Shown: positions 1 to 64,000 of the stretch, one piece after another
How the letters are laid out: the number at the start of each line of letters is the position of its first letter
How positions within the stretch are numbered: position 1 is the stretch's first letter
Origin: Patescibacteria group bacterium
GTDB lineage: Bacteria; Patescibacteriota; Minisyncoccia; Phycocordibacterales; Phycocordibacteraceae
Reading direction: 5' to 3'
Length of the DNA stretch: 64,000 bases
Assembly (NCBI GenBank): GCA_038064595.1
Contig: JBBTSV010000001.1
Span: 1,915 to 65,914 of the forward strand
The notes under the pieces: model-generated
The model's database searches: none
What the model was told of the DNA's origin: nothing
Seen by the model: only the letters and a program-made list of their open reading frames with translations
Translations under genes and position numbers: made by a program

Positions 1-639
1 AAGGGGCAGTGGTTTGTGATCTCTCCTTCGGCGGCATCCTCGACAGCACGCGGCTACGGGAGTGATTTCTCATATATCGCACGCTCTATTTCTGAAACAG
101 AGGTTGCCTACAAAGAGCAGCGCGCCGCGACTGTCGAGGTGGGGAAGAAGGTAAATCAGCTCGCCGAGAAGCATCGCCTCTTCACCTTCAAAACACAGCC
201 GAAAAAAGAAAATGTCGAGGGGCAGACCCTCTATCGGTATCAGCTCGATATCCGCAAAGAGGCCATTATCCCGTTTGTCAAAGACGTGGTTGAGGAGACC
301 AAGAACGACAGAGCGTTCAGCTTCCTCAACGATCCGGGGCTGCTCTCGTATCTGGAGAGCGAGGACTTTGACACCACCTTTGCCTATCTGAAGCACAACG
401 TCTTCTACACCGTGTGGACCGACCGTGACGGGTTCCCGGCGGTGCTTGAGTATCGGATGCGTGTCGTGCCGCCCGACACCGCGATGCAGCTTAAGGGCAA
501 ACAGATCGACCTTACTTTCAAATTGAATCTCGCTGAGATTAATAAAGGCGTGAATATCGAAGCACCGAAGGATGCTAAGCCGATCGAGAAGGTGATCGAA
601 GAGATGAGTAAAAACAAAAATTCCAGCTCACTTTTTTAG
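1..639 (+). CDS. hypothetical protein, 5' end truncated by the window edge (reading frame open from nt 1)
   Basis: Long ORF in frame from the window start; no recognisable motif; followed by a T-run. Confidence 0.45.
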   Translation, partial: KGQWFVISPSAASSTARGYGSDFSYIARSISETEVAYKEQRAATVEVGKKVNQLAEKHRLFTFKTQPKKENVEGQTLYRYQLDIRKEAIIPFVKDVVEETKNDRAFSFLNDPGLLSYLESEDFDTTFAYLKHNVFYTVWTDRDGFPAVLEYRMRVVPPDTAMQLKGKQIDLTFKLNLAEINKGVNIEAPKDAKPIEKVIEEMSKNKNSSSLF

Positions 640-674
640 ATTGAGTTTGTGTGGTAGAAAGATAAGGCACAGAA

Positions 675-747
675 GCCGCCTTAGCTCAGTTGGTAGAGCA
701 ACCCCTTCGTAAGGGGTAGGTCCTCAGTTCAAATCTGAGAGGCGGCT
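675..747 (+). tRNA. tRNA-Thr (anticodon CGU)
   Basis: Cloverleaf: acceptor GCCGCCT/AGGCGGC, D-arm GCTC..GAGC, anticodon stem ACCCC/GGGGT with loop TTCGTAA (CGT), T-arm CTCAG-TTCAAAT-CTGAG, discriminator T; CCA not encoded. Confidence 0.8.
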
Positions 748-768
748 CTAGGGGGTGTGGATAGAGGG

Positions 769-797
769 TTGACAAATATTTGACAGAGCTTTATTAT
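769..797 (+). promoter_or_regulatory. sigma70-like promoter TTGACA-17-TATTAT; predicted TSS about 804, coinciding with an ATG (leaderless)
   Basis: Consensus -35 at 769-774, 17-nt spacer, TATTAT at 792-797. Confidence 0.5.
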
Positions 798-803
798 TAT
801 TGC

Positions 804-1163
804 ATGGAAAATCCTGAAATGTGGAAGAGTGGAAGTCGTGCGGCGGAAAACAGGGCGAGTGAGCGTGCTTGGGTTGACTCCCTGTCTGGTGAGCAAGAGG
901 CTAACGCCAAGCTCGAGGCAGCGCGGGAGGTTGATCAAATCGATGCGCAGTTGATCGAACTCGACAATAACTTACAAGAATTGCAGACCAAGCTCGCAGA
1001 AGGGAACGCCAAGGCCGCGACTATAGGGGCAGATGAAGGCCTGCGCAAGCTCTCGATTACTCTTGGACGTCAGTTGCAGGCTGAGATTACTGCTCTCGAG
1101 ACACAACGCACCTCGCTCACTGATCGAAAGGCAAAACTTTCCTCATCGGGTACGCTTCAGTGA
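804..1163 (+). CDS. coiled-coil hypothetical protein / upstream ORF of prfB, terminated by an in-frame UGA
   Basis: ATG at the predicted TSS; the last ~27 codons (ITALETQRTSLTDRKAKL..) resemble the RF2 N-terminal helix; TGA at 1161-1163 is in the same frame as the prfB ATG at 1176. Confidence 0.35.
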   Translation: MENPEMWKSGSRAAENRASERAWVDSLSGEQEANAKLEAAREVDQIDAQLIELDNNLQELQTKLAEGNAKAATIGADEGLRKLSITLGRQLQAEITALETQRTSLTDRKAKLSSSGTLQ

Positions 1164-1175
1164 TCGTTCTGGGTC

Positions 1176-2051
1176 ATGGAGGATCGAGAGACGCGACTAT
1201 TAGCATTGGAGGCGCTGATGGCGTCGCCAGAGTTTTGGAGTGATAAAGAGGAGGCACAGCGCCTCGTCGCCGAGTATCAAAACCTCAAGGAAGGGATATC
1301 TGGCGATCCGCATGACGCGGGCAACGCCACCCTAGCTATCCTCGCGGGCGCAGGCGGAGACGACGCTGAAGACTTTGCCCGCCTCCTCCGGCGAATGTAT
1401 GAAGGCTACGCTGATAAGAAGGGGTGGCGTGTGCGTGAGCTGCATGCCAATGAGAACGACCACGGCGGGTACCGTAATCTCCTCCTTGAGATCTCGGGCT
1501 CTCTCGCCTATGGCCGACTGAAACATGAAGCAGGGGTGCATAGGCTTGTTCGCCAGTCTCCCTTTAATGCCAACGCAAAGCGGCAGACAAGCTTTGCGCT
1601 CGTTGAGGTGCTCCCGACTCTGGTAGCAAGCGACAAAGTCGAGCTTTCTCCAGACGATCTGGAGATCCAGTTCGCCCGCTCGGGCGGCGCAGGCGGCCAG
1701 AACGTGAATAAGCGTGAGACCGCGGTACGAATAGTCCACACGCCCTCCAATCTCTCTGTGCACGTCTCAAGCGAGCGCAGCCAGCTCGCCAACCGTGAGA
1801 AGGCGATGGAGCTCCTCAAAGCCAAAATATACAGAAAACAGGAGCAGGAGCAGGAGCGGGAGGCAAAAGGCCGGTCAATTGCAGCGACCACGGCGAATGA
1901 GTGGGGGAGTCAGATCCGCTCCTATGTGCTCCACCCCTATAAGATGGTGAAGGACCACCGTACCGAGTATGAATCCGGGAATCCCGAGAAGGTCCTTGAG
2001 GGCGATCTCGACGGCTTCATAGACGCGATGGAGTCACGTGCGGTAGAATAG
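1176..2051 (+). CDS. prfB: peptide chain release factor 2 (SPF and GGQ motifs), short N-terminal domain
   Basis: QSPFNANAKRQTSF (SPF), SGGAGGQNVNK (GGQ), and overall collinearity with RF2. Confidence 0.85.
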   Translation: MEDRETRLLALEALMASPEFWSDKEEAQRLVAEYQNLKEGISGDPHDAGNATLAILAGAGGDDAEDFARLLRRMYEGYADKKGWRVRELHANENDHGGYRNLLLEISGSLAYGRLKHEAGVHRLVRQSPFNANAKRQTSFALVEVLPTLVASDKVELSPDDLEIQFARSGGAGGQNVNKRETAVRIVHTPSNLSVHVSSERSQLANREKAMELLKAKIYRKQEQEQEREAKGRSIAATTANEWGSQIRSYVLHPYKMVKDHRTEYESGNPEKVLEGDLDGFIDAMESRAVE

Positions 2052-2058
2052 AGGGGTT

Positions 2059-2736
2059 ATGATCTACTTCGACAAAGTGACAAAGCGGTATGGCGAAACC
2101 GCAGCGCTCGAAGAAGTCAGCCTCTCAGTCGCCCCCAAAGAGTTTATCTCTATCGTTGGTCACTCGGGCGCCGGTAAGACCACCCTCCTGAAGCTCCTCC
2201 TCGCTGAAGAGCGTCCTACCGACGGCTCCGTCTTTTTTGAATCTATCGACATTAACGACCTCCCGAGCTCGGCCTTGCATCACTACCGTCGCAAGATTGG
2301 GATGGTATTTCAAGACTTCCGCCTTATCCCCAACAAGACTGCCTATGAGAACATCGCCTTTGCGATGGAGGCAGCCGGACGCACCGATGATGAGATCGCG
2401 AGCGATGTGCCCTACATTCTCGAGCTGGTGAATCTCGCCGATAAAGCGACCCATTTCCCCGACCAGCTTTCGGGTGGAGAGAAACAGCGCATCGCTATCG
2501 GCCGCGCGATCATCAACCAACCCGAGCTCATCGTTGCCGACGAGCCGACCGGGAATCTCGACCCTATCAACACCTACGAGGTGGTCGAGATCCTCAAGAA
2601 GATCAACGAGCTCGGTACCACGGTGCTGATTACTACTCACAATAAGGGGGTGGTCGACGCGATCGGCAAGCGAGTGGTTACGATCGACCGTGGGCGGATT
2701 GTGCGCGACGATGCGGATGGCAAATATGTCTTATAG
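2059..2736 (+). CDS. ftsE: cell division ABC ATPase FtsE
   Basis: Walker [10 protein letters not shown], signature LSGGEKQR, adjacent to ftsX. Confidence 0.9.
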
Positions 2737-2751
2737 CGGTACACTAGGGGT

Positions 2752-3681
2752 ATGAACTGGATGGTCCTCAAACGCATGTTCGTTTCCGGATGGAAGAACT
2801 TTGCCCGCGGCGGCGCGGTCTCAGCCGCGACCGTGGTGATCATGACCGTCACTCTCGCGATTATCGGCTCACTCATTTTTCTCTCGGCACTTCTCTCCTT
2901 CACCCTCACGTCAATCAAGGAAAAGGTGGATGTGTCGGTTTACTTTGTGACCACCGCCAAGGAGTCCGACATTCTTTCTGTACGGAGCCAGATTATGAAG
3001 CTCCCTCAAGTCGCTGAAGTCACGTACACGTCGGCGATCGACGCGCTCGCCGCATTTCGTGCGCGATATGCTACTGACCACCTGACGCTTCAGGCACTTG
3101 AAGAGGTGGGCGGTAATCCATTCAACGCGTCACTTTCCGTACGGGCAAAGGATCCTTCAGAGTACGAAAGTATTGTTAACTTTCTTGAAGCGTCTCCGAC
3201 ACTCTCTTCAGGCGGTACGTCAATTGTCGACCGTATCAACTACGATGCTAACAAGAAAGAAACGATCGACCGTCTCTCACTCTGGATCCAGGCGGCCGAT
3301 AGGATTGGTCTTGTAGTGAGTATCCTCTTTGCGCTTGCGTCGATCCTTATTGCGTTTGCTACCGTGCGTCTCGCGATCTATACCGCCAAAGACGAGATCG
3401 CGGTCATGCGGCTTGTGGGAGCGAGCAATGCGTACATCCAAGGCCCCTTCATAGTGACGGGGCTCATCACCGGTGGGTTTGCCGCCGGTTTGGTGCTTCT
3501 CCTGTTGTGGGGAGGGACGTCGTATGCCGGTGAGCGGATGGCGGTATGGTTGGGCGGCTTTAACGTCGCGTCATATTTCAGTGCACACTTCACACTCATT
3601 TTTCTCATCCTTGCTGGATCGGGGATCCTCCTTGGGGCGCTGGCATCACTACTTGCTATCCACAAGTATCTGAAGGCATAA
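2752..3681 (+). CDS. ftsX: cell division permease-like protein FtsX
   Basis: FtsX topology: TM segment, large periplasmic loop, three C-terminal TMs; immediately after ftsE. Confidence 0.85.
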   Translation: MNWMVLKRMFVSGWKNFARGGAVSAATVVIMTVTLAIIGSLIFLSALLSFTLTSIKEKVDVSVYFVTTAKESDILSVRSQIMKLPQVAEVTYTSAIDALAAFRARYATDHLTLQALEEVGGNPFNASLSVRAKDPSEYESIVNFLEASPTLSSGGTSIVDRINYDANKKETIDRLSLWIQAADRIGLVVSILFALASILIAFATVRLAIYTAKDEIAVMRLVGASNAYIQGPFIVTGLITGGFAAGLVLLLLWGGTSYAGERMAVWLGGFNVASYFSAHFTLIFLILAGSGILLGALASLLAIHKYLKA

Positions 3682-3690
3682 TCCACGGGT

Positions 3691-5349
3691 ATGGCAACTG
3701 AAGGACATAAGTACGTATTTGTACTCGGCGGCGTCATGAGCGGCGTTGGGAAGGGTGTCGTGACGAGTTCCCTAGGCCTCCTTCTTCAGGAAAAGGGGTA
3801 CCCGGTAAATCTGGTCAAGGTCGATCCCTACCTTAATGTCGATGCGGGGACGATGAATCCCACCGAACACGGGGAAGTTTTTGTGCTCCGGAGCGGGCTC
3901 GAGACTGATCAGGATATGGGGAACTACGAGCGCTTCCTCAACCGCGATCTCACTAATGAGGACTACATGACAAGCGGTATGGTCTACCAGTCTGTTATCG
4001 CGCGCGAGCGCGCGCTCGGCTATCACGGTAAGTGTGTCGAGGCTATCCCGCACGTTCGTGATGAGATCCTCTCGCGCATCCAGAACGCGGCTGCCTACAA
4101 CGGCAGCCGCGTTTCTGTTATCGAGATTGGGGGAACGATTGGCGACTTCCAAAATGCGCTTTTTATCGAAGCGGCGCGGGTGCTGAAGATGAATCATCCA
4201 AACGACGTTCTTTTTGTCATCGTTTCCTATCTTCCCACTCCGGGTACGCTTGGAGAGATGAAAACGAAGCCCACCCAGACCGCCGTGCGCGATCTTAATT
4301 CGTACGGCGTGCAACCAGATTTTATCGTCGCGCGCTCTAAGGAACCGGTCGACGAAAAACGGAAAGAGAAGCTCGCGATTTGGTGTAATGTGCGTAAAGA
4401 TCGGATCATCAGTGCGCCGGACATCAAGAGCATCTACGAAGCGCCACTCAATTTCGAAAAAGATAAGCTCGGGGAGGCGGTGCTTGATGCGCTCCACCTT
4501 CCCGCGAAGAAAAAGGCTTCACTCACCGCGTGGAAGAAATTTGCTGCTGCCGTTGCGAGCACTAAGGCGCCAGAGGTACAGATTGCGATTGTGGGGAAAT
4601 ATTTTGACACGGGGGACTTTGTCCTTTCTGACGCGTATCTTTCGGTTATTGAGGCACTCAAGTTTTCAGCAGCAAAGCTTGGGCTTCGTGTGAAGCTCTC
4701 GTGGGTTAATGCAAAAGAGCTCGAGAAGAAGGGTGCTGATATGCGCGCGCTTCTTGGAAAGTACCACGGGATCTTGGTGCCGGGCGGCTTTGGTGAGTCG
4801 GGAGTGGAAGGGAAAATCAAAGCGATCCGCTTTGCCCGAGAACACAAGGTGCCTTACTTCGGTCTCTGCTACGGTATGCAGCTTATGGTGGTTGAATACG
4901 CGCGCAATGTCTTGAAGTTGAAAGACGCTCACACGACCGAGATCAAGAAGAGTGCGAAGGATCCGGTGGTCGACGTGATGCTCGAGCAGAAGAAACACCT
5001 CGCTGACAATAAGTATGGCGGCACGATGCGGCTTGGCGTCTACCCCTGCTACCTAAAGAAAGGGAGTGTGGCTCGCGCCGCGTATAAGAAAGAGCTTATC
5101 GAGGAGCGCCACCGTCACCGCTATGAGATCAACGCCGCATACGTGAAGCCGCTTGAAGCTGCCGGTCTCATCTTCTCCGGCACCTCACCTGACGGTGTGC
5201 TCATGGAGATCGCCGAGCTTCCTACTCATACCCACCCCTTCATGCTGGGTACCCAATTCCACCCCGAGCTCCAAGCGCGCCCCCTCGCCCCGCATCCTTT
5301 ATTTACCGAGTTCCTCCGTGCTGCCGCTACCCACAAGCGCAAGAAATAA
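3691..5349 (+). CDS. pyrG: CTP synthase
   Basis: Synthase domain IEIGGTIGD, C-terminal GATase GLCYGMQL, 552 aa. Confidence 0.95.
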   Translation: MATEGHKYVFVLGGVMSGVGKGVVTSSLGLLLQEKGYPVNLVKVDPYLNVDAGTMNPTEHGEVFVLRSGLETDQDMGNYERFLNRDLTNEDYMTSGMVYQSVIARERALGYHGKCVEAIPHVRDEILSRIQNAAAYNGSRVSVIEIGGTIGDFQNALFIEAARVLKMNHPNDVLFVIVSYLPTPGTLGEMKTKPTQTAVRDLNSYGVQPDFIVARSKEPVDEKRKEKLAIWCNVRKDRIISAPDIKSIYEAPLNFEKDKLGEAVLDALHLPAKKKASLTAWKKFAAAVASTKAPEVQIAIVGKYFDTGDFVLSDAYLSVIEALKFSAAKLGLRVKLSWVNAKELEKKGADMRALLGKYHGILVPGGFGESGVEGKIKAIRFAREHKVPYFGLCYGMQLMVVEYARNVLKLKDAHTTEIKKSAKDPVVDVMLEQKKHLADNKYGGTMRLGVYPCYLKKGSVARAAYKKELIEERHRHRYEINAAYVKPLEAAGLIFSGTSPDGVLMEIAELPTHTHPFMLGTQFHPELQARPLAPHPLFTEFLRAAATHKRKK

Positions 5350-5351
5350 CT

Positions 5352-5891
5352 ATGGCAGTAAAGATTGTCTTTGAAGCACACGGCACAACCTACGATAACG
5401 AGGCACACGTGTCCTCTGGTCACAATGACGTCGAACTCTCTCCACTCGGAGTGGAGCAATCAAAAGAGATGGGCAAACGGTACGAGCACGATCATTTTGA
5501 TGCCATTTTCTGTTCAGATCTGCAACGTGCATATCATTCAGCTGAAATCGCTTTTGGAGAGGGGTTCCCAATTATAAAAGATGCGCGCTTGCGAGAGTGC
5601 GACTATGGAGATTTCACACAACATTCAAGCAGTGAAGTCGATAGTGAAAAACCAAAGCGTATTATCGAACCATTCCCAAACGGAGAAAGCTACGAACAAA
5701 CATCCGGGAGAATGAAGTCGTTTCTGCAAGACCTTATCCGTGGCCATGATGGGAAGCGGGTGATGATTATTGGTCATCGGGCAACCCAGTATGGACTCGA
5801 GCACTGGATTAATGGGCGGTCTCTTGAGGAGATTATTCCAGCACCATGGAAGTGGCAGCCCGGCTGGCTCTACACCCTTCCAGAAGTTTAA
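5352..5891 (+). CDS. histidine phosphatase (phosphoglycerate mutase-like) family protein
   Basis: N-terminal EAHGTTxxN motif and the family's length and pattern. Confidence 0.65.
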   Translation: MAVKIVFEAHGTTYDNEAHVSSGHNDVELSPLGVEQSKEMGKRYEHDHFDAIFCSDLQRAYHSAEIAFGEGFPIIKDARLRECDYGDFTQHSSSEVDSEKPKRIIEPFPNGESYEQTSGRMKSFLQDLIRGHDGKRVMIIGHRATQYGLEHWINGRSLEEIIPAPWKWQPGWLYTLPEV

Positions 5892-6005
5892 CTTCCGCAG
5901 AATGAGTAGTTATTCTGACTGATATAAAATACTACGATATATCATAGTGTTTTTATGCAGTATCCACACAACACAACTCGGTGGCTGCACATTGCTTGTA
6001 CGTGT

Positions 6006-6764
6006 CTAGGTGAGGGCACGGATGTCTTCGGTGAGGGCGTCGACGCGGCTGAAGAAGTGCGGACTCCGGATGTCGCGCGGGCGCGGGAGATCGACCGCAA
6101 TGATCTTCTCGACGCGGCCCGGGTGCGCGTTCATCAGTATGATGGTATCTGAGAGCTCGATGGCGTCGGGGATGAGGTGGTTGACCATAAGCACAGTCAT
6201 GCCATAGGAGCGCCAGATTTTCAACAAATCGGTCTTCAGTGCCTCGGCAGTGATTGTATCGAGGTTTGAGAACGGTTCATCCATGATGAGGAGGTCAGGC
6301 GAGATTGCGAGCGCGCGTGCGAGCCCGACTCTCTGGCGCTGGCCGCCCGAGAGGGCGGCGGGGTAGTGTCGCTCGAGGTGGACAAGCCCGACTTCATCGA
6401 GCTTCTCGCGCGCGACGCGTTCACGCTCTTTGCGTCCCACACCCTCCATCCGGAGACCAAAGGCGACATTCTCAAGCGTTGTGAGCCACGGGAAGAGGGC
6501 ATAATTTTGAAATACCATTGCCGGGCGCTGTACGTTGCGGATAATCTCACCGCTTCGTATCGGCATAAGCCCAAGAATGACACGCAGGAGGGTTGACTTA
6601 CCCGAGCCTGACGGACCAACAAGTGATACAAACGATCCGTGGGGGATAGAGAAGCTGACCTCATGCAGAACCGAGGGGTCCTGCTTCTCTTCGTCGACAA
6701 AACGCGTTGATACACGTGAGAGCACCAGTGCCATGGGAGGGTGGTCGGTCATGTTACTCCGCAT
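6006..6764 (-). CDS. ABC transporter ATP-binding protein (NitT/TauT-like)
   Basis: Walker A GPSGSGKST, LSGGQRQRV, Walker B LIMDEPFSNLD. Confidence 0.85.
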   Translation of the reverse strand: MRSNMTDHPPMALVLSRVSTRFVDEEKQDPSVLHEVSFSIPHGSFVSLVGPSGSGKSTLLRVILGLMPIRSGEIIRNVQRPAMVFQNYALFPWLTTLENVAFGLRMEGVGRKERERVAREKLDEVGLVHLERHYPAALSGGQRQRVGLARALAISPDLLIMDEPFSNLDTITAEALKTDLLKIWRSYGMTVLMVNHLIPDAIELSDTIILMNAHPGRVEKIIAVDLPRPRDIRSPHFFSRVDALTEDIRALT

Positions 6765-7503
6765 AGCGGCGGCTACTCTCTGAGAGGAGGGGCGCCCACA
6801 CGAGTCGGTTCACGATGAAGACGATGACGAGGATACCGAGCGCGCCCGCAACGGCGCTTGGGCTAAGGCCAGAAGCGTCGGCGCCTTTAATAAACGCGCC
6901 AAAGCCTTCACTACTGATAATAATTTCAGCGCCAATCACCGCTTCCCAGCCTATCGCGATACCCACAATTGAACCTGAAAGCACAGCGGGAAATGAGAGA
7001 GGGGCAAGGTAGTGGGTAATGCGGCGAAACCCTGTCGCACCAAAGATGATAGCTGCATCATTCAGATCTTTATGGACACTGCGGATGGTCGTGAGCACGG
7101 CAAAGAGTATGGGCCACACGATAGAGGTGACGGCAAACAAGACGATCATTTTGTCGGTGAAGCCGAAAAAGTAGACAAAGAGGGGGAAGAGAGCAAACGA
7201 GGGAAGGTTCTGGAGGACGTCAAAAAAGGGGAAGAGGAAATCCATAAGGGGACTCCAACCGACGAGAAGGCCGATCCCCACCCCCAGAGCCAGCGCGATA
7301 CCGTACGCAACAATCAGCCGGTATGTTGTCTGAAGAACTGCGTCAGTGAGTATGGGCCAGTCAACATCGGTAAAGTATCCCGTTTCGACAAACAAGACGG
7401 CACCGATAATCACCAGAGTCATCAGGAGCCACGCCAAGCGATTGCGTATCGAGTGCGCGTAGTGGAGCGAACGCGTTTTGGGATGCGAGATGCTCCCGAT
7501 CAT
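6754..7503 (-). CDS. ABC transporter permease (BPD_transp_1-like EAA loop)
   Basis: Six TM segments, DAAIIFGATGF EAA-like motif, overlaps the ATPase start. Confidence 0.8.
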   Translation of the reverse strand: MIGSISHPKTRSLHYAHSIRNRLAWLLMTLVIIGAVLFVETGYFTDVDWPILTDAVLQTTYRLIVAYGIALALGVGIGLLVGWSPLMDFLFPFFDVLQNLPSFALFPLFVYFFGFTDKMIVLFAVTSIVWPILFAVLTTIRSVHKDLNDAAIIFGATGFRRITHYLAPLSFPAVLSGSIVGIAIGWEAVIGAEIIISSEGFGAFIKGADASGLSPSAVAGALGILVIVFIVNRLVWAPLLSESSRRYAE

Positions 7504-7532
7504 GAGTTCATTCTAGCGCATCACGGGGTATC

Positions 7533-8462
7533 TCAGGGGAGGGTGTGTGGAGGAGTGGCGTCGCGTTCATCAAACTTGAAACCGCGTGCGACAAGCTCGC
7601 TCCAGAGATAGTTGTACCACAGTCGATATCCTTCACTGCTCGGATGCATTTTGTCTTTGGCATAGTAGCGATCAGGGTTTTCAAAAAATGGATTGGAGGT
7701 GTATTTGTGGATCTTCTCCGTAATAAAAAGCTCGACGAGCGGTAATCCGACCGCATCAGTCGCTCGCGCGAACACGTCGTGCACAATATCAGTACGCCGT
7801 CCGATAACCGAACGGATGAACGCTGGGAAGAAGGGTGCTTGTCCAAGATTTGCGTAAAAAAGTACAACGACGCGTCGATTGCTTTTTGCAATGGCTTGAT
7901 CAAGGAGGCGGCGGAGGTCTCGTTCAAGCGATGTTACACTGGTACGAAACAAAATATCGTTTCCTCCTGTACTTATAACAATCAAATCAAATGTCTGAGA
8001 GTCAGTACGCTCGAGTTGGGTGATGGCATCGCGTACGAGTGATCCATTTACCGCAACGTTGAGAATGGACGTATGAGGGAAATCGCGTCCAAGACGTCCT
8101 GCGATAGTATCTTCTGGCGCATCAGCACCAGTGCCGTACGCAGTACTATCACCAAGGACAAGAATTCGTTTCGGGCCATCACGCTGCGCTGAGTACACGA
8201 CAGGTTTCTTCCACATAAATTGAACCTCATGAAGCAGTGTCCAAATCATGTGGAGTACCTTGAGTGTCACGAGGAGTGCCGTACCTTCTCCAAGTAGGAT
8301 GAGGAATGCTGGGAGGAAGATCTCCACACCGACGGGTCCACCCAAGGAGATTCCATCGACGAGTGACTGTATATTCTCTCTTGTATGAGTGATCGCACCA
8401 CTACCGATACTAACAAAAACATCTCCAACTCGAGAGCCTATCGTGCGAAGAAAATCGGTCAT
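7533..8462 (-). CDS. SGNH/GDSL hydrolase with N-terminal membrane domain
   Basis: LVLGDSTAYG (GDS), GGNDI, and DKMHPSSEGY catalytic blocks. Confidence 0.7.
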   Translation of the reverse strand: MTDFLRTIGSRVGDVFVSIGSGAITHTRENIQSLVDGISLGGPVGVEIFLPAFLILLGEGTALLVTLKVLHMIWTLLHEVQFMWKKPVVYSAQRDGPKRILVLGDSTAYGTGADAPEDTIAGRLGRDFPHTSILNVAVNGSLVRDAITQLERTDSQTFDLIVISTGGNDILFRTSVTSLERDLRRLLDQAIAKSNRRVVVLFYANLGQAPFFPAFIRSVIGRRTDIVHDVFARATDAVGLPLVELFITEKIHKYTSNPFFENPDRYYAKDKMHPSSEGYRLWYNYLWSELVARGFKFDERDATPPHTLP

Positions 8463-9193
8463 GTTAGGAGCGCTCGTATGAGCGTCTCGTGTATCTGACG
8501 ATACCACACTTCATACCCTGCGTCATTTGGATGCATTAAATCACGAGCGAGGAGCTTCTGATCTATAACCGGGTCGTTTTTTTCATGGAAGAGTGATACA
8601 TGCGATACGCCAACCTCGTGCGCAACTTCCTGGTACAATATCTTCATTTGTCTTGAGCGATTGTGATAGAGCGGTAACAGAAAAGGAGGATAGCACAACA
8701 TGAGTCCCGCGTTGTTTGGACTAATAAGCACAATGTTTTTTCCGTACTGTTGACTCCGCGTAAGTATGGTCTTGAGGGAGCGCCGCAGAAGTGCAAGAGG
8801 GGTAAAACAAACAAGGTTCATACCACCAAGCATGATGACAATGAGATCAAATGGAGGGGTGTTTTTCTGAACGCGAGTATCAAGTGCAGTATGCGCGTAG
8901 GAGAGATAGACTCCCGGTTTACTCGCATTTTCAATATGGGCAGTTGGAATCGCAGCAGCAAGTCTCCCAGGGATGGAGTAGCGACCTTCGCTGGCACCTG
9001 TACCGTATCCGGTACTATCACCGATAAAGAGTACGCGCATCGGCGCTTGATCGTTGTGGCGTTCATAAGTGGTAAGCGCCGCACTCAATTCTCGCGAGAT
9101 TCGTAATTGACGGTATACGCGCATAGCTCCACACACGCCGTAGAATATCAGCATTCCGACAACGATACCCACCCCCTGACCGACACCTGTCAT
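8459..9193 (-). CDS. SGNH/GDSL hydrolase (paralog of the gene downstream)
   Basis: LFIGDSTGYG, GGMN, and DLMHPNDAGY blocks. Confidence 0.7.
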   Translation of the reverse strand: MTGVGQGVGIVVGMLIFYGVCGAMRVYRQLRISRELSAALTTYERHNDQAPMRVLFIGDSTGYGTGASEGRYSIPGRLAAAIPTAHIENASKPGVYLSYAHTALDTRVQKNTPPFDLIVIMLGGMNLVCFTPLALLRRSLKTILTRSQQYGKNIVLISPNNAGLMLCYPPFLLPLYHNRSRQMKILYQEVAHEVGVSHVSLFHEKNDPVIDQKLLARDLMHPNDAGYEVWYRQIHETLIRALLT

Positions 9194-9196
9194 GTT

Positions 9197-10759
9197 TTAC
9201 TGATTAGGAATCACTTTATAGTCTTTAGTTTCGTCTACCAGGACCACATCTCCCTCACGCAATCCTGACACTATCTCAACATAGCCATCGACACCGACTG
9301 ATCCGGTTTCGACATGGGTGCGCACAGGCATGTCATTTTGGAGCAGGTTGACCGTGGCGCTTTTACCAGCACCAGCGACGGCAGCGAGGGGGATAGCGAG
9401 TACGGACGGCTTATCAGCAACTTGAATGTGTGCGGATGCGGTGAGACCCGGACGGATATGCGCGTCGAACGGATCGAAGTAGACCGTCACTTTAAAATTA
9501 GGGACACTGTCTTGAGGGGTTGCCGTTGGATCAATGGAGCGCAGAGTGCCCGTAAATGACTCACCCGGGAATGCGTCAAGCATAATGGACACCCTCTGGC
9601 CGACCACTATTTTATTCGAGTGAACCTCTGGAACATACCCCTCAAGCTTTAAGGGTCCCGTAGCGATAAGGGAGAGCACGGTAGCTCCGGCGCCGACTGC
9701 TTCACCAACGTTTGGCTCTATCGAGGCGACGGTACCTGAAAGGGGAGCAACAAGAGTTTGGTCACTCAGCGTATCCTTTAGTTCGGCAACCAATTCACGC
9801 GCATGCGCAACGGCCGCTTCCTGTGCCTGACGCGCTTCGTGTGTTGGACCAGACAGGAGAAGATCGAGCTCGCGCTCTGCGACGGTGACCGCTGCTTGAG
9901 TGCTCCGCACGGCGCTATATGCCTCATCAAGGGTGCGATCAATCCCGGTAAGAGCCGTACGAGCGGTCGTCACCGCACTCTGTGCGGCGGCACTTTGGGT
10001 TGGATCGCCGCTTGCGAGAAAGGTCGTCAAATTATCGAGGATACCTGCGATGACCTGTATGTAGTCGTGCATGTCATCGGTGGCATCGAGTAACGCGTCG
10101 ACGGATCCAGTCTGGAGTGCCGTGATGCGTGATCGCCATGAGATAAGTTGTGGCTGGAGATTACGGCGGGCACTGAGTGTCTGGATACTTGTTTGTTGAT
10201 CGACGATAAGGATGGTGAACGAGGAATGTGTAAAGGACGGGTTCTGAATAAATTGATCAATAGTGACGCGGATGACCGTGTCGGTCATGCTTTGGGCACT
10301 CGCGATCACCTTCAGCAATGCCTTTTGTGCATTGGTAAAGGCAGTCTGGGCATCGGTTACCTGAGCACTGGCTACGGCTATCTGTTCAGGGCGGGTTCCA
10401 CGAAGAAGTTCACGTAATCGTGCGCTCTCCGCATCAAACTGTGCCTGTGCCTGTGCAAGCTGGTCTTTTACCGTCGAGCTCCGTAAGACTATCAGCGGGG
10501 TGGTGGTCGTCACCGAGTCCCCAACGTTCACGAGGACAGCTTCCACAATGCCGTTGTTTTTGAAAGCAAGATCAATCGTTTCGGCAGCTTTTGTTGTTCC
10601 GAACATATCGACTTGCTCGACTATGTGCCGGTAGCTCACGGGTACGGGTGTGAGCACCACTGATTGGGCACCCTGCATTTTTGCATAGCCGTACCATAGA
10701 CCAACGCCGCCGAGGACGACACCCACCACGACGGACACCACGGTCAGGATACGAGTCAT
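9197..10759 (-). CDS. HlyD/MacA-like periplasmic adaptor subunit of an efflux system
   Basis: N-terminal TM, long coiled-coil/alpha-hairpin, beta-barrel C-terminal region; located upstream of a MacB-like ATPase and permease. Confidence 0.75.
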   Translation of the reverse strand: MTRILTVVSVVVGVVLGGVGLWYGYAKMQGAQSVVLTPVPVSYRHIVEQVDMFGTTKAAETIDLAFKNNGIVEAVLVNVGDSVTTTTPLIVLRSSTVKDQLAQAQAQFDAESARLRELLRGTRPEQIAVASAQVTDAQTAFTNAQKALLKVIASAQSMTDTVIRVTIDQFIQNPSFTHSSFTILIVDQQTSIQTLSARRNLQPQLISWRSRITALQTGSVDALLDATDDMHDYIQVIAGILDNLTTFLASGDPTQSAAAQSAVTTARTALTGIDRTLDEAYSAVRSTQAAVTVAERELDLLLSGPTHEARQAQEAAVAHARELVAELKDTLSDQTLVAPLSGTVASIEPNVGEAVGAGATVLSLIATGPLKLEGYVPEVHSNKIVVGQRVSIMLDAFPGESFTGTLRSIDPTATPQDSVPNFKVTVYFDPFDAHIRPGLTASAHIQVADKPSVLAIPLAAVAGAGKSATVNLLQNDMPVRTHVETGSVGVDGYVEIVSGLREGDVVLVDETKDYKVIPNQ

Positions 10760-10788
10760 TATCCTCTATTGTAGAACATATTTTCCGT

Positions 10789-11496
10789 CTAGAGACCCAC
10801 CATTTGCTGAAGCGGGGATTGTGGAATATGGGTGACGTCAACGAGTTGGCCCTGTTTCAACTCGAGCACGCGTGTGGCCATACTAAGCGACTCTCGTTCA
10901 TGGGTCACCATAATAATCGTGGAACCCGCTTTGTGGATAGCTCTAAACATCGAAAGAATTTCAAGGGCGCTGGTAGTGTCCAGGTTGGCCGTCGGCTCAT
11001 CGGCCAATATATACGAGGGATTATGGGCGATTGCACGAGCAATCGAGACGCGTTGTTGTTGTCCACCTGAAAGTTTCGATGGTCGGTATTTGGCATGATC
11101 GCCCAGACCGACGCGGTCGAGTGCAGCACGGGCGAGTTCTTTTGCCTCAGCACGACTCTTTCCTCGCATAATGAGAGGGAGCACGACATTATCGAGAGCA
11201 CTCATCTCAGCCATCAGCCCATAATCTTGAAAGACGTACCCCAAACGGTCTAAGCGCAGATCAGATCGTGCGTTCCTTGAGAGTGTGCTTCCTACGAATC
11301 CATCAATACTGACCACCCCCTCGTTTGGGGTGTCGAGGAGACCCAAGAGGTAGAGCAGCGTTGACTTACCAGAACCGGAGCGGCCGGTGATAATAACAAA
11401 CTCACCCTCTGCGGCTACGAAATCAAGGTGCTCAAACACAATAAGCGAACTCTCGCCCGAAGCGAACTGTTTTTTTAAGTTGCGTGCCTCAAGCAT
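10789..11496 (-). CDS. MacB/LolD-like ABC ATPase
   Basis: GRSGSGKSTLL, LSGGQQQRVSIARA, ILADEPTANLD. Confidence 0.85.
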   Translation of the reverse strand: MLEARNLKKQFASGESSLIVFEHLDFVAAEGEFVIITGRSGSGKSTLLYLLGLLDTPNEGVVSIDGFVGSTLSRNARSDLRLDRLGYVFQDYGLMAEMSALDNVVLPLIMRGKSRAEAKELARAALDRVGLGDHAKYRPSKLSGGQQQRVSIARAIAHNPSYILADEPTANLDTTSALEILSMFRAIHKAGSTIIMVTHERESLSMATRVLELKQGQLVDVTHIPQSPLQQMVGL

Positions 11497-11501
11497 AGGA
11501 G

Positions 11502-12788
11502 TTAGCGGCCGAGAATGGCATCGACGATTTCTTGTCGCATAATCATTCGTGCCGGGACAATGCTTGCGCACATAATCGCTATGTAGAGCACCAACGCTTT
11601 TACCCACGCCTCGGTGATCGATACAGAAAGGATACCATTACTGAAAGGAAAATCGATCGGGTGAGCAACGAAATATGGTTCAATAAGCATAAAATTAAGC
11701 GCAATGCCAATGACTGCGCCCAGTGAGGAAAAGAGCGATGATTGAGCCACATAACCTATCTCGATGCCACCCGGACGGACCCCGATGGCTTGTAGGATGC
11801 CGATAGAACGGCGGTGGGTGACCGTGTTGATAAATACCAAAATAAAGACCGCAATGAATGATATGACCAAGCCCGTACTTCCAAGAATCGTGCCCAACTG
11901 ACCGAATGTTGATGCAAAGTCTTGGAAAAATGACGGTTCGGAGTCACGACCATAGAGTATCAAACCGTTATTCCCTATAGGCGAACGCTTGAGCTGGTCT
12001 CGAATGGTGGGGGCACTCGCTCCAGGAGCAACTCTGACCGCGATCTCGTTGACTCCCCGATTCGTTCGTCCAAGCATAGCGCGAAGTTGAGCATCCACCA
12101 TGTAGGCACTCAAGTTTATTTCCTCCAATTTACTTGCCACGATTCCTTTTACGGTCATTTCTCGCTCAATACCGTTCAGCATGATACGTACTTTGTCTCC
12201 CACCCCAACCTTGGGGATGGGTATGGTACCAGGGAGTGCCGTGAGCGTTTTGTACCGTGCCAACAGGCTCGTACCGATGAGAATCTGGTTGTAATCCGTG
12301 GGACGTAAATACTCACCCTCAACAATGAGGTGAGAGAGCCCGGTCGTGGCATCTTCTGCGGTTGGGTCGATACCAATGAACGTCGAAATAATTACATCGG
12401 GAGTATCTTGTTCAGTGATCTTCTCTGCATAATTTCCCTCGATGATCCCGGTTGTTTTGTAACGCGGAGAAAACGAGGTAATAAGTGGCAGCGTTTTTAA
12501 ATAAGAGATTGTGTCGGGAGAGTTCAGGATGGCGTTTTTTCGATCGTGCTGGACGATCATAATGTCCCCCGTATAGTGATCTCGTCGCTCTTGGCGTAGC
12601 CCATCAACAATACCGACCAGCAGCCCACTGACCATGAGGAGGTTGAGATACGTCAGAATCATCACGACCACAATAAGGATTGACGTACCCTTATTCGCCA
12701 GCATCTGACGGTTTGCAAGGAAAAATCCAACACGGATCGTGTTCCAGGTGCGCCTGAATGAGGAGGGAGGCATACTACGAGGATCCAT
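11502..12788 (-). CDS. MacB/FtsX-like ABC permease with a large periplasmic domain
   Basis: FtsX-family C-terminal TM bundle; -10 TATACT lies 7 nt upstream of the ATG at 12788. Confidence 0.75.
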   Translation of the reverse strand: MDPRSMPPSSFRRTWNTIRVGFFLANRQMLANKGTSILIVVVMILTYLNLLMVSGLLVGIVDGLRQERRDHYTGDIMIVQHDRKNAILNSPDTISYLKTLPLITSFSPRYKTTGIIEGNYAEKITEQDTPDVIISTFIGIDPTAEDATTGLSHLIVEGEYLRPTDYNQILIGTSLLARYKTLTALPGTIPIPKVGVGDKVRIMLNGIEREMTVKGIVASKLEEINLSAYMVDAQLRAMLGRTNRGVNEIAVRVAPGASAPTIRDQLKRSPIGNNGLILYGRDSEPSFFQDFASTFGQLGTILGSTGLVISFIAVFILVFINTVTHRRSIGILQAIGVRPGGIEIGYVAQSSLFSSLGAVIGIALNFMLIEPYFVAHPIDFPFSNGILSVSITEAWVKALVLYIAIMCASIVPARMIMRQEIVDAILGR

Positions 12789-12857
12789 GCACTTTAGTAT
12801 AGCGCAAGGTGCTCCCTTAATAGTGAGGCACAATTCTAACTGGTATACTACAGAGCG

Positions 12858-14081
12858 ATGACCTCTCCTTCCCGTTATCGACCCCGCATTCTCTTTGTAA
12901 GTGAAGCAGTCACGCTCGCCCATCTTGCACGCCCGCTTGCGCTTGCTTCAGCACTCGCTGAAGATGAATACGATGTCCATCTTGCCGTTGGGGATGCGTT
13001 TGAGACAGTCGTGAAGCAGAGTGCGATCACACGACACACGATTACCAACCTTTCGCGTACTGAACTCATCAAACGTGTGCGACGTGGTGCGCCCCTCTTT
13101 GACCGCGCGACTCTTGAACGAGAGGTGGTTGAAGATCAGGCGCTCATCAGAGCCCTCCAACCAGATCTCATCATCGGAGACTTCCGGCTTTCGCTTGGGG
13201 TAAGCGCCCGCATCTGTCGGGTCCCGTACGCCGGCATCTCCAATGCATACTGGAGCCCATCAGTAGCCTCCTGGTACGAGGTACCGCCGACTTTGTTTAC
13301 CCGTGTGTGTCCGCTCCCGCTCGCCCAATTCTTTTTTGATCATGCACAGACGCACATCTTTGCGCACCACACTCGACCCTACAACCAGGTACGTGCGCAC
13401 TATGGTCTTCCCCCGATCCCGCCAACGCTTACACACCTGTATACCGACGCTGACCACATGCTCTACGCTGATCCCCCTGACTTATTCCGAGGGCCACAGT
13501 ATTTAGCAAATGAACATTTTCTAGGGTTCATGCCGTGGTCGCTCGAAGCCCCGCACCCCTCAACGATAGAGTTTCCCAATACACACGAACCGCTCTGTTA
13601 CGTCGCACTCGGCAGCAGCGGTGCGCACCATCTAACCGAGAAAATTATTCAAGCATTCGGTGCTCTGCCGGTACGCGCGCTCATCGGGCGCGACGCCCAT
13701 CTCGTTGACGTCCCCCTCTCGCCTAACGTGCGTTTGACGCCGCTTTTGTCGGCAGCAACGATAGCAGAAAAAGCTGATCTCTTGATTATCAATGGCGGAA
13801 GTACGATGACGAGTCATGCGATAACTGCTGGGAAGCCAATAATCGGTATATCGGACAACATTGACGCATTGCTCAACATGCAGCGGATCGTAGCAAGTGG
13901 TATCGGCCTCTCCTTTCGTACCGATCGCTTTACGTCTCGAATGTTTGCAGATGGAGTGATGCGGATATTAACTGACCCCACCTTTCGCACAGCCGCACAG
14001 CTCCTTCAACGCTCTGCAGCGCAGCACGACTTTCGGAGAAATATCAGGTCATTCATTTCTTCAGTGACTGGTATACAATAA
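12858..14081 (+). CDS. GT-B glycosyltransferase, family 1 / MGT-like (UDP-sugar dependent)
   Basis: C-terminal signature INGGSTMTSHAITAGKPIIGISDNIDALLNMQRIVASGIG; -10 TATACT 8 nt upstream of the ATG. Confidence 0.8.
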   Translation: MTSPSRYRPRILFVSEAVTLAHLARPLALASALAEDEYDVHLAVGDAFETVVKQSAITRHTITNLSRTELIKRVRRGAPLFDRATLEREVVEDQALIRALQPDLIIGDFRLSLGVSARICRVPYAGISNAYWSPSVASWYEVPPTLFTRVCPLPLAQFFFDHAQTHIFAHHTRPYNQVRAHYGLPPIPPTLTHLYTDADHMLYADPPDLFRGPQYLANEHFLGFMPWSLEAPHPSTIEFPNTHEPLCYVALGSSGAHHLTEKIIQAFGALPVRALIGRDAHLVDVPLSPNVRLTPLLSAATIAEKADLLIINGGSTMTSHAITAGKPIIGISDNIDALLNMQRIVASGIGLSFRTDRFTSRMFADGVMRILTDPTFRTAAQLLQRSAAQHDFRRNIRSFISSVTGIQ

Positions 14082-14089
14082 AGGTACGC

Positions 14090-14758
14090 ATGAAAACCTC
14101 ACCTCTCGACCTTGTGTTCAACGGAGGTGCTTTCCTCCTCATTCTCGGGGGGGTGAGCGTGATTGTGCTCTGGTACGTTGCCCCCTTCACGACTGCGCTC
14201 ACGGGGGTATACCATCCCGTGTTTGATGTCGTGGTCGCGTCCGTCTTGTTTGGGGTAGGCGCAGGTATCCTGGTACGCACCACGCTTCTATTTCTCCCAC
14301 TTCAGCAAGGAACCTTTCGTATGGATCAACCGATTTTTACCTACTGGAAATTTCTCACCCTCACCTATTACACCGGGAAAGCTGCGCTCTCTCCAGTAAC
14401 GGTACTTCCACTTCGCCCGTGGGTGTTACGACTGTTTGGGGCACGTATTGGTAGCGACGTTGCGATTGATGGTGTGGTCGACACCCCGTTCCTCACCACC
14501 ATTGGCGATCGCACGCTTGTGGGAAACGGGTCACATCTTGCGGGGAACGTGACCCAGAACGGAGCACTGATTATCGGGCGTGTACAGATTGGATCAGACG
14601 TTACTATTTGTATGAATGCGGTCGTATTGCCGAATACGATCATCGGTGACCGTGCGGTCGTTGACATTGGCGCGGTGGTCATGCCCGGCTCGGTGATACC
14701 GGCAGGAGAGACCTGGCGGGGGAATCCGGCACGCAAGTGGCTCGGCGCGAGCGTCTAA
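14090..14758 (+). CDS. hexapeptide-repeat (LbH) acetyl/acyltransferase with N-terminal TM segments
   Basis: Imperfect tandem hexapeptide repeats (IGSDVAIDG.., IGDRTLVGNG.., IGSDVTIC..). Confidence 0.75.
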   Translation: MKTSPLDLVFNGGAFLLILGGVSVIVLWYVAPFTTALTGVYHPVFDVVVASVLFGVGAGILVRTTLLFLPLQQGTFRMDQPIFTYWKFLTLTYYTGKAALSPVTVLPLRPWVLRLFGARIGSDVAIDGVVDTPFLTTIGDRTLVGNGSHLAGNVTQNGALIIGRVQIGSDVTICMNAVVLPNTIIGDRAVVDIGAVVMPGSVIPAGETWRGNPARKWLGASV

Positions 14759-14762
14759 CACT

Positions 14763-15014
14763 ATGGATACGCGAGACAGAGTTCGCACCGTGTTTGACGA
14801 TACGCTCCAGCTCGGTGGACGCACCGCCGCGTGGGAGGAGACGACCCCGCTCCTCGGGAGCTTGGCCGAACTTGATTCGCTGACTATCTTTACGGTCATC
14901 GCTGCGCTCGAGAAAGAATTCGCTATCGCGTTTGATGATGGCGATATCAATGCCGAGGTGCTCGCGACACTCGGTTCACTCACCGCGTTTATCGACGAGA
15001 AACAGGCGACATAA
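14763..15014 (+). CDS. acyl carrier protein (phosphopantetheine site LDSL)
   Basis: 83 aa, acidic, LAELDSLTIFTVI helix-II serine. Confidence 0.65.
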   Translation: MDTRDRVRTVFDDTLQLGGRTAAWEETTPLLGSLAELDSLTIFTVIAALEKEFAIAFDDGDINAEVLATLGSLTAFIDEKQAT

Positions 15015-15020
15015 TCTGCC

Positions 15021-16601
15021 ATGATCATCCTCGTTCACGATCTCATAGCATCTGCAGCAGAGCGGTGGGGGGAACGGGTTGCGTTGCGGTACCAGAATCA
15101 AGAACTCACCTACCGGGCGCTCGCAGACGCGGTCGCCGCGAGCGCGTCCGGCTACAGGGCTCTCGGGCTTGCGCGCGGCGATCGTGTTGCGGTGTATACC
15201 GAGAAACGTCTCGAGACCGTCATCGCGCTCTTTGGCGCCACACATGCTGGTGGGGTCATGGTGCCTGTTAATCCGGTACTCAAGGCCAATCAGGTCGCAC
15301 ATATTGTACGCGACAGCACCGCACGCATACTTGTGACTACGAGTGAGCGGGTCGCGAGCCTCTCCGCCGTGCTTGATACCTGCCCAAGCCTCACTCACGT
15401 GATCTGTATCGGTGAAGCGCCCATTGACCACTCGGCGCGATTCTCGTGGGTTGGGTGGTCGTCTCTTCTGGAACAGGTGCCGTGTGAAGGTCACCGCACT
15501 ATTGATAGCGATATCGCCGCGCTCCTCTATACCTCCGGGAGTACGGGGAGACCCAAGGGCGTGATCATACCGCATCGTGTGCTCTGTGCGGGCGCGGCAA
15601 GTGTCGCAACGTATCTCGAGCTGACCGCCAAGGAGCGTGTGCTCGCCGTTCTCCCACTCTCTTTTGATTATGGTCTCAATCAACTGACGGCGACGTGGTA
15701 TGCAGGCGGCTGCGTGGTACTCATGAACCATCTTCTCGTAAAGGACATTATTTCTATGGTGGAGAAGGAGAAGATTACCGGTCTTGCGGCGGTGCCCGCA
15801 CTCTGGATCCAGCTCGCGCAGCTCTCATGGCCGCCCGCGTGTCGTGCCCACCTACGCTATATCACGAACTCTGGTGGGCATATGCCCAATGAAACGCTTG
15901 CGCGTTTACGTGCCGCGCTCCCGACCACCACTCCATACCTGATGTACGGCCTCACCGAGAGCTTCCGCTCGACCTACCTGCCACCGGCCGATCTTGATAC
16001 GCGCCCCGACTCTATCGGAAAAGCGATCCCGAATGCAGAGGTTTTGGTGGTACGCCCAGACGGCACTCCCTGCGCGCCGCATGAGCCGGGAGAGCTCGTG
16101 CATCGCGGCACACTGGTCGCACTTGGATACTGGAACGACCCGGAGAAGACCAAGGAGCGTTTTCGTCCGCTTCCGGGGCAGCGCCCCGAATTGCCTCTCG
16201 CCGAGCTTTGTGTGTGGTCCGGCGATACGGTTACTATGGATGAGGACGGGTACCTCTATTATGTTGGGCGCACTGATGAAATGATTAAGACGTCGGGGTA
16301 TCGAGTGAGCCCGACAGAGATCGAGGAGGTACTCTATGCCACGAAGCTCGTTGGGGAGGTCGCTGTTTTCGGCGTCCCGCATCCGGAGCTCGGGCAGGCA
16401 ATCGCGGTAGTCGCGACCCCCGCCTTGGGCACTGATCTCTCGCCCGAGACGCTGCTCACTGTCTGTCGACAGCGCTTCCCGCGCTATATGGTCCCAGCTC
16501 ATCTCGAGGTTGTGCACGGACCGCTTCCGGTGAACGCCAATGGGAAGTTCGACCGCCGTCTGCTTGCCGAAGAACGGAAACACGTATGCATCACATCTTA
16601 A
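15021..16601 (+). CDS. AMP-dependent synthetase/ligase (acyl-CoA or acyl-ACP ligase)
   Basis: LYTSGSTGRPKGV AMP-binding motif, 526 aa. Confidence 0.85.
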   Translation: MIILVHDLIASAAERWGERVALRYQNQELTYRALADAVAASASGYRALGLARGDRVAVYTEKRLETVIALFGATHAGGVMVPVNPVLKANQVAHIVRDSTARILVTTSERVASLSAVLDTCPSLTHVICIGEAPIDHSARFSWVGWSSLLEQVPCEGHRTIDSDIAALLYTSGSTGRPKGVIIPHRVLCAGAASVATYLELTAKERVLAVLPLSFDYGLNQLTATWYAGGCVVLMNHLLVKDIISMVEKEKITGLAAVPALWIQLAQLSWPPACRAHLRYITNSGGHMPNETLARLRAALPTTTPYLMYGLTESFRSTYLPPADLDTRPDSIGKAIPNAEVLVVRPDGTPCAPHEPGELVHRGTLVALGYWNDPEKTKERFRPLPGQRPELPLAELCVWSGDTVTMDEDGYLYYVGRTDEMIKTSGYRVSPTEIEEVLYATKLVGEVAVFGVPHPELGQAIAVVATPALGTDLSPETLLTVCRQRFPRYMVPAHLEVVHGPLPVNANGKFDRRLLAEERKHVCITS

Positions 16602-17800
16602 ACTCTTTTTCTACCACCAACCACGAGCTCGTCATCGGCGGTGTGCCGCTCACAACGCTCGTGGCGCGTGTTGGCTCCACCCCTTTGTATGTCTATGATC
16701 GAGAGCGGATCACTGACCGGGTTGCACTTCTGCGGAAACACCTCTCGCCGATGCTCAACGTCTCCTATGCCATGAAGGCAAACCCCATGCCCGCCGTGCT
16801 CGCGCACCTTGCGTCACAGGTTGATGGCTTTGACGTCTCCTCGCTTACCGAGATGACGCGGGCGCTCGATACAGGCATGCCAGCTACCGCGATAAGCTTT
16901 TCTGGACCGGGGAAAACTGAAAAAGAAATCACCTGTGCCGTGGCGGCGGGCGTACTCCTCCATGTGGAGTCGCTCCGCGAGCTGCGAGCAGTTATCGCTG
17001 CGGGGATAGCACTCGGACAGACACCACGCATTGCACTCCGGATCAATCCGGATTTTGCGGTGAAGGGGGTAAAGATAAAAATGGGCGGGATGACCCAGTT
17101 TGGTGTTGATCCGGAGACCGTCCCCGAGATGCTCACGATGCTCACGGCAGCCGGTCTTACCTGTGAAGGATTCCACATCTTCTGTGGCTCGCAGAACCTG
17201 CATGCCGACCTCGCAGTTACTGTGGTGAAGGACTCTCTTGCGCTCCTGTATCGTCTCTCTGCGCAGCTCCCCGCGCCGCCGCGTTCGCTCGTCCTCGGTG
17301 GCGGGTTCGGCATCCCGTATTTCCCGGGTGACGAGCCACTTGATATAGCTGCCGTGGGGAAGGGGCTCCAGCCTCTCCTGACTGAAGCGAAAGCGCATTT
17401 TCCCGAGGCAGTCATTGGTATGGAGCTTGGGCGCTATCTGGTGGGCGAAGCCGGGGTATATGTCGCGCGGGTGATAGACACAAAAACGGTACGGGAAAAA
17501 ACCTTTGTCGTCACCGATGGCGGACTCCATCACCACCTACCCGCCTCGGGGAACTTTGGGCAGTTTATCCGCCGCAACTACCCCGTCGCCATCGGTAACC
17601 GCATGAACACCCCAGCCACTGAGATCGTCTCAATCGTGGGGCCACTGTGCACCACCCTCGATCTTCTGGCCGACTCGGTGCAGCTGCCGCACGTGAGTAT
17701 TGGCGATCTGGTGGTCGTCTTTCAGTCGGGAGCGTACGGCCTCACTGCAAGCCCCCTCGACTTTCTCAGTCACCCACACCCCGTCGAAGTACTGGTCTAG
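16586..17800 (+). CDS. PLP-dependent decarboxylase (Orn/DAP/Arg decarboxylase fold type III)
   Basis: N-terminal TIM-barrel with AMKAN (PLP lysine) and a C-terminal beta-sandwich; overlaps the ligase stop. Confidence 0.8.
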   Translation: MHHILNSFSTTNHELVIGGVPLTTLVARVGSTPLYVYDRERITDRVALLRKHLSPMLNVSYAMKANPMPAVLAHLASQVDGFDVSSLTEMTRALDTGMPATAISFSGPGKTEKEITCAVAAGVLLHVESLRELRAVIAAGIALGQTPRIALRINPDFAVKGVKIKMGGMTQFGVDPETVPEMLTMLTAAGLTCEGFHIFCGSQNLHADLAVTVVKDSLALLYRLSAQLPAPPRSLVLGGGFGIPYFPGDEPLDIAAVGKGLQPLLTEAKAHFPEAVIGMELGRYLVGEAGVYVARVIDTKTVREKTFVVTDGGLHHHLPASGNFGQFIRRNYPVAIGNRMNTPATEIVSIVGPLCTTLDLLADSVQLPHVSIGDLVVVFQSGAYGLTASPLDFLSHPHPVEVLV

Positions 17801-17822
17801 AAGGCGGTATACTATACGTACT

Positions 17823-18683
17823 ATGTCCGTTGATGCTTGGTCATACCGTGAAGCGTTTGATCGCAACAGAAAGCTCATTAGTGACGATCATCAAGAAAAA
17901 CTCGAGCAGGCGCGCGTCGCGATCGCGGGGCTCGGCGGGGTCGGCGGGATCCACGCCACCACGCTTGCGCGGCTTGGGATAGGGCACTTCAGCATCGCTG
18001 ACCCCGATACGTTTGAGCTCTCCAATATCAATCGGCAACAAGGGGCGAACACCACCACCCTTAACATGCCCAAGAACATCACCCTCGAGCGGCTCATAAA
18101 AGAGATTAACCCCACAGCCGAGGTGCGCGTGAGCGGCGCCCTGACCGAAGAAAATATCGACGCCTTTCTCGAGGGAGCAACGCTTGCCGTCGACGGTATC
18201 GATTTCTTCACTATAAGTGCCCGCCGTCTCCTCTACCGCACATGCCGCGCGCGCGGGATCCCGGTCCTGGGCGCCGGACCAATCGGCTTTGGGTCCTCGA
18301 TGCTCAACTTCAGCCCCACTGGCATGAGCTTCGACGACTACATGAACATCACCGATGCCTTGCCGGAGCGTGAGCAGATACTCCACTTCGCGCTTGGTAT
18401 CGCACCGCGCATGCTCCAACGTTCCTACTTTGCGCCCACGACTATCGACTTCGCGGGTCATCACGCCCCCTCCTCCGTGCTGGGGACCCTCGCGTGTGCC
18501 AACTTCGTTGGTTGTGAGGCGTACAAGATTATCGTCGGACTCCCGTATGAGAGTGCACCGGTTTCCTGGCACTTCGACCCCTACGTGCGAAAGCTCCGAC
18601 GCTGCAACCTATGGGGAGGGAATCGTAACCCCATTCAGCGCTTCAAAAAATGGTATTTTATACATATCCTTAAATTGAAATGA
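17823..18683 (+). CDS. ThiF/MoeB/HesA-family E1-like adenylyltransferase
   Basis: VAIAGLGGVGG nucleotide-binding loop, NINRQ motif. Confidence 0.75.
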   Translation: MSVDAWSYREAFDRNRKLISDDHQEKLEQARVAIAGLGGVGGIHATTLARLGIGHFSIADPDTFELSNINRQQGANTTTLNMPKNITLERLIKEINPTAEVRVSGALTEENIDAFLEGATLAVDGIDFFTISARRLLYRTCRARGIPVLGAGPIGFGSSMLNFSPTGMSFDDYMNITDALPEREQILHFALGIAPRMLQRSYFAPTTIDFAGHHAPSSVLGTLACANFVGCEAYKIIVGLPYESAPVSWHFDPYVRKLRRCNLWGGNRNPIQRFKKWYFIHILKLK

Positions 18684-19324
18684 CCGCAACGCTCACTAAG
18701 AGGGTCGGCATACGCTCGCTCGACACCATATTCCGCACGACCCAGCTCATTACCTACCCCTTCAACTGGTGGCTCAGTCGGCGTATCAAGCTGACGGCAC
18801 GGGTGCCCTATACCTTCAGCGTACCGCGCGGGACCCTGGTGCTTGCAAATCACCGGAGTCTCTTTGATCCGTTTTTGATCGCGTATCACTTGGGGATGGA
18901 GAATTGGCTCCACACGATCCCCACGCGCTATCCGGCGACTCCTGACTATACGCTTCGCCCCATCCTTGGTTCGGTGATACGTGCGCTCGGCGCCTACAAC
19001 ATCGGTAGGACACCGATGGAGCGCGCCAAGAAGCTCGTGTTTACCCGTGACCTGCTTGATCGCGGATGTACGGTCCTCCTTTTTCCAGAAGGGAAGATTG
19101 TAGATAACGGGGAAGTGGTCGCCGAGTTTCAGCGGGGTATCAAGATGCTTTTCGCCCAGGACTACCCGATCGTCCTCGTCCGCCTCTCGGGCTTCAACAC
19201 CCACTCATTTCTGCGTCCCCATACCGTCGCCGACGCCCGTATTGAGTACAGCCCCGTTATCCGAGGGACTCCCGAGATGAAGCTCGAGCAACTCCGCACG
19301 TTTTACGGCTTACGCGATGTATGA
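18680..19324 (+). CDS. PlsC-family (lysophospholipid/OlsA-like) acyltransferase
   Basis: HXXXXD motif NHRSLFD and FPEG block. Confidence 0.75.
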   Translation: MTATLTKRVGIRSLDTIFRTTQLITYPFNWWLSRRIKLTARVPYTFSVPRGTLVLANHRSLFDPFLIAYHLGMENWLHTIPTRYPATPDYTLRPILGSVIRALGAYNIGRTPMERAKKLVFTRDLLDRGCTVLLFPEGKIVDNGEVVAEFQRGIKMLFAQDYPIVLVRLSGFNTHSFLRPHTVADARIEYSPVIRGTPEMKLEQLRTFYGLRDV

Positions 19325-19926
19325 TCTGGGATCTGGTGCGCAGTAGCGAGACGACGCGCGCGGCGCTCTCTACCGCCGGACATCAGGCAGCCACGCGCGC
19401 GGCACAGCGCGCCCTGCAGATCAGCGACCCGCGTGGAGAGCACCACACCATTGCTATCGAGAAAGATGTACTTGGGAAGCCGGAGGCGCGTGTGCTGGGG
19501 AGTGCCCAGTCAGTCGCGGTGTCCATATCACACGCAGCTCCGTTTGTCTGTGCGGTCGCGGATACGGCGCCGGTACTGCTCGGTACCGACATCGAGCGTA
19601 TCCGCCCGTGCACCACTGCCGTTTGGGAGGCCTGTCTCACCCCCGCGGAAAAAGCGTTCATCGCGGCCGCGCCGCGCCGCGAGCGCGAGATGCTCCAGAT
19701 TCGCGCGTGGTCGCTCAAGGAGGCGGTACTGAAGGCATTTGGGGTGGGGTTGCGCGTGCATCCGCGCAATGTTGATGTGACCAATGCGCTTGGGGCGACC
19801 ACCTCGACCGTGCGTATTGGATGGCGGGGGGTGTGGCATACTGCAACGGTAGAGTGGATGCACCTTAACCCCACCTATGTCGCGGTGGCGGTTGCATTTC
19901 CTTTTTCAGCTCGTACACTAGAGTGA
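19321..19926 (+). CDS. 4'-phosphopantetheinyl transferase (Sfp/EntD type)
   Basis: GTDIE and WSLKEAVLKA motifs. Confidence 0.75.
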   Translation: MIWDLVRSSETTRAALSTAGHQAATRAAQRALQISDPRGEHHTIAIEKDVLGKPEARVLGSAQSVAVSISHAAPFVCAVADTAPVLLGTDIERIRPCTTAVWEACLTPAEKAFIAAAPRREREMLQIRAWSLKEAVLKAFGVGLRVHPRNVDVTNALGATTSTVRIGWRGVWHTATVEWMHLNPTYVAVAVAFPFSARTLE

Positions 19927-20198
19927 TGGATGTTCGCGATTTTGTGCTCACGGCTATTGCAGAAACGCTTGACCTTCCGCTGGCCGTGGTGCGTGACGAC
20001 AGTAAGCTCGTCGACTTGGCCGAAGACTCGATTAAGCTCTTTGAGCTCCTAATCCGGCTCGAGAACCTTTTTTCATATCGCGTAAGTTATGAGGCGATTG
20101 TGCATATTGAGACAGTGGGCGATGTCATCGCCTACATAGAGACGCTCCCGATCGACCGCGGCGTGCTCCAGGCTACTACCCAGAAGAAAGCCGCATGA
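19923..20198 (+). CDS. acyl carrier protein (second copy, DSI serine)
   Basis: 91 aa, LAEDSIKLFELL. Confidence 0.6.
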   Translation: MMDVRDFVLTAIAETLDLPLAVVRDDSKLVDLAEDSIKLFELLIRLENLFSYRVSYEAIVHIETVGDVIAYIETLPIDRGVLQATTQKKAA

Positions 20199-20809
20199 GC
20201 GGGAACCCGCGTTGTGTGGTGCTCACCCTTCCCGCAGAAAAGCAGGCGGCCCAAGATATCGTCCGGCGTGTCTACGCGGCCCAAGGTTATGACTTGAGCG
20301 AGGGGGTGTTTGTCCGCTTCCTGCGCACCCCGAATGCTGTGGTGTGGGGGCTCTTCGAAGAGGATGTCCTCTTTGGCACCATCTCCATTATCCCTGACAG
20401 TGAGGCAGGACTCCCGATGGACTCGCTCTATGCTGAAGAGCTCGCCCCCTTTCGAGCCGAGGGGAAGAAAATAGCAGAAGTCGTCCAGTTTGCGATCGAT
20501 CATACGCTCAAAAAACCATCACCCTTTGAAGCGGTCCCGCTTCTTATCACCGTCCTCTCCTATGCACGCACCCAAAAAATTGACACCATCTGCATCTCAA
20601 TCCACCCAAAGCACAGCCAGTTCTACCACATGCTCGGTTTTGAAAAAATAGGTGACCTCAAGCAGTATCAGGCAGTCGCGGCACCAGCCGTTGCGTATGC
20701 GCTGCCGCTTGTCGCGTGGGAAACTAATCCCTTTTTTGGTAACTTTCTGCGCAACGCGATTCGCCCTGATGGTGGGGTCTCTAGTGGAGAAGAGCGAGCT
20801 GCAATATAA
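20195..20809 (+). CDS. N-acyl amino acid synthase (FeeM/OlsB-like GNAT-fold N-acyltransferase)
   Basis: About 200-aa protein with the layout of FeeM-family N-acyl amino acid synthases; terminal gene of the ACP/ligase/PPTase operon. Confidence 0.55.
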   Translation: MSGNPRCVVLTLPAEKQAAQDIVRRVYAAQGYDLSEGVFVRFLRTPNAVVWGLFEEDVLFGTISIIPDSEAGLPMDSLYAEELAPFRAEGKKIAEVVQFAIDHTLKKPSPFEAVPLLITVLSYARTQKIDTICISIHPKHSQFYHMLGFEKIGDLKQYQAVAAPAVAYALPLVAWETNPFFGNFLRNAIRPDGGVSSGEERAAI

Positions 20810-21104
20810 GCGCGAGAGCGATCATACCCCCAGGGATTATATAATCGAGCACAAAGGAGAGTCTTTTTTTATCCGGACTGAAGCCAGCCCTACGTAAGTA
20901 GTAATAGTAGAAGCCTTCATTCTCCTTGCCAAATTGCCCCTGGGTGATGAGGCAGCCCTTGGCGTAGTAGAGCTGGAGGTGGTAGAGCACGACGGTGAGG
21001 ATAACGATACGCCAGTCGAGGTAGAAGGGGGAGGTGTACCACAGAGCGAGGAGGACGATGTGGAGCACGAGAAAGAAGGAGTAGCGGAAGCGCGACAGGG
21101 ACAT
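20781..21104 (-). CDS. small membrane protein, hypothetical
   Basis: Two or three TM helices; starts 5 nt after the prmC stop. Confidence 0.4.
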   Translation of the reverse strand: MSLSRFRYSFFLVLHIVLLALWYTSPFYLDWRIVILTVVLYHLQLYYAKGCLITQGQFGKENEGFYYYYLRRAGFSPDKKRLSFVLDYIIPGGMIALALILQLALLH

Positions 21105-21109
21105 GCGGA

Positions 21110-22027
21110 TTAGTGTAAAACCATCACTCCCTCGTGACCATAGGGATCATCCCAGAAGGTAGACTGCCAGTCGGTGGTCGCGAGGATCTTCTTCAGCTCC
21201 TCAACCTGCGTCATGTCGCATTCGACATAGAGCGTGCCGCGCTTGGTGAGATATTGTTTGCCCTTTTCGATCAGCTCTCGGTGGTGGCCAAAGCCGTCCG
21301 TGGAGCCGAAGAAGGCGATACGTGGCTCGTAGTGCATCTCGGGATCCATGTCAGCTTCACCTTTTGGGTCAACGTAGGGTGGGTTCGCGCAGAGCACGTC
21401 AAAGGTGCCGGTAATTTTCTCAAGGCTATTACCGGCGAGGAGCGTCGTCCGCGACGGATCGATTGAGTTTATCTCAAGAGATTTCTTAATCTGCGGGAGC
21501 AGTGCCGCGTCGATCTCATTAAAGGTGCAGGTCGCCTCGGGCAGGTGTTTCAAAAGCGCGATGCCGATATTGCCGGCGCCAGCGTAGAGATCGGCCGTTG
21601 TGACTGGCCCCGCATCCTTCCACTCATCAATGACCCGCTTCACCCACTGTGCTGTCTCGTCACGAGGAACCATCGGGCGATAGGAGAGGTCAATCGTTGC
21701 GCCTAAGAAATCGGTATGACCGAGCACATACTCCCACGGCTCGTGTGCTTCAAGGCGCGCACAGTCTGCGCGATAGGCGTTACCCTCGACACCCGCATAT
21801 TTCTCGGTAAGTATTTTCTGCTTCGCTTGGGCGAGAGAGAGGTACACAGTGACGTCAGTATAACGCGGATGAAACCATCGGCAGAGTACGGACGTTTTAG
21901 TGGGTATGTTCGAGAAAGTCACACTCCGCATATTCGCCCTCTGTCTCGTGAGTTGCGCGAGCTTGGTCCTTTTCTCGATGTGGGTATATAAACCAGATTC
22001 AGAGGCATACTTTAAGCTCGCGGCCAC
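21110..22027 (-). CDS. prmC: release-factor glutamine N5-methyltransferase (HemK/PrmC)
   Basis: NPPY motif (CANPPYVDP), SAM-binding GxGxG region. Confidence 0.8.
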   Translation of the reverse strand: MAASLKYASESGLYTHIEKRTKLAQLTRQRANMRSVTFSNIPTKTSVLCRWFHPRYTDVTVYLSLAQAKQKILTEKYAGVEGNAYRADCARLEAHEPWEYVLGHTDFLGATIDLSYRPMVPRDETAQWVKRVIDEWKDAGPVTTADLYAGAGNIGIALLKHLPEATCTFNEIDAALLPQIKKSLEINSIDPSRTTLLAGNSLEKITGTFDVLCANPPYVDPKGEADMDPEMHYEPRIAFFGSTDGFGHHRELIEKGKQYLTKRGTLYVECDMTQVEELKKILATTDWQSTFWDDPYGHEGVMVLH

Positions 22028-22108
22028 CTTCTTTATCGTTGGTCTCGCCTCCTTCCTTGGTTGGCTGGTCTCACTGTTCTATAGCATTCGCGCTATCCTG
22101 CGCGCCTC

Positions 22109-22609
22109 TTAGAAACCAAGATAGTCATCTTTTTTGAGGGGGATCCCTTTAGAGCGCAGGATGTCGTAGGCGGTCGTGACGTGAAAGAAGAAGTTGGGGA
22201 GCGCGAGCTGCGTCGCATAAAAGTCCTTCTTGAACTTTTTTGTGGGGTGAAGGAATGTTTTTACCGTCCCTGTTGTTGAGGCACATGAACGGGGGGTGAT
22301 AGTTTTGAGAAAAGCGATCGCTTTTTTTAGACTATGATCGAGCTCAGTCAACGTTTTCTCGTCATATTTGAAATCCTGCGGCATTGGTCGCCCCGAGAGA
22401 TTCACCGCCGTCTCGAGCGCCATGAAGTAGGCATACTGCACCTGCTGGGTGAGCGTATACATATCGGGCGCGAGTCGCGCAGTGAGGAGTGTGCTCATTT
22501 TTATCTTCTTTCGCGGCGCATACCGCGCCGCCTTCCGCACTATCTTGCGCAGACTCTCAAGTGAGCGAATAAAGACCGGTATCGATACTTCGTAGAGGGG
22601 GTATTTCAT
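22109..22609 (-). CDS. DUF1993-like hypothetical protein
   Basis: 166-aa ORF, helical, no catalytic motif recognised. Confidence 0.5.
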   Translation of the reverse strand: MKYPLYEVSIPVFIRSLESLRKIVRKAARYAPRKKIKMSTLLTARLAPDMYTLTQQVQYAYFMALETAVNLSGRPMPQDFKYDEKTLTELDHSLKKAIAFLKTITPRSCASTTGTVKTFLHPTKKFKKDFYATQLALPNFFFHVTTAYDILRSKGIPLKKDDYLGF

Positions 22610-22684
22610 ACCCTAAGCCTATCACAGAGCTGCGGTTGTGGTACACTTTTTGGGACTCCTTTATTCACTTCCATAAACCCCAGT

Positions 22685-22972
22685 ATGAATGAATTTCATC
22701 CGTCAGATCTGGCCAGAGGTGAGCCGTTTCGCGAGTCAATCCGCTATAAAGAACCGTTTGACGTCGAAAGACTCGACAAAGCACACGCAATCCTTAGCGA
22801 GGTACTAGAAACACATGGGCACGAAAGTGTAACCCCCGAAAACTTCCACGAAGTGGTAGAACACATGCGTAAAGACTCTCGTTGGCATGGACTCCACTCG
22901 GCGGGACCGGCCTTCGAGAACGCGCTCCGCACACACCTCAAGATCGAAGATCCAGGCGAGACTAAGCATTAA
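22685..22972 (+). CDS. small hypothetical protein
   Basis: 95-aa ORF, no Shine-Dalgarno sequence. Confidence 0.35.
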   Translation: MNEFHPSDLARGEPFRESIRYKEPFDVERLDKAHAILSEVLETHGHESVTPENFHEVVEHMRKDSRWHGLHSAGPAFENALRTHLKIEDPGETKH

Positions 22973-23064
22973 GAACCTCTTTTTACGACCGTCACAACGG
23001 TAACCAGTGGAGGTGCAAAAATTGAAAGATTTGATACAGTCTAAAGGCTACACACCGTAGATAG

Positions 23065-23135
23065 TGCGGGTTCGTCTAATGGTAGGACACATCCCTCTGG
23101 AGGATGGTATTGGGGTTCGAGTCCCTGACCCGCAG
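23065..23135 (+). tRNA. tRNA-Gln (anticodon CUG)
   Basis: Acceptor TGCGGGT/ACCCGCA (U1-A72), D-arm GTCT..GGAC, anticodon stem CATCC/GGATG with loop CTCTGGA, T-arm TGGGG-TTCGAGT-CCCTG. Confidence 0.8.
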
Positions 23136-23187
23136 CAAAAGTGCGAAGCAGCTTTTGCTGCGGGGAGCGAGGTCTGGGAAACCTCGC

Positions 23188-23245
23188 GTCAGGGACTCGA
23201 AAGCCGGAGCGCGACGGCGCGAGGCGGGGTCGCGCAAATTTCTAG
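23188..23245 (+). repeat. tRNA-linked repeat R1 (58 nt): inverted copy of the tRNA-Gln T-arm, then a conserved core with a GCGC-GACG-GCGC hairpin
   Basis: About 90% identical to 51113-51170; the 5' 14 nt are the exact reverse complement of the tRNA-Gln T-arm. Confidence 0.7.
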
Positions 23246-23257
23246 AGGGGAAATCGG

Positions 23258-23282
23258 GGAAATCGTGACAGTCACGATTTCC
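23258..23282. promoter_or_regulatory. 25-bp perfect palindrome GGAAATCGTGACAGTCACGATTTCC (candidate operator or recombination site)
   Basis: Perfect dyad symmetry, preceded by a GGAAATCG direct half-repeat. Confidence 0.5.
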
Positions 23283-23321
23283 ACTCCGTTGTTGAATAAA
23301 TAGTTCGCGGACACGGACACT

Positions 23322-23349
23322 TTGCTTTCTGCAGGTTTTTCAGTATAGT
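23322..23349 (+). promoter_or_regulatory. promoter TTGCTT-16-TATAGT for the small-gene cassette
   Basis: Hexamers with 16-nt spacing upstream of an AGGAG ribosome-binding site and the ATG at 23397. Confidence 0.4.
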
Positions 23350-23396
23350 GTCGCGATGGACTGCAATGTCTGCGGTCCAATAACAGGAGCGAGAAA

Positions 23397-23678
23397 ATGA
23401 TCGAGATGACCAGGGCTGGGGGCGGGGGTCGAGGGCGCGTGCGGTGGCAGTTGACCGCCATCGCTGAAGACAGCACCGCCGCCATCGAGTTCCCGGGCCC
23501 CGAAGAGATTCGGGAACTCTTCCACAAGCATGCGGACGCCCGTCACCGGGAAGGTCCGTTCAGCGTGGTGAGTCGCTCACCGTGCGTTGTGGAACTCCCC
23601 GCTGGGGTGTGCCACCGTTGCCGCCAGAACTTCTTGGCGGCTGTCGCGGTGGTAATGGGTGTTCCCACCGCCCTCTAG
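23397..23678 (+). CDS. small Cys-containing hypothetical protein (paralog A)
   Basis: AGGAG 8 nt before the ATG; paralogous to 23806-24096 (RVRWQL/RLSRWWL; FSVVSRSPCVVELP/FMVVDRQINHVAFLMP; FLAAVAVVMGVP/FVAAIEAAIGLS). Confidence 0.55.
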   Translation: MIEMTRAGGGGRGRVRWQLTAIAEDSTAAIEFPGPEEIRELFHKHADARHREGPFSVVSRSPCVVELPAGVCHRCRQNFLAAVAVVMGVPTAL

Positions 23679-23686
23679 GGCGAATC

Positions 23687-23718
23687 GGGTCGAGGCATGC
23701 CTCGACCCGCGTCTTTTA
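23687..23718 (+). terminator. rho-independent terminator GGGTCGAGGC-AT-GCCTCGACCC followed by TCTTTTAT
   Basis: 10-bp GC-rich stem plus T-run. Confidence 0.7.
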
Positions 23719-23805
23719 TAGACACACCAGTTTCATTGTCTTTCATACGGAAATCAGTATGATGCGGCCATGGTCGCAATCCCTGCGACCTATGAGGAGA
23801 TGCCC

Positions 23806-24096
23806 ATGAACCCATGCCGGCTTGAGCTGGTACGGAGGGGAGCAGATGCCCCACGCCTTTCTCGGTGGTGGCTCGGGAGGAAGGATTGTCTTCCCGTCAC
23901 TCTGCCGAGCGATGGAGATCTGACGCAGATGTACGGCGCGACCATCGGCCGTGAGAGCGAGCGATTCATGGTCGTCGATCGTCAGATCAATCACGTCGCG
24001 TTCTTGATGCCGACGAGGAGCTCTGACGAAGAGCGCGCTCGCTTTGTCGCGGCCATCGAGGCAGCGATCGGGCTCTCCGTTTCTGCTCCTGTGTGA
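23806..24096 (+). CDS. small hypothetical protein (paralog B)
   Basis: GAGGAG 6 nt before the ATG at 23806; paralogous to 23397-23678. Confidence 0.5.
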   Translation: MNPCRLELVRRGADAPRLSRWWLGRKDCLPVTLPSDGDLTQMYGATIGRESERFMVVDRQINHVAFLMPTRSSDEERARFVAAIEAAIGLSVSAPV

Positions 24097-24102
24097 CCGA
24101 GC

Positions 24103-24136
24103 GGGTCGAGGCTTGCCTCGGCCCGCGTTGTTTTTA
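24103..24136 (+). terminator. rho-independent terminator, near-duplicate of 23687-23718
   Basis: GGGTCGAGGC-TT-GCCTCGGCCC followed by GTTGTTTTTAT. Confidence 0.7.
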
Positions 24137-24221
24137 TACGAATTCTTGCTTTTTTGATAAAAAAAGTGATGATGTACTGGGCCGTACACCGTACGCTCAT
24201 AACTCAACCCCTGGAGAAGAC

Positions 24222-24968
24222 ATGCACAACCCACCGAACATGGGCGACGTCTACGACGTGTTCGCCAAAGCGTTCCGCGAGGCCGATCAGTTGCCGACGT
24301 GGCAGTTTGTCGGCAAGCCGGCCATGGAGGCGCTCCTGCGCGACTCGGCGCCTGATATGCAATTTCTCGATCTTGGCTCCGCGAGCGCGCGGGTCGAGGT
24401 CGGGGTCCTCATCCCGCACGACGTTGCCCCAGGCAATATCACCGGCGTCGAGATCAGCCCCGAGCAGGTCGAGATGGCACGCATGCGGGTGCCGGGCGCG
24501 CGCTTTGAGGTCGGCGACATCGCCGATCCCAATCTCCTTGCAGGTGAAGAAGAGCAGTACGACGTGGTGCTTTCGCACATGGTGTTCGAGCACCTCGACG
24601 ACGCACAGCTTGCGTGGGCGTGCGCGAATGCATACCGCCTGCTGAAAGCGGGCGGGACTTTCGCCTTCGTCGTCACCCACCCTGACAAGATGACCGATCT
24701 TGAGGGAAATCTTGTCACCACCTATGGATCGTTCATCACGACAGCTCCATGGGGTGGCGAGCTCCACAACTGGCGTCGCAGTATTGCGACGACAAGGGAG
24801 ATCGTGGAGGACGTCGGGTTTGCGGTAAGCGGCGTGAGCGAAATTGCGTTCCCGACCGAGCCTCCCGCAGGGCTCGACCCTGAGCAAGAGGCCACGTTTC
24901 GCGCGGCTGCAGAGAAGTATCGCCGGTATCCGGCGATCCGGCTCGCGCTCCACGCGACCAAGGCCTAG
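24222..24968 (+). CDS. class I SAM-dependent methyltransferase
   Basis: LDLGSASARV (motif I), DVVLSHMVFEHL, LKAGG; GGAGA Shine-Dalgarno 4 nt before the ATG; the longer ORF start would overlap the terminator. Confidence 0.7.
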   Translation: MHNPPNMGDVYDVFAKAFREADQLPTWQFVGKPAMEALLRDSAPDMQFLDLGSASARVEVGVLIPHDVAPGNITGVEISPEQVEMARMRVPGARFEVGDIADPNLLAGEEEQYDVVLSHMVFEHLDDAQLAWACANAYRLLKAGGTFAFVVTHPDKMTDLEGNLVTTYGSFITTAPWGGELHNWRRSIATTREIVEDVGFAVSGVSEIAFPTEPPAGLDPEQEATFRAAAEKYRRYPAIRLALHATKA

Positions 24969-25034
24969 TGCGCGTGCGCACATGGTCGACCGACAGCGCC
25001 CCCGCGGCGCTGTTGTTTTTGGTACACTACGGGT

Positions 25035-25787
25035 ATGAAATCTCCATGGATCGGTACGGTGGTGGTGTGTGCCGGCATTCTCCTCGCCGCGGGTATCTTT
25101 TTCTATCCTGAAGGCACTCAAGCGCCGTCACATGACGCCGGCCGTGTCGAGGTCGGTCTTGGTGAGAGCGCGACGGCGCTTGGGGTGACGCTTACCCCAC
25201 GTGAGGTGCGTGAAGACAGTCGTTGTCCGAGCGATGTACAGTGTATCCAAGCAGGTCGCGTGCTCCTGCGTGTGTCGCTCATGCAGGGGAACGAGACATC
25301 GGACCATGATTTTCTTGTCGGAGAACCATTTCACCTAGGGACAGAGTTAATAACTCTTCTTGAGGTCCAGCCGGCGAAGGTCGCGGCGGTGACCATACCG
25401 AACGAGGACTACCGTTTTATATTCAAGGTAGAGAAGCTCGATATCGTTTATACCAACGCATCTGCTGACAACATTCGTGTTGCGCTCCCTTCTCCCGGCG
25501 CGGTAACCGGCAGGACATTTGTGGTGGTGGGGGAGGCGCGGGGGACCTGGTATTTCGAGGCATCATTCCCGATAAAGGTGATCGGTGCAAACGGAGAGAC
25601 GCTTACGACTGCTATCGCCCAAGCAGGGAGCGAGTGGATGACGAGAGACTTTGTCCCTTTTACTGCTCCAGTTACGATACCGGAGAGCTACAGCGGCCCG
25701 GCGACGCTGGTACTCATGAAGGATAATCCCTCGGGCGAGCCGATACACGATGCCTCGTTCTCATTCCCCATCACGATTGAATACTAA
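25035..25787 (+). CDS. secreted/membrane-anchored Gmad2 Ig-like domain protein
   Basis: N-terminal TM/signal peptide, beta-rich C-terminal domain. Confidence 0.5.
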   Translation: MKSPWIGTVVVCAGILLAAGIFFYPEGTQAPSHDAGRVEVGLGESATALGVTLTPREVREDSRCPSDVQCIQAGRVLLRVSLMQGNETSDHDFLVGEPFHLGTELITLLEVQPAKVAAVTIPNEDYRFIFKVEKLDIVYTNASADNIRVALPSPGAVTGRTFVVVGEARGTWYFEASFPIKVIGANGETLTTAIAQAGSEWMTRDFVPFTAPVTIPESYSGPATLVLMKDNPSGEPIHDASFSFPITIEY

Positions 25788-25838
25788 GAAGTGGATTAAT
25801 ACACGCGTACGGGGCACGGGGTGGTACGCTGCTGATAT

Positions 25839-26420
25839 ATGAACACACGCACCATTCTTCTTACTGCCGGTGGGGCAGTCGTGCTCGCCACGCTATGGTA
25901 TGTCGTAGGAGGAGCGCCAAGTATCGAGCCGGCTCCCGTACCGTCAGACGAAGTACGTCTCCCCGTCACACCGACCACTCCCGCCCCTGCGCCATCTGCG
26001 CCAGCACCAGCGCCGGCGAAAAAACCGACCCAAGCCCCGTCTCCCATAAAGGTCGCGGGCTACAACACGCTCACGTATCTTATCGGTCTGAAGGAGTCGC
26101 TGACCTGTACGGTGAAGGAGTCGAATAGTCGCACCGGTACCGTGTACGTTTCTGGCGGACAGCTGCGTGGCAACTTTGTGAACGTCTACTCCGGCATCAA
26201 GTCGTCGATGATTAATGACGGGACCAACCTCTACGCTTGGATCCAAGGCGCCTCAACTGGCCTGGTCGTTCCCGCAGCGCTCAGCGTCTCGGGGAGTGCG
26301 GTCGCGACTCATGGCGGCATTGACCTTGCCGTTTCAATTTCTTTCTCCTGCACCAGCGGTGTCCAGGGTGCCGGAGTCTTTGCCCCACCCACCTCGGTTA
26401 CCTTCTCCAAGAATCCTTAA
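25839..26420 (+). CDS. secreted hypothetical protein with a Pro/Ala-rich linker
   Basis: Signal-anchor followed by a PAPAPSAPAPAPA linker. Confidence 0.45.
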   Translation: MNTRTILLTAGGAVVLATLWYVVGGAPSIEPAPVPSDEVRLPVTPTTPAPAPSAPAPAPAKKPTQAPSPIKVAGYNTLTYLIGLKESLTCTVKESNSRTGTVYVSGGQLRGNFVNVYSGIKSSMINDGTNLYAWIQGASTGLVVPAALSVSGSAVATHGGIDLAVSISFSCTSGVQGAGVFAPPTSVTFSKNP

Positions 26421-26501
26421 TGCACGCTCGACACCTTTGTTCAAGATAGAGTAGGCATGGTGCAAGAGCCGCCCGACTGTTTTAATGGTATGGTATGGGA
26501 T

Positions 26502-27395
26502 ATGAAAAGAGGAATACTTGTGGGCGCCCTCGTGCTTCTGGTGGGTGGTGGTTTTCTGTATTGGTCGCAGAAGGTACCGATTGTCGCGCAAAGCGATTTT
26601 AAAAATGCCACCTATCAGATCGAGGGGCAGCCAGTCACCTTGGTCAACGGCCGATCTCCAGCCGCTGGAGTCATACCTGCGCCCGGGAGTATGGGGACCG
26701 CCTACTTTGGCAATGAGGCAGTTGGCGATCTAAATGGCGACGGTATCGCCGATACCGCGTTTCTTCTCACTCAGAGCTCGAGTGGAACCGGCACGTTCTA
26801 TTATGTGGCGGCCGGTATTAAGACGGCCGAAGGCTACACGGGTACCGACGCGGTACTTCTTGGCGACCGAATTGCACCCCAGACTACCGAGATTAGAAAT
26901 GGAAAGCTTATCGTCAACTATGCCGACCGTAATCCGGGTGAGCCGATGACCACCGCTCCGTCGCTCGGGAAAACACTCACGCTCAAACTCGACCCGACAG
27001 CGCTCCAGTTTGGCATCGTCGCACCAGACTTTGAGGGTGAGGCTGACCCATCACGGATGACACTCACGATGCAGACCTGGAAGTGGGTCGGCACGCGCAT
27101 GAGTGATGGCACGAGCGTAACCCCTAAAAAATCAGACGCATTCACCATCACGTTTATTAAGGATGGCTCTACCTTCTCGGCCACCACCGACTGCAACAGA
27201 ATAGGAGGGAACTACCGCGTTGTAGGGAACCAGATCACGATCAGCAGCATGATGTCGACCATGATGTACTGCAACGACTCGCAGGAATCAGAGTTCGCCA
27301 CGCCGCTCGGTGAGGTGCAGAGTTATCAGTTCACCTCTAAGGGTGAGCTCGTCTTTACCCTCAAGCTCGATAGCGGGACGATGACCTTTCGGTAG
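26502..27395 (+). CDS. META/HslJ-like domain protein (membrane anchored)
   Basis: N-terminal TM; C-terminal TDCNRIGGNYRV..ISSMMSTMMYCN pattern. Confidence 0.55.
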   Translation: MKRGILVGALVLLVGGGFLYWSQKVPIVAQSDFKNATYQIEGQPVTLVNGRSPAAGVIPAPGSMGTAYFGNEAVGDLNGDGIADTAFLLTQSSSGTGTFYYVAAGIKTAEGYTGTDAVLLGDRIAPQTTEIRNGKLIVNYADRNPGEPMTTAPSLGKTLTLKLDPTALQFGIVAPDFEGEADPSRMTLTMQTWKWVGTRMSDGTSVTPKKSDAFTITFIKDGSTFSATTDCNRIGGNYRVVGNQITISSMMSTMMYCNDSQESEFATPLGEVQSYQFTSKGELVFTLKLDSGTMTFR

Positions 27396-28477
27396 TGCTA
27401 CACTATAGGTCTATGACTCACAGCAAGGTCCGACCCTACTTTCTCGTGCTGGCATTGGCGGGTACCTGTGTGCTCACCGCGCTTGTATTTGCACCCTTTC
27501 TAAAGCCGCTCGCACTCGCCGCGGTCTTTGCGGTCGTCCTGCAGGGGCTCTATCGTAGGGTCGGAACGGTGTTTCGTGGGTGGCCGAGCATCTCTGCTCT
27601 CGTCACCGTTCTCGTGAGCGTAGTGCTCATCGTACTCCCTCTATCCCTCATCGGGACGCTCGTCGCACATGAAGCGAACATGCTCTACCTCTCTCTTGAG
27701 AGCACCGGGGGTGGGCGTACAGCACTCGCCCAGATGGTTCTCAATATCGATGCGAGCTACGGGAGTGTTGTACCGGGATTGAGCGCATTTGCCGAGAATG
27801 CTTCAGCGAATATCGATGCGTACATAAAAGAAGGGTTGCGGTGGGTCACCGACAATGCCGGCGGCATATTCTCTAGTTTCTCGCGAATCCTCCTCTCATT
27901 CTTTATTTTCTTTATCGCCCTCTACTACCTCCTGCGAGACGGGAAGCGCGTTCGCCAGTTTCTTATCCACCTCTCGCCGCTCGGCGACATTGAAGATACC
28001 CACGTACTCGATCGACTCGAGCTTGCGGTCAACTCGGTGATTAAGGGGAATCTCGTCATCGCGCTCGTGCAAGGCACCCTCACCACCATTGGCCTCACCC
28101 TCTTTGGGGTGCCGAGCGCGATTCTCTGGGGTATGGTTGCCGCTATCGCGGCGCTCATTCCGGGCGTTGGTACCAGTCTCGTCCTCGCCCCGTCGATTCT
28201 TTTTCTCTTTTTTGTCGGAGAGACCAGCCAGGCAGTGGGACTACTCATCTGGAGTGTCATTGCCGTTGGTCTTATCGATAACGTCCTCGGCCCCAAGCTG
28301 GTGGGCCAAGGGATGAATATGCACCCGCTCCTTGTCCTCTTGTCAGTGCTTGGCGGACTCCTCTTTTTTGGTCCATCGGGGATCTTTCTTGGCCCGCTCT
28401 CGGTGAGTCTCCTCTTCGCACTTCTCTCGCTCTACACAGATTTTTCTCATCCTCCGCAGTCGGGACATCTCTCGTAG
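27395..28477 (+). CDS. AI-2E family transporter (UPF0118/PerM-like)
   Basis: Eight TM helices with the typical AI-2E layout. Confidence 0.7.
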   Translation: MLHYRSMTHSKVRPYFLVLALAGTCVLTALVFAPFLKPLALAAVFAVVLQGLYRRVGTVFRGWPSISALVTVLVSVVLIVLPLSLIGTLVAHEANMLYLSLESTGGGRTALAQMVLNIDASYGSVVPGLSAFAENASANIDAYIKEGLRWVTDNAGGIFSSFSRILLSFFIFFIALYYLLRDGKRVRQFLIHLSPLGDIEDTHVLDRLELAVNSVIKGNLVIALVQGTLTTIGLTLFGVPSAILWGMVAAIAALIPGVGTSLVLAPSILFLFFVGETSQAVGLLIWSVIAVGLIDNVLGPKLVGQGMNMHPLLVLLSVLGGLLFFGPSGIFLGPLSVSLLFALLSLYTDFSHPPQSGHLS

Positions 28478-28481
28478 TGTC

Positions 28482-29108
28482 ATGCAGCATCTTAGGTGGT
28501 ATGGCGTAGTCGCACTTATTGTTCTCCTTGGCGGTTGGTATGTATATGCGACTCGCGAACGACCCGTTGCCAACTATCCGTCAGCGGGGACCGATATCAT
28601 CGCCTTTGGTGACAGCCTCGTCGCAGGGAGCGGCGCCTCCCCCGGAAACGACTTTATCTCGCTCCTCTCGCGCAAGATCGGGCGACCCATTATCAATCTC
28701 GGCGTCTCGGGCGACACCACGGCCGACGGTCTTGCGCGCGTAAACGAACTCGATCAGTACCAACCCAAGATTGTCCTCCTGCTCCTCGGCGGGAACGATC
28801 ACCTGCGGAGAGTGCCCGCCGAGACTACCTTTACCAATCTCGCCACACTCATCGAGGCGATTCAGGCGCGTGGCGCGATCGTCCTTTTGCTCGGGGTGAA
28901 GGGTAACCTCATCGGTGACTCGTTTGCGAGCGCCTTTGAGGAGTTGCGTGACACCTACCACACCGCGTATGTGTCGAATGTGCTTGGTGGGCTCTTCGGA
29001 AACAGTCAGTACATGGCCGATGCGATTCACCCCAACGACGCGGGATATGCTGTTATCGCCGATCGCATCTACCCGGTCCTCCTGCCCCTGTTGTCCGGTC
29101 GTATATAA
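28482..29108 (+). CDS. SGNH/GDSL esterase (arylesterase-like)
   Basis: FGDSLVAGSG, GGNDHL, DAIHPNDAGY. Confidence 0.75.
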   Translation: MQHLRWYGVVALIVLLGGWYVYATRERPVANYPSAGTDIIAFGDSLVAGSGASPGNDFISLLSRKIGRPIINLGVSGDTTADGLARVNELDQYQPKIVLLLLGGNDHLRRVPAETTFTNLATLIEAIQARGAIVLLLGVKGNLIGDSFASAFEELRDTYHTAYVSNVLGGLFGNSQYMADAIHPNDAGYAVIADRIYPVLLPLLSGRI

Positions 29109-29142
29109 AAGCAAAACGGTCACCCTAGGGTGACCGTCTTTT
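29107..29142. terminator. bidirectional rho-independent terminator (A-run, GGTCACCCTAGGGTGACC hairpin, T-run)
   Basis: Perfect 8-bp palindromic stem flanked by AAAA and TTTT. Confidence 0.8.
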
Positions 29143-29162
29143 GTCGCCCGCATGGGCGACGT

Positions 29163-29468
29163 CTAGAAGCGTTGCGGCTTCCAGATCGGAACGGCTTCGT
29201 ACAACGAGCCGTTCTCGGTCTCCAAAACCGTCCCTTCCCCTTGCAGGGTCGGGACTATTGCCGTGATCGGGCTCGTCCTGAAGCCCGGGACGTTCCCGCG
29301 CCTCCGAATTCCGAAGTGCTGTTCCGCCGGCACCTCGGCAGTTGCGGCAGGCGCCACCGCGATCGGCGGGAGACCCGGTCCCCGACCCTTGTGGGTTTGA
29401 GTGACCCGAAGGGTCACTCCGCGGTACAGCACCGTCGTGCCGACCAATGGGTCGCGCAGTGTGAGCAT
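29163..29468 (-). CDS. low-complexity 101-aa ORF with its own promoter, RBS and terminator; could instead be a structured ncRNA
   Basis: Minus-strand TTGACA-16-TATGAT (29523-29550), AGGAG 9 nt before the ATG, terminator at 29107-29142; G/P/T/V-rich product; multiple perfect hairpins in the DNA. Confidence 0.3.
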   Translation of the reverse strand: MLTLRDPLVGTTVLYRGVTLRVTQTHKGRGPGLPPIAVAPAATAEVPAEQHFGIRRRGNVPGFRTSPITAIVPTLQGEGTVLETENGSLYEAVPIWKPQRF

Positions 29469-29589
29469 TATCTCTATCTCCTAAAGTTCAGTTTCGCCAC
29501 CCTAGACAAGGGGACTTGGGTGCATCATAGCACCCTTTACGTATATGTCAAGCATTAAAAGTGCACGGCCCCTGGTGGGGCCGTGTGCG

Positions 29590-30114
29590 TCAGTCGGGGA
29601 GAAAGTTGCTCTCCCCCCCGAACGACAGCGAACTGTCCTCTTCGAGGGGGCGGAACCTCCGCGTCCTCACCCTTCTCTCCGCTCGGATCTGGTAGACAGA
29701 TCCGTTCCTCGTCATCACGACAAGGATCCGCTTCTTGCGGGAGTAGTAGAGGAAGTCTGTGATTGACCGCGTAACCCTCTCTTGGGGCACGCCGTCGAGC
29801 ACCTCCTCGGTGGGGATACGCAAGCGTTCCCCCGCCTTCACTCCTTGGTGGTATCCCTTTGGGATACGCCACCGGGCGCTTCGGCGCTCCTCGGGCGAAA
29901 GAAGTTGCCCATCGGAATTGCTTCCGATGTGGTCCCGCTCCTCGAGTGGGACATGATCGGTCGCCAGTCCCTTGCGGACCTGTGCGACCTTCAGGTCGCA
30001 TCCCTTGAAGTAGGTCGCCCCACCCCAAAGGATGATCGACAGCGCGCGCCACACGCGCAGGATGACCACATACGCGGCCCGTACGGCGCGCACTGCGGCA
30101 TGCAATTTTTCCAT
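29590..30114 (-). CDS. membrane-anchored hypothetical protein (174 aa)
   Basis: GGAGA Shine-Dalgarno 6 nt before the ATG, minus-strand promoter TTGACA-17-TATCAT (30173-30201), hairpin plus T-run terminator at 29561-29590. Confidence 0.5.
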   Translation of the reverse strand: MEKLHAAVRAVRAAYVVILRVWRALSIILWGGATYFKGCDLKVAQVRKGLATDHVPLEERDHIGSNSDGQLLSPEERRSARWRIPKGYHQGVKAGERLRIPTEEVLDGVPQERVTRSITDFLYYSRKKRILVVMTRNGSVYQIRAERRVRTRRFRPLEEDSSLSFGGESNFLPD

Positions 30115-30231
30115 TCGATCTCCTTCTCCTTGGTTGAATGTGCTTCGCTGCCAATTTGGGCAGCTTATGTATATGATATCATTATTATGTATATTTGTCA
30201 ATACTTCTCTAAAACGTGATAGAATAAGCCT

Positions 30232-30777
30232 ATGACAGAGACGGCGGTGTTTGGCGGCGGGTGCTTCTGGTGTACCGAGGCAGTATTTAAAATGCTCAAG
30301 GGGGTTGTGGCGGCTGCGCCCGGCTACGCGGGAGGGAAGACGGAGAACCCCACTTATGACCAGGTGTGTAGCGGGCTCACCGGTCACGCCGAGGTGATCA
30401 AGATTGAGTATGATCCCGCGCTCATCTCCTATCGCACTCTCCTGACCGTCTTCTTTGCTACCCACGACCCGACGACCGTTAATCGCCAAGGGCCCGATAC
30501 GGGGACCCAGTATCGTTCCGTCATTTTCTATACGACCCCAGAGCAGAAGGCCGAGGCCGAGGCTTTTATCAAGGAGGTCGACACCTCGACGAGTGCGGGC
30601 GACAAGGTGGTCACCACGGTCGAGCCGCTCTCCACCTTCTACGAGGCCGAGAACTATCACCACGACTACTTCACCCACCACCCCGACCAGGCCTACTGTC
30701 AGCTCGTGATTAGCCCCAAGGTGGAGAAGGTGCAAGAGAAGTTTGCGGAGTTACTTAATACAAAAACAAGCCTATGA
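30232..30777 (+). CDS. msrA: peptide methionine-S-sulfoxide reductase MsrA
   Basis: GGGCFWCTEAVF active site; -10 TAGAAT 6 nt before the ATG (leaderless). Confidence 0.9.
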   Translation: MTETAVFGGGCFWCTEAVFKMLKGVVAAAPGYAGGKTENPTYDQVCSGLTGHAEVIKIEYDPALISYRTLLTVFFATHDPTTVNRQGPDTGTQYRSVIFYTTPEQKAEAEAFIKEVDTSTSAGDKVVTTVEPLSTFYEAENYHHDYFTHHPDQAYCQLVISPKVEKVQEKFAELLNTKTSL

Positions 30778-31151
30778 AAAAAGATGAAGAGCTCTCGCCC
30801 GAGCTGCGGCGAGTCGCGCGCGAAGGCGGCACCGAGGCACCCTTTACCGGTGCGTATGTGAACAATCATGAGAAGGGGATGTATCGCTGTGCGATCTGTG
30901 GGACCGAGCTCTTTTCGTCTCTCACCAAGTTTGACTCTGGCACGGGGTGGCCGAGCTTCACGAACCCAGCCAATCTCGCACACGTGGAGCTGAAGACAGA
31001 CAGCTCGCTCGGGATACAGCGCACCGAGGTGGTGTGCAAGACCTGTGGTGCGCACCTCGGTCACGTCTTTGACGACGGGCCGCATGACCAAGGAGGTAAA
31101 CGGTATTGTATAAACTCCATTTGTTTAGATTTTGAAAAAGGTGGTGTGTGA
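30774..31151 (+). CDS. msrB: peptide methionine-R-sulfoxide reductase MsrB
   Basis: CxxC pairs (CAICGTELF, CKTCGAHLGHVFDDGP), GWPSF. Confidence 0.9.
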   Translation: MKKDEELSPELRRVAREGGTEAPFTGAYVNNHEKGMYRCAICGTELFSSLTKFDSGTGWPSFTNPANLAHVELKTDSSLGIQRTEVVCKTCGAHLGHVFDDGPHDQGGKRYCINSICLDFEKGGV

Positions 31152-31182
31152 GCGTGCTACACTACTCACACAAGTTGCAAAG

Positions 31183-31300
31183 CTTGTATCAAGAGGCAGT
31201 GAGAGAATTGGCTCGATGACCTGCCGGCAACACGGAGCACCAGCTCGCAGTGTGCCTCTTCCAACCCGCTCGGGAAAGATACCACTATCTTTTTTCGTGC
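31183..31300 (+). promoter_or_regulatory. SAM-I-clan riboswitch aptamer with intrinsic terminator (AAAGATA-CCAC-TATCTTT plus T-run) in the metK leader
   Basis: UAUCAAGAG..GGC..GAGAGA..GGCUCGAUGA..CCGGCAAC matches the SAM-I conserved core; P1 AAGAGGCA/UGCCUCUU. Confidence 0.6.
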
Positions 31301-31327
31301 TTTATAAAAAGTAAGCTTACACTCTGT

Positions 31328-32266
31328 ATGATCAGAACTGCTGAGTTTGTGTCTCCGGGTCACCCGGATAAGCGGTGCGACTTTATTGCTGACTCTATCC
31401 TCGACGCTTACCTCGCAGGCGATGCGGGGAGCCGGGTCGCGATTGAGGTGATGGGTGGCCACAACCTCGTCACGATTAATGGTGAAGTCACATCGGGGGT
31501 AAAGCCCGACATCATCGCGCTCGTGAAGGGGATCGTCGGTGAGGAGTATAAGGTGATTGAGAACGTTGCGCTCCAGAGTAAGGAGATCGGGCGCGGCGTC
31601 GACACAGGGGGCGCGGGCGACCAGGGGATCATGAAGGGCTATGCGACCAGTGAGACCGAGACTCTGATGCCACTTGAGTATGAGCTTGCGCGCAATCTCT
31701 GTCAGAAGGTCTATGAAAAGTATCCCTATGACGGCAAGACGCAGGTGACGGTTGAAGACGGTGAGGTGACCACGGTTGTCGTGAGCTTTCAGAACACAAA
31801 GAATGCCGAGCTCCTCCCCTTGGTACAGAGCGTGATCAACGCAAAGGAGTATCTCCTCAATCCTGCCGGCGAGTGGGTTCAGGGTGGCTTTGACGCCGAC
31901 ACCGGCCTCTCGGGGAGAAAACTTATTGTGGATAATTATGGGCCGGAGGTGGCTATTGGCGGGGGCTCATTCTCGGGCAAGGATTACACCAAGGTTGATC
32001 GCTCGGGTGCGTACATGGCGCGTCGCGTCGCGGTCGAGCTCCTCAAAGAGCGCAGAGCGAGGGCAGTGCATACCAAGCTCGCGTATGCGATCGGCAAGGC
32101 TGAGGCGGTGATGGCAGTGGCCGTTGTCGATGGGGTCGAGGAGCCGATCACCGGCTATGACCTCACGCCGCGCGGCATCCGCGCGAATCTTGCGCTCGAC
32201 ACCGTCCGCTACACCGACACCTGTACCTGGGGACACTTTGGGCGAGGCTTCACCTGGGACGCCTAG
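31328..32266 (+). CDS. metK: S-adenosylmethionine synthetase
   Basis: GHPDKRCD, GAGDQGIM, GGGSFSGKDYTKVDRSGAY. Confidence 0.85.
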   Translation: MIRTAEFVSPGHPDKRCDFIADSILDAYLAGDAGSRVAIEVMGGHNLVTINGEVTSGVKPDIIALVKGIVGEEYKVIENVALQSKEIGRGVDTGGAGDQGIMKGYATSETETLMPLEYELARNLCQKVYEKYPYDGKTQVTVEDGEVTTVVVSFQNTKNAELLPLVQSVINAKEYLLNPAGEWVQGGFDADTGLSGRKLIVDNYGPEVAIGGGSFSGKDYTKVDRSGAYMARRVAVELLKERRARAVHTKLAYAIGKAEAVMAVAVVDGVEEPITGYDLTPRGIRANLALDTVRYTDTCTWGHFGRGFTWDA

Positions 32267-32284
32267 GTGACGTATGATAGGGGC

Positions 32285-32560
32285 ATGAAATTCTCTGCAC
32301 TCGAGTGGCACAAGCGCTCAATCGTAAAGTCGATCAGTTATCGCGTCCTTAGTCTCACCGTCGATTCACTGGTCGCATACCTCTTTACTCGTGACGTTGC
32401 GCTCTCGGCCACCATCGTGATTGTGGTGAATACCTACAGCACTGTTCTCTACTACCTCCACGAGCGCGTATGGGCGCACATCCACTGGGGGCACACGCGG
32501 CTGCTCGCTACGCCGTTCCCAGGTGAGTTAAAAAGCGAGTCAACTCCGCGCCCTCAATAG
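32285..32560 (+). CDS. DUF2061-like small membrane protein
   Basis: Two TM helices, about 90 aa. Confidence 0.4.
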   Translation: MKFSALEWHKRSIVKSISYRVLSLTVDSLVAYLFTRDVALSATIVIVVNTYSTVLYYLHERVWAHIHWGHTRLLATPFPGELKSESTPRPQ

Positions 32561-33245
32561 GGCGGTGTGCGCCCGGTGCGAGATCGCCAAGGCGGATATT
32601 GAGGATCCGTGTGCGCTCGAGATCGACAACCGAGTTGTGCATCGTAGCGACCATACGACGGATCTGATGCTTCTTGCCTTCAGTGAGCGTGATGATGAAG
32701 CTTGTCGGTCCAGATTTGCGCACGATGCACGGCTTGGTCTGATAGCCCTCGATATCCACTCCGGCCTCCATCGTCTTTTTAAAGCTCTCGCGCAAAGGGT
32801 CGGCGACGCGTACGCGGTACTCCTTCTCGTGCTCGCGAGCGGGAGAGAGGAGACGCTCGGTGATGCGACCGTCGTTGGTGAGAATGAGAAGGCCGTGCGA
32901 GTCTTTGTCGAGGCGGCCGACCGGGAAGACGTCGTGAGGGAGTCCAGCACTTGTCCGCGCGTCTTTCTCTCCTTGCTTGGGCGAGTGGGTGATCACCCCG
33001 ATGGGCTTATTGAAAGCGTAGTAGACATACTGCGCGGGCGCACGCTTGTCGCGGAGCTCGACCGTGTCGCCTTCATTCACCTTCTCGCCGAGGGTGGCAA
33101 CACGGCCATTGACGAAGACTGTCCCGCGCGCGATGAGCTCGTCAGCCCCGCGACGTGTCGCAAGCCCTTGGTGAGCGAGGTATTTATTGATCCGCATCGG
33201 GTATTCCGCTGCGGTCTCTTCTGGCTGGGGAGCCTTTTTCTGCAT
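32508..33245 (-). CDS. rRNA pseudouridine synthase (RsuA/RluB family, S4 domain)
   Basis: N-terminal S4 (MRINKYLAHQGLATRRGADELI), catalytic GRLDKDSHGLLILTNDG. Confidence 0.8.
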   Translation of the reverse strand: MQKKAPQPEETAAEYPMRINKYLAHQGLATRRGADELIARGTVFVNGRVATLGEKVNEGDTVELRDKRAPAQYVYYAFNKPIGVITHSPKQGEKDARTSAGLPHDVFPVGRLDKDSHGLLILTNDGRITERLLSPAREHEKEYRVRVADPLRESFKKTMEAGVDIEGYQTKPCIVRKSGPTSFIITLTEGKKHQIRRMVATMHNSVVDLERTRILNIRLGDLAPGAHRPIEGAELTRFLTHLGTA

Positions 33246-33292
33246 GGAGGCACTATACAGTCTTTCCATTTTAATGCGAAATAGGTTAGGGT

Positions 33293-34816
33293 GTGGAGAT
33301 GGCAAAAGAAGAGAGCGTGATCCGCTTTGAGGAGGTGTCGTTTGGCTACGGACACAACAAGCCCATCGTGGATGGGGTCTCCTTTCCTGTCCGGCGCGGA
33401 GCGAAGATGGCCGTGATGGGGCAGAATGGCGCCGGCAAGTCGACCCTTTTTTCGCTCATGACGGGTGCACTCAAACCAGAGAGCGGAGAGATCAATGTGT
33501 CGCGCGGGATGAGAGTCGCTACCGCGCCGCAGGTGCTCCCGCGGGAGGAGCTCTCGCTTACGGTGCGTGCGTTCTTTGAGAAGCGCTTTAGCGAGAAGGT
33601 GTATGACATTGACCCTAAGATTGATGAAGTTCTTGAGGTGGTGAATCTGAAACACCACCACAAGAGTACTTCCATTTCCGTAAGTCCGAGTACGGACAAC
33701 GGAAATTGGTCGCACGAGAAGCTCCACGACCGATTGATGAAGAGCTTCTCGGGCGGGCAGACGGCGCGGCTGCTCCTCGCCTCCGCGCTCATCCAGAACC
33801 CGGATCTTCTCCTTCTTGACGAGCCGACCAATAATCTCGACAAGGCAGGGATTGAACACCTCACGCAGTTTTTGATCGACTATGAAAAGACCGTGATCGT
33901 GATCTCCCACGACTCCACCTTCCTCAACGCGTTTACCACCGGTGTGCTCTATCTCGACGTCTACACGCGCCAGATCGAGCAGTACTCGGGCAACTATACC
34001 GATGTGCAGCGTGATATCCTCGCGCGGATCGAGCGCGAGAACCGGGCGAACGCTCAGCTCGAGAAAAAGATCCAAGAGAATAAGGATAAGGCCAACTTCT
34101 TCGCCCAGAAGGGAGGGAAGATGCGCCTCGTGGCTAAGAAGATGCGTACCGAGGTCGAGGAGATGGAGGAGGAGAAGGTCGATGTGCGCAGAGAGGACAA
34201 GACAATCCGTCCGTTCACTATCCCCGCACAGACCGACTTAAGCGGCGTGGTGCTCGCGCTCACCAGCTACGCGGTGCTTAAGGGCAAGAAGCCGGTCGTG
34301 AAGAAGGCGAATGTCGCACTTCGTAAAAATAATCACCTCCTTCTGAAGGGACCTAACGGGATTGGCAAGAGCACCCTCCTTGAGGCGATCGCGAGGGGAG
34401 AGGCAAAAGGTGTCGAGATAACCAAAGGAGTGAAGGTGGGGTACTACCGCCAAGATTTCTCGACGCTTAACTTCGACCAGACGGTTCTTGAAGCACTGCG
34501 CGCGGCGGTGGGCCGGCCCGATGAGGAGAAGATACGTGCGACCGCCGCAGGGTTCCTCCTTACGGCCGACGTGATGGGCACAAAGATAGGTAGTCTCTCA
34601 GAGGGACAAAAGGGTCTGGTCGCCTTCTGCTCCCTTGTTTTGGAGCGCCCCGGACTCCTGATTCTCGACGAGCCGACGAACCATATCAACTTCCGCCACC
34701 TCCCGATTATCGCCAAGGCGCTTGATCAGTATCAGGGCGCGATGATCCTCGTCTCGCACGTCAGCGAGTTTGTCGAGCACATCCGCATCGACGACGTCCT
34801 CGACCTCGAGAAATAG
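33293..34816 (+). CDS. ABC-F family ATPase (tandem ABC domains, no TM)
   Basis: Two Walker A sites (GQNGAGKST and GPNGIGKST), two signature motifs, inter-domain linker. Confidence 0.85.
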   Translation: MEMAKEESVIRFEEVSFGYGHNKPIVDGVSFPVRRGAKMAVMGQNGAGKSTLFSLMTGALKPESGEINVSRGMRVATAPQVLPREELSLTVRAFFEKRFSEKVYDIDPKIDEVLEVVNLKHHHKSTSISVSPSTDNGNWSHEKLHDRLMKSFSGGQTARLLLASALIQNPDLLLLDEPTNNLDKAGIEHLTQFLIDYEKTVIVISHDSTFLNAFTTGVLYLDVYTRQIEQYSGNYTDVQRDILARIERENRANAQLEKKIQENKDKANFFAQKGGKMRLVAKKMRTEVEEMEEEKVDVRREDKTIRPFTIPAQTDLSGVVLALTSYAVLKGKKPVVKKANVALRKNNHLLLKGPNGIGKSTLLEAIARGEAKGVEITKGVKVGYYRQDFSTLNFDQTVLEALRAAVGRPDEEKIRATAAGFLLTADVMGTKIGSLSEGQKGLVAFCSLVLERPGLLILDEPTNHINFRHLPIIAKALDQYQGAMILVSHVSEFVEHIRIDDVLDLEK

Positions 34817-34935
34817 TAAAAAACCACTTTACCTTACCATCGTCTATAGGACAGACTAAGGTAAAGTGGAAATGAGAGATACATAAAAGCGACACCCCGC
34901 CGGAGCGGGGGTCGGGTGCGTACTGCGGTGTGTGG

Positions 34936-35229
34936 TTACGACGAACCGCACGAGAACACCTCCCGCAGTACCTTCGTGAGGGTCATCTCTTCGTCCCCGC
35001 GCAGCTCGATGGGGGACAGGGGAGTGACGCGGTGTGTGATCTGGAGTCTCCAATCACGCGGAGCACTTCCCGAGAAGATCCCCCGTACGGCAAAGTGGGG
35101 GAGGAAAGACTTGTCGCGACTAATCTCGCAGAGCAGCCGACCCATTGCCGTCTTCTGCGCGAGGTCGGTGGTCACGAAGACCTCGATGGGGAGAACGTTC
35201 TCCCCAACGACGACAGTTTTCATTTCCAT
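34936..35229 (-). CDS. small hypothetical protein (97 aa)
   Basis: AGGAG 5 nt before the ATG; hairpin plus T-run terminator downstream. Confidence 0.4.
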   Translation of the reverse strand: MEMKTVVVGENVLPIEVFVTTDLAQKTAMGRLLCEISRDKSFLPHFAVRGIFSGSAPRDWRLQITHRVTPLSPIELRGDEEMTLTKVLREVFSCGSS

Positions 35230-35296
35230 GATCACTCCTATCCGGCGACATGCCGGGTCTTGCGGCATCCTACACCTCTTAGGGCGAGATTCAAGT

Positions 35297-35680
35297 CTAG
35301 CGCTTCTCGAGGAGCGTGAGGATCTTTTCGAGCTTCTCGTTTTCGATACGGGCGAGACGGTGCTGGATATCTTCAATCTCCTCTTTCGCTTTCACATTTG
35401 TTGCATAGTCGGCCTCGGCTTGTATCCGGTCGCGTTGCGCCTGACGGTTCTGACTCATCATGACAAAGGTGGTGAGAAAGATCGCCTCGAGTGAGACAGA
35501 CATCGTGAGGAGGCCATAGGGAAACTTCTCGATCTTGAAGAAGAGCCACGCACCAAACCAGAGAATATGAAGGATAACGAATGGCCACGAACCGACAAAA
35601 GAGGTAATCATGTCCGAGAACCGCTCGCTCAGTGTCCGTTCCGCCTGATGCTTCTGATGCCAATTTAAAGTCATATTCAT
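35297..35680 (-). CDS. DUF1003-like membrane protein
   Basis: Two central TM helices and a C-terminal coiled-coil. Confidence 0.5.
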   Translation of the reverse strand: MNMTLNWHQKHQAERTLSERFSDMITSFVGSWPFVILHILWFGAWLFFKIEKFPYGLLTMSVSLEAIFLTTFVMMSQNRQAQRDRIQAEADYATNVKAKEEIEDIQHRLARIENEKLEKILTLLEKR

Positions 35681-35718
35681 ATACTATCACCTCGCGCGTG
35701 GTACAATCGACTCTTCAC

Positions 35719-36495
35719 ATGACTGAACCTGCGCTCACTATCAAAGACCTTGAGAAGACTTATGCGGGTGGTACCAAGGCGCTCGGCGGCGTCTCGCTCA
35801 CCGTCCCTGCCGGTGACTTCTTTGCGCTCCTTGGTCCCAATGGGGCGGGGAAGACAACGCTGATCGGTATCGTCACCGGGCTCGTGACCAAGTCGGGAGG
35901 CAGTGTCGAGGTTTTCGGTATCGATATCGAGAAGGAGCCGGAGAAGGCACGCACGATGATTGGCGTCTGCGGTCAGGAGGTCAATTTCGACCCATGGATG
36001 AAGCCCTTGGATATCGTGGTTAATCAGGCCGGTTACTACGGCATCCCGCGCTCGGTGGCGATCCCGCGTGCCAAGAAGCTCCTCGAGGATCTCGGGCTTG
36101 GCGATAAGATGGATCAAATAGGCTTTCGACTCTCGGGCGGGATGAAGCGTCGGTTGATGATCGCGCGCGCCCTTATCCATGAACCGCAGTTTCTTATCCT
36201 CGATGAGCCGACCGCGGGCGTTGACGTCGAGCTGCGCCGAAGCATGTGGGACTACCTTACCGAGCTTACCAAGAAAGGGGTGACGATACTTCTCACCACC
36301 CACTACCTTGAAGAGGCGGAGCGGCTCGCCAAGCATGTCGCCATTATTAACAAAGGTCAGATCGTGGCGAACGGTACCATGGAGGAGATTCTTGCGCTCC
36401 ACGATGGCGCCGAGAGCGGCTACGGCGGTGGCAAGCTTGAGGACATCTTTGTGAAGCTGACCACGGATTCGACCAGCTCACCGCAAGCCACCTAA
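35719..36495 (+). CDS. ABC-2 type transporter ATP-binding protein
   Basis: GPNGAGKTT, LSGGMKRRL, ILDEPTAGVD. Confidence 0.85.
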   Translation: MTEPALTIKDLEKTYAGGTKALGGVSLTVPAGDFFALLGPNGAGKTTLIGIVTGLVTKSGGSVEVFGIDIEKEPEKARTMIGVCGQEVNFDPWMKPLDIVVNQAGYYGIPRSVAIPRAKKLLEDLGLGDKMDQIGFRLSGGMKRRLMIARALIHEPQFLILDEPTAGVDVELRRSMWDYLTELTKKGVTILLTTHYLEEAERLAKHVAIINKGQIVANGTMEEILALHDGAESGYGGGKLEDIFVKLTTDSTSSPQAT

Positions 36496-36496
36496 T

Positions 36497-37273
36497 ATGT
36501 CTCCTGAAAAACAATTCATCTCGTTCTATACGATCCTGCGCAAGGGGGTCATCCGCATTTTCCGTATTTGGTCGCAGACCCTGCTGCCACCTCTGGTGAC
36601 CTCGGTACTCTACTTTGCCATCTTCGGCAGTATCCTCGGCGCACGCATCGGAGAGCTCGACGGCGTACCATACATCCTCTTTGTGGTCCCGGGGCTGGTG
36701 ATGCTTTCGGTCATCACAAGTGCCTTTATGGAGGTGGCATCGACCTTCTTCTTCGCCAAGTTCTTCTCGCGTAATATCGACGAAGTGCTCGTCTCGCCAA
36801 CGCCGCCGATCGTGATCATCGCGGGCTACATCGCGAGCGGCGTCGTGCGCGGGATGTTGGTCGGCGTTTTGGTACTCATCGTCTCACTCTTCTTCGCCCT
36901 CCCGTCGATCGAGCACCCTCTTATCGTCCTTTTGTTCCTCTTCCTCTCCTCGCTCGTATTCGCCCTCGGCGGGCTCATCAACGGTATCTACGCCAAGAAC
37001 TTCGACGGCATTAGCATCATCCCCACCTTCGTCCTCACCCCGCTCGTCTACCTCGGCGGCGTGTTCTACTCTATCAACTCCCTCCCTCCGCTTTGGCAGA
37101 ATCTCTCACTCTTTAATCCTATTCTCTATATCATCAACGGCTTCCGCTACGGCTTCCTCGGCACTGCCGATGTGTCGCTCTTCGCGTGTATCAGCGTCCT
37201 CCTTGCGCTCACCGCGGTCTTGGTCGGCGTCAATCTCTACTACCTCAAGAAGGGCCTCGGCTTGAAGCAGTAG
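36497..37273 (+). CDS. ABC-2 type transporter permease
   Basis: Six TM helices immediately after the ATPase. Confidence 0.8.
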   Translation: MSPEKQFISFYTILRKGVIRIFRIWSQTLLPPLVTSVLYFAIFGSILGARIGELDGVPYILFVVPGLVMLSVITSAFMEVASTFFFAKFFSRNIDEVLVSPTPPIVIIAGYIASGVVRGMLVGVLVLIVSLFFALPSIEHPLIVLLFLFLSSLVFALGGLINGIYAKNFDGISIIPTFVLTPLVYLGGVFYSINSLPPLWQNLSLFNPILYIINGFRYGFLGTADVSLFACISVLLALTAVLVGVNLYYLKKGLGLKQ

Positions 37274-37363
37274 CTTGACGGAGTAGGGCAGTAGGGTACA
37301 CTCAGACTGGCTGCTTGGGCAGAGTAGTCAGTCTCCTCCTGGCACAGTCCGCTGTGCTTTCAC

Positions 37364-37392
37364 GCGGGTCCCTCGGGGCCCGCTTTCTTTTT
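37364..37392 (+). terminator. rho-independent terminator GCGGGTCCC-TCG-GGGCCCGC plus TTTCTTTTT
   Basis: GC-rich stem plus T-run. Confidence 0.7.
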
Positions 37393-37445
37393 GCGCCTAT
37401 TTGTTGTATATTGAGAGCACCGCCCGCGCGGCCTTTTTTAATTCT

Positions 37446-39248
37446 ATGGAAATTCGTAATATCGCGATTATCGCGCACGTCGACCACGGTAAGACCGCGC
37501 TCACTGACGCTATCTTGAAGCAGACCGGTGCGGCCCAAGAGGGGACGACGATGGACTCTAACGCGCTCGAGCTCGAGCGCGGCATCACTATTTATGCCAA
37601 GAACGCCGCGGTTGAGTATAAGGGTACCAAGATCAACATCGTCGACACCCCGGGCCACGCCGACTTCGGCAGTGAGGTCGAGCGCGTCCTACGCTCCATT
37701 GACTCGGTCTTGCTCGTCGTCGACGCCCAGGAGGGGCCGATGCCGCAGACCCGCTTTGTGCTCAAGAAGTCCCTGGAGCTCGGCCTCAAGCCCATCGTTG
37801 TTTTGAATAAAATCGATAAGCCCGCGGCCGACGCGGCGCGCGCCCACGACCAGGTCCTCGAGCTCTTTATGGAGCTCGGGGCCTCTGACGCGCAGTGTGA
37901 CTTCCCGGTGATCTACTCTATTGGTCGTGAGGGGCGCGCCGCGACAAGCGTCGACGCGCTTAAGAACAGCACCCCCGAGGGCAAGGATCTCACCCCGCTC
38001 CTCGATTTGATACTAGAAAAAGTCCCGCCCGCAAATGCAACTGCCGATGCTTCAGCGCCGCTGATGCTCCAACCCTTTAACCTTGCCTATGACAACTTCA
38101 TGGGGCGGCTCGCGGTGGGTCGCATCTACGAGGGCACCGTGCGCCCCAACCAGCAGGTCTTTATCAAGAAGCCAGACGGCACGACGCGCACCGGCCGCAC
38201 CACCAAGGTCTTCACCTTCAAGGGGCTCGAGCGCGTCGAGGCCACTGAAGCAGCTGCGGGCGACATCGCGCTTATCGCCGGTCTCCCCGACATCTACATC
38301 GGTGAGACGGTCACCACCAACGAGAGCGCCGCGCCCCTGCCGGCTATTGCGGTCGATGAGCCGACGATTGCGCTCAACTTCTTGGTCAATAATTCACCCT
38401 TTGCGGGTAAAGAAGGGAAGTATGTCACGAGCCGCCAGATCCGCGAGCGACTCGCTCGCGAGCTCGAGGTCAACGTGGGGCTCAAGGTCGACTTCGATAA
38501 GACCGAAGTCTTCCATGTCTCGGGGCGCGGTGAGCTCCATATCGCGGTCCTCTTGGAGAACATGCGCCGCGAGGGCTATGAGCTCCAGGTCTCACAGCCG
38601 CAGGTCATCATCCGCGAGGAGAATGGGGTGAAGCTCGAGCCGTTTGAAGAGGTGATTATCGACACACCGTCAGAGTTTCAAGGCGCGATTATCGAGAAGC
38701 TTGGGCAGAGGGCCTTTGTGCTCCAGAACCTGGAGCAGCATGAGAACACCGTGCGCCTCACCCTCAACGGCCCCACCCGCGGACTCCTCGGCTATCGCAA
38801 CATTTTTATTATTGATACCAAAGGCGAGGGCATCCTCTCCTCTCGCGTACTCGGCTTCCAGCCGTATGCGGGAGAGATTAAGAAGCGGCAGGTGGGCTCG
38901 ATGATCTCGATGGCGACCGGCAAAGCGCTCGGCTACTCGCTCTGGTATCTCCAAGACCGTGGTCAGCTCTACATCAAGCCCGCGACGGAGGTGTATGAGG
39001 GCATGGTGATCGGCAACACCAGTAAGGGCGAGGAGATGATGGCCAACCCGACTAAGGGCAAGGCACAGTCCAACGTCCGCTCCTCGGGGATGGACGAGGC
39101 GCTCACGCTGGTGCCTATTTTCGACCTCTCGATTGAGCGCGGGATGGAGATCATGACCGAGGATGAGTATCTTGAAATAACGCCCACATCAGTCCGTCTG
39201 CGCAAACAATTCCTCACCGAGAACGACCGCGCCAAAGCGCGCCGGTAA
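37446..39248 (+). CDS. typA: translational GTPase TypA/BipA
   Basis: [27 protein letters not shown]; 600-aa EF-G-like architecture. Confidence 0.9.
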
Positions 39249-39254
39249 ATAGCA

Positions 39255-39290
39255 AACACAACAGCCGCGATTACGCGGCTGTTGTGTTTA
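39255..39290. terminator. bidirectional terminator AAACACAACAGCCGCG-ATTA-CGCGGCTGTTGTGTTT
   Basis: 16-bp perfect stem shared by typA (+) and ssrA (-). Confidence 0.8.
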
Positions 39291-39297
39291 AGATTGT

Positions 39298-39702
39298 GGA
39301 GGTGTCGAGAGTCGAACTCGAGTCCGATTCTGGCCATGAGAGCGCTTCTACGACGCATAGTCACCGTTATCTTTAAGATAGGATGCGAGGAACGGAGACG
39401 AAACCATTCCTACCCGATCCCTTATTTAGACGCAGCGGGCGGGAAGTCCGCGCGTCGATTCTACAGATGATTCCACCTCACTCTCCGACTGTAGAAACTC
39501 AGGGGAGTGAAATGTCGCGAGGCGAGAGGCCGTTAGGCGACCGCGTACGCGAACGTAAAGTCCTTACTACCGAAGTAGGGAGACTTTACGCTTGCAAGAG
39601 TGTTCTTGGCAAGTTTGGTTGCTCGTTAGATTAGAGTGATAGCCGAGCGTGCACTGCGTCGCACGTCTTTCAAGGTACAGACCGTCAAAGCCGGTCACCC
39701 CC
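39298..39702 (-). ncRNA. ssrA: tmRNA (ssrA), one-piece
   Basis: 5' GGGGGUG-ACCGGCUUUGACGGUCUG (acceptor plus D-analog) pairs with the 3' CACCUCC-A end (G3-U70), T-arm UCGAG-UUCGACU-CUCGA; downstream of smpB on the same strand. Confidence 0.75.
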
Positions 39703-39754
39703 CTAAAACATACCTTCGGTATGTTCGGGCGAACATTTCGTCAGACGAAATGTT

Positions 39755-40042
39755 TTAGCCAGAGAACGCATCTTTTTCTTTCGATGTGTTCTTTAGCCAT
39801 TCTAGCAATATCTTCTTTTTCGTGCGCGCTCCCCAAAGACTCTTGAGGAAGCGTTCACGATTGAAGGCGTCTGCGGTCAGCTCAAACTGTTCCGTATGGA
39901 TGAGCTCGAGAGGTCTGCGATTTACGGTCGCCTCGACCTGTCCACTGTGATGACGCTTCAATCTTTTCTCGATATCGCTAGTGCACCCGACGTACAGTTT
40001 CTTGTCCTTTTTGCTATAGAGGACGTACACCATGTAAGCCAT
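39755..40042 (-). CDS. GIY-YIG nuclease family protein (YhbQ/UPF0213-like)
   Basis: YMVYVLYSKKDKKLYVGCTSDIEKRLKRH GIY-YIG core. Confidence 0.7.
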   Translation of the reverse strand: MAYMVYVLYSKKDKKLYVGCTSDIEKRLKRHHSGQVEATVNRRPLELIHTEQFELTADAFNRERFLKSLWGARTKKKILLEWLKNTSKEKDAFSG

Positions 40043-40062
40043 GCTCTAGGGGATTGATCGAA

Positions 40063-40506
40063 CTATCTATTTTTCAAAACGCGTCCCGTTTCGCGCGCGG
40101 CGTCGCGCTTCTTGAGATCTTCGCGACGATCGCTCTTGCCTTTGCCGCGGACGATAGCGATGCGCGCCTTCACGAGATTCTTACTAGTATATACCTCAAG
40201 TGGGATTATTGTCAAGCCCTTCTTCTCCTCCTCCACAGCCAGTGTGGCGATCTCGCGCTTAGACAAGAGGAGACGACGCGGGCGCTCAGGGTCATAGCTC
40301 TTGCTCGTATTCGCCGGCTGGTATGGCGGGATCGTCATCCCCGTGATATACGCCTCGCCCCCGCGCACCACTACCCGCGCCCCTTCTAGAGAGCCGAGCT
40401 TAGCCCGCAGCGATTTCACTTCGGTGCCCAAGAGCTCGAGTCCCGCCGAGAAAGTTTCGAGCGGGGAGAAGCGTAGTAGGGCCTTCTTATATTCGACGAG
40501 AGTCAT
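40063..40506 (-). CDS. smpB: SsrA-binding protein SmpB
   Basis: Conserved SmpB blocks (LLLSKREI, GLTIIPLEVY, ARIAIVRGKGK). Confidence 0.9.
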   Translation of the reverse strand: MTLVEYKKALLRFSPLETFSAGLELLGTEVKSLRAKLGSLEGARVVVRGGEAYITGMTIPPYQPANTSKSYDPERPRRLLLSKREIATLAVEEEKKGLTIIPLEVYTSKNLVKARIAIVRGKGKSDRREDLKKRDAARETGRVLKNR

Positions 40507-40527
40507 GCGTTCCAGTATACTCGTTTT

Positions 40528-42465
40528 ATGGCACCCGTCTCTCCGAAGAAGCCAAAAGGGAAGAAGCAGCCCAGCAAGGGCGGCTGGCGCGCGCCCTTTG
40601 GCGGGAACTCCTTCTTCGGTAATTTGTTCTCCACCATCCTCATCTTCTTCCTCATCATGAGCGGGTACTCGCTCGTTGAAAGCCTGTTCGAGCCAAGTGT
40701 CGAGATCCCGCTCTCGGTGGTCGCGGCTGATGTCGGGGAAGGGAAGGTGAAGGCCATCACCATAAGTGGCGACTCACTCAAACTCGTTTACACCGATGAT
40801 TCGATTAAGATCTCGCGTAAAGACCCCTCGGCCGGTCTCCTCGAAACCCTCTCAACATACGGTGTGACTCCTGAGGGGCTCGCCAAGGTGGCGATTACTA
40901 TCCAGGGAGAGTCGGGATTCCAGTTCTGGGTTCTCACTCTTGCGCCAATCCTTATCCCGATTCTCTTTCTCGCATTTCTCTTCTGGTTCCTCTCTCGCCA
41001 GGTGAAGGGGGCGGGGATGCAGGCCTTCACCTTCGGTCAGTCGAAGGCGCGGGTCATCGATCCGGCTGATGTGACCCAGCGTGTTACCTTTGCCGATGTT
41101 GCGGGCGCCCGCGAGGCAAAGGAGGAGCTTTTAGAGATTGTCGACTTCCTCAAAAGCCCCAAGAAGTTCCTCGATATCGGCGCGCGGATCCCCAAGGGAA
41201 TTATCCTCATGGGCGCGCCGGGGACCGGCAAGACCCTGCTTGCGCGCGCGGTCGCGGGTGAGGCTGGGGTCCCGTTCTTCTCGATCTCGGGCTCTGAGTT
41301 TGTCGAGATGTTTGTTGGCGTGGGCGCCTCGAGAGTGCGCGATCTCTTCCAGCTCGCTAAGAAGGCGGCGCCTGCGATTATCTTCGTCGATGAGATCGAC
41401 GCGGTGGGGCGCGTGCGCGGCACCGGAGTGGGTGGCGGCAACGACGAACGCGAGCAGACTCTGAACCAGATCTTGGTGGAGATGGACGGCTTTGAGCCTA
41501 CCGAGAAGGTAGTGGTGATGGCGGCGACTAACCGGCCCGACGTCCTCGACCCGGCCCTCCTTCGCCCCGGGCGCTTTGACCGTCGCGTGACGATTGACCT
41601 CCCTGATCGGCGTGATCGCGAGGATATTCTCAAGATCCATGCGCGCGCGAAGCCGCTCGGCCCCGATGTCGCGCTCGCGGTTATTGCCGAGCGTACGCCG
41701 GGCTTCTCGGGCGCCGAGCTGTACTCACTCATGAATGAAGGCGCGATTCTTGCCGCGCGCGAGAATCGCAAAGAGGTCACCCAATATGATTTGATTCGTT
41801 CCATCGAGAAGGTGATGCTCGGCCCAGAGCGCAAATCGCATTTGCTTAGTAAAAAAGAAAAAGAGCTCACCGCCTACCACGAGGCGGGACACGCGCTTGT
41901 CTCTTCAGTCTTGCCGAATGCCGACCCGGTGCACAAAATTTCTATCATTAGTCGTGGTCGCGCCGCGGGCTACACGCTGAAGCTCCCCTTTGAAGACCGC
42001 AAGATGCAGTCTAAGAAACAATTTCTCGATGATATCGCGGCGACGCTCGGCGGCTACGTCGCAGAAGAGATGCTCTTTGACGACGTGACCACGGGGCCCT
42101 CTAATGACCTGATGGTGATTACCGCGCTCGCGCGTGAGATGGTGACGCGCTACGGCATGAGCGATAAGCTGGGGCCCGTCGCCTTCGGCGAGCGCTCCTT
42201 GGGCAACGAGCCCTACTCCGAGCACGTCGCCGCTCAGATCGACGCAGAGGTCACACGGATTATCGAGGAGGCCAAGGCACGCGCTAAGCAGGTGATTACC
42301 GATCACCGCGCTGCGCTCGACGCGATCGCCAAGGAGCTGACCGAGAAGGAGACGGTGGAGCGCGCTGAATTCGAGAAGATCCTCATCGCCAACGGCATCA
42401 CGCCCAAGAAGAGTGAAGAGGAAGGCATCGTCATCGCGCCCGCCCCTACAGGAGACATTGCATAA
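40528..42465 (+). CDS. ftsH: ATP-dependent zinc metalloprotease FtsH
   Basis: AAA+ [18 protein letters not shown] zinc site. Confidence 0.95.
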
Positions 42466-42474
42466 TTTTTAGTC

Positions 42475-42547
42475 CGCCCCCCTGGACTCGAACCAGGAAC
42501 CGCAGAGGTATAAGCTCTGTGCTCTAACCATTGAGCTAGGGGCGGAT
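42475..42547 (-). tRNA. tRNA-Ile (anticodon UAU)
   Basis: Acceptor CCGCCCC/GGGGCGG, anticodon stem CAGAG/CTCTG with loop CTTATAC (UAU), T-arm CCTGG-TTCGAGT-CCAGG, discriminator A. Confidence 0.7.
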
Positions 42548-42569
42548 ACTTCTGTACTCTAACGCACGA

Positions 42570-44810
42570 CTACTCCAAATGCATCTGCCGGTCGGCGGTG
42601 TGGGCGCGAGAGGCGAGGGCGGGGTGCATTGTTAAATCGGGGTCATCCGCGACGAGCGCGGCCGCCTCCAGCTTAGCCGCTTCGACGAGCTTAATATTTT
42701 TGAGCGCCTCCATCGCGATATCTGAGACGCCCCACTGGCGGCCGCCGACGAGTTCTCCGGCGCCACGGAGCGCGAGATCATACTCGGCGAGCTCAAAGCC
42801 GTTCTTAGCATTCTTAAACGCTTTCATCCGCTCGCGCGTGGTCTCACCCGCGCTCTCGGGGAGCGCGAAGCAGTACGACTGATGTGTGGAGCGGATCACG
42901 CGGCCGCGCAGCTGGTGGAGCTGCGAGAGGCCGAAGCGCTCGGCACCTTCGATGAGAATCACCGTTGCATTGGGCACATTCACCCCCACCTCCACCACCG
43001 AGGTGGCGACGAGAATGTGGGTATCGCCATCTTCAAACGCTTTCATCGTCGCCTCCTTCTCTGCCGGTGTCATCTTACTGTGGAGGATGTCGATCGTCGC
43101 TTCAGGGAACACTCCTTTGGCGAGCCGCGCTGCCTCGGCCTTGACCGACTTAGCCTGAAGCGCGAGCTCCTTGGCTGGGTCTGGCTCGTCGATGCGCGGA
43201 CAGATCACGTATGCCTGGTGACCTGCCGCGAGCTCCTGCCGTACGCGCGTGTAGGCGGCTTCGCGCTCCTTGGGAGAAAGCACCTCTGTGATCACGCGCT
43301 TGCGCCCTGCCGGCATCTCGTCAAGGAGCGTGAGGTCGAGATCGCCATAGAGCGTGAGAGCGAGGGTACGCGGGATCGGCGTTGCGGTCATCGAGAGCAG
43401 GTGGGGCGCGATCGCTCCCTTGGTCGCGAGCTTCTGCCGGTGTCCAGTGCCAAAGCGATGCTGTTCGTCGATGATGGCATAGGCAAAATATTTAAACGAG
43501 AGCGACTTTTCGATGATCGCGTGCGTGCCGATAACGATAGGGATCTCACCGTTGCCCACCATTTTCTTAAACGCGGGCTTGGAGAGCTTGGCCGATTCCT
43601 CATAACGCACCTTCGACGGGAACTTGCGGCACTCGCTCCCCATGATGAGCCCGATCGGGATCGGATGATCTCTGAAATACGAGACGAAGGTCGAGAAATG
43701 CTGCTTTGCGAGGATCTCGGTGGGGCACAGATAGGCGACTTGCAGGGTGCCGGCGATGCGGCCCTTTGGGAGCGAGGTGGCGACGAGGTACGCGGTCGCG
43801 GCAGCGACCGCGGTCTTGCCGCTGCCCACATCGCCCTCAAGGAGGCGGAGCATCGGGTGCGACTTCTCGAAGTCCGCGACGATACTGTCGATCGCGCGCA
43901 GCTGCGCGCCTGTTGCCGGGAAGGGAAATGAGGCGATAAAGTTCTTAAGCTTCTCGCGATCGACCGCCACCGGCAGTGCCTCCTCGCGGAGCTGGAGGGT
44001 GCGGCGCTGCTGCATCACGATCTGGAGCGCGAACACTTCTTCAAAGGCGAAGCGCTTACGTGCCGCGTCGGCATCACTCTTTTTCTGCGGTGCATGGATA
44101 AAGACGAGCGCGGCAGCGAGTGAAGGGAGCTTGTAGCGCGTAAGGATCAGGGAGGGTATCGGATCCTCGATTTTCTCATGCACACCAGACTCAAATACCT
44201 TCTTCATCGCATGAAAGAACCAGAGCGATGAGACGCCCATGCTCTCGGGGTACACCGGCGTGAGCGTCTCGTCCACAGGCACGTTTCTTTCGCTAAATAA
44301 ATTTGGGTGAACTGTCTCGGCTAAAACATTCTGCGAAGCAGAATGTTCGCCCGACCCGCCGCGTAGCGGCGGGTTTAGGGGCGACTTATCGATTTCTGGG
44401 TTGGCGAGATAGATCTTTACCCCGCTCCCCGCCACCTTCCCCCTCACTTTCACCACCATCCCGTCGTGCAGCGACTTCGCTATGTACGGTTGGCTAAACC
44501 ATATCATCTTTATCTTTCCCGAGGCATCCTCAAGCCACGCCTCAGCGATAGGGCGTCGACTCTTCCAGGTCTTCCTAATATCCGGCTTACGCACCGTGCC
44601 GTAGAGGGTGACCTCGGCCCCGGCTGCAACCCCTGCTATTGTCCCGAGCGATCCCGCCTGTTCATAGCGGGCAGGGAAGTGGTAGAGGAGATCACGAATA
44701 GATCGAATCTTGAGCTTGGTGAGTGCACTCCTCTGCTCCGGACGGAGCCGGGTGAAATGCTTCTCCAAGGGGTCGGTGGCGTTCACGCTTCTAGTATAGT
44801 CTGTTGTCAA
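42570..44810 (-). CDS. recG: ATP-dependent DNA helicase RecG
   Basis: Wedge domain plus DEAH-type helicase motifs (GDVGSGKT, DEQHRFG). Confidence 0.9.
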   Translation of the reverse strand: MTTDYTRSVNATDPLEKHFTRLRPEQRSALTKLKIRSIRDLLYHFPARYEQAGSLGTIAGVAAGAEVTLYGTVRKPDIRKTWKSRRPIAEAWLEDASGKIKMIWFSQPYIAKSLHDGMVVKVRGKVAGSGVKIYLANPEIDKSPLNPPLRGGSGEHSASQNVLAETVHPNLFSERNVPVDETLTPVYPESMGVSSLWFFHAMKKVFESGVHEKIEDPIPSLILTRYKLPSLAAALVFIHAPQKKSDADAARKRFAFEEVFALQIVMQQRRTLQLREEALPVAVDREKLKNFIASFPFPATGAQLRAIDSIVADFEKSHPMLRLLEGDVGSGKTAVAAATAYLVATSLPKGRIAGTLQVAYLCPTEILAKQHFSTFVSYFRDHPIPIGLIMGSECRKFPSKVRYEESAKLSKPAFKKMVGNGEIPIVIGTHAIIEKSLSFKYFAYAIIDEQHRFGTGHRQKLATKGAIAPHLLSMTATPIPRTLALTLYGDLDLTLLDEMPAGRKRVITEVLSPKEREAAYTRVRQELAAGHQAYVICPRIDEPDPAKELALQAKSVKAEAARLAKGVFPEATIDILHSKMTPAEKEATMKAFEDGDTHILVATSVVEVGVNVPNATVILIEGAERFGLSQLHQLRGRVIRSTHQSYCFALPESAGETTRERMKAFKNAKNGFELAEYDLALRGAGELVGGRQWGVSDIAMEALKNIKLVEAAKLEAAALVADDPDLTMHPALASRAHTADRQMHLE

Positions 44811-44839
44811 AACTATTCACCACGGTATGATTACGGGAT

Positions 44840-45418
44840 ATGAACACATCAACAGTCAGAAGTTGGTTCACGTGGCCCGTGATCCTTGTCGGCGTTCTCA
44901 TCGTTCTCGCACTCTACGTGGGTGGAAAATATAACGGTCTCGTTCGTCAGGATGAAGGTGTCAGTACTGCATGGGCGCAGGTTGAGTCACAGTATCAGCG
45001 CCGCTTTGATCTCATCCCCAACCTCGTCTCGTCAGTCCAGGGAGCGATGGCGCAGGAGCAGAGCATCTTTATTGCGCTCGCTGAAGCGCGCACACGTTAT
45101 GCTGGCGCGTCGACTCCGGATGCGCGTGCCGCCGCAGCTAATCAGCTTGAGGGCTCGCTTGCGCGCCTTCTCGTCGTGATGGAGAATTACCCGCAGCTGA
45201 AATCAATTGATGCAGTGCAAGGACTCATGAGTGAGCTCGCCGGTACCGAGAATCGTGTCGCGGTGGAGCGGATGCGTTACAACGAAGCCGTGCGCGGCTA
45301 CAACGTGAGCGTGAAGACGTTCCCGGGCTCACTTGTCGCCGGCATGTTCGGCTTTGATCCACGGACGATGTTTGAGGCCAAGGAAGGCGCCGAGGACGCC
45401 CCGAAGGTTAACCTCTAA
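44840..45418 (+). CDS. LemA family protein
   Basis: N-terminal TM plus the LemA helical domain. Confidence 0.8.
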   Translation: MNTSTVRSWFTWPVILVGVLIVLALYVGGKYNGLVRQDEGVSTAWAQVESQYQRRFDLIPNLVSSVQGAMAQEQSIFIALAEARTRYAGASTPDARAAAANQLEGSLARLLVVMENYPQLKSIDAVQGLMSELAGTENRVAVERMRYNEAVRGYNVSVKTFPGSLVAGMFGFDPRTMFEAKEGAEDAPKVNL

Positions 45419-46297
45419 ATGAAAGCGCTCGCCACGGCGAGTATTCTCGGAGCCGCTCTTCTCTCCCTCGCCCCTATCGCTTTCGCCTATACCTCACCCG
45501 GCTCACCGAGCGGGTATGTGAACGACTTTGCGCGTGTTCTCAGTACCGAGGCAATACAGACGCTGAACGCAGAACTTACTGCATTTGAGCAAAGCACCTC
45601 TAACGAGATTACCGTGGTCACCGTGCCGAATATGGGCGGTGACTACATCGAGAATTATGCCGTGAAGCTTTTTGAAGAGTGGGGAGTGGGAAAAGAAGAT
45701 CGAGACAACGGTATCCTGCTCCTCCTCTCTATTGAGGAACGTGCGATGCGTATCGAGGTCGGCTACGGGCTTGAGGGCGCGCTCCCAGACTCTCTGGCAC
45801 AGCGCATCCTCGACAACGAGATGACGCCCAAACTTAAAGCGGGGGATTATGATGGCGCGGTCACGGCTGCCGCGACCGCGCTTGAGCAGGCCACAAAGGG
45901 GGAGTATACCGGCAAGAGTTCAGCGAGTGACTTCTTCACGAACCTCTCACTTGAGACCGTCTTTGTATTCCTTTTCCTCATACCGCAGTTTCTTGCAGCG
46001 ATCCTCGCACGAAGCAAGTCGTGGTGGGCAGGCGGGGTCGTGGGCGGCGCCGGCGGGCTCGGGATTGGGTGGCTACTCGCCCTCTCTCTGGTCTCACTGT
46101 TTGGACTGACGGTTGTCCTGGTGTTTCTCGGTATGCTTTTCGACTATTTCGTCTCGAAGGGATACAAGGATGCTAAAGCACGCGGTATGAACCCGCCCTG
46201 GTGGACGGGCGGCTCTCTGGGACGTTCAGGAGGTGGCGGCTTCGGAGGATTCGGCGGCGGATCAAGCGGCGGAGGAGGGGCATCGGGCAGATGGTGA
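45419..46297 (+). CDS. TPM-domain (YgcG/DUF477-like) protein with Gly-rich C-terminus
   Basis: Signal peptide, TPM phosphatase-like domain, TM, GGGFGGFGGGSSGGGG tail. Confidence 0.7.
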   Translation: MKALATASILGAALLSLAPIAFAYTSPGSPSGYVNDFARVLSTEAIQTLNAELTAFEQSTSNEITVVTVPNMGGDYIENYAVKLFEEWGVGKEDRDNGILLLLSIEERAMRIEVGYGLEGALPDSLAQRILDNEMTPKLKAGDYDGAVTAAATALEQATKGEYTGKSSASDFFTNLSLETVFVFLFLIPQFLAAILARSKSWWAGGVVGGAGGLGIGWLLALSLVSLFGLTVVLVFLGMLFDYFVSKGYKDAKARGMNPPWWTGGSLGRSGGGGFGGFGGGSSGGGGASGRW

Positions 46298-46309
46298 TAT
46301 ATTTTCTCT

Positions 46310-47608
46310 ATGCGCAATGATCTCCTCTGGCTCGCCGCCTTTGCTGGATGCGTGAGCTCCATCACTATCTTTCTGATAGGAGGCGGAGCGTCGTCTCTTG
46401 ATCGCTCGCTCTCGTGGGTCTCGCGCGAGGCTGGGTCGGCGGCGGCTTTCTTTGTCACCAGTATCACCGCAACGCAGATTAAGAACGATTATCATAGCAA
46501 CACCACCGGTTCGGTTACCGACACACCACCGGCAAATGCCGCCGTCAGAAAGGTGGGAATCCTGATTGTCCCCGGGCACCAGCCCACGAGTGGCGGGACC
46601 GAGTTTAATGGTGTTTATGAGCGCAATGTCGTGGTCGACCTCGCCGAGGAGCTCGGAGCACTACTTGCGCAGAATCCACACTACAGCGTTATGGTGGCGC
46701 GTACCAAGGAGACGTGGCACCCCACGCTCCAAAATTACTTCGATACTCAAGCGGACGCTATCGAGACCTTCCGTCAGTCACTGCGAGAGCAGATGAAGGA
46801 CCATATCGCTGCGGGTACTATTCTCCCAGCCGCTGATCAGGTGTACCACAATAAAACCCCTTTAGAGGGGGCGCTGCAGCTCTACGGGATCAATAAGTGG
46901 GCAGGGGAGCAGGGCTACGACATCACGCTCCATCTCCACCTCAACGATGACGCCGAGCGCCGCGCACGCCGGGCGGGCGAGTACAGCGGCTTTGCGGTCT
47001 ACGTGCCGGATCGTCAATACTCAAATGCAGAGGCTTCAAAGGCGATCGGTGTCGCGCTTGCCGCCCGGCTCAATACCTTTCACGCGACAAGCACCCTTCC
47101 CAAAGAAGATCGGGGCGTGGTTGAAGACCAGCAGCTTATCGCCGTGGGCTCCAACAACAGCGCGAGCAGTGCGGCGCTTCTTATCGAGTATGGCTATATC
47201 TATGAGCCGCAGTTTCAAAATCGAGAGGTGCGCGCGATTGCTGTGCGGGACTATGCCTATCAAACGTATCTCGGGCTCCAGGATTTTTTCAACGACACCC
47301 CTTCGACTGCTCCCGGATCGCTCGCGTACCCCTACGACTGGAGTGAGGTAACCGCAAAGAAGGGAGAGAAAGGTGCCGATGTCTACGCGCTTCAGGCGGC
47401 GCTCCGTTCACTCGGCTTCTATCCACCCGCGGGGAAGAGCTTCTCTGATTGTCCAATCTCTGGGGTCGTGGGCGCTTGCACGCGGAGTGCGCTTGAAGCC
47501 TATCAGGCAGCACACGGCTTTGGGGTGACGGGCTTTGTGGGACCGGCGACCCGTGCGGCACTCACCGCCGAGGTGGGTGGCGCGCGGGATATTTTTAAAC
47601 CAATCTAA
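46310..47608 (+). CDS. N-acetylmuramoyl-L-alanine amidase (Amidase_3) with C-terminal peptidoglycan-binding domain
   Basis: ILIVPGH, DITLHLHLND, LLIEYGYI blocks; PG_binding_1-like C-terminus. Confidence 0.7.
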   Translation: MRNDLLWLAAFAGCVSSITIFLIGGGASSLDRSLSWVSREAGSAAAFFVTSITATQIKNDYHSNTTGSVTDTPPANAAVRKVGILIVPGHQPTSGGTEFNGVYERNVVVDLAEELGALLAQNPHYSVMVARTKETWHPTLQNYFDTQADAIETFRQSLREQMKDHIAAGTILPAADQVYHNKTPLEGALQLYGINKWAGEQGYDITLHLHLNDDAERRARRAGEYSGFAVYVPDRQYSNAEASKAIGVALAARLNTFHATSTLPKEDRGVVEDQQLIAVGSNNSASSAALLIEYGYIYEPQFQNREVRAIAVRDYAYQTYLGLQDFFNDTPSTAPGSLAYPYDWSEVTAKKGEKGADVYALQAALRSLGFYPPAGKSFSDCPISGVVGACTRSALEAYQAAHGFGVTGFVGPATRAALTAEVGGARDIFKPI

Positions 47609-47625
47609 CGATATACTGGTCCTCT

Positions 47626-48756
47626 ATGGATAAGAAAAAAATAGTCGCGACGTTTATGAAGCAGGGGGCGCGCATCGAGACGAAGGCGCGTGTGTCACTC
47701 AAGACTAAAAAAGATGTCGCGCTCTGGTACACCCCGGGCGTGGGCACCGCCTCGCTCCACCTCGCGAAGCACCCTAAGGACGCGCGTAAGATGTCAGTCA
47801 AGGGCAACAGCGTCGCGATTATTTCTGATGGTTCGGCGGTGCTGGGTCTCGGGAATATCGGCCCCTATGGTGCGCTCCCGGTGATGGAAGGGAAGGCCCT
47901 CCTCTTCAAGAGCATGGCCAATATTGACGCATGGCCGCTGGTCCTCAACACGCAGGATCCCGATGAGATCGTGCGTACCGTGCAGGCTATCGCCCCCTCC
48001 TTTGGCGGGATCAACTTGGAGGACATCAAGGCGCCCCAGTGCTTTCTGGTCGAGCGGCGACTTATCGAGAGTCTCGATATACCGGTGATGCATGACGATC
48101 AGCACGGGACAGCAATTGTGGTCTTGGCAGGGCTCATCAATGCTGCGAAGGTGGTGAAGAAAAGTCTGAAGAGTCTCAAGATCGTGATCAGCGGTGCCGG
48201 CGCAGCCGGCACCGCGGTGGCCAAGCTCCTTTTGGCGGCTGGAGTGAAGGACATTGTTCTCCTCGACCGTGCGGGCGCGATCTACACCGGTCGCCCCGGT
48301 CTCTCGGGCGAAAAGAGTGAGCTCGCGCGGCTTACCAATCCGCGAAATGTGGGCGGCGATCTTGCTGTGGTGATTAAGGGCGCCGACGCCTTTGTCGGCC
48401 TCTCAGGCAAGGGACTCCTCCACGCGGAGCATGTCGCAAGTATGGCACCGCGGAGCATCGTCTTCGCGCTTGCGAACCCTGACCCTGAAATCTTGCCAGA
48501 TGTTGCCACAAAAGCGGGCGCGGCTGTCGTTGCCACCGGGCGCTCTGATTTCCCCAATCAGATCAACAACGCGCTCGTCTTCCCGGGTATCTTCCGCGGT
48601 GCACTCGATAGGGGCGTGAGGCAGATCACGCAAGCGACCAAGCTGCGCGCGGCGCGCGCAATCGCTGCTCTCGTGAAGAAACCCTCGGCGAGCAGGATTA
48701 TTCCCGATCTCCTTGACACTCGGGTGGTAAAAGCGGTCGCAGGGGCAGTACGCTAA
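47626..48756 (+). CDS. NAD(P)-dependent malic enzyme (short form)
   Basis: YTPGVG, malic enzyme NAD-binding domain GAGAAG. Confidence 0.8.
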   Translation: MDKKKIVATFMKQGARIETKARVSLKTKKDVALWYTPGVGTASLHLAKHPKDARKMSVKGNSVAIISDGSAVLGLGNIGPYGALPVMEGKALLFKSMANIDAWPLVLNTQDPDEIVRTVQAIAPSFGGINLEDIKAPQCFLVERRLIESLDIPVMHDDQHGTAIVVLAGLINAAKVVKKSLKSLKIVISGAGAAGTAVAKLLLAAGVKDIVLLDRAGAIYTGRPGLSGEKSELARLTNPRNVGGDLAVVIKGADAFVGLSGKGLLHAEHVASMAPRSIVFALANPDPEILPDVATKAGAAVVATGRSDFPNQINNALVFPGIFRGALDRGVRQITQATKLRAARAIAALVKKPSASRIIPDLLDTRVVKAVAGAVR

Positions 48757-48778
48757 AAGAGATGATATACTCCATACT

Positions 48779-49345
48779 ATGACTACTATTACCATCGTTC
48801 TTATTGCGTTAGCAGTCGTTGTTTTATGGGCTATTTATTCGTATAACCGCTTCGTGACGCTCGTGAATCAGGCCAAGGAAGCGTGGTCGGACATCAGCGT
48901 TCAACTGAAGCGTCGCTACGATCTTATTCCGAATCTCATCGAGACGGTTAAGGGGTATGCTACTCACGAGTCGAGTGCGTTTGAGAATGTCACCAAGGCG
49001 CGTGCCGCCGCGATGGGGGCCGGAGGAGCAGCGCCAGCCGCGCAAGCACAGGCCGAGAATATGCTCTCCGGCGCACTCAAGACTCTCTTTGCCGTCTCGG
49101 AGGCATATCCTGATCTGAAGGCGAACCAGAACTTTCTTCAGCTCCAGAAGGAGCTGGGTGATACTGAAGATAAGATCCAGGCGTCGCGCCGCTTCTACAA
49201 CACGACCGTGATGACGCTCAACACCGCTGAGCAGGTCTTTCCGGGGAATCTTATCGCGTCAGCGTTCAACTTCAAGCCGATGGACCTCTTCGAGCTTTCT
49301 GAAGCCGATGCGGCCGCAAAGGAGCCCGTGAAGGTACAGTTTTAG
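48779..49345 (+). CDS. LemA family protein (second paralog)
   Basis: Same architecture as 44840-45418. Confidence 0.8.
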   Translation: MTTITIVLIALAVVVLWAIYSYNRFVTLVNQAKEAWSDISVQLKRRYDLIPNLIETVKGYATHESSAFENVTKARAAAMGAGGAAPAAQAQAENMLSGALKTLFAVSEAYPDLKANQNFLQLQKELGDTEDKIQASRRFYNTTVMTLNTAEQVFPGNLIASAFNFKPMDLFELSEADAAAKEPVKVQF

Positions 49346-50242
49346 ATGAATCTGTATCAGGAGCGAGCATCGAACCTTCGTCGGACATGGGCACTCGTCC
49401 TCGGTTTTTTGGTCGTCGTGATTGCGGTCGGCTACGCTATTTCTTGGTATTACGGCAACCCCCTTATCCTCTATGTGGCGGTGATGGTTGCGGTAGCGAC
49501 CAACTTTTACGCGTATTGGGCCTCTGACAAGCTCGTGCTCTCGCTCAACAAAGCGCGCCCTGCCACGCGGGAAGAGTTTTTTGATCTCTACACAGTGACC
49601 GAGAACATGGCGATTGCCGCAGGGCTGCCCACTCCCAAGCTCTACGTCATCGACGATGAGGCGCCGAACGCGTTTGCCACCGGCCGCGACGAGAACCATG
49701 CGGTCGTCTGCGCCACCACCGGATTGCTCGCACTCCTCTCGCGCCCCGAGCTCGAGGGAGTGGTCGCCCACGAGCTCGCGCACATCAAGAATCGCGATAT
49801 GCTCGTTATGACGGTGGCAGTGGTGCTCGCGGGCTTTGTGGCTATCCTCGCCGACATATTTCTGCGCACCTCGCTTCATGGAGGGTTCCGCAGCAGCGAC
49901 AGTAAACAGGGGAATGTCGTCCTCATGATCGGGGTGGTGGTCGCTATCATTCTCGCGCCGCTTGCCGCAAAGCTTATCCAGTTTGCGATCTCGCGTCGCC
50001 GCGAATTCCTTGCAGATGCTTCAGGCGCGCTCCTCACGCGCCATCCGGAAGGGCTGGCCTCGGCACTCCGTAAGATAAGCGGGGTCAACCGGCCGCTCAC
50101 CCACACGAGCCACGCGACGGCCCACCTTTTCATTGACGAGCCTTTTGGGAAGGCAGAAGGGAAGATGGGGTGGATTAACGGCCTCTTTGCTACCCACCCT
50201 CCGGTCGAGGAGCGCATTCGCGCCTTAACCCACACCCCCTAA
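49346..50242 (+). CDS. htpX: zinc metalloprotease HtpX (M48)
   Basis: HELAHIKNRD HEXXH, four TM helices. Confidence 0.85.
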   Translation: MNLYQERASNLRRTWALVLGFLVVVIAVGYAISWYYGNPLILYVAVMVAVATNFYAYWASDKLVLSLNKARPATREEFFDLYTVTENMAIAAGLPTPKLYVIDDEAPNAFATGRDENHAVVCATTGLLALLSRPELEGVVAHELAHIKNRDMLVMTVAVVLAGFVAILADIFLRTSLHGGFRSSDSKQGNVVLMIGVVVAIILAPLAAKLIQFAISRRREFLADASGALLTRHPEGLASALRKISGVNRPLTHTSHATAHLFIDEPFGKAEGKMGWINGLFATHPPVEERIRALTHTP

Positions 50243-50246
50243 GGGG

Positions 50247-50933
50247 GTGGTGTATACTCTGCACATGAAATTTTCTTTTGGGTCGCCAGACAAAAAGCCA
50301 GACAAAAGCATAGACGCACTTGAAGAGTTGCGACTCAGTAGGGAGGCTGGTAATGTCGCAGGACTCGCAGAAGACCACATCAAGTATCTGGAAGAGCAGC
50401 ACGAGACAGAAGGACTCACGGGACTCAAGACTCGTAAAGTCTTTGACCGAGAGCTCGAGGCCGCGCTGGGGCTCTTGAGCGGGAAGATACAGGAGCGTCG
50501 TGCGCACGCAGAGGCACCAAAGGTCGTTTCAGTTATCATGGTCGACCTCGATGATTTCAAAAAAATAAACGATACGCGCGGCCACGCGGTAGGTGATGCG
50601 GTGCTCCGAAGCGTAGCCGAGGTTATCAGTGAGTGCGTACGTGCTTCAGACACAGCGGCGCGCTACGGGGGTGAGGAGCTCGTGGTGCTCATGCCCGGCG
50701 CGACCGCGAAGGTTGCCGCACAGCATGCTGAGGACATTCGAGCTCGCATCGAACAACTCACCTTCGATCAGTACCCTGACTTGCGAGTGACGGGGAGCTT
50801 AGGCATCGCTGAAGTTACTGAGGTGCATGAGAATGACGAGTCTGATGTGCTGGTAAAGAATGCAGATAGGGCTATGTATGAAGCCAAAGCGAATGGCAAA
50901 AACCGTGTTGAAATCTATCAAGGAGGGCGGTAA
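50247..50933 (+). CDS. GGDEF-domain protein (GGEEL variant)
   Basis: RYGGEEL in GGDEF-domain context, DDFKKIND. Confidence 0.75.
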   Translation: MVYTLHMKFSFGSPDKKPDKSIDALEELRLSREAGNVAGLAEDHIKYLEEQHETEGLTGLKTRKVFDRELEAALGLLSGKIQERRAHAEAPKVVSVIMVDLDDFKKINDTRGHAVGDAVLRSVAEVISECVRASDTAARYGGEELVVLMPGATAKVAAQHAEDIRARIEQLTFDQYPDLRVTGSLGIAEVTEVHENDESDVLVKNADRAMYEAKANGKNRVEIYQGGR

Positions 50934-50971
50934 CCGGATAGAGGTTTTTCTGCTATAACTCATAGACGACG

Positions 50972-51056
50972 GAGGGTTCGCATAGAGGTCTAGTGCGCAC
51001 GCTTGGAAAGCGTGTGTGGGGAAACCCACCGAGGGTTCGAATCCCTCACCCTCCGC
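50972..51056 (+). tRNA. tRNA-Ser (anticodon GGA), type II with long variable arm
   Basis: Acceptor GGAGGGT/ACCCTCC, anticodon stem CACGC/GCGTG with loop TTGGAAA, variable arm GTGGG-GAAA-CCCAC, T-arm GAGGG-TTCGAAT-CCCTC. Confidence 0.85.
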
Positions 51057-51112
51057 AATGATTCGCAAAGACGGTTGGGAACCGTCTGCGCGAAGCATCA
51101 TTGCGCGAGATG

Positions 51113-51170
51113 TGAGAGATTCGAAGGCCGGAGGGCGACGGCCCGAGGCGGGGTAGCGCAAATTTCTAGC
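51113..51170 (+). repeat. tRNA-linked repeat R2 (58 nt): inverted tRNA-Ser T-arm copy plus a conserved core with a GGGC-GACG-GCCC hairpin
   Basis: About 90% identical to R1; two of the five mismatches are compensatory in the 4-bp stem. Confidence 0.7.
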
Positions 51171-51188
51171 AAGAAATTATGCGTGACC

Positions 51189-51207
51189 GAATCCCTCACC
51201 CTCCGCC
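51189..51207 (+). repeat. 19-nt direct duplicate of the tRNA-Ser 3' end (att-like scar)
   Basis: CGAATCCCTCACCCTCCGC identical to tRNA positions 51038-51056. Confidence 0.6.
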
Positions 51208-51240
51208 AGAAAGGAATGTTCTGCTATCATTGCTCTACCC

Positions 51241-51711
51241 ATGAAAAAATACATCCTCTACACGGTGGGCAGTATCATAGGCGTGGCTGTGCTCGCTTTT
51301 GCGTATTATGCGATATCGCCGCTCTTCAGAACTATCAAGGCTGACGATGCAATTCCTGATGCGAGTCCTGGTGTAAGCACCCCAACACCTCCTGAATCAT
51401 TTTCAATTATTGACACTCCGTTGCATCCTGCATCAGGCACCGTTCGAATCGTTCATGCAGATAATAAGAGCTACATCCGCTACGAGAACTTTAAGACCAT
51501 CAATGGCCCTGACATTTTTGTGTATCTGGCAAAAGATTTGGGCGCGAAAGAATATGTAAACATCGGAGCCGTTAAAGCGACGGAGGGCAATGTAAATTAT
51601 GAAATTCCAGAAGGAGTCAACGTCGACGAGTATCGGTATGTGATGGTGTGGTGCAAGGCATTTGGCGTCCTGTTTAACTACGCAGATTTGTCTCAACCAC
51701 GCCCAGAATAA
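51241..51711 (+). CDS. DM13-domain secreted protein
   Basis: N-terminal TM; GTVRIVHADNKSYIRYENFKTINGPDIFVYL pattern. Confidence 0.55.
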   Translation: MKKYILYTVGSIIGVAVLAFAYYAISPLFRTIKADDAIPDASPGVSTPTPPESFSIIDTPLHPASGTVRIVHADNKSYIRYENFKTINGPDIFVYLAKDLGAKEYVNIGAVKATEGNVNYEIPEGVNVDEYRYVMVWCKAFGVLFNYADLSQPRPE

Positions 51712-51766
51712 GTAGACATACCGGCCCAACATCAAAACTAACACCAAAACCAGGTATACTTACTTC

Positions 51767-52243
51767 ATGCATATTACCCGCGACGGCCGTTTTGAACGCA
51801 CGGACATCTGGAGAGAAGGGAAGTGGCTTGACCTCTGGAGTGTGGTCCACTTTCTCACTGGAGCGTCGATCGGTCTGTTCGCACCCTTCTTCTCTCTCGG
51901 CACGCCGGCCACTGTCGTTATTGTCTTTTTACTCCTCACGGGCTACGAGATGTGGGAAAAGATCGTTGCTATTGAAGAAGCACCCACGAATCGGGTGATG
52001 GATGTGGTGGTCGGTATGGCAAGCTTCCTTCCCACCTACCTTCTTCTCATTCCACGACTCTCTGATACCTCCTTTATCCTCGTCAGCGGTTTTGTCATCA
52101 CGGCGAATATCGTGATGAGTGTCTTTGGGTGGGTTGCTTCACAAAAGGCCGCAGCGCTTGAGCAGCGCTTGCGTGAGCGTTATGAGCGGCGGCGGGCGCG
52201 GTTACGCGCCCGCAAGCTCGAGCGTTCTCTCGGACAGCCATAA
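51767..52243 (+). CDS. membrane protein, hypothetical
   Basis: Four TM helices, Arg-rich C-terminus. Confidence 0.4.
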   Translation: MHITRDGRFERTDIWREGKWLDLWSVVHFLTGASIGLFAPFFSLGTPATVVIVFLLLTGYEMWEKIVAIEEAPTNRVMDVVVGMASFLPTYLLLIPRLSDTSFILVSGFVITANIVMSVFGWVASQKAAALEQRLRERYERRRARLRARKLERSLGQP

Positions 52244-52507
52244 GGGGAATACACTTTATTTCTTTGAGTTTTCAAGGACACATAAAGCTCTTTTTGTTTT
52301 GCGTCATCTAGACAGAGATGTCTTTTACACTCCAAGTAGCTTTTGTGTCTGATACATGTCTTTTACGCACGAATGCGTCAAATATCTGACGTTCATTGAA
52401 AAACTTTCTAAGCGTTACGAAATAACGCTGTCCACAATGACGTTTGCGGGGTGTAGGAGTACACTTATCAAAACAAGGTCATTATCAGTTTTCTAATTGT
52501 CCTCCTC

Positions 52508-54895
52508 ATGTCCAAATCTGCGAAAGTTTCTCTCCGCTCAAAGGCACTTGTCGCTCCCGTGTCGCAGGCTGCCGGGCCGGCTGACTCAAAGGAGACGCTC
52601 CGCTATCGTGAGCTCATCCCACAAGTTGAGAAACGTGATGGGCGACTCGTCCCCTTCAACTTTGACAAGATTGCGACCGCTGTGTGGAAGGCAATGAGTG
52701 AAGCAGGAGAGGGTGGACAAGAGGACGCGATCTTGGTCGCGCACCAGGTCGCGGGAGAGCTCGCGCGCTTTGCCAAAAAGTATAAGAGTTTTCTTCCCAC
52801 GGTGGAGGGGATGCAGGACTCGGTCGAGAAATACCTTATATTAAACGACTACGTCAAGACGGCCAAAGCCTACATCCTCTATCGCGATAAGCGCGCCCAG
52901 CTACGCGCCGCACACATCGATATCCCCGAACATGTGAAGAAGCTTGCAGAGGAAAGCAAGAAATATTTTGCAGGGAACACGCTCGGTGAGTTCGTCTATT
53001 TGCGCACCTATGCGAAATGGATCCCTGAAGAGGGTCGCCGTGAGACATGGGTCGAGACGGTCGATCGCTATATAGCTTTCATGCGCGAGAACCTTGGCCA
53101 GAAGCTCACCGAGAAAGAGTATGCCGAGGTACGCATGGGGATCCTCAAGCAGGAGGTGATGCCCTCAATGCGTCTCATGCAGTTTTCTGGTGAGGCAGCA
53201 CGCCGCTGTAATGCGTGTGCCTATAACTGTACTTTTGTTGCACCCACGGGACTGCGCGACTTCGCCGAGATCATGTATCTCTCGATGCAGGGATGCGGGG
53301 TTGGCTTTGCGGTTGAGAGTCAGAATGTCGAGCAGTTCCCACAGATTAAGAAGCAGATGGGGACGAAGCTCCCCGTGCACGTTATCGGTGATTCAAAAGA
53401 GGGATGGTGCGACGCGCTCACTCTCGGGGTTGAGACCTGGTATGCCGGCAAGGACATCACGTTTGACTACTCCCAGATTCGCCCCGCAGGTGCCCGACTG
53501 AAGACGATGGGAGGGAAGGCGAGTGGCCCCGAGCCACTCATGTCTCTCCTCTCCTTTGCTCGTGATCGGATTCTCACGCGCGCTGGTCGCCGACTCCGTG
53601 CGATCGACGTTCACGACATCTGCTGCAAGATTGGTGAATGTGTGGTTGCGGGTGGAGTCCGCCGCACCGCGATGATCTCACTCTCTGATCTCGACGATGT
53701 CGAGATGCGTGACGCGAAGAAGGGGCAGTTCTACATGACCGATCCACATCGTTCAGTTGCGAACAACTCAGCCGTGTACGAGGCGCAGCCGACCAATGCC
53801 GAGCTTATGGACGAGTGGGTCGCGCTCATGAAGAGCGGGAGCGGTGAACGAGGGATCTTCAACCGCGGCTCTTTGGCGGTCACGTTTCCCAAGCGTCGCA
53901 CCGACTACTTTAAGAAAGTCGGTTTTATTGGTGAAGACGGCGTGGTTCGTGGTCCGATTGGCACGAATCCGTGCGCCGAGATCATCCTCCAGTCAAAACA
54001 GTTCTGCAACCTCTCGGAGGTGATTGCGCGTGCGCACGACACGGAGGCGAGCCTCCTGCGCAAAGCACGCCTTGCCGCAATCCTCGGTACCTATCAGTCG
54101 ACTCTGACCAAGTTCAATTACATCTCGCAGGAGTGGGCTGACCACTGTAAAACGGAACGACTCCTCGGAGTCTCGGTGACGGGGCAGTGGGACTCGCCAG
54201 TTGCTCGCCAAAGCGAGGTGATGCGTAAGATCCGCGACGTTGCTGTGAAGGCCAACGTCCTCTACGCGAAGCGTTTTGGCGTCGAACGCTCGATGGCAGT
54301 CACCGCTGTTAAGCCCTCAGGCACCGTCTCCCAGACCTTTAATTGCGCGTCAGGCATCCATCCACGTCACGCGCCTTACTACATCCGCCGCGTGCGCATT
54401 AGCGCGACCGACTCGCTCTTCAAGATGATGCGTGATCAAGGCGTGCCGTATTACCCTGAAGTGGGGCAGTCGCTCGAAGAAGCCAACACGTATGTTTTTG
54501 AATTTCCAATCAAGGCTCCCGACCACTCAAAAGAGGCTCGATTTAAAGATAGCCTCACTGCGCTCGACCAGCTTGAATACTGGAAGCGGGTCAAGCTTAA
54601 CTTCACCGAGCATAACCCATCGGCCACGGTCTCGGTCGGTCCTGATGAATGGATCGGCGTGGTGGACTGGATCCAGAAGAACTGGGATATCATCGGCGGG
54701 CTCTCCTTCCTCCCGAGAACCGATCACGTTTATCGTCTCGCGCCCTACGAGCAGATTTCAAAAGAAGAATACGAGGCACGTCTCGCGCGCTTCCCTGAAG
54801 TAGACTACTCCAAGTTGATAGCCTATGAGCGGCAGGATGAAACCGAGATGAAGAAGGAACTCGCTTGTGCAGGTGGTGTCTGCGAGATCGTCTAG
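52508..54895 (+). CDS. nrdJ: adenosylcobalamin-dependent ribonucleotide reductase (class II, NrdJ) with ATP-cone
   Basis: N-terminal ATP-cone; RNR active-site Cys/Asn/Glu blocks; single large subunit. Confidence 0.8.
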   Translation: MSKSAKVSLRSKALVAPVSQAAGPADSKETLRYRELIPQVEKRDGRLVPFNFDKIATAVWKAMSEAGEGGQEDAILVAHQVAGELARFAKKYKSFLPTVEGMQDSVEKYLILNDYVKTAKAYILYRDKRAQLRAAHIDIPEHVKKLAEESKKYFAGNTLGEFVYLRTYAKWIPEEGRRETWVETVDRYIAFMRENLGQKLTEKEYAEVRMGILKQEVMPSMRLMQFSGEAARRCNACAYNCTFVAPTGLRDFAEIMYLSMQGCGVGFAVESQNVEQFPQIKKQMGTKLPVHVIGDSKEGWCDALTLGVETWYAGKDITFDYSQIRPAGARLKTMGGKASGPEPLMSLLSFARDRILTRAGRRLRAIDVHDICCKIGECVVAGGVRRTAMISLSDLDDVEMRDAKKGQFYMTDPHRSVANNSAVYEAQPTNAELMDEWVALMKSGSGERGIFNRGSLAVTFPKRRTDYFKKVGFIGEDGVVRGPIGTNPCAEIILQSKQFCNLSEVIARAHDTEASLLRKARLAAILGTYQSTLTKFNYISQEWADHCKTERLLGVSVTGQWDSPVARQSEVMRKIRDVAVKANVLYAKRFGVERSMAVTAVKPSGTVSQTFNCASGIHPRHAPYYIRRVRISATDSLFKMMRDQGVPYYPEVGQSLEEANTYVFEFPIKAPDHSKEARFKDSLTALDQLEYWKRVKLNFTEHNPSATVSVGPDEWIGVVDWIQKNWDIIGGLSFLPRTDHVYRLAPYEQISKEEYEARLARFPEVDYSKLIAYERQDETEMKKELACAGGVCEIV

Positions 54896-54987
54896 ACAGC
54901 GTTTTTTCTTGGTATACTCGTGTTCAGACGCACCTTGTCGCTACTGGGCGTCCTGTCGGATTTCAACGCAGCAAAGGAGATGACATG

Positions 54988-55188
54988 TACCCACACGTCG
55001 ACTTCCGCGCGGGCTATGACAGACCGTTGACGACTGAAGAGCTTTTTCGAAACGCCTACATATGGCGATTCGATAAGGACATTCCTCACAGTGCCCTTCG
55101 TGAGGACGTACAGGCCTATGAGCGAGATGGCGTATGTCCGCCATACGTTTCAACCTACGAGGCCTATCTGTCACAACCTGCTCGGTGA
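54988..55188 (+). CDS. small hypothetical protein (66 aa)
   Basis: AAGGAG 5 nt before the ATG; terminator hairpins downstream. Confidence 0.4.
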   Translation, partial: YPHVDFRAGYDRPLTTEELFRNAYIWRFDKDIPHSALREDVQAYERDGVCPPYVSTYEAYLSQPAR

Positions 55189-55314
55189 CTCGCTACCCCT
55201 CCTTTGCGTTTTGCGGGAGGGGAAGCCATTTCTATACGAGAAAAAATGGAAACACCCGCGCAGGAGCGTGGGTGTTTCCATTTAGTAGACCGGGTCGGTA
55301 AGCCGAATTCTGTT

Positions 55315-55597
55315 CCCGCTCTTTCTTGAAGAAAGGGCGGGAGGCGATCATTTATCTGGGATGGTACTTACGCACCACCTCGAGCGGCACTCCCCGCTCT
55401 TTCTTGACGAAAGGGCGGGACACGGCCTTGCATGCAGGTAAGGATTTGTTCGTTGCATTCCGGTCTTGCGACCGGCCTATTCCACAAGGGAATCCGCAGC
55501 CTCTCGGCATTGGCGTCTCTGTAGTCACCTCTATCCTCGCGGACGACGGGCGTTACCCGCTACCTATCTACCCGCTCTTTCCGTAAGAAAGGGCGGG
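55315..55597. repeat. three REP-like hairpins CCCGCTCTTTC-(TTGAAG/TTGACG/CGTAAG)-AAAGGGCGGG at 55315-55341, 55393-55419 and 55571-55597
   Basis: 27-nt imperfect palindromes repeated three times with irregular spacing, downstream of a RAYT-like gene. Confidence 0.65.
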
Positions 55598-55688
55598 TGC
55601 ATGTTCGGACTTTCCTCCCCAATACCCCAAAAGGGCAGTGGAGCGATCGTCTAACCCGGTCTGTTTCCATTATACCACACCTGCATTT

Positions 55689-56381
55689 TTATGGAATATC
55701 GAGATTCGCACAATACTGCCGTGCCTCGCGCAACATCTTGTGTATGGGGATAGTCCGCGCTTGAGACAGTATCTCGGTGTCTATGATAGCGCTGGCCGGC
55801 GTGGGTACGCCACAGTGAGCACTGAGGCTTGAATACGGATAGGTTGCTAAACGTTCTTCCACAAACTGATGGTCCACTACATGCCCCGTTTTCCATTCCG
55901 GTTCGTACAATATGGTCGGGTTAGCGTGCACATAGTTGATAAGGTGCGGATAGCGGTCGGGCGACGCATGGATCGACTGAAATGGCTTAAGGAACAGGTT
56001 ACCTTCTCGCTTATAGCGAGCGTTGAAGTAGAGCGTATACGCTGTCCCCACTTTCCGCATGAAGGTGGTAATACCCCCTTCTGAGGTTTCTTTGAGTGCG
56101 AGGTGGAAGTGGCTAGGCATCAGACAGAATGCCCCAATAGCGACGATTTTTTTGGTACGAGGAATCTTCAAAACCTCTTCAAACTTGCGTGTGCCGATGT
56201 CGTTGCGTCGCAGTGGCGCCTCATCATTGGCTAAGTAGAGGAGTTCTAGAAAGCGGTGATAGTCTCTGGTGTCCTCAAATGAGATACGTTTTTCGATACC
56301 GCGATTATAACAGTGGTACCACTCTCCTAGAGCAAACGGTGCATCTCGCTTTGTCATAAGGCACATAATACAAGGTGTCAC
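55689..56381 (-). CDS. IS200-like/REP-associated tyrosine transposase (RAYT, HuH Y1)
   Basis: HuH motif SHFHLAL, catalytic Tyr region AYTLYFNARYKREGNLF, C-terminal YVHANP. Confidence 0.7.
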   Translation of the reverse strand: MTPCIMCLMTKRDAPFALGEWYHCYNRGIEKRISFEDTRDYHRFLELLYLANDEAPLRRNDIGTRKFEEVLKIPRTKKIVAIGAFCLMPSHFHLALKETSEGGITTFMRKVGTAYTLYFNARYKREGNLFLKPFQSIHASPDRYPHLINYVHANPTILYEPEWKTGHVVDHQFVEERLATYPYSSLSAHCGVPTPASAIIDTEILSQARTIPIHKMLREARQYCANLDIP

Positions 56382-56516
56382 CTTACGGAGTCAATGAAAT
56401 ACAAAAAATAATAAGGTGACACCTCGCGGATACGTGTGGATAAGTCACTAGGTACACTCAAGATGAGAAGATACACTGACCCTATTACTAGTGAGTAGCT
56501 ATCACCATATCCACAT

Positions 56517-58889
56517 ATGCCCCCGCAACAGTCAGTAGTCGTGCGACGCAGTTCTCTTGAGCAGTTTAGTGTCTGGGCACTTTTTGCGACAGTTGCCGCA
56601 GGAGTGCTCGTGCTTATCCCGGGATCTTCAGTACCCGCGGTCACGACAAAAACATTTATTCTCGCTGCCGGAACCATTCTCACGCTTGCGCTCTACATCC
56701 TCGCGCGCCTCTCGCGTGGAAACGTCGTCTTACCGCCGTTTAAGCTGGTAGTTGCACTCTGGCTCCCCGCGATAGCGTACGGACTCTCCGCAGCCTTCTC
56801 GGGAGCGCCGTTCTCGAGTACGTTCTGGGGTGCTACGTTCGACACCGATACCTTTGGCTTTATGCTGGTCGCGGCAGTCTTGGGGACGTTGGCCGCATTT
56901 GTGCTCCGCCGCGCTGACCACTACAGTTCCTTCCTGCGTGCGGGAGCAGTGCTCTTTGGCGCCGTCGCGCTTCTCCAGACGCTGATTGTGCTCGTGGGGC
57001 AAGTCATGCCAAACACTATCTCCCCGACCCTCTCTCTTCTTGGATCTTTTGATGATCTTGCATACTTCATGGGACTGGGTGTGATCGGAGTACTTCTCGC
57101 ATTCCGTTTCCTCAAGCTCCAGCAACGTACGCATCGCGCGCTTATGGCAAGTGGAGCGCTCGCGCTCTTTCTTCTCGCGCTCGCAAATGCAAGTGTCGTG
57201 TGGGTGCTTGTTGCCCTAGTCGCTCTCGGTCTGTTTGTGGAGTCGGTTATGCAGCGTGGCCCTAAATCGGCAGATAGCGATCTCGACGATATGGTGGAAC
57301 TTGGTGATGCCTCTCCTGATCATGAGGAGGGCGTACACTCACTCGTGATGCCGCTCGCGGTCCTCGCGGTCTCTCTCTTCTTCCTCATCGGGGGTACGCT
57401 GGGAAGCGCGCTCGCACAGTCGTTTAATGTCGGTACGCTCACGGTCCGCCCGTCGTGGCAGTCGACCTTCTCAGTGGCGCAAAAGACGTATAGCACCATG
57501 CCGGTTTTTGGTTCTGGCCCAAGCACCTTCGGCATTGAGTGGCTCAAGTATCGTGACGTCTCTCTCAACACCACTCAATTCTGGAACGCAGACTTTGTGA
57601 CCGGTATCGGTTTCCTGCCGACCTCGTTTGTCACAACTGGCATGCTTGGGGCGCTCGCGTGGATTGCCTTCTTTGTTCTCCTTCTTGTGTCTGGGCTCCG
57701 GATGCTCATTCTCCGTGCTCCTGAAGACGCGTTTATCCGCTTTGTTGCGATCCTCTCCCTCGTAGGTACCGTATATCTCTTCGTAAACGCGGCCTTTGGA
57801 CAGCCAGGTGCGGTACTCCTTGCACTCGCGTTTGTCCTTGCCGGCGTATTCGTCTCGACAACGCGCTTTGCGGCGCGTAGTCAGCAGTGGGGGGTTATCT
57901 TCTCACGAAGTCCACGACTGGGCTTTGTGATTGTCTTCTCGCTCACCATCCTGCTCCTCTCTTCAGTGGTTGCTGCGTACACGCTCGCGGGTCGTTACTT
58001 GGCCACCGCTGAAATCGCTCACGCCAATGCAAGCTATAACGCAGGTAACTTGGACGCTGCTGATCAGGCAGCACAGCGTGCGCTCTCATTCACCCCAAGC
58101 ACGCTTGCATATCAGGTGCAGGCAGGGGTTGCACTTGCGCGTCTCAATCAGATCGTGAGCTCGACCACCATGCCGGCAGCTACGGCACGTCAAGAATTCC
58201 AGAACGCACTTTCTGCTGGTATTAACGCTGCGCTTACCGCAACGCGTCTTGCACCAAATGAATACCGCAGCTGGCTCACGCTCGGTAACCTCTACGCACA
58301 AGCAGTTCCGCTCGGTGTCTCGGGTGCATATGAGAGTTCCCGGGAGGCTTATAAGAAGGCAGCAGCACTGAATCCAACCAACCCGCAAATTCCATTTATC
58401 ATCGCGCAGCTCGATATTGCCGGTAAGAATCTGAAAGCGGCACAAGAGGAACTCAAGACCACCATCGCTCTCAAACAGGATTATACAGCCGCGATATTCC
58501 TCCTCTCTCAGCTCCAGGTGCAAGATGGCAATGTGAAGGACGCGCTTGCATCAGCGCTTGCGGCCGCGTACTTCCAACCCAGCGACCCAAATATTCTCTT
58601 CCAAGTCGGTATTCTCTATGCCGCGCAGAGCGACTTCCAGAATGCAGCAGCCGCGCTTAGTGCTGCAGTTGCTGCGAATCCACAGTTTGCGAATGCCCGC
58701 TACTTCCTTGCGGCAGTGTACGCAAAGCTGAATGATCTGCCGAACGCTCTCTCGCAGGTGCAAGCAGTTGCTGCGATGTCCCCAGAGAATGCTGCAGCGG
58801 TGGAGACTCAACTCAACGCTCTTAAGAGTGGGAAAAATCCGTTTCCCGCGAATCTCCTCTCCGCTCCTCCCGCGCCTATCAAACAGTAA
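56517..58889 (+). CDS. polytopic membrane protein with O-antigen ligase/polymerase-like core and C-terminal TPR repeats
   Basis: About 12 TM helices followed by multiple TPR-like Ala-rich repeats. Confidence 0.55.
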   Translation: MPPQQSVVVRRSSLEQFSVWALFATVAAGVLVLIPGSSVPAVTTKTFILAAGTILTLALYILARLSRGNVVLPPFKLVVALWLPAIAYGLSAAFSGAPFSSTFWGATFDTDTFGFMLVAAVLGTLAAFVLRRADHYSSFLRAGAVLFGAVALLQTLIVLVGQVMPNTISPTLSLLGSFDDLAYFMGLGVIGVLLAFRFLKLQQRTHRALMASGALALFLLALANASVVWVLVALVALGLFVESVMQRGPKSADSDLDDMVELGDASPDHEEGVHSLVMPLAVLAVSLFFLIGGTLGSALAQSFNVGTLTVRPSWQSTFSVAQKTYSTMPVFGSGPSTFGIEWLKYRDVSLNTTQFWNADFVTGIGFLPTSFVTTGMLGALAWIAFFVLLLVSGLRMLILRAPEDAFIRFVAILSLVGTVYLFVNAAFGQPGAVLLALAFVLAGVFVSTTRFAARSQQWGVIFSRSPRLGFVIVFSLTILLLSSVVAAYTLAGRYLATAEIAHANASYNAGNLDAADQAAQRALSFTPSTLAYQVQAGVALARLNQIVSSTTMPAATARQEFQNALSAGINAALTATRLAPNEYRSWLTLGNLYAQAVPLGVSGAYESSREAYKKAAALNPTNPQIPFIIAQLDIAGKNLKAAQEELKTTIALKQDYTAAIFLLSQLQVQDGNVKDALASALAAAYFQPSDPNILFQVGILYAAQSDFQNAAAALSAAVAANPQFANARYFLAAVYAKLNDLPNALSQVQAVAAMSPENAAAVETQLNALKSGKNPFPANLLSAPPAPIKQ

Positions 58890-58911
58890 AAGAGTAGGGT
58901 AGTATTGCAGG

Positions 58912-60618
58912 ATGGTTGGGCAGATCTTCAAGCGCATCACTGCGCCGGTACGCGGTCTCGTTCTCCGGCCGATACGCAGCCTCCATCAGGCTGCGTATCT
59001 GCTTGCGGGTCTGACCCTCGCTTCTCAAGTGCTTGCGCTCCTGCGAGATAGAGCCTTCGCGCACACCTTTGGGGCAGGGCAGACCTTGGACCTCTACTAC
59101 GCAGCGTTCCGGGTCCCGGATCTCGTGTTCGCGCTCGTATCTTCGCTCGTGAGCGCGTACGTGCTCATCCCCCGTATCACGGGGATGGACCGTACAGAGA
59201 CGCGTACGCTTCTCTCGGAGTCGGCGACGTTCCTCCTTGGACTCGGAGGGACGCTCAGTGTGGCGCTCTTCGTGTGGATGCCGAACTTCCTGGCGTTTCT
59301 GTATCCCGATCTTATGCACACCGCGGCACGAGACGAGTTCATTCTCCTATCGCGCCTCCTCCTCCTGCAGCCGATCCTCTTAGGTCTCTCGGGCGTCCTC
59401 GCGAGCGTGACGCAGGTGCATCGCCGCTTTGTGCTTTTTGCCCTCTCGCCGATTCTCTATAATCTCGGAATTATTTTTGGCGCGCTGGTACTCTATCCCC
59501 GTTTTGGGCTCATTGGGATCGGGTGGGGTGTTGTCATTGGCGCGCTTGCATACCTCTTTGTGCATGTGCCGGTTGTGATTGAGGCAGGAGTACTTCCGAC
59601 ATTGCGGTGGCCGCAGATGAGCGTCATGGCCTCGGTCGTGCGCGACTCGGTGCCGCGCTCTCTGGCGCTCGGGATGGGTGCGGTGACTGCGCTCGCACTC
59701 ACCGCACTCGCTTCTCAGGCAGGGACAGGTGCGGTCTCAATCTTCACCTTTGCGAGTAACCTTGAGGCGGTGCCGCTGGGGCTGATCGGCGCCTCCTACG
59801 CAGTCGCCGCCTTTCCGGCACTTTCTGAAGCGTCAGCGCTTGATCGGCGTAGTGAGTTCACAAACATCCTCTCGGCGAGCGCGCGTCATGTCATTTTATG
59901 GTCTCTGGTCGCCTTTGGGCTTATTGTGGTGCTGCGCGCACATCTGGTCCGTGTAATCCTAGGGACGGGCGCTTTTGACTGGAATGCGACGCGTCTTACG
60001 GCCGCACTCCTCGCGATCTTTGTGGTTGGTCTCGCGGCGCAAGGGCTTATTCTCCTCTTCTCGCGCGCGCTCTATGCTGCACGCAAATCATGGCAGCCAC
60101 TTCTGTACCAAGTAATCGGGGGCATTCTTACGGTCGCACTTGCGTATTTTCTACTCACCCTTCCCCCAGACGGGTTTCCTAGAACACTCGCCACTCTCCT
60201 GAAAGTGGGAGATCTCCAGGGGACACCCATACTCCTTCTCGCCTTTGCCGCGACGTTGGGGCAGCTTGGTCTCCTCGGGTGCTTGCTGTTTGCGCTCCGG
60301 AACGTGACTCCCGGGCTCGCGCGCACCCTGTTACGTCCCGTGATCGACGGCAGCATCGCTGCTCTTGTGGGCGGCGCAGCTGCGTACGGCACGTTGCTTA
60401 TCGGGGGAAGTATTGCACCACTTACCACGCTTATGGCGGTGTTTATTGAGGGTGCGCTTGCCGGCATTGTTGGTCTTATCTTCGCTGCACTTGCGCTGTA
60501 CGTGGTTGAGAACGAGGAGTTCCGCATCGTTTTTGCTGCGCTTGAAAAGCTAGTGCGCGCACGCGAGGAGCGAGCGACCGCACTCGCCCCTTCGGCTGAA
60601 GAGCCGCTCCGCCCATGA
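58912..60618 (+). CDS. murJ: lipid II flippase MurJ (MviN)
   Basis: 14-TM MOP-superfamily pattern, conserved N-terminal RDxxxA block. Confidence 0.8.
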   Translation: MVGQIFKRITAPVRGLVLRPIRSLHQAAYLLAGLTLASQVLALLRDRAFAHTFGAGQTLDLYYAAFRVPDLVFALVSSLVSAYVLIPRITGMDRTETRTLLSESATFLLGLGGTLSVALFVWMPNFLAFLYPDLMHTAARDEFILLSRLLLLQPILLGLSGVLASVTQVHRRFVLFALSPILYNLGIIFGALVLYPRFGLIGIGWGVVIGALAYLFVHVPVVIEAGVLPTLRWPQMSVMASVVRDSVPRSLALGMGAVTALALTALASQAGTGAVSIFTFASNLEAVPLGLIGASYAVAAFPALSEASALDRRSEFTNILSASARHVILWSLVAFGLIVVLRAHLVRVILGTGAFDWNATRLTAALLAIFVVGLAAQGLILLFSRALYAARKSWQPLLYQVIGGILTVALAYFLLTLPPDGFPRTLATLLKVGDLQGTPILLLAFAATLGQLGLLGCLLFALRNVTPGLARTLLRPVIDGSIAALVGGAAAYGTLLIGGSIAPLTTLMAVFIEGALAGIVGLIFAALALYVVENEEFRIVFAALEKLVRAREERATALAPSAEEPLRP

Positions 60619-62408
60619 TGAGTACAGATATCCGTAACTTTTCTATCATTGCCCACGTCGACCACGGGAAGTCGACTCTGGCAGACCGTCTCCTCGAGCG
60701 TACCGGAGCGATCCCAGAACGTCTCATGCGCGACCAGGTGCTCGACCGTATGGATCTTGAGCGCGAGCGTGGCATCACGATAAAAATGCAGCCCGTTCGG
60801 ATGCACTATAAAAACTATGTACTGAATCTGATCGATACGCCCGGCCATATCGATTTTTCCTATGAGGTATCGCGGGCGCTTCACGCGGTTGAAGGAGTGT
60901 TGCTTCTGGTTGATTCGACACAGGGAGTGCAGGCACAGACGCTCACGACGCTTGCGGCAGCGCGAGCCCAGGGCTGCGTCGTGATTCCTCTGGTCTCAAA
61001 GATTGACGCGCCCGCAGCGCGGGTATCTGAGGTGCGTGCCGAGCTCGCTGCACTCGTGCACTGTGCTCCAGAAGACGTGCTCGCGGTCTCGGGAAAAACA
61101 GGAGACGGGGTGGATGCACTTCTTGAGGCGATCGTCGCACGGGTCCCACCACCAGTGGCCTCCGCGAGTACGAGCGAGCCGCGCGGACTCGTCTTTGACT
61201 TCTCGTTTTCCTCGCATCGAGGTGTGGTGGTCTACCTACGCGTCTTTGACGGCGTTTTCAAAAAAGGGCAGCCACTCGTCTTTCATGCTGCCGGAAAAGA
61301 GTTTGTCGCTCTTGAGACGGGGATCTTCACTCCCGGTGAGACTCCCGCTGATATGCTCTCGGCAGGCGAGATCGGTTATGTCGTTACGGGGATCAAGGAG
61401 CCGGGCGTGGTCGCCGTTGGCGATACGGTCGGTGTGGTTAAAGGGACGCTCCCCGCGCTCCCCGGGTACGCACGTCCGCGCCCCGTGGTGTGGGCCTCAG
61501 TCTACCCTGAGAGTCAGGACGATCTCCCGCTTTTGCGCAAAGCGCTCGAGCGCCTGCGTCTCTCTGATTCCTCACTCTCATTTGAAGAGGAGTCTTCCGG
61601 TGTGCTGGGGAGAGGGTTTCGCTGCGGCTTCTTGGGCCTCCTGCATCTCGAGATCATTACCGAGCGCCTACGTCGCGAGTTTAACCTCACACTTATCGTC
61701 ACGATTCCCACCATCTCGTATGTGGTGACGACCACAAGCGGCGCGCGAGAGGTGATCTATACTCCCGCGAAGTTCCCCGAGTATGGGAATATTACTAAAA
61801 TTGAAGAACCGTGGGCGAGAGTGACCATCATCACTCCTCCCGAGACCGTGAGTGCACTCGTACAAATGCTCTACGATCACGAAGCGATCACGAGCGGGAC
61901 TGAGACCTTTGGTGATGGGCGGGTGGAGCTCACGGTGGAGATGCCGCTCCGGGAGCTTATGCGCGGCTTCTTCGATAAACTCAAGAACATTTCCTCGGGC
62001 TATGCCTCGCTCTCGTACGAGATTCTCGAGGAGCGGGAGGCAGATGTAGTGCGTCTTGATGTGCTCGTTGCGGATGAGCCGGTGCCGGCTTTTGCACGCG
62101 TGATTGCTCGCCGTAGAGTGGAGGAGGAAGCAGAGAAGATGGTCGAGAAGCTCCACAGCATCCTCCCCAAACAGCTCTTTGTGACCAAGATTCAGGGGCG
62201 CGCTCTTGGAAGAATCATCGCCTCGCGCTCACTCTCGGCGATGCGCAAAGACGTCACGGGCTACCTCTACGGCGGTGACGTCTCGCGTAAGAACAAGCTC
62301 CTCGACAAACAGAAGAAGGGTAAGAAGCATCGGGCTCAGTTTGATAAAAATCGCATCCAGATCCCCGAGGATGTGTTTATGAAAATGGTGCAGTCCTCCG
62401 CGGAGTAA
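60615..62408 (+). CDS. lepA: elongation factor 4 (LepA)
   Basis: [24 protein letters not shown], LepA-specific C-terminal domain. Confidence 0.95.
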   Translation: MMSTDIRNFSIIAHVDHGKSTLADRLLERTGAIPERLMRDQVLDRMDLERERGITIKMQPVRMHYKNYVLNLIDTPGHIDFSYEVSRALHAVEGVLLLVDSTQGVQAQTLTTLAAARAQGCVVIPLVSKIDAPAARVSEVRAELAALVHCAPEDVLAVSGKTGDGVDALLEAIVARVPPPVASASTSEPRGLVFDFSFSSHRGVVVYLRVFDGVFKKGQPLVFHAAGKEFVALETGIFTPGETPADMLSAGEIGYVVTGIKEPGVVAVGDTVGVVKGTLPALPGYARPRPVVWASVYPESQDDLPLLRKALERLRLSDSSLSFEEESSGVLGRGFRCGFLGLLHLEIITERLRREFNLTLIVTIPTISYVVTTTSGAREVIYTPAKFPEYGNITKIEEPWARVTIITPPETVSALVQMLYDHEAITSGTETFGDGRVELTVEMPLRELMRGFFDKLKNISSGYASLSYEILEEREADVVRLDVLVADEPVPAFARVIARRRVEEEAEKMVEKLHSILPKQLFVTKIQGRALGRIIASRSLSAMRKDVTGYLYGGDVSRKNKLLDKQKKGKKHRAQFDKNRIQIPEDVFMKMVQSSAE

Positions 62409-62430
62409 TTCATCGTGATATTCTTTAGAG

Positions 62431-62817
62431 GTGATGAAAGATTTTACGAAATGGTTCAAAGAAAAGACAGGAGTACATAACGAAAAGGAGAGGCCGTTCT
62501 TCCGTGACGGCGAAGTGTGGTCTGCATCGCTCGGAGCAAATATCGGTTTTGAGCAGGATGGTCGAGGAGAACAATACTTGCGGCCAATCCTAGTCATTAG
62601 AAAATTCAACAAAGAGATTTGCTGGGGCATCCCACTAACGAAAAACAAGAAAAAAGGCCCCTACTACTTCTCATTCTTTTTAAACGATGCACCGAGCACA
62701 GCAATACTTTCTCAAATTCGTCTTGTGGATGCGAAACGTTTGTACTACCGTATCGGCACAGTCGCGGAGACTGACTTCACAGAAATGAAGAAGCGGCTCA
62801 GGGCATTACTGCCATGA
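62431..62817 (+). CDS. MazF/PemK/EndoA-like toxin (mRNA interferase fold), no visible antitoxin
   Basis: GEVWSASLGANIGFEQDG..RPILVI..IPLT..IRLVDAKRL matches the PemK pattern; AT-rich context. Confidence 0.5.
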   Translation: MMKDFTKWFKEKTGVHNEKERPFFRDGEVWSASLGANIGFEQDGRGEQYLRPILVIRKFNKEICWGIPLTKNKKKGPYYFSFFLNDAPSTAILSQIRLVDAKRLYYRIGTVAETDFTEMKKRLRALLP

Positions 62818-62940
62818 ACCGCTTTTCCATTTTTACCCCTTTCGGGGAGGGCCGAAGCCGTTTGTCTAAGCATGATAGTACGTATGACCTATGAAGTCAA
62901 TGGTTGTAGTGTGTCTGGTACTATATCTTGAAAACACAGC

Positions 62941-63705
62941 ATGAAGCCGCATCTCATTTTAGTGCACTCATTCCCCACGAATAGCATTCTGCTCCATGGG
63001 CTTGAAGAGTTTCTGGCTGATTTTTTCACTGTACATTTCATAGATCTCCCTGGGTTCCACCAAGAGAGCCCTCCGTTTAAGGGAGCTATCACCCTGCGTA
63101 AATTCTCACAGTACCTCGATGAGAAAATCACAGAGTTGAATCTAAAAGAATATATCGTGGGAGGCGTTTCCTTTGGTTTTCTCGTCATAAACAATGCTAA
63201 ATTGAGTACACATTGCAAGGCGATACTGGCCATGGAGCCGTTTATAAATACCCAGTGTTTGAATATGACGTTTTGGGAGAAAAGAAGGTACACATTCCTA
63301 GCGGCTCTGATGAAAGTCATACATCACCTCCACCTCGAAAAGAGGGTATGGAACTCACAATGGTTCAATACGTACCTCCAAGAAGTATCCGGCTATCCAA
63401 GAGTACGGGTCGATACGATCATACAGCATGTAGATCCTCGAACATTCTTTGCTGTTATGGGTTTGTTATTGAGCTATACCAAGAATCCGACATTCCACAA
63501 TCTCCCGCACTTCTTAGTGGGAAACTTTTCGGATAAGACAATTCATTTCGATAAGACGGTAGAGATTTTCATTAAAAATCTACATGAATTGCACCTCACT
63601 TCCGAGCCTATTGATCACTACCCTAAGGATCTGACGAAAAGCTATTTTAAAACACGCATACCCGAGGAACACATACAGCGGATGTTGGCCTGCATAGAGG
63701 GGTAA
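62941..63705 (+). CDS. alpha/beta-hydrolase fold protein
   Basis: GGVSFG nucleophile elbow; AT-rich codon usage. Confidence 0.5.
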   Translation: MKPHLILVHSFPTNSILLHGLEEFLADFFTVHFIDLPGFHQESPPFKGAITLRKFSQYLDEKITELNLKEYIVGGVSFGFLVINNAKLSTHCKAILAMEPFINTQCLNMTFWEKRRYTFLAALMKVIHHLHLEKRVWNSQWFNTYLQEVSGYPRVRVDTIIQHVDPRTFFAVMGLLLSYTKNPTFHNLPHFLVGNFSDKTIHFDKTVEIFIKNLHELHLTSEPIDHYPKDLTKSYFKTRIPEEHIQRMLACIEG

Positions 63706-63726
63706 TAGAAGACGCTATACTACCTC

Positions 63727-64000
63727 TATGCGTGGGAAACAGATGCGACAAGGGCTCATAGTGAGCGTTCTCGCGGTGGTGGCCTTTTGGCTCGGCACGA
63801 GTATTTGGAACCTCGGGAGTAAGGTGCTCATAGCTGTGTCAGAGGCCAATGAAGCGCAGCTGCAGTATGAAGAGATCCACTCACGCAAGGCGGCACTTGA
63901 GGCAAGTGTAGCCACGCTCTCAACCGAGCGCGGTAAGGACGCGGCAATCCGCACCACCTTTGGGGTTGCGCGGGAAGGAGAAGAGGTTATCGTAGTGGTA
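63727..64000 (+). CDS. FtsB/DivIC-like septum formation initiator, 3' end truncated by the window edge
   Basis: N-terminal TM, coiled coil, C-terminal TTFGVAREGEEVIVV motif; ORF runs off the window. Confidence 0.45.

Follow-up and report, generated by a model that had tools for sequence, protein, structure and literature searches.

The gene examined here, prfB, encodes release factor 2 (RF2), the protein that reads UGA stop codons, and lies in a 64,000-nucleotide stretch of a groundwater Patescibacteria genome, the whole of which we refer to as the window. On the forward strand the locus opens with a tRNA-Thr(CGU) gene at 675..748, recognized by both ARAGORN and Rfam, which is a conserved left neighbour of prfB in Paceibacteria and lies no more than 400 nt upstream in 52 of 148 related loci. 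It is followed at 769..797 by a sigma-70-like promoter, TTGACA-17-TATTAT, which matches 11 of 12 consensus positions, the two hexamers lying at 769-774 and 792-797 with 17 nt between them. The -10 hexamer ends 6 nt before the ATG of an upstream ORF of 119 aa plus a TGA stop (804..1163), for which a homologous family, dN/dS values and an AF2 model are available. Listed as 780..1163, this ORF begins with TTG there, and the earliest ATG within it falls at 804 rather than 805. Its TGA stop (1161..1163) follows a CAG (Gln) codon, and is separated by a 12-nt spacer, TCGTTCTGGGTC (1164..1175), devoid of a Shine-Dalgarno (SD) core, a -10 hexamer and a start codon, from prfB itself (1176..2051), which encodes a short-form RF2 of 291 aa and ends in TAG. 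The upstream ORF and prfB thus share a reading frame and stand 12 nt apart, and the initial annotation of this stretch, which had described a UGA-terminated ORF of roughly 119 aa in frame with, and 12 nt before, the prfB ATG at 1176, preceded by a consensus promoter, agrees with the sequence on both counts. Downstream, also on the forward strand, lie ftsE (2059-2736; Pfam ABC_tran) and ftsX (2752-3681; Pfam FtsX_ECD and FtsX), both of them conserved neighbours on that side of prfB. Five independent assemblies from different runs (L001-L005) show 100% identity over bases 660-2060, and the in-frame TGA is therefore not an assembly indel, which answers the earlier question of whether a single nucleotide had been gained or lost near 1155-1165.

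The short RF2 and the protein family upstream of it

The prfB product contains PCRF (1e-39) and RF-1 (6e-37) domains and carries QSPFNAN and GGAGGQ, the SPF and GGQ motifs on which its first identification, with a start at ATG 1176, had correctly relied. Its best NCBIfam match is the prfB model TIGR00020 at 342.8 bits, against 224-227 bits for prfA; this is below the curated cut-off of 370 bits because domain 1 is truncated, and the best PDB matches are solved RF2 structures. The best 120 homologues (82-100% identity) are 277-299 aa long, or 285-299 aa save for two products called from an internal Met, with the N-terminus M..(D/E)R.TRL.ELEALMASPDFW common to those inspected. In solved RF2 the counterpart of Met1 is residue 26, whose codon immediately follows the canonical shift site; residues 1-42 align with 26-67 of 9fy1_8 and the main body with 101-360, with one gap some 47 columns long. 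The protein is accordingly without canonical residues 1-25 and some 50 internal residues of domain 1, and a full-length domain 1 (canonical residues 1 to ~115) is absent both here and in more than 100 of the closest homologues. Across the 148 related loci, 17 have a tRNA-Thr(CGU) gene that stops 0-3 nt short of the corresponding prfB ATG and 62 have a -10 hexamer 5-8 nt before it, such that nothing upstream can belong to RF2 in those loci; a tRNA or -10 hexamer is found directly at the prfB start in 90 of the 148. Together, homologue lengths, shared N-termini and abutting tRNA genes or -10 hexamers strongly support a naturally N-terminally short RF2 starting at ATG 1176, the second of two readings that had been offered initially, and a short RF2 is the norm among these Paceibacteria relatives.

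The initial annotation also took the upstream frame to encode the expected N-terminal helix of RF2, and here we part from it. As a candidate for RF2 domain 1 the upstream ORF fails, with an hhalign probability of 0.4% against the canonical domain, and a Foldseek search of its model against PDB returned generic helical hairpins only (best E = 0.14) and no RF domain. The AF2 model comprises helices at residues 4-73 and 78-114 (pLDDT 83.5), and the product is accordingly predicted to be a helical hairpin. It has no Pfam or NCBIfam match at cut-off. A single-sequence search with the ORF of the window returned only itself, and the family was recovered by a profile built from locus-derived homologues; its members are 92-124 aa long, share a strongest, N-terminal motif RGPS.AAR.HA.EH and a C-terminal [VIL]Q, and are only 19-30% identical between subfamilies. 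Purifying selection extends over the whole ORF (dN/dS 0.10-0.22 at dS 0.75-1.4). In every context retrieved the family was found only immediately upstream of prfB. Profile searches of 5.8e9 word-indexed and 1.84e9 exhaustively searched proteins gave family matches of 56-118 aa, all without a PCRF domain, as well as one 3472-aa protein matched over 66 residues, which was taken as spurious; natural fusions of the upstream ORF with RF2 were found in neither set. In terms of sequence, the upstream ORF is a distinct, small, fast-evolving and new protein family confined to one Paceibacteria clade. What was found is thus the arrangement which the initial annotation had set against its own proposal, namely an unrelated conserved gene upstream, and an RF2 that simply starts at 1176.

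An origin of the upstream ORF by expansion of an ancestral ORF1 is unlikely, given its wrong frame, its lack of homology, and the tRNA or promoter found at the prfB ATG in relatives. On an RF2 tree (unsupported NJ, and thus weak evidence), loci with the upstream ORF are nested inside a clade of loci that are without it. Relatives with and without the gene are intermingled on this tree, and it has been lost in sister lineages without replacement; such a distribution implies that the upstream ORF is dispensable.

The UGA junction and its conservation

The junction lacks the means for classical frameshifting, both ORF1 and the +1 shift site having been lost. CTT-TGA-C is absent from it, the site reading ACG CTT CAG TGA T, and the +1 frame from the junction, DRSGSWRIERRDY*, runs for 13 codons before a TAG at 1201-1203, consistent with the initial statement that the canonical site is missing and that a +1 shift cannot restore RF2. 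Nor is there an SD-like purine-rich element before the TGA; the letters there are TCATCGGGTACGCTTCAG, and GGAGG, AGGGGG and the like are absent. Neither CTT-TGA nor a C after the TGA occurs in any of the 16 family loci, and no canonical frameshift site was found among Paceibacteria-type loci; as a positive control, the same procedure recovered CTTTGAC in distant long RF2 genes (L160, L161, L163, L164 and L165). That the UGA stands near the usual frameshift position, as had been pointed out, is true of its position, but the coincidence is trivial: a short RF2 starts just past the canonical shift site, and any gene abutting prfB will therefore end near it. Recoding of UGA in this genome was considered and rejected, as an SPF-bearing RF2 is present and TGA ends 16 of 60 proxy genes in the window (~27%), where it serves, as was assumed from the outset, as an ordinary stop.

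The distance between the -10 hexamer and ATG 804 predicts a leaderless transcript. Among relatives, seven loci have a -10-like hexamer 6-8 nt before the earliest in-frame ATG of the homologous ORF, and in some others it stands up to ~9 nt away or is, by eye, ambiguous. The spacer before prfB contains neither an SD core nor TAnnnT; no TAnnnT lies 5-8 nt before ATG 1176 as an internal promoter for a leaderless prfB, and no -10 hexamer was seen at the homologous position in the junction sequences of the family. An SD core precedes only 4 of 56 genes in the window, and a -10 hexamer lies 5-8 nt before the ATG of 20 of 56, which suggests a genome poor in SD sequences and rich in leaderless genes; junctions at which a stop codon leads through a short, SD-less spacer to an ATG are common there. 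The upstream ORF and prfB are two separate genes, on what is predicted to be one leaderless transcript. As prfB has neither promoter nor SD of its own, in a genome that is SD-poor and leaderless-rich, ribosomes would reach its AUG only by way of the upstream ORF, and it is likely that prfB translation depends on translation of that ORF, with termination at the UGA followed by SD-less re-initiation 12 nt downstream.

The junction was compared across 16 family loci, from which family members P0133 and P0137 were left out. The upstream ORF ends in TGA in all 16 lineages. Among the 60 proxy genes of the window the share is ~27%, at its non-overlapping gene junctions TGA is the rarest of the stops with 3 of 25, and among unrelated ORFs preceding prfB it accounts for 3 of 30 (Fisher p = 1e-9, with loci treated as independent although they are related by descent, such that counts of 16 out of 16 exaggerate how many independent events lie behind them). 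Thirteen loci have a spacer of 12 nt and the other three have spacers of 15, 9 and 3 nt, all multiples of three, and the upstream ORF consequently shares the prfB frame in every one of the 16 loci over four spacer lengths; taken as independent, the three changes of length give p ~0.04, and they may reflect slippage of 3-nt or 9-nt repeat units instead of selection for frame. Eight of the 16 loci carry a second in-frame TGA at codon -2, never TAA or TAG, where the window has TGG. The last sense codon before the stop is Gln in 14 of 16 loci (L166 has a natural CAA-TGA at this position), the base after the TGA is A in nine loci, T in five, G in two and C in none, and the prfB ATG is kept in all 16. 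As controls from the same loci, prfB itself ends with TAA in six cases and with TAG in four, and the prfB-ftsE spacers range from 7 to 152 nt, with 4 of 10 divisible by three. General tendencies of ORFs before prfB to share its frame, or to end with TGA, were both rejected on the strength of distant relatives, in which such ORFs are distributed 19/14/21 over the three frames and the TGA count is the 3 of 30 given above. RNAalifold detected no conserved RNA structure at the 16 junctions, neither a readthrough stimulator nor a start-masking hairpin, and the fold of the window junction has a z of -0.84.

Because UGA is retained in 16 lineages, a second in-frame UGA is frequent and the frame is always shared, we consider that the junction may respond to RF2, a proposition that we place just short of an even chance. 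The first of the initial readings, an RF2-sensing device, thereby gains comparative support that had not been expected. In this respect a UGA-ended gene before prfB suggests a possible new way of sensing release-factor levels. Somewhat less likely, but still to be taken seriously, is the alternative that the upstream ORF is an ordinary neighbour, a small lineage-specific gene in an operon whose TGA, 12-nt spacer and frame were inherited from one ancestor and have no regulatory meaning, with prfB translated by the SD-independent coupling that is usual in this genome. A working protein gene is what purifying selection over the whole ORF and a conserved N-terminal motif would indicate, and SD-less short junctions need no special explanation where they are common; the loss of the ORF in sister lineages with nothing in its place, the lack of fused homologues and of conserved RNA structure, and spacer indels explicable by repeat slippage are all compatible with mere adjacency. 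Yet a single G-to-A change, which would yield TAA, has never been fixed in 16 lineages despite saturated synonymous sites between subfamilies, and the stop is unchanged between proteins that have otherwise diverged to the 19-30% identity noted above, whereas the stops of prfB and ftsE changed repeatedly over the same tree. The stop conserved is also the one rarest at non-overlapping junctions in the window, and it stands before the one gene whose product reads TGA.

The constraint might instead fall on RNA, if GUGA(A/U)C, present once or as a twofold 9-nt tandem repeat before the prfB AUG, acts as an SD-like element or initiation enhancer in which the TGA is merely embedded, for example by pairing with GAUCAC, a part of the 16S rRNA 3' tail. 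The base before the TGA is G in 14 of 16 first copies and eight of eight second copies, and the second copy is conserved despite falling beyond the coding region of the upstream ORF. The repeat is plain in L086, where CAGTGAACA, GAGTGAACA and ATG follow one another directly, and similar in L088, L182, L168, L175, L180 and L010, while the single TGA of L177 stands where the second copy lies elsewhere. GTGATC of the window is a 6/6 complement of GAUCAC, the rRNA sequence being a general one and not that of this organism (Rfam identified no rRNA gene in the window). We nevertheless regard an initiation element of this kind as improbable, in view of the scarcity of SD cores in this genome (4 of 56 genes), the aligned spacing of ~15 nt between the first copy and the AUG, which we estimate to be too far for SD function, and the fact that GTGA was not seen before starts at the other short junctions of the window. 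The position of the TGA within a conserved, twice-occurring GTGA motif is in itself an observation against RF2 sensing, as constraint could be on the RNA sequence.

Less probable again is a leader or arrest peptide akin to TnaC, which ends at UGA and acts on RF2; here the nascent chain of the upstream ORF would stall the ribosome at the UGA by blocking RF2-mediated release. The conserved C-terminal [VIL]-Q and UGA stop would fit such a peptide, but the ORF, at 92-124 aa, is subject to purifying selection over its full length, the motif that is best conserved in it is N-terminal and would be far outside the exit tunnel at termination, and no ligand or attenuator structure is evident. Finally, a single gene might be present, in the form of a long RF2 that has been split or pseudogenised or whose frameshift site is hidden by an error of sequencing or assembly, with the upstream ORF as the missing N-terminus. 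This view has a negligible chance of being right and, within the reach of sequence evidence, stands refuted, since against the shared frame, the missing residues 1-25 and a helical character like that of RF2 domain 1 must be set the five identical assemblies, the hhalign and Foldseek results, a short RF2 start that is universal in the clade and includes loci with a tRNA abutting the ATG, two in-frame stops in half of the family loci, and a read-through product of 415 aa, compared with 353-364 aa in three reconstructed canonical RF2 proteins.

Possible routes of RF2 sensing and their significance

If the junction does respond to RF2, then plentiful RF2 would lead to fast termination at the UGA, re-initiation, and basal synthesis of the 291-aa RF2, whereas scarce RF2 would allow near-cognate decoding of the UGA and produce an in-frame, 415-aa fusion containing the whole of RF2. 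Such a readthrough route would be an analogue of the classical +1 frameshift loop, and is the only homeostatic route that we could construct for this junction, as plain termination-reinitiation alone would not be homeostatic. That this specific route operates here is nonetheless doubtful, and in half of the loci the second in-frame stop would strongly reduce fusion output. Several further observations concern these proposals. The prfB ATG is always kept and no fused homologues are present in either protein database, both of which speak against a fusion route; the lack of conserved RNA structure, and the fact that C, the weakest base, never follows the TGA, speak against readthrough; and the frequency of SD-less short junctions in this genome, together with the dispensability of the upstream ORF on the RF2 tree, speaks against RF2 sensing in general.

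On a longer timescale, a Paceibacteria lineage in which the +1 frameshift was lost might have re-invented RF2 autoregulation from a leaderless upstream cistron, an in-frame UGA and an SD-less prfB, in which case the ancestral state of the junction may have been the tandem UGA-N6-UGA. We think it unlikely, if conceivable, that autoregulation was re-invented in this manner, through a choice between termination with re-initiation and readthrough.

Frameshifting in prfB is a textbook case of translational autoregulation. Surveys of between hundreds and more than 12,000 genomes indicate that it is probably ancestral, has been lost in about one third of bacteria and has rarely if ever been regained, with no substitute mechanism described; Patescibacteria are mentioned in neither survey (PMC12421855, PMC13245932). 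Our literature searches for a UGA-terminated uORF before prfB, and for prfB in Patescibacteria or leaderless translation in Parcubacteria, found nothing relevant. Against this background, a whole class of Patescibacteria carries a minimal RF2 which starts at the old shift site and is without much of domain 1, and the junction features of one sub-lineage, namely a stop read only by RF2, a shared frame and tandem UGA, all point at RF2. If the junction is functional, then it would represent a testable second solution to the problem of RF2 control, and would link termination-factor homeostasis to leaderless, SD-free translation. Were the readthrough loop itself true, bacteria would have in it their first example of release-factor feedback based on readthrough, and one of the rare instances of autoregulation regained after loss. 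If the junction is not functional, it provides a well-controlled example of a seemingly meaningful in-frame stop that arises from plain gene adjacency.

Comparison with known systems

In classical E. coli-type prfB frameshifting, an SD-like element is followed by CUU UGA C at codon 26. The present junction resembles that system in placing an RF2-specific UGA just upstream of the RF2 body, no more than 5 codons from the equivalent of canonical position 26, where RF2 would compete with alternative decoding. The identity of the UGA is conserved in both, stop identity being likewise conserved as UGA at PRF sites (PMC12421855). The differences are nonetheless substantial, as there is no CUU slippery codon, internal SD or C after the UGA here, nor an open +1 frame. 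With 92-124 codons the upstream ORF encodes a selected protein and lies in frame 0, whereas ORF1 spans 17-24 codons at three reconstructed canonical sites and lies in frame -1 relative to RF2, and RF2 here begins at a conserved AUG of its own. In TnaC, a peptide of 24 residues, conservation is tunnel-proximal and a ligand is involved; the likeness to it lies in an upstream ORF that ends in UGA, at which termination by RF2 would control downstream expression, and the difference in the nature of that ORF, here a protein of some 100-120 aa with a conserved N-terminal motif. With regard to programmed readthrough, an in-frame downstream ORF is present in 16 of 16 loci, with a second in-frame TGA intervening in eight, but neither form of stimulatory context, be it a weak tetranucleotide or conserved RNA structure downstream, is present.

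Generic termination-reinitiation coupling shares with this locus a short distance between stop and start, a downstream gene without SD or promoter, and a leaderless first cistron. Such coupling, however, needs no particular stop codon and no shared frame, whereas TGA and a common frame are each found here in 16 of 16 loci. Lastly, plant eRF1 is autoregulated by stop-codon readthrough in combination with NMD (PMC5397192). That system is eukaryotic, the stop sensed is the terminator of the factor itself and the output is mRNA decay, whereas the stop considered here lies in a separate upstream cistron and its readthrough would give a fusion protein. What the two would have in common, in our case as a proposal drawn from sequence, is that the expression of a release factor is set by stop recognition within its own mRNA, with readthrough as the quantity sensed.

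Locus anatomy and the short form of RF2

On the forward strand, a tRNA-Thr(CGU) gene (675-748) is followed by a near-consensus promoter with 11 of 12 matches (TTGACA at 769-774, a 17-nt gap, TATTAT at 792-797), and an upstream ORF of 119 codons extends from ATG 804, 6 nt past the -10 hexamer, to TGA 1161-1163. A 12-nt spacer, TCGTTCTGGGTC, separates this stop from ATG 1176, where prfB (291 codons) begins in the same frame. Its product, of 291 aa, carries PCRF and RF-1 domains with SPF and GGQ, and is best scored as prfB (TIGR00020, 342.8 bits vs approximately 225 bits for prfA), under the NCBIfam prfB cut-off of 370 bits. Re-reading of window positions 600-2400 upheld the anatomy described in the initial annotation, of which we are highly confident, including the absence of CTT-TGA-C at the junction, where the +1 frame past the TGA closes in DRSGSWRIERRDY and a stop, and the use of UGA as a normal stop (it ends 16 of the window's 60 proxy genes). 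The 1-nt indel near the TGA, for which that annotation had advised a check, was not found; bases 660-2060 are 100% identical across five assemblies obtained independently from separate sequencing runs, which rules out a hidden indel and confirms the sequence as real. This DNA comes from a Paceibacteria-type Patescibacteria MAG from Hainich groundwater.

RF2 is simply short by nature, one of the two readings initially offered. Lengths among the 120 best homologues (82-100% identity) span 277-299 aa, or 285-299 aa without two called from an internal Met, and the homologous ATG is the earliest possible start in 148 distinct related prfB loci retrieved from collections of genomes and metagenomes. 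Among these, the distance from the end of the tRNA-Thr(CGU) gene to the prfB ATG is 0-3 nt in 17 loci and 4-10 nt in 11 more, and a TAnnnT hexamer lies 5-8 nt 5' of that ATG in 62; where either abuts the ATG, no upstream sequence can be RF2. Alignment with long RF2 and solved structures places Met1 at canonical residue 26, the codon right after the classical shift site, and reveals an internal gap of approximately 47-50 residues in domain 1. The short form (approximately 290 aa; window 1176-2051, homologues P0005-P0122), which is the rule among the 148 Paceibacteria-type loci, lacks the first 25 canonical residues and some 50 residues of domain 1, the region through which RF2 of model bacteria touches the L11 stalk and RF3. 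In more distant long-form prfB loci (L160, L161, L163-L165), the same procedure did recover textbook sites (SD-like element, CTT-TGA-C, and an ORF1 of 17-24 codons), and it can thus detect frameshift sites where present. Since the short prfB opens at the former shift position, any abutting gene has its stop where a frameshift site would be, and the positional match with the upstream ORF stop is trivial.

In one relative (L007, 2421-2497) the last base of the tRNA-Thr(CGU) gene is 2494, immediately followed by the prfB ATG at 2495; tRNA-abutted prfB is also seen in L033, L034, L048, L052, L104, L105, L107, and L149. At such loci, tRNA 3' processing would be predicted to yield an mRNA starting at AUG, leaderless via tRNA punctuation, as in mitochondria.

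The upstream protein family

The upstream ORF is a conserved gene unrelated to RF2. A single-sequence search matched only the ORF itself, and alignment with the upstream ORFs of several closest prfB relatives gave 19-30% identity, with an N-terminal M..E..G.E..RGPS.AAR.HA.EH motif and a C-terminal [VIL]-Q. Profile searches of 5.8e9, then 1.84e9 proteins returned a small family alone, with credible members of 56-118 aa, none containing PCRF or RF-1; a 3472-aa protein matched on 66 residues was taken as spurious. The family lies immediately 5' of prfB in every context retrieved (16 distinct loci). Among the closest pairs, dN/dS of 0.10-0.22 at dS 0.75-1.4 indicates a protein under purifying selection, which evolves about twice as fast as RF2. 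An AlphaFold2 model (pLDDT 83.5) predicts a helical hairpin (helices 4-73 and 78-114), for which Foldseek matched generic hairpins and no RF domain, and hhalign of the family against canonical RF2 domain 1 gave a probability of 0.4%. The initial interpretation therefore survives as to the shortness of RF2, but not in taking the upstream ORF for its missing N-terminal helix. One family locus (L166:1978-2256, JAQVIY010000003.1) has a second ORF, of 92 aa and rich in charged residues, 5' of the tRNA preceding the ORF-prfB pair.

Expression and conservation of the junction

The genome is SD-poor (an SD core in 4 of 56 genes of the window), and TAnnnT lies 5-8 nt before the ATG in 20 of 56, frequently in the form TATACT or TACACT, with a TG upstream in some cases (for example 2737-2751, 17801-17822, 27396-27412, 47609-47625, 48757-48778, and 50243-50264). 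As these hexamers often occur even within tight gene clusters, many genes seem to be transcribed individually, as leaderless mRNAs from promoters of their own. The family loci inspected have a -35/-10 pair or -10-like hexamer close 5' of the upstream ORF's first ATG, at 6-8 nt in seven loci and slightly looser or ambiguous in some others; neither a -10 hexamer nor an SD was found in the spacer before prfB, in the window or at the family junctions. These patterns suggest that the pair is probably expressed as a single leaderless transcript, such that ribosomes would arrive at prfB only after translating the upstream ORF, terminating at its stop, and re-initiating.

The window also encodes, on the reverse strand, a tmRNA (39294-39702; Rfam, 82.8 bits), which ARAGORN did not report, and class A RNase P RNA (55283-55662; Rfam), and on the forward strand a SAM-I riboswitch (31183-31285; Rfam) directly 5' of an ORF at 31328-32266. 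AUA is normally decoded in bacteria by a CAU tRNA carrying lysidine, so the tRNA-Ile with anticodon UAU encoded here (TAT; 42472-42545, reverse strand) may reflect a non-standard way of reading AUA.

In all 16 family loci, the upstream ORF ends in TGA and is in frame with prfB; Gln is the last sense codon in 14, and spacers measure 12 nt in 13 loci and 15, 9, and 3 nt in one each. Eight loci have a second in-frame TGA at codon -2 relative to the prfB ATG, and six others have TGG, TGC, TGT, CGA or CGT there; L089 has GTC, and L177, with its 3-nt spacer, has no codon -2. In the same loci prfB itself ends in TAA (six) or TAG (four) and never TGA, ftsE stops also vary, and prfB-ftsE spacers (7-152 nt) are divisible by 3 in 4 of 10. 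Many TGA stops in the window lie at stop-start overlaps, so that a free-standing TGA is rare, ending 3 of 25 non-overlapping same-strand junctions; five consecutive ORFs at 17823-20809 (forward strand), for instance, overlap in TGA (spacers -4, -4, -1, and -4, where -4 is ATGA). Of 30 unrelated ORFs located 5' of prfB in other lineages, three have a TGA stop; against 16 of 16 in the family, a naive Fisher test gives p = 1e-9, a figure inflated by shared ancestry. Because synonymous sites are saturated between subfamilies, a neutral TGA-to-TAA change should have fixed several times, and by this comparative argument the TGA is selected for. The case for selection on the shared frame is no more than suggestive, as three indel events give p ~0.04 and may reflect 3-nt/9-nt repeat slippage.

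Close relatives with a different, unrelated gene between tRNA-Thr and prfB have it in frame in five of six cases (L009:391-1080, L011:1796-2488, L012:2054-2446, L093:2099-2473, and L094:2042-2428; the exception is L014:2080-2490). These genes, which include an unclassified predicted multi-pass membrane protein of 229-230 aa and one response-regulator receiver-like protein by sequence, end in TAG, TAA or TGA with spacers of 12-48 nt. Their bias may be chance. Unrelated ORFs in more distant relatives lack it (frames 19/14/21).

A putative RF2-responsive junction and known systems

We tentatively propose that the junction is RF2-responsive, as the initial annotation had raised; the conserved TGA, shared frame and tandem UGA speak for such sensing. 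That the upstream ORF is an ordinary neighbor, its junction without regulatory meaning, is somewhat doubtful, as mere adjacency poorly explains conserved features that point to RF2. The conserved unit could instead be a GUGA(A/U)C RNA motif pairing with the 16S 3' tail: it forms a 9-nt tandem repeat, with GTGA kept in both copies, in many loci (in L086:2474-2494, CAGTGAACA then GAGTGAACA then ATG, the spacer including the stop codon; also L088, L182, L168, L166, L175, L180, and L010; L177 has one copy, hence its 3-nt spacer), and is complementary to GAUCAC, part of a typical 16S 3' tail.

Within the RF2-responsive reading, plain termination-reinitiation would tie RF2 synthesis to the supply of RF2 itself, which is not homeostatic and should favor UAA over UGA. 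Competition at UGA is the sole homeostatic scheme that uses all conserved features: abundant RF2 would terminate at UGA, with re-initiation at AUG 1176, and scarce RF2 would permit near-cognate readthrough, in frame, into prfB, giving a 415-aa fusion that contains intact RF2. We regard this readthrough route as unlikely. Half of the family loci have tandem UGA, all keep the prfB ATG, the nucleotide following the stop is never C, the weak context, and the upstream gene is lost in sister lineages; further, no stimulatory RNA structure was found at the junction, and no natural fusion in the 5.8e9 and 1.84e9 proteins searched.

Literature searches returned no description of a UGA-ended upstream ORF with short prfB. 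Large recent surveys report that programmed ribosomal frameshifting in prfB is frequently lost and rarely regained, and mention neither Patescibacteria nor an upstream-ORF-based substitute (PMC12421855; PMC13245932). A junction whose conserved features point to RF2 merits a bench test. It was rejected as a member of the canonical prfB frameshifting class, having none of the four defining features, and resembles that system in logic only, in placing an RF2-specific stop ahead of RF2; a likeness in logic extends to plant eRF1, which is autoregulated by readthrough (PMC5397192).

What the first reader, a model, noticed from the sequence alone, without database searches (positions are those of the whole stretch)
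6006..12857. Divergently transcribed efflux/hydrolase operon facing the biosynthetic operon from a shared leaderless promoter region
On the minus strand, MacB-like permease, MacB-like ATPase, HlyD/MacA adaptor, two tandem SGNH hydrolases, and an ABC permease/ATPase pair are packed with overlaps or gaps of 30 nt or less. This operon runs from 12788 down to 6006. It starts at a -10 TATACT hexamer 7 nt before its ATG. The opposite-strand glycosyltransferase gene has its own TATACT 8 nt before its ATG. The 69-bp divergent region therefore probably co-regulates biosynthesis, tailoring/esterase and export functions as one roughly 14.8 kb system. The NitT/TauT-like ABC pair lacks any adjacent solute-binding protein.
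Basis: partly seen in the sequence, partly recalled or inferred. Interest (0 to 1): 0.6.

Follow-up and report, generated by a model that had tools for sequence, protein, structure and literature searches.

The report
Lipid pump module beside oxazolone-type genes
In this tiny-genome (CPR/Patescibacteria) bacterium, a membrane pump and two lipid-type esterases are conserved partners of a small gene set resembling the recently discovered N-acyl-amino-acid/oxazolone lipid pathway, but the neighbouring "orphan" ABC transporter pair is an unrelated housekeeping unit and the seven genes are not one simple operon.

Summary
All seven minus-strand genes, their gaps (5, 29, 3, -4, 29, 1 nt), the 69-bp divergent region and both TATACT boxes (7 and 8 nt before the ATGs) are present.

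- A -10 box 6-8 nt before the start codon is window-wide (odds ratio 9, p 9e-15), not special to this locus.
- The same kind of box precedes the HlyD gene in all 10 related loci, the BPD permease in three genomes, and ThiF in all relatives. The array is therefore at least three leaderless units.
- In six related CPR loci, MacB permease-ATPase-HlyD-SGNH-SGNH lies divergent to ThiF-PlsC-PPTase-ACP-FeeM. There it is headed by a TyzC-like nitroreductase whose stop overlaps the pump's start.
- This block sits at three different chromosomal sites. It looks like an Oxz/Tyz-type N-acyl-amino-acid/oxazolone lipid pathway with its own pump.
- The NitT/TauT-like pair is a core Parcubacteria unit that stays beside pyrG and is not part of the block.
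- The glycosyltransferase and the hexapeptide-carrier-ligase-decarboxylase cassette are additions specific to this lineage. The cassette looks horizontally acquired. They occupy the place of the missing nitroreductase.

I class this as a new variant of a known kind.

The parts
12789..12857 (.). 69-bp divergent region between macB-like ATG (12788, -) and glycosyltransferase ATG (12858, +). It holds two back-to-back -10 boxes 42 nt apart. Its ends form a 13-nt imperfect inverted repeat (12789-12801 / 12844-12856).
12796..12801 (-). TATACT -10 box, 7 nt before ATG 12788 (predicted leaderless start of the pump unit)
12844..12849 (+). TATACT -10 box (TGG-TATACT), 8 nt before ATG 12858
11502..12788 (-). 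MacB/FtsX-type (type VII ABC) permease. It has 4 TM helices with a ~250-aa extracytoplasmic MacB_PCD domain between TM1 and TM2. An alternative start at 12773 is used by public gene calls.
10789..11496 (-). ABC ATPase of the LolD/MacB/DevA type (Walker A GRSGSGKS, LSGGQ). It starts 5 nt after the permease stop.
10768..10773 (-). Internal TACAAT -10 box, 8 nt before the HlyD ATG. An equivalent TATACT/TATAAT box is present in all 9 related loci examined.
9197..10759 (-). HlyD/RND_mfp membrane-fusion adaptor (YknX-like beta-barrel) with an N-terminal TM anchor
8459..9193 (-). SGNH1: membrane-anchored GDSL/SGNH esterase or acyltransferase. GDS, GG-N/D and DxxHP motifs are conserved in 9 orthologues.
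7533..8462 (-). SGNH2: paralogous membrane-anchored SGNH enzyme with a 4-nt overlap with SGNH1. It shows weak sequence similarity to GDSL lipase, lysophospholipase L1-like and TesA structures.
7510..7515 (-). TAGAAT -10 box, 6 nt before the BPD permease ATG. TAGACT and TAAACT sit at the same 6-nt spacing in two other genomes.
6754..7503 (-). NitT/TauT-like BPD_transp_1 permease (type I importer fold). It is a core Parcubacteria gene and not part of the conserved block.
6006..6752 (-). ABC ATPase partner of the BPD permease (TauB/SsuB/NrtD-like, below all equivalog cut-offs). It is 76% identical to the Kaiserbacteria L025 orthologue.
12858..14081 (+). EryCIII/MGT-like glycosyltransferase, a lineage-specific addition
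14090..14758 (+). Hexapeptide-repeat acyltransferase with 2 N-terminal TM helices. Its best NCBIfam match is the Pls/PosA NRPS terminal domain. First gene of the acquired cassette.
14763..15014 (+). 83-aa carrier protein (PP-binding, LDSL motif); part of the cassette
15021..16601 (+). AMP-forming ligase. It matches TIGR03098 (exosortase A system-associated) above the curated cut-off (753 vs 592 bits).
16586..17800 (+). PLP-dependent decarboxylase. It matches TIGR03099 above the cut-off (545 vs 478 bits) and is 56-65% identical to betaproteobacterial proteins.
17808..17813 (+). TATACT -10 box, 9 nt before the ThiF ATG 17823. An equivalent box precedes ThiF in all relatives, where ThiF is the first gene of the divergent unit.
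17823..18683 (+). ThiF-family adenylyltransferase or cyclase. It matches PRK08223 above the cut-off and equals the ThiF part of the PRK14851, PRK14852 and Rv1355c fusion proteins.
18680..19324 (+). PlsC-type acyltransferase (HX4D motif HRSLFD)
19321..19926 (+). 4'-phosphopantetheinyl transferase
19923..20198 (+). Acyl carrier protein
20195..20809 (+). FeeM-family N-acyl amino acid synthase (E 7e-54 to the FeeM structure 2G0B)

Best explanation
The interval joins two unrelated things.

(A) Genes 7533-12788 (MacB-type permease, its ATPase, a HlyD-type adaptor and two membrane-tethered SGNH enzymes) are the export/processing half of a conserved, mobile block found in Kaiserbacteria-like CPR bacteria. 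The other half is the divergent ThiF-PlsC-PPTase-ACP-FeeM unit (17823-20809).

FeeM, ThiF and, in relatives, a TyzC/Rv1355c-like flavin oxidase are the three enzymes of the Oxz/Tyz pathway. That pathway N-acylates an amino acid, desaturates it, and cyclises it with ATP to an acyl-oxazolone.

Inferred mechanism:
- The PPTase primes the ACP.
- FeeM transfers an acyl chain from acyl-ACP to an amino acid.
- ThiF adenylates the carboxylate, for cyclisation or coupling.
- PlsC adds or exchanges an acyl group.
- The MacB-HlyD pump extrudes the lipid from the membrane.
- The two SGNH enzymes have intact catalytic triads, and their domains are predicted to sit on the cytoplasmic face. They either process the activated lipid or supply or release acyl chains.

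In this genome the flavin oxidase gene has been lost. Upstream of ThiF sit a glycosyltransferase and a probably horizontally acquired hexapeptide transferase-carrier protein-ligase-decarboxylase cassette. The product is therefore predicted to be a non-desaturated lipid with a modified head group.

(B) Genes 6006-7503 are a core Parcubacteria NitT/TauT-like importer-type pair with its own -10 box. It lies next to the block only because the block landed beside it.

Transcription is leaderless. It starts from at least three -10 boxes on the minus strand (12801, 10773, 7515) and at least two on the plus strand (12844, 17808). Read-through is possible because no terminators are seen.

Shown: gene content, conservation, mobility of the block, motif statistics. 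Inferred: product, pump substrate, SGNH role, promoter activity.
For: Co-occurrence:
- The closest MacB relatives (52-64% identity) are in CPR genomes.
- In L004/L013, L006, L008/L014, L016, L017 and L019 the order is FeeM<-ACP<-PPTase<-PlsC<-ThiF <> nitroreductase->MacB->ATPase->HlyD->SGNH->SGNH.
- In L004 and L006 the nitroreductase stop overlaps the MacB start by 4 nt.
- More distant MacB paralogues (41-45%) have the order HlyD-MacB-ATPase, sit in housekeeping contexts, and lack SGNH and FeeM.

Link to the Oxz/Tyz pathway:
- ThiF matches PRK08223 above its cut-off and matches the ThiF parts of PRK14851 and PRK14852.
- FeeM matches the N-terminal part of PRK14852.
- The relatives' nitroreductase matches the C-terminal parts of PRK14851, Rv1355c and PRK14852.
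- FeeM matches structure 2G0B at E 7e-54.
- Literature: PMC10404671, PMC12856293, bioRxiv 10.1101/2020.06.11.147165 and PMC12479983.

Block mobility:
- The block lies between BipA and SmpB in L006 and L008, and between LemA-GGDEF-M48 and DUF192-RNR in L004.
- In the window, BipA, tmRNA and SmpB are directly adjacent, and the block lies next to the BPD pair and pyrG.
- Block proteins are 40-73% identical between genomes, against 74-89% for flanking housekeeping proteins.

BPD pair as a separate unit.

Internal -10 boxes conserved.

Cassette:
- TIGR03098 and TIGR03099 are matched above their cut-offs.
- The decarboxylase is 56-65% identical to betaproteobacterial proteins.
- The same hexapeptide-carrier-ligase-decarboxylase cassette occurs in L027.
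- The canonical context is an exopolysaccharide locus.

SGNH motifs and charge distribution. MacB topology, Walker motifs and HX4D.
Against: - No transcript data exist. The -10 boxes are sequence motifs only, and the generic sigma-70 scan found nothing above chance.
- The flavin oxidase, a defining enzyme of the Oxz/Tyz pathway, is absent from this window. Oxazolone formation here is less certain than in the relatives.
- The amino-acid and acyl substrates are unknown.
- No acyl-ACP synthetase or fatty-acid synthase is seen in the conserved block, so the source of acyl-ACP is unexplained.
- One relative (L012) has the pump, nitroreductase and SGNH pair but no FeeM or ThiF within the 4.7 kb available upstream.
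- The SGNH orientation rests on the positive-inside rule only. The structure model was unusable (pLDDT 43.7).
- The sample of relatives is small: about 7 independent loci from MAGs and metagenomes.
Confidence: 0.6

Rival explanations
1. All seven minus-strand genes form one operon fired from the TATACT at 12801. It is co-regulated through the shared 69-bp region with the whole plus-strand operon, as one 14.8-kb biosynthesis/tailoring/export system that includes the NitT/TauT-like pair.
For: All genes are on the same strand with gaps of 30 nt or less. No terminator-like sites above chance, and none at the junctions. The two -10 boxes are back to back, 42 nt apart, so their upstream regions overlap. 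Read-through from 12788 cannot be excluded.
Against: Conserved -10 boxes precede the HlyD gene and the BPD permease. The BPD pair is absent from every related block and is syntenic with pyrG elsewhere. GT through decarboxylase are absent from all relatives, and ThiF keeps its own box. TATACT boxes at this spacing are window-wide.
Confidence: 0.12
2. The MacB-HlyD-SGNH module does not export the pathway's product. It is an envelope or lipid-scavenging device that feeds the pathway or protects the cell. The SGNH lipases or transacylases strip acyl chains from host-derived membrane lipids to load the dedicated ACP. The MacB machine extracts or remodels lipids, in the manner of LolCDE or FtsEX, rather than pumping out a metabolite.
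For: By general knowledge, CPR bacteria lack fatty-acid synthesis. The conserved block has ACP, PPTase and PlsC but no acyl-ACP synthetase. SGNH2 is nearest to lysophospholipase L1/TesA-type enzymes. The SGNH domains are predicted to face the cytoplasm. MacB-type proteins include non-pump mechanotransmitters (family knowledge). L012 keeps the pump, SGNH pair and nitroreductase without a visible FeeM.
Against: The nitroreductase gene, a biosynthetic enzyme, is translationally coupled to the MacB gene in relatives. This suggests the product and the pump act in sequence. A HlyD-type adaptor is typical of outward conduits. No SGNH-to-ACP transacylation is known.
Confidence: 0.2
3. The TANNNT boxes before internal genes are not promoters. 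They could be translation-initiation aids on a polycistronic, Shine-Dalgarno-less mRNA, or compositional by-products. On this view the minus-strand array is one transcript, even though the BPD pair is functionally unrelated.
For: SD-like motifs are not enriched before starts in this window (13/108 vs 185/1640), so some other initiation signal is needed for internal genes. Boxes occur between tightly packed genes elsewhere, for example at 47612 and 48766.
Against: The motif sequence (TATACT, TACACT, TATAAT) and its 6-8 nt distance match the spacing between a -10 box and a transcription start (family knowledge). The same box heads genes that begin divergent units (ThiF in relatives, smpB/ftsH in the window). 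Genes joined by 1-5 nt or by overlaps lack it.
Confidence: 0.15

Closest known systems
Acyl-oxazolone / N-acyl-dehydroamino-acid pathways: OxzAB (Pseudoalteromonas rubra), TyzABC and TrzAS (Mycobacterium tuberculosis), NasY-ThiF-nitroreductase clusters (Stieleria, Thalassotalea, Massilia)
   Same: An N-acyl amino acid synthase of the FeeM/AHL-synthase fold, plus a ThiF-type ATP-dependent cyclase, plus (in relatives) an FDO-type nitroreductase. ThiF and the nitroreductase match the two halves of the Rv1355c (TrzS)-type fusion model, and FeeM matches the N-terminus of the PRK14852 triple fusion. Divergent acyltransferase/ThiF-FDO layouts, accessory methyltransferases and nearby transporters (mmpL9 next to tyz) are also reported (PMC10404671, PMC12479983). 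Some oxzB genes cluster with glycosyltransferases and NRPS genes (bioRxiv 10.1101/2020.06.11.147165).
   Different: This version is in CPR/Patescibacteria. The papers read here report these pathways only from Pseudomonadota, Actinomycetota and Planctomycetota. It has a dedicated ACP, PPTase and PlsC acyltransferase, whereas TyzA, OxzA and TrzA were assayed with acyl-CoA. It has a MacB-HlyD pump and two SGNH enzymes as fixed partners. In this window the nitroreductase is missing, and a GT plus an NRPS-like cassette takes its place. No product is known.
MacAB-TolC / YknXYZ / DevBCA type VII ABC tripartite exporters
   Same: A four-TM FtsX-type permease with a large extracytoplasmic MacB_PCD domain, a separate LolD/MacB/DevA-like ATPase and a HlyD-type adaptor. 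DevBCA exports glycolipids and YknXYZ works without an outer-membrane channel (family knowledge).
   Different: The gene order is permease-ATPase-adaptor. This differs from devBCA, yknXYZ and the generic Parcubacteria paralogue, which place the adaptor first. No TolC-like gene was seen near the block. All equivalog scores fall below their cut-offs. The substrate is unknown.
Exosortase A system-associated ligase/decarboxylase/carrier set (TIGR03098, TIGR03099) of betaproteobacterial exopolysaccharide loci
   Same: The ligase and decarboxylase score above the curated cut-offs. The decarboxylase is 56-57% identical to named betaproteobacterial members such as Nitrosospira and Pseudothauera. A small carrier protein accompanies them.
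   Different: No exosortase, PEP-CTERM or polysaccharide genes are present here. The set is combined with a membrane hexapeptide transferase and a GT, and it is placed inside an Oxz-like block of a CPR genome.
NitT/TauT-family ABC importers (TauABC, SsuABC, NrtABCD)
   Same: A BPD_transp_1 permease, and an ATPase whose best hits are PhnT2, SaoA, TauB, NrtC/D and SsuB types.
   Different: No binding-protein gene is adjacent in any of three genomes. All scores are far below the equivalog cut-offs. The pair is a highly conserved stand-alone unit of Parcubacteria.
TesA / lysophospholipase L1-type SGNH esterases
   Same: GDS(T/A), Gly, GGN/D and DxxH blocks are conserved. There are weak sequence matches to GDSL lipase 8IK1, lysophospholipase L1-like 9OTV and TesA 4JGG.
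   Different: There are two tandem paralogues. Each has an N-terminal membrane anchor whose charge distribution predicts a cytoplasmic catalytic domain, whereas TesA is periplasmic. SGNH1 has no detectable PDB relative by sequence.

Membership tests
Oxz/Tyz-type acyl-oxazolone biosynthetic cluster | N-acyl amino acid synthase (FeeM/AHL-synthase fold) | tested here: met
   Pfam FeeM 122.6 bits. E 7e-54 to FeeM structure 2G0B.
Oxz/Tyz-type acyl-oxazolone biosynthetic cluster | ThiF-type ATP-dependent cyclase of the FDO-associated kind | tested here: met
   Pfam ThiF. NCBIfam PRK08223 at 323.6 bits, above the 266 cut-off. Matches positions 21-299 of PRK14851 and 313-580 of PRK14852, which are the ThiF-FDO and FeeM-ThiF-FDO fusions.
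Oxz/Tyz-type acyl-oxazolone biosynthetic cluster | FDO-type nitroreductase (TyzC / OxzB C-domain) that desaturates the N-acyl amino acid | tested here: not met
   tblastn with the relatives' protein finds nothing in the 64-kb window. The gene is present directly upstream of MacB in L004, L006, L008, L015, L016, L017 and L019. It matches the Rv1355c and PRK14851 C-terminal halves.
Oxz/Tyz-type acyl-oxazolone biosynthetic cluster | Product is an acyl-oxazolone or N-acyl dehydroamino acid | not testable with these tools
   Needs heterologous expression and LC-MS.
MacB-type (type VII ABC) tripartite efflux system | FtsX four-TM permease with a large extracytoplasmic domain between TM1 and TM2 | tested here: met
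   MacB_PCD and FtsX domains. TM segments at 30-48, 301-319, 351-369 and 399-417.
MacB-type (type VII ABC) tripartite efflux system | Cognate ABC ATPase with intact motifs | tested here: met
   LolD 217.7, MacB 200.5 and DevA 181.5 bits, all below equivalog cut-offs. Walker A and LSGGQ are present.
MacB-type (type VII ABC) tripartite efflux system | Membrane-fusion (HlyD) adaptor encoded alongside | tested here: met
   TIGR01730 RND_mfp at 134.8 bits, above the 94.9 cut-off. N-terminal TM anchor.
MacB-type (type VII ABC) tripartite efflux system | Outer-membrane channel (TolC-like) | not tested
   None was seen among the annotated genes near the block. The window was not fully scanned. By general knowledge CPR cells are not classical diderms, and YknXYZ-type systems lack this component.
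Single operon (one transcription unit 12788-6006) | Same strand with short intergenic gaps | tested here: met
   Gaps of 5, 29, 3, -4, 29 and 1 nt.
Single operon (one transcription unit 12788-6006) | No internal promoters | tested here: not met
   TACAAT lies 8 nt before the HlyD ATG and TAGAAT 6 nt before the BPD ATG. Both are conserved in relatives. This is sequence evidence only.
Single operon (one transcription unit 12788-6006) | Genes co-occur in related genomes | tested here: not met
   Five genes co-occur in all relatives. The BPD permease and its ATPase never occur in the block and are found elsewhere next to pyrG.
NitT/TauT ABC importer | BPD_transp_1 permease plus ABC ATPase | tested here: met
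NitT/TauT ABC importer | Cognate periplasmic or lipoprotein binding protein | tested here: not met
   None is adjacent in the window, L025 or L026. Elsewhere in the genome was not searched.
Exosortase A-associated ligase/decarboxylase set | TIGR03098 and TIGR03099 matched above trusted cut-offs | tested here: met
   753.2 vs 592.35 bits and 545 vs 478.45 bits.
Exosortase A-associated ligase/decarboxylase set | Located in an exosortase / PEP-CTERM / exopolysaccharide locus | tested here: not met
   No such genes flank it here. The canonical context is seen in Pseudothauera.

The most novel reading that the evidence does not exclude
A CPR bacterium that cannot make fatty acids carries a mobile 11-gene block that turns scavenged (host-derived) acyl chains into an N-acyl-amino-acid/oxazolone-type lipid and exports it. 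The two cytoplasm-facing, membrane-tethered SGNH enzymes would move acyl groups from membrane lipids onto a dedicated ACP. FeeM, ThiF and the flavin oxidase would build a reactive azlactone lipid. The MacB-HlyD pump would deliver it to the cell surface or to the host as a signal or effector. In this genome the head group would have been re-engineered by a proteobacterial aminoacyl-carrier cassette plus a glycosyltransferase.
Probability: 0.15. Interest if true: 0.8.

Novelty: new variant of a known kind. Interest (0 to 1): 0.5.

Why it matters
Acyl-oxazolones and related N-acyl dehydroamino acids were discovered only in 2021-2025. They have no established function and no known export route. 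In the papers I could search, they are reported from three phyla only.

CPR bacteria have minimal biosynthetic capacity and depend on other cells. A conserved, mobile block in which the pathway's oxidase gene is translationally coupled to a MacB-type pump has two implications:
- The lipid is meant to leave the cell.
- It may act at the symbiont-host interface.

The block also gives a concrete set of genes to express for product discovery: FeeM, ACP, PPTase, ThiF, with or without the oxidase, the PlsC acyltransferase, the SGNH pair and the pump.

For genome annotation, the finding is a caution. In genomes where leaderless -10 boxes are common, tight same-strand packing does not define an operon, and neighbouring ABC genes need not belong to the cluster.

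Tried and rejected
- **Generic promoter/terminator scan.** Counts were at chance level. It was uninformative for this organism's leaderless promoters. It was useful only for showing no strong terminators at the junctions.
- **Fold of the 3' end of the array, 5885-6012.** Not more stable than shuffles (z -0.64). No terminator is claimed.
- **Genome-contig scan with the permease alignment.** It returned only the two genomes already found. The metagenome scan added six close loci.
- **Nitroreductase search in the window.** Nothing found. A hidden or degraded copy in the 69-bp spacer is impossible by length.
- **AlphaFold2 on SGNH2 without an alignment.** pLDDT was 43.7, so no fold search was run. 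Alignments built from locus translations are not accepted by that tool.
- **Sequence search of PDB with SGNH1.** No hit.
- **Specific co-regulation from the mirrored 13-nt repeat in the spacer.** Rejected. It consists of the two -10 boxes plus A/G-rich start regions of a kind seen at several other TAYACT starts in the window.
- **Base composition as evidence for horizontal origin of the cassette.** Gene GC is 0.56-0.60 against a window mean of 0.558, so this is inconclusive. The horizontal-transfer inference rests on 56-65% identity to betaproteobacterial proteins and on the cassette's presence elsewhere.
- **Literature searches.** Searches for the pathway in Patescibacteria, for the exosortase-associated set and for leaderless expression in Patescibacteria found nothing relevant.
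- **Representative-library search with SGNH2.** It shows a modest family (67 clusters at E<=1e-30, 770 at E<=1e-10) but gives no context.

Full report
**1. Observation**

The seven minus-strand ORFs exist and carry the stated domains:
- a MacB_PCD+FtsX permease (11502-12788)
- a LolD/MacB/DevA-like ABC ATPase (10789-11496)
- a HlyD/RND_mfp adaptor (9197-10759, above the TIGR01730 cut-off)
- two Lipase_GDSL_2 proteins (8459-9193 and 7533-8462)
- a BPD_transp_1 permease (6754-7503)
- an ABC ATPase (6006-6752)

The identical locus occurs in three public assemblies. Using its gene calls, the gaps are 5, 29, 3, -4, 29 and 1 nt.

The minus-strand ATG at 12788 is preceded by TATACT (12801-12796) with 7 nt between. 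The plus-strand ATG at 12858 is preceded by TATACT (12844-12849) with 8 nt between. The spacer is 69 nt. Public calls start the permease at 12773, but orthologues are 430-432 aa long, which fits the 12788 start.

**2. The promoter motif is real but window-wide**

TATACT occurs 21 times in the window against 10.5 expected. A TANNNT hexamer ending 5-9 nt upstream is found at 29 of 108 first ATGs of ORFs of at least 100 aa. It is found at 64 of 1640 other ATGs (odds ratio 9.0, p 9e-15), with a peak at 6 nt. Shine-Dalgarno-like motifs are not enriched. Leaderless starts from a -10 box are therefore common across this window, and the divergent pair at 12789-12857 is one instance among many. The 13-nt mirrored repeat in the spacer is just the two boxes plus A/G-rich start regions of a kind seen at several other such starts.

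**3. Internal boxes**

- TACAAT (10773-10768) lies 8 nt before the HlyD ATG.
- TAGAAT (7515-7510) lies 6 nt before the BPD-permease ATG.
- TATACT (17808-17813) lies 9 nt before the true ThiF ATG at 17823.

These boxes are conserved. Every HlyD orthologue examined (nine further loci) has TATACT or TATAAT 6-13 nt upstream. Every ThiF orthologue has TATACT, TACAAT or TATAAT 6-10 nt upstream. The BPD permease has TAGACT or TAAACT at exactly 6 nt in two other genomes. Genes joined by 1-5 nt or by overlaps lack such boxes.

No terminator-like sites lie at the junctions, and the 3' end has no convincing hairpin. Read-through therefore remains possible. The best description is overlapping leaderless units, not one simple operon.

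**4. Organism and relatives**

The permease's relatives are from Candidatus Kaiserbacteria, Minisyncoccota and other Parcubacteria. The window's own proteins are deposited as "Patescibacteria group bacterium".

Only about 18 protein clusters share at least 52% identity with the permease. The many 41-45% relatives have the order HlyD-permease-ATPase in housekeeping surroundings, without SGNH or FeeM genes.

**5. Conserved block**

The close relatives include three NCBI MAGs and several metagenome contigs: L004/L013, L006, L008/L014, L016, L017 and L019. In all of them the layout is FeeM<-ACP<-PPTase<-PlsC<-ThiF, divergent from nitroreductase->MacB permease->ATPase->HlyD->SGNH->SGNH.
- Contigs cut at one end (L015, L018, L023) show the same pump-SGNH part.
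- In L004 and L006 the nitroreductase stop overlaps the permease start by 4 nt.
- One locus (L012) keeps the pump, nitroreductase and SGNH pair but shows no FeeM or ThiF in the 4.7 kb available.
- Variable genes sit between or beside the two units: methyltransferases, an FAD_binding_4 oxidase, a VTT/DedA protein and unknowns. This is typical of tailoring genes.

The block is also mobile. It lies between BipA and SmpB in L006 and L008, and between LemA-GGDEF-M48 and DUF192-RNR in L004. In the window, BipA (37446-39245), tmRNA and SmpB are directly adjacent, and the block lies next to the BPD pair and pyrG. Block proteins are 40-73% identical between genomes, while flanking housekeeping proteins are 74-89% identical. 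A gene set that keeps its order while changing chromosomal position is good evidence for a functional unit.

**6. What the block resembles**

- The window's ThiF matches PRK08223 above its cut-off and the ThiF segment of PRK14851 and PRK14852.
- FeeM matches the N-terminal segment of PRK14852.
- The relatives' nitroreductase matches the C-terminal halves of PRK14851, Rv1355c and PRK14852.
- FeeM matches the FeeM crystal structure at E 7e-54.

These three activities make up the pathway described for OxzAB, TyzABC and TrzAS. An acyltransferase N-acylates Tyr, Phe or Trp. A flavin-dependent oxidase of the nitroreductase superfamily desaturates the product. A ThiF homologue cyclises it with ATP to an acyl-oxazolone (PMC10404671, PMC12856293, bioRxiv 10.1101/2020.06.11.147165).

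Related clusters give N-acyl dehydrotyrosines in Planctomycetota and Pseudomonadota, often with methyltransferases (PMC12479983). None of these papers mentions Patescibacteria, a dedicated ACP or a MacB pump. The tyz cluster lies beside mmpL9, which its authors suggest as a possible exporter.

**7. What differs in this window**

The nitroreductase is absent. Upstream of ThiF are:
- an EryCIII/MGT-like glycosyltransferase
- a membrane hexapeptide transferase whose best NCBIfam match is the Pls/PosA terminal domain
- an 83-aa carrier protein
- a TIGR03098 ligase
- a TIGR03099 decarboxylase

None of these occurs in any relative's block.

The decarboxylase is 56-65% identical to other proteins, and the named ones among them are betaproteobacterial "exosortase A system-associated" proteins. 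The same hexapeptide-carrier-ligase-decarboxylase cassette is found in an unrelated context (L027). The canonical context is an exopolysaccharide locus. I infer horizontal acquisition of the cassette and a changed head group. TrzS variants show that ThiF-type cyclisation can proceed without desaturation, so a saturated oxazolone or an adenylate-mediated coupling is plausible here. This is inference.

**8. The pump and the SGNH pair**

The permease has four TM helices and a ~250-residue external domain. The ATPase has intact motifs. The adaptor has an N-terminal anchor.

Both SGNH paralogues keep the GDS, GG-N/D and DxxHP blocks in all 18 sequences aligned. Their N-terminal hydrophobic segment has no Lys or Arg before it in SGNH1, and one to five after it across both paralogues. 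By the positive-inside rule this places the catalytic domains on the cytoplasmic face.

SGNH2 weakly resembles GDSL lipase, lysophospholipase L1-like and TesA structures. SGNH1 has no PDB match. A single-sequence structure model was too poor to use. SGNH2 belongs to a modest family of mostly 240-250-aa anchored proteins.

I propose that the pump extrudes the pathway's lipid. I propose that the SGNH enzymes either process the activated lipid or handle acyl chains for the dedicated ACP. The second option would address the missing source of acyl-ACP in a lineage generally held to lack fatty-acid synthesis.

**9. The NitT/TauT-like pair**

The permease is a 249-aa protein conserved at 63-74% identity across Parcubacteria. 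In another Kaiserbacteria genome the pair lies beside pyrG-ftsX-ftsE-prfB, as in the window (prfB 1176-2051, ftsE 2059-2736, ftsX 2752-3681, pyrG 3691-5349). There it has unrelated genes in place of the block. In a third genome it stands alone.

No binding-protein gene is adjacent in any of the three. By fold and best hits it is an importer-type (type I) system, not an exporter. It is therefore a neighbour of the block, not a member.

**10. Verdict**

The efflux/hydrolase genes do belong with the opposite-strand pathway. However, the unit is 5+5 genes (plus an oxidase in relatives), not the 14.8-kb, 17-gene system proposed. The transcription architecture is multi-promoter and leaderless, and the orphan ABC pair is unrelated.

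As an Oxz/Tyz-like lipid block with a dedicated pump in CPR bacteria, it is a new variant of a known kind, of moderate interest.

Noticed in passing
whole window, e.g. 2740, 25023, 40516, 47612, 48766, 50253, 51755, 63716 (+); 21117, 40519, 44798 (-): Leaderless architecture across the window. TAYACT-type -10 boxes lie 6-8 nt before start codons, including genes in tightly packed arrays. Shine-Dalgarno-like motifs are not enriched. I found no paper describing this for Patescibacteria.
   Followed up: partly
window 40506-40528: smpB (ATG 40506, minus strand) and ftsH (ATG 40528, plus strand) are only 21 nt apart. They share a palindromic AGTATACT (40514-40521) that gives each gene a TATACT 6-7 nt before its ATG, so a single palindrome supplies both -10 boxes.
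   Followed up: no
window 6006-7503; L025 1895-3392; L026 6001-7477: A NitT/TauT-like permease+ATPase pair with no binding protein nearby is conserved at 63-76% identity across Parcubacteria classes, usually near pyrG. Its substrate and its binding partner, if any, are unknown.
   Followed up: partly
window 14090-17800; L027 5560-9319; L028 2-2723 and 3879-4809; L029 4480-4737 and 8398-11239: A hexapeptide transferase-carrier protein-ligase (TIGR03098)-decarboxylase (TIGR03099) cassette sits in a CPR genome. Its decarboxylase is 56-65% identical to betaproteobacterial exosortase-A locus proteins, which suggests horizontal transfer. The chemistry of this cassette is uncharacterised.
   Followed up: partly
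window 37446-40506 versus L006 2520-16415 and L008 3814-16570: In relatives the Oxz-like block lies between bipA and smpB. In the window, bipA, tmRNA (39294-39702) and smpB are adjacent, forming an empty site. The block's proteins are much more divergent (40-73%) than the flanking housekeeping proteins (74-89%), suggesting exchange or fast evolution of the block.
   Followed up: partly
window 42472-42545 (-): A tRNA-Ile gene with anticodon TAT, which is uncommon in bacteria.
   Followed up: no
L016 3939-8878; L017 equivalent; L019 7175-7852; L012 8756-11079; L006 4548-5663: Variable accessory genes are inserted in or beside the related blocks. They include a VTT/DedA-domain protein, two proteins with no family match (215 and 529 aa), FAD_binding_4 oxidases and SAM methyltransferases. 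This suggests lineage-specific tailoring of the lipid.
   Followed up: partly
window 31183-31285 (+), 55283-55662 (-): A SAM riboswitch (S-box) lies upstream of the ORF at 31250-32266, and a class A RNase P RNA is present. Both score above their Rfam gathering scores.
   Followed up: no
window 14074-14079 and 19914-19919 (+): Further -10-like boxes occur inside the plus-strand array. TACAAT lies 10 nt before the hexapeptide-transferase ATG 14090, and TACACT lies 6 nt before ATG 19926 of the ACP. They are not consistently conserved in relatives.
   Followed up: partly

Follow-up and report, generated by a model that had tools for sequence, protein, structure and literature searches.

What could a Patescibacteria bacterium make with an operon of ten genes that brings together two carrier proteins, a ThiF-family enzyme and a synthase of N-acyl amino acids? 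We analyzed a 64-kb stretch of DNA (the window) from a Patescibacteria (Minisyncoccota-like) groundwater bacterium, in which the operon is chromosomal and its ten ORFs, all on the + strand, span positions 12858-20809. These coordinates and the one-strand arrangement, given in an earlier note on this DNA, were reproduced by an ORF check, and gene calling done independently on five metagenome contigs with the identical sequence yielded the same genes (Table 1). Likewise, all ten protein families named there held in profile searches (Pfam/NCBIfam). Most junctions had been described as overlapping or 4-nt-coupled; five of the nine do overlap (16, 4, 4, 4 and 4 nt), but at the other four the genes are set slightly apart, by 8, 4, 6 and 22 nt. 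The start of the ThiF gene is an ATG at 17823 and does not lie within the decarboxylase gene. A scan for promoters and terminators gave chance-level results only, and sequence composition did not indicate recent transfer.

Table 1. Genes of the operon and its syntenic surroundings in the 64-kb window, with the matches or features behind each assignment.
Feature	Coordinates	Strand	Evidence
GDSL/SGNH esterase b	7533..8462	-	PF13472 78 bits; N-terminal hydrophobic segment
GDSL/SGNH esterase a	8459..9193	-	PF13472 55 bits; N-terminal hydrophobic segment
Membrane-fusion (HlyD/MacA-type) exporter adaptor	9197..10759	-	TIGR01730 135 bits
ABC ATPase, MacB/LolD type	10789..11496	-	LolD, MacB, DevA models, E 1e-54 to 1e-65; gene start as in contig gene calls
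MacB-type permease (MacB_PCD + FtsX)	11502..12773	-	PF12704 + PF02687; divergent from operon
GT1-family glycosyltransferase (MGT/OleD/EryCIII-like)	12858..14081	+	PF06722 (EryCIII-like_C) 51 bits
Membrane-anchored LbH (hexapeptide) acyltransferase	14090..14758	+	PF00132; two N-terminal TM helices + LbH domain
ACP1, stand-alone carrier protein	14763..15014	+	PF00550 (PP-binding) 24 bits; DSL serine at residue 39
ANL adenylating enzyme (ligase), exosortase-A-associated type	15021..16601	+	TIGR03098 753 bits (cutoff 592)
PLP decarboxylase, BtrK-like, fold type III	16586..17800	+	TIGR03099 545 bits (cutoff 478); PLP lysine in YAMKANP
ThiF-family ATP-dependent adenylating/cyclising enzyme, oxazolone-synthetase clade, stand-alone	17823..18683	+	PF00899 132 bits; NF006077 324 bits (cutoff 266)
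PlsC/LPLAT-family acyltransferase	18680..19324	+	PF01553 55 bits; NHRSLFD + FPEGK motifs
Sfp-type 4'-phosphopantetheinyl transferase (PPTase)	19321..19926	+	PF01648 55 bits; kept in core
ACP2, carrier protein paired with FeeM-type synthase	19923..20198	+	PF00550 32 bits; EDSI serine
FeeM-type N-acyl amino acid synthase	20195..20809	+	PF21926 123 bits (cutoff 27)
Small 107-aa membrane protein, probably accessory	20781..21104	-	Hydrophobic segments at both ends

We lean, at somewhat better than even confidence, towards reading the operon as a composite cluster that makes a decorated N-acyl amino acid lipid for export. Neighborhood comparison showed that its last five genes (ThiF-PlsC-PPTase-ACP-FeeM, 17823-20809) form a core kept across many Patescibacteria, where a MacB-type exporter is always its neighbor and two GDSL esterases usually are. 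The cluster also extends past the ten genes, as the divergent - strand stretch 7533-12773 (permease, ABC ATPase, adaptor and both esterases) and the gene at 20781-21104 keep their synteny with the core in relatives. Judged from gene order, the core, the MacB-type exporter with its adaptor and the two predicted secreted GDSL esterases make up one conserved set. Identities were 72% for the ABC ATPase and 50% for the adaptor (both against locus L006), 60-64% for the permease (L006, L090, L091, L093), 40-48% for syntenic orthologs of esterase a and 51-57% for those of esterase b (L006, L090, L096, L008). The PlsC-type gene follows ThiF in every Patescibacteria-type locus (55-66% identity), and ACP2 is 51-60% identical to its core counterparts. 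The 107-aa membrane protein gave no match in a Pfam search; its homologs lie within the cluster of L091-L094 at 68-76% identity. At its place L101 and L102 have a 103-aa ORF, matched by position alone.

The core is related to the acyl-oxazolone pathway (OxzAB, TyzABC, TrzAS) and is ACP-dependent. As the earlier note had proposed, the terminal ORF encodes a genuine N-acyl amino acid synthase of the FeeM type: besides its PF21926 match, it is 55% identical (E 7e-54) to the FeeM crystal-structure sequence 2G0B, and it shares the catalytic Glu and a small adjoining ACP with the N-acyl tyrosine synthase system FeeM/FeeL from the eDNA fee cluster. In the family alignment this residue, Glu95, is invariant, and the family search returned 2172 cluster representatives at E<=1e-3. 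The ThiF protein, whose AF2 model (pLDDT 92.7) has a ThiF/MoeB fold, matches the ThiF half of NF011424 (265 bits), a fusion model of ThiF with a nitroreductase-family desaturase (FDO), and also the ThiF half of NF011425. Among 81 loci with ThiF homologs, an FDO is fused to or adjoins ThiF in 61, a FeeM-like gene occurs in 36 and a GT1 gene in 13.

A FeeM-type synthase (NAS) together with a ThiF-type ATP-dependent cyclase follows the logic of acyl-oxazolone systems described in 2020-2025, and NAS, ThiF cyclase and FDO constitute a published pathway (bioRxiv 10.1101/2020.06.11.147165; PMC10404671; PMC12856293), contradicting the claim that a ThiF-like E1 occurs in no described cluster of this type. 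Like the synthetases OxzA/OxzB of Pseudoalteromonas rubra, TyzA/B/C and TrzA/TrzS of Mycobacterium tuberculosis, the window cluster has a ThiF protein akin to the ThiF-FDO fusions and close relatives that possess an FDO; published oxzB loci also sometimes cluster with glycosyltransferases. It differs from them in its Patescibacteria host, the lack of an FDO, the added PlsC-type acyltransferase, MacB exporter and GDSL esterases, the inserted ACP-ligase-decarboxylase triad and an acyl donor that is probably a dedicated acyl-ACP and not acyl-CoA. The operon's own ACP and PPTase were borne out by matches to PF00550 and PF01648, and neither the core nor the window showed an acyl-ACP synthetase or fatty-acid synthase gene that could acylate ACP2.

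An ornithine-lipid-like route to a membrane aminolipid, the model of the earlier note, appears rather unlikely. Here, the N-acyltransferase would act as OlsB and the PlsC-type enzyme as OlsA to give a diacyl (acyloxyacyl) amino lipid, while the decarboxylase would provide a free amine head group, the ligase would activate fatty acids, and the glycosyltransferase and LbH enzyme would decorate the head group. Both acyltransferases, including an intact HX4D in the PlsC-type enzyme, occur together in all Patescibacteria-type loci, N-acyl followed by O-acyl transfer is established aminolipid logic (PMC11631085) shared with OlsB/OlsA, and members of this group must get their membrane lipids from somewhere. 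However, the window N-acyltransferase belongs to the FeeM family, and its previously suggested OlsB membership failed in profile searches, with both PF13444 (Acetyltransf_5) and TIGR03694 unmatched. Its constant partner is an oxazolone-clade ThiF cyclase, which has no role in Ols-type pathways, and Ols systems possess neither an exporter nor a ThiF partner. A MacB exporter dedicated to the cluster, like a tailoring slot of variable content, is typical of secreted metabolites, and the BtrK-like decarboxylase and the amino-acid-type motifs of the ligase also argue against a membrane aminolipid.

The composite reading, a conserved core with a lineage-specific insert, follows from the neighborhood comparison and replaces the idea that the ten genes form a single ancestral unit. 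In relatives, the FDO is placed between exporter and ThiF, and L006, L090, L091, L093, L101 and L103, all syntenic for core and exporter, each carry it in this slot. The L006 FDO matches the non-ThiF halves of NF011424 and NF011425 as well as positions 377-718 of Rv1355c/TrzS. No FDO homolog was found anywhere in the 64-kb window, where the slot is filled by the GT1 enzyme, the membrane LbH acyltransferase and the triad; cores without an FDO also exist elsewhere (L008, L009, L010, L017, L096). A ThiF cyclase combined with a dead FDO yields a cyclised saturated intermediate (PMC12856293), and the absence of the FDO from the window suggests that the oxazolone ring would stay saturated. An FDO could sit outside the window, in which case the route would be an ordinary oxazolone one whose product is decorated further. 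The nearest PDB structures of the GT1 enzyme are UGT, OleD and CalG1, and its homologs near ThiF-FDO, in the 13 of 81 loci, show 33-38% identity. Among NCBIfam models, the LbH enzyme matches TIGR02353, the terminal domain of Pls/PosA NRPS proteins, best (79 bits, far below the cutoff of 423); LbH homologs of equal length follow ThiF-FDO in L072 and L058, and in Betaproteobacteria a GT1 and a 222-aa LbH protein recur with ThiF-FDO.

By sequence, the triad of ACP1, ligase and decarboxylase is of the "exosortase A-associated" type, with 49-64% identity to proteobacterial copies (49, 64 and 58%, respectively, against one exosortase-A cassette). ACP1 is 49% identical to the ACP of the proteobacterial cassette in L088, and the ligase is 60-66% identical to proteobacterial homologs. 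As in the exosortase A cassette (TIGR03098, TIGR03099, ACP, TIGR03100/03101), ligase and decarboxylase exceed the curated cutoffs and gene order is the same. In contrast to it, the window has no hydrolase pair, DltB-like MBOAT, exosortase, PEP-CTERM or polysaccharide genes nearby, and its triad lies within a lipid cluster, in a bacterium from a different phylum. The 22-nt gap at 17801-17822 is the seam joining two modules of different ancestry.

The ligase had been proposed as a plain fatty-acyl activator, which does not agree with its exosortase-A type, its A4 motif or its closest structures. The motif reads SFDYG (FD[YA]G is kept in 115 of 120 homologs) and bears an Asp that is typical for adenylation domains activating amino acids, and the best PDB matches are the LgrA A domain (NRPS) and 3wvn/3wv4, which we take to be VinN; the ligase is probably amino-acid-activating. 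For the decarboxylase, the best PDB match is BtrK, the L-glutamyl-[BtrI ACP] decarboxylase (227 bits; the top-scoring DAP decarboxylase reaches 160 bits), which speaks against supply of a free amine head group, as BtrK acts on an ACP-bound amino acid. In the vicenistatin system VinL/VinN/VinO, a carrier-tethered amino acid is likewise decarboxylated. The window resembles this system and BtrI/BtrJ/BtrK of butirosin in that a stand-alone carrier protein adjoins the loading enzyme, which is similar to VinN-type stand-alone adenylation enzymes and of the ANL type, unlike the ATP-grasp enzyme BtrJ. Polyketide or aminoglycoside genes, as in these systems, are absent from the window.

It is unlikely that the transcript holds two independent pathways, one Dlt-like (glycosyltransferase to decarboxylase) that aminoacylates and decorates a surface glycan or exopolysaccharide, and one (ThiF to FeeM) producing an N-acyl amino acid/oxazolone signal. 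The two modules may nonetheless be functionally independent and merely co-transcribed: the seam parts them, the LbH enzyme has a membrane anchor, as does a unit of the Pls/PosA terminal domain, and the proteobacterial triad belongs to exopolysaccharide loci that also encode two alpha/beta hydrolases (TIGR03100, TIGR03101), ThiF and FeeM not being nearby. In exosortase-A loci, the triad may perform the same Dlt-like task, and L088 also has a DltB-like MBOAT. However, the window ORFs scanned included no exosortase, PEP-CTERM protein, MBOAT or gene for polysaccharide synthesis, and the usual acceptors of GT1-family enzymes are small lipophilic molecules. Elsewhere, GT1 and LbH accompany ThiF-FDO without the triad, and the insert sits exactly in the core's tailoring slot, in place of the FDO. 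Although it shares its fold and ATP-binding motifs with ThiF, MoeB and E1 enzymes, the ThiF-like protein is highly unlikely to be a classical E1-type enzyme adenylating a ubiquitin-like sulfur carrier (ThiS/MoaD type) or other protein for sulfur transfer or conjugation, since the window has no plausible small GG-terminated partner ORF, the family alignment shows neither an invariant Cys nor a rhodanese domain, and the family is fused to FDO and FeeM-like domains (NF011424, NF011425) and adjoins them in most genomes.

For the composite cluster making an exported lipid, we infer the following chemistry from the protein families. The PPTase would prime ACP1 and ACP2, and the FeeM-type synthase would take the fatty acyl group of acyl-ACP2 and pass it to an amino acid, probably an aromatic one because of the 55% identity to the N-acyl-tyrosine synthase FeeM. 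The ThiF enzyme would adenylate the free carboxylate, leading to closure to a 5(4H)-oxazolone, and this saturated azlactone could serve as a reactive, activated acyl donor. To build a second unit, the ligase would adenylate an acidic or diamino-dicarboxylic amino acid and load it onto ACP1, where the BtrK-like decarboxylase would strip the alpha-carboxyl to leave an omega-aminoacyl-S-ACP1. The amine of this unit, or another nucleophile, would capture the activated N-acyl amino acid, and the PlsC-type and membrane LbH acyltransferases may off-load or O-acylate the product. Finally, the GT1 enzyme would glycosylate a hydroxyl, e.g. a phenol, and the MacB pump would carry the product out.

From the earlier overall reading, the FeeM synthase and the dedicated ACP and PPTase survive, while OlsB, the novelty of ThiF, the fatty-acyl ligase and the free-amine decarboxylase do not. 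The expectation of a self-contained lipid or lipo-amino-acid cluster with a gene set unlike any other also stands: the full ten-gene combination was not found in any other locus examined. Most probably, the product is a glycosylated N-acyl amino acid lipid that derives from an azlactone, is extended by an omega-amino acyl unit and is exported. The operon joins a known oxazolone-type pathway, here without the oxidase it normally has, to a borrowed module of carrier protein and decarboxylase.

The operon represents an N-acyl amino acid cluster of the oxazolone type; it lacks the desaturase and carries, in addition, an exosortase-A-type carrier-protein/decarboxylase module, all within a Patescibacteria genome. 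Its ten co-directional ORFs, first proposed in an earlier note, are indeed present in the window, and all domain names given there were upheld by Pfam and NCBIfam, with a weak match in the case of ACP1. The first five genes encode a GT1 glycosyltransferase (EryCIII-like_C), a hexapeptide LbH protein, the weak ACP (ACP1), an ANL ligase and a fold-type-III PLP decarboxylase; these are followed in the 3' half by ThiF, a PlsC-type acyltransferase, an Sfp-type PPTase, a second ACP (ACP2) and a FeeM-type protein. Only the start of ThiF had to be corrected, to the ATG at 17823. Five of the nine gene junctions overlap and four show gaps of 4-22 nt, the widest being located at the decarboxylase/ThiF border. 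Sequence identical to this region was found on five independent metagenome contigs from the Hainich groundwater sample ERZ1292625 and several Logan runs; the same ten genes were called on the two contigs spanning the operon, and the three shorter contigs end inside it.

Coordinates of features in the window and in comparison loci (L-numbers)
Locus	Position	Strand	Feature
Window	12858-20809	+	Ten-gene operon
Window	7533-12773	-	Extension of the functional unit, based on conserved synteny
Window	7533-20809		Cluster region compared with L006
Window	7533-9193		Two tandem GDSL/SGNH esterases
Window	17801-17822		Widest junction gap
Window	20781-21104		Small membrane protein
Window	1176-2051		prfB ORF
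Window	31183-31285		SAM riboswitch (S box)
Window	31250-32266		metK
Window	39294-39702		tmRNA
Window	55283-55662		RNase P RNA
L006 (Minisyncoccota MAG)	3524-13135		Cluster orthologs
L091 (JGI metagenome contig)	1338-7401		Cluster with close ThiF relative
L101 (Rifle groundwater contig)	1580-7624		Cluster with close ThiF relative
L088 (proteobacterial)	6870-14374		Canonical exosortase-A cassette
L089 (Allochromatium vinosum)	7915-12834		Canonical exosortase-A cassette
L081 (Thauera terpenica 58Eu)	6692-19342		ThiF-FDO locus with PEP-CTERM protein
L013 (labelled Nanoarchaeota MAG)	7536-12869		ThiF homolog and ANL ligase

The remaining genes of the window are of housekeeping type (prfB, ftsEX, pyrG, metK, bipA, ftsH, recG, RNR, murJ, lepA, RNase P, tmRNA), and its BipA, FtsH and SmpB proteins are 87.5%, 85% and 79% identical to their counterparts in L006. 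NCBI lists the encoded proteins under a "Patescibacteria group bacterium" MAG. These surroundings, together with the Minisyncoccota-like proteins, place the operon on the chromosome of a candidate-phyla-radiation bacterium. Among the window ORFs scanned, none of fatty-acid synthase, exosortase or polysaccharide type was seen, and the host organism may be without fatty-acid synthesis of its own. An Rfam scan of the whole window revealed no RNA element within or beside the operon; matches elsewhere were limited to RNase P, tmRNA (adjoining smpB), four tRNAs and a SAM riboswitch (56 bits) immediately upstream of metK. The prfB ORF aligns to the RF2 profile from position 111 onward only (343 bits, cutoff 370), its N-terminal part being either lost by a frameshift or encoded upstream. 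Promoter and terminator counts in 12400-21300 were at shuffle level. Composition gave no signal of recent transfer (GC3 of 0.54-0.71 in the operon and 0.63-0.78 in housekeeping genes), and codon-position GC of the insert, formed by GT1, LbH and the ACP1-ligase-decarboxylase triad, likewise showed no sign of recent arrival.

In L006, the core ThiF-PlsC-PPTase-ACP-FeeM lies opposite a divergent set comprising a nitroreductase-superfamily flavin-dependent oxidase/desaturase (FDO), a MacB permease, an ABC ATPase, an MFP adaptor and two GDSL esterases. Except for the FDO, these core and exporter genes have syntenic orthologs in the window, and this conserved synteny extends the functional unit to the minus-strand genes preceding the operon. 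The small membrane protein at its 3' end probably belongs to this unit as well; homologs with 68-76% identity lie inside the cluster of four metagenome contigs (L091-L094). Further copies of the core occur in L103, a Kaiserbacteria MAG, on the contigs L101 and L102 from Rifle groundwater, and on JGI metagenome contigs (L090-L096). Loci of Paceibacterota, Saccharibacteria, Moraniibacteriota and some additional MAGs (L008-L012, L017, L019) have versions that are rearranged or show no MacB exporter in range. What varies is the slot between exporter and ThiF: it holds the FDO alone in L006, L090 and L103, is empty in L008 and L096, and in L091, L093 and L101 contains the FDO, a FAD_binding_4 oxidase, two unknown genes, a small membrane protein and a VTT/DedA protein. 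In the window, it is occupied by GT1, LbH, ACP1, ligase and decarboxylase, with no FDO.

The closest ThiF relatives (73-76% identity) are encoded by L091 and L101, where the slot includes two proteins of 529 and 215 aa without family match, an alternative tailoring set on the same core. Between window and L006, cluster orthologs share 40-72% identity (FeeM 45%, PPTase 45%) compared to 79-87% for housekeeping proteins; divergence or exchange of the cluster is thus far more rapid than that of the genome backbone. The two secreted GDSL esterases, which have N-terminal hydrophobic segments, travel with the core in Patescibacteria loci, including the exporter-less L008 and L096; they may scavenge lipids, mature the product or act in a DltD-like transfer.

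The ThiF protein passed NF006077, a model of the stand-alone form (324 bits, cutoff 266), and aligned to the ThiF part of NF011424 (265 bits) and of NF011425 (181 bits), whose N-terminus was matched by the FeeM-like protein of the window. The L006 FDO aligned to the C-terminal halves of NF005901 (the Rv1355c family, TrzS) and NF011424 as well as to part of NF011425. Based on these partial matches, the models describe ThiF-FDO and FeeM-ThiF-FDO fusions. Published acyl-oxazolone pathways (Oxz/Tyz/Trz) use the same FeeM-ThiF-FDO-type trio, including a ThiF-type ATP-dependent cyclase and a nitroreductase-superfamily desaturase (bioRxiv 10.1101/2020.06.11.147165; PMC10404671; PMC12856293). The window operon shares with them a ThiF cyclase of the FDO-fused or FDO-adjacent clade and an NAS (N-acyl amino acid synthase) partner at the same locus, the FeeM-type gene being located 1.5 kb downstream of ThiF; the FDO, in contrast, is absent, as tblastn with the L006 FDO found none in the 64-kb window. 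In a census of 81 loci with ThiF homologs, in which partner genes were counted within 10 kb, a fused or adjacent FDO was present in 61 and a FeeM-like gene in 36, followed by GT1 (13/81), the PlsC/PPTase/ACP2 set (7-8 of 81) and the 222-aa LbH protein (5/81, four of them strong); neither an ACP1-type carrier nor a TIGR03099-type decarboxylase occurred (0/81 each). Since the trio is published and recurs in this census, the earlier statement that ThiF is foreign to such clusters was incorrect. The ThiF of eDNA clone CSLC2 is 58% identical to that of the window. On L013, a contig whose label assigns it to a Nanoarchaeota MAG, a ThiF homolog (47% identity) is encoded 3.8 kb from an ANL ligase, with neither FDO nor FeeM-like gene within range; the contig could be mis-binned or represent a further variant.

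The terminal ORF had been described as FeeM/OlsB-like, and only the first half of this label stands. The protein passed PF21926 (FeeM-type N-acyl amino acid synthase; 122.6 bits, cutoff 27) and is 55% identical over 177 residues to the crystallised N-acyl tyrosine synthase FeeM (2G0B). Its Glu95 is invariant in the FeeM-family alignment A2, and the conserved Glu of FeeM-type enzymes is catalytic (PMC4897644). ACP2 is encoded next to it, and the PPTase within the same operon. OlsB membership was rejected, as PF13444 (Acetyltransf_5, OlsB-type) was not matched in Pfam at E<=1e-3; TIGR03694 was not matched in NCBIfam either. The PlsC-type protein (PF01553, 55 bits) carries NHRSLFD and FPEGK motifs including HX4D, an assignment at superfamily level only. 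The ornithine-lipid-like pathway favoured in the earlier note, with N-acyl followed by O-acyl transfer, would preserve this pairing, and the OlsB/OlsA system shares a PlsC-family O-acyltransferase with HX4D. However, the PF13444 domain of its N-acyltransferase is not present in the terminal protein, and ThiF, the exporter and the variable slot would be left unexplained; we consider this explanation rather unlikely. The observation behind the earlier note held, and its interpretation did so only in part. Our search for literature on N-acyl amino acid synthases in Patescibacteria found none.

Within the oxazolone-type cluster, the genuinely foreign element of the insert is the ACP1-ligase-decarboxylase triad. 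The ligase passed TIGR03098 (753 bits, cutoff 592) and the decarboxylase TIGR03099 (545 bits, cutoff 478), and the proteobacterial exosortase-A cassette L088 has copies of ACP1 (49% identity), the ligase (64%) and the decarboxylase (58%). The 119 nearest homologs of the ligase are 57-66% identical, and every taxon-named one is proteobacterial. In the canonical cassette, found in exopolysaccharide loci of L088 and Allochromatium vinosum (L089), the triad is accompanied by two alpha/beta hydrolases (TIGR03101, TIGR03100), confirmed as such in L088. The window shares the ligase and decarboxylase above trusted cutoffs with an adjacent ACP, whereas the TIGR03100/03101 hydrolases, exosortase/PEP-CTERM genes and an exopolysaccharide context are absent from the operon and all window ORFs scanned. 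No second case of the triad joined to a ThiF/FeeM module was found among about 95 loci examined.

The best PDB relative of the decarboxylase, which retains the PLP lysine, is BtrK, an L-glutamyl-[BtrI ACP] decarboxylase (226.6 bits, compared to 159.5 for the best DAP decarboxylase), placing it nearer to the BtrK/VinO type than to free-substrate DAP or ornithine decarboxylases. Among solved structures, the ligase comes closest to NRPS adenylation domains and to 3wvn/3wv4 (VinN), which is a stand-alone enzyme. Motifs A3, A5, A8 and A10 are present, and A4 reads SFDYG, with FD[YA]G kept in 115/120 ligase homologs; the A4 Asp of adenylation domains binds the substrate amino group. The simplest reading would be that ACP1 is loaded with an acidic or diamino-dicarboxylic amino acid, which is decarboxylated there to an omega-aminoacyl thioester, following the same logic of decarboxylation on a carrier as BtrI/J/K and VinL/N/O. 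A DltB-like MBOAT follows the cassette in L088 (179 bits, below cutoff). Because of this protein, the BtrK-like decarboxylase and the ligase A4 Asp, the exosortase-A cassette would itself read as Dlt-like, that is, as loading, decarboxylating and transferring an amino acid to an extracellular polymer. The literature searched yielded no functional study of the TIGR03098/TIGR03099 cassette and nothing on a Dlt-like role.

GT1 and a membrane LbH protein of the same length recur beside ThiF-FDO in Betaproteobacteria, for instance in Pseudoduganella (L072), where ThiF-FDO-LbH and a GT1 face each other. ThiF-FDO of Thauera terpenica 58Eu (L081) has a NAS of the Acetyltransf_5 type and a pair of MacB permeases opposite it and is followed by a PEP-CTERM protein and, farther along, a GT1, with a sulfotransferase and a large TPR protein also flanking. 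According to this layout, the oxazolone-type module in Betaproteobacteria itself sits in a PEP-CTERM/exosortase neighbourhood. The LbH protein, with two N-terminal TM helices, has Pls/PosA TIGR02353 as its best NCBIfam match (79 bits, cutoff 423); a metagenome scan by this protein alone gave 157 pattern matches, none of them confirmed. Two independent pathways, a Dlt-like glycan aminoacylation and a separate N-acyl amino acid signal, would agree with the home context of the triad. Yet the insert sits in the tailoring slot, and GT1 and LbH pair with ThiF-FDO elsewhere, so that such a division appears quite unlikely to us. A classical E1 activating a ThiS/MoaD sulfur carrier is very unlikely, given that the window encodes no plausible GG-ending ubiquitin-like partner ORF and that no Cys, catalytic or zinc-binding, is invariant across 20 ThiF family members. 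The AF2 model (pLDDT 92.7) showed only a generic ThiF/MoeB fold by PDB fold search. The family alignment has an invariant Gly-rich ATP motif and invariant D124/D127. The top fold match was AclA from Tenacibaculum discolor with substrate (9egb/9egc, 2025; 21% identity, TM-score 0.75), which may be another small-molecule ThiF enzyme.

Returning to the oxazolone-type cluster, we infer all chemical steps, from FeeM-type N-acylation through MacB export. When its FDO is inactivated, TrzS releases the intermediate in its cyclised, saturated form (PMC12856293). In view of this precedent and the absent FDO, the expected product of ThiF is a saturated 5(4H)-oxazolone, and this step would provide a chemically activated acyl donor. 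In its boldest form, which we regard as speculative and decidedly unlikely as a whole, ThiF would be a small-molecule "E1" whose ATP-activated N-acyl amino acid, be it the adenylate or the saturated azlactone, serves as acyl donor instead of end product and is coupled to the omega-aminoacyl unit that the BtrK-like decarboxylase generates on ACP1. A reduced-genome Patescibacteria bacterium would in this way assemble a glycosylated, lipodipeptide-like lipid and need no NRPS condensation domain for it; extended to Proteobacteria, the idea would make their ligase/ACP/decarboxylase cassette a Dlt-like system attaching a decarboxylated amino acid to an extracellular polymer.

The genomes of Patescibacteria are very small, and the group is believed to produce few secondary metabolites and to rely on hosts for lipids. 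A conserved, exported N-acyl amino acid/oxazolone-type cluster that encodes an ACP and a PPTase of its own is a concrete lead to a molecule with a possible role on the cell surface or in interaction with a host. Together, the resemblance to BtrK and the A-domain-like traits provide a testable biochemical hypothesis for TIGR03098/TIGR03099 genes, and the replacement of the desaturase by a carrier-protein/decarboxylase module represents a natural experiment on ThiF-activated N-acyl amino acids as building blocks versus end products.
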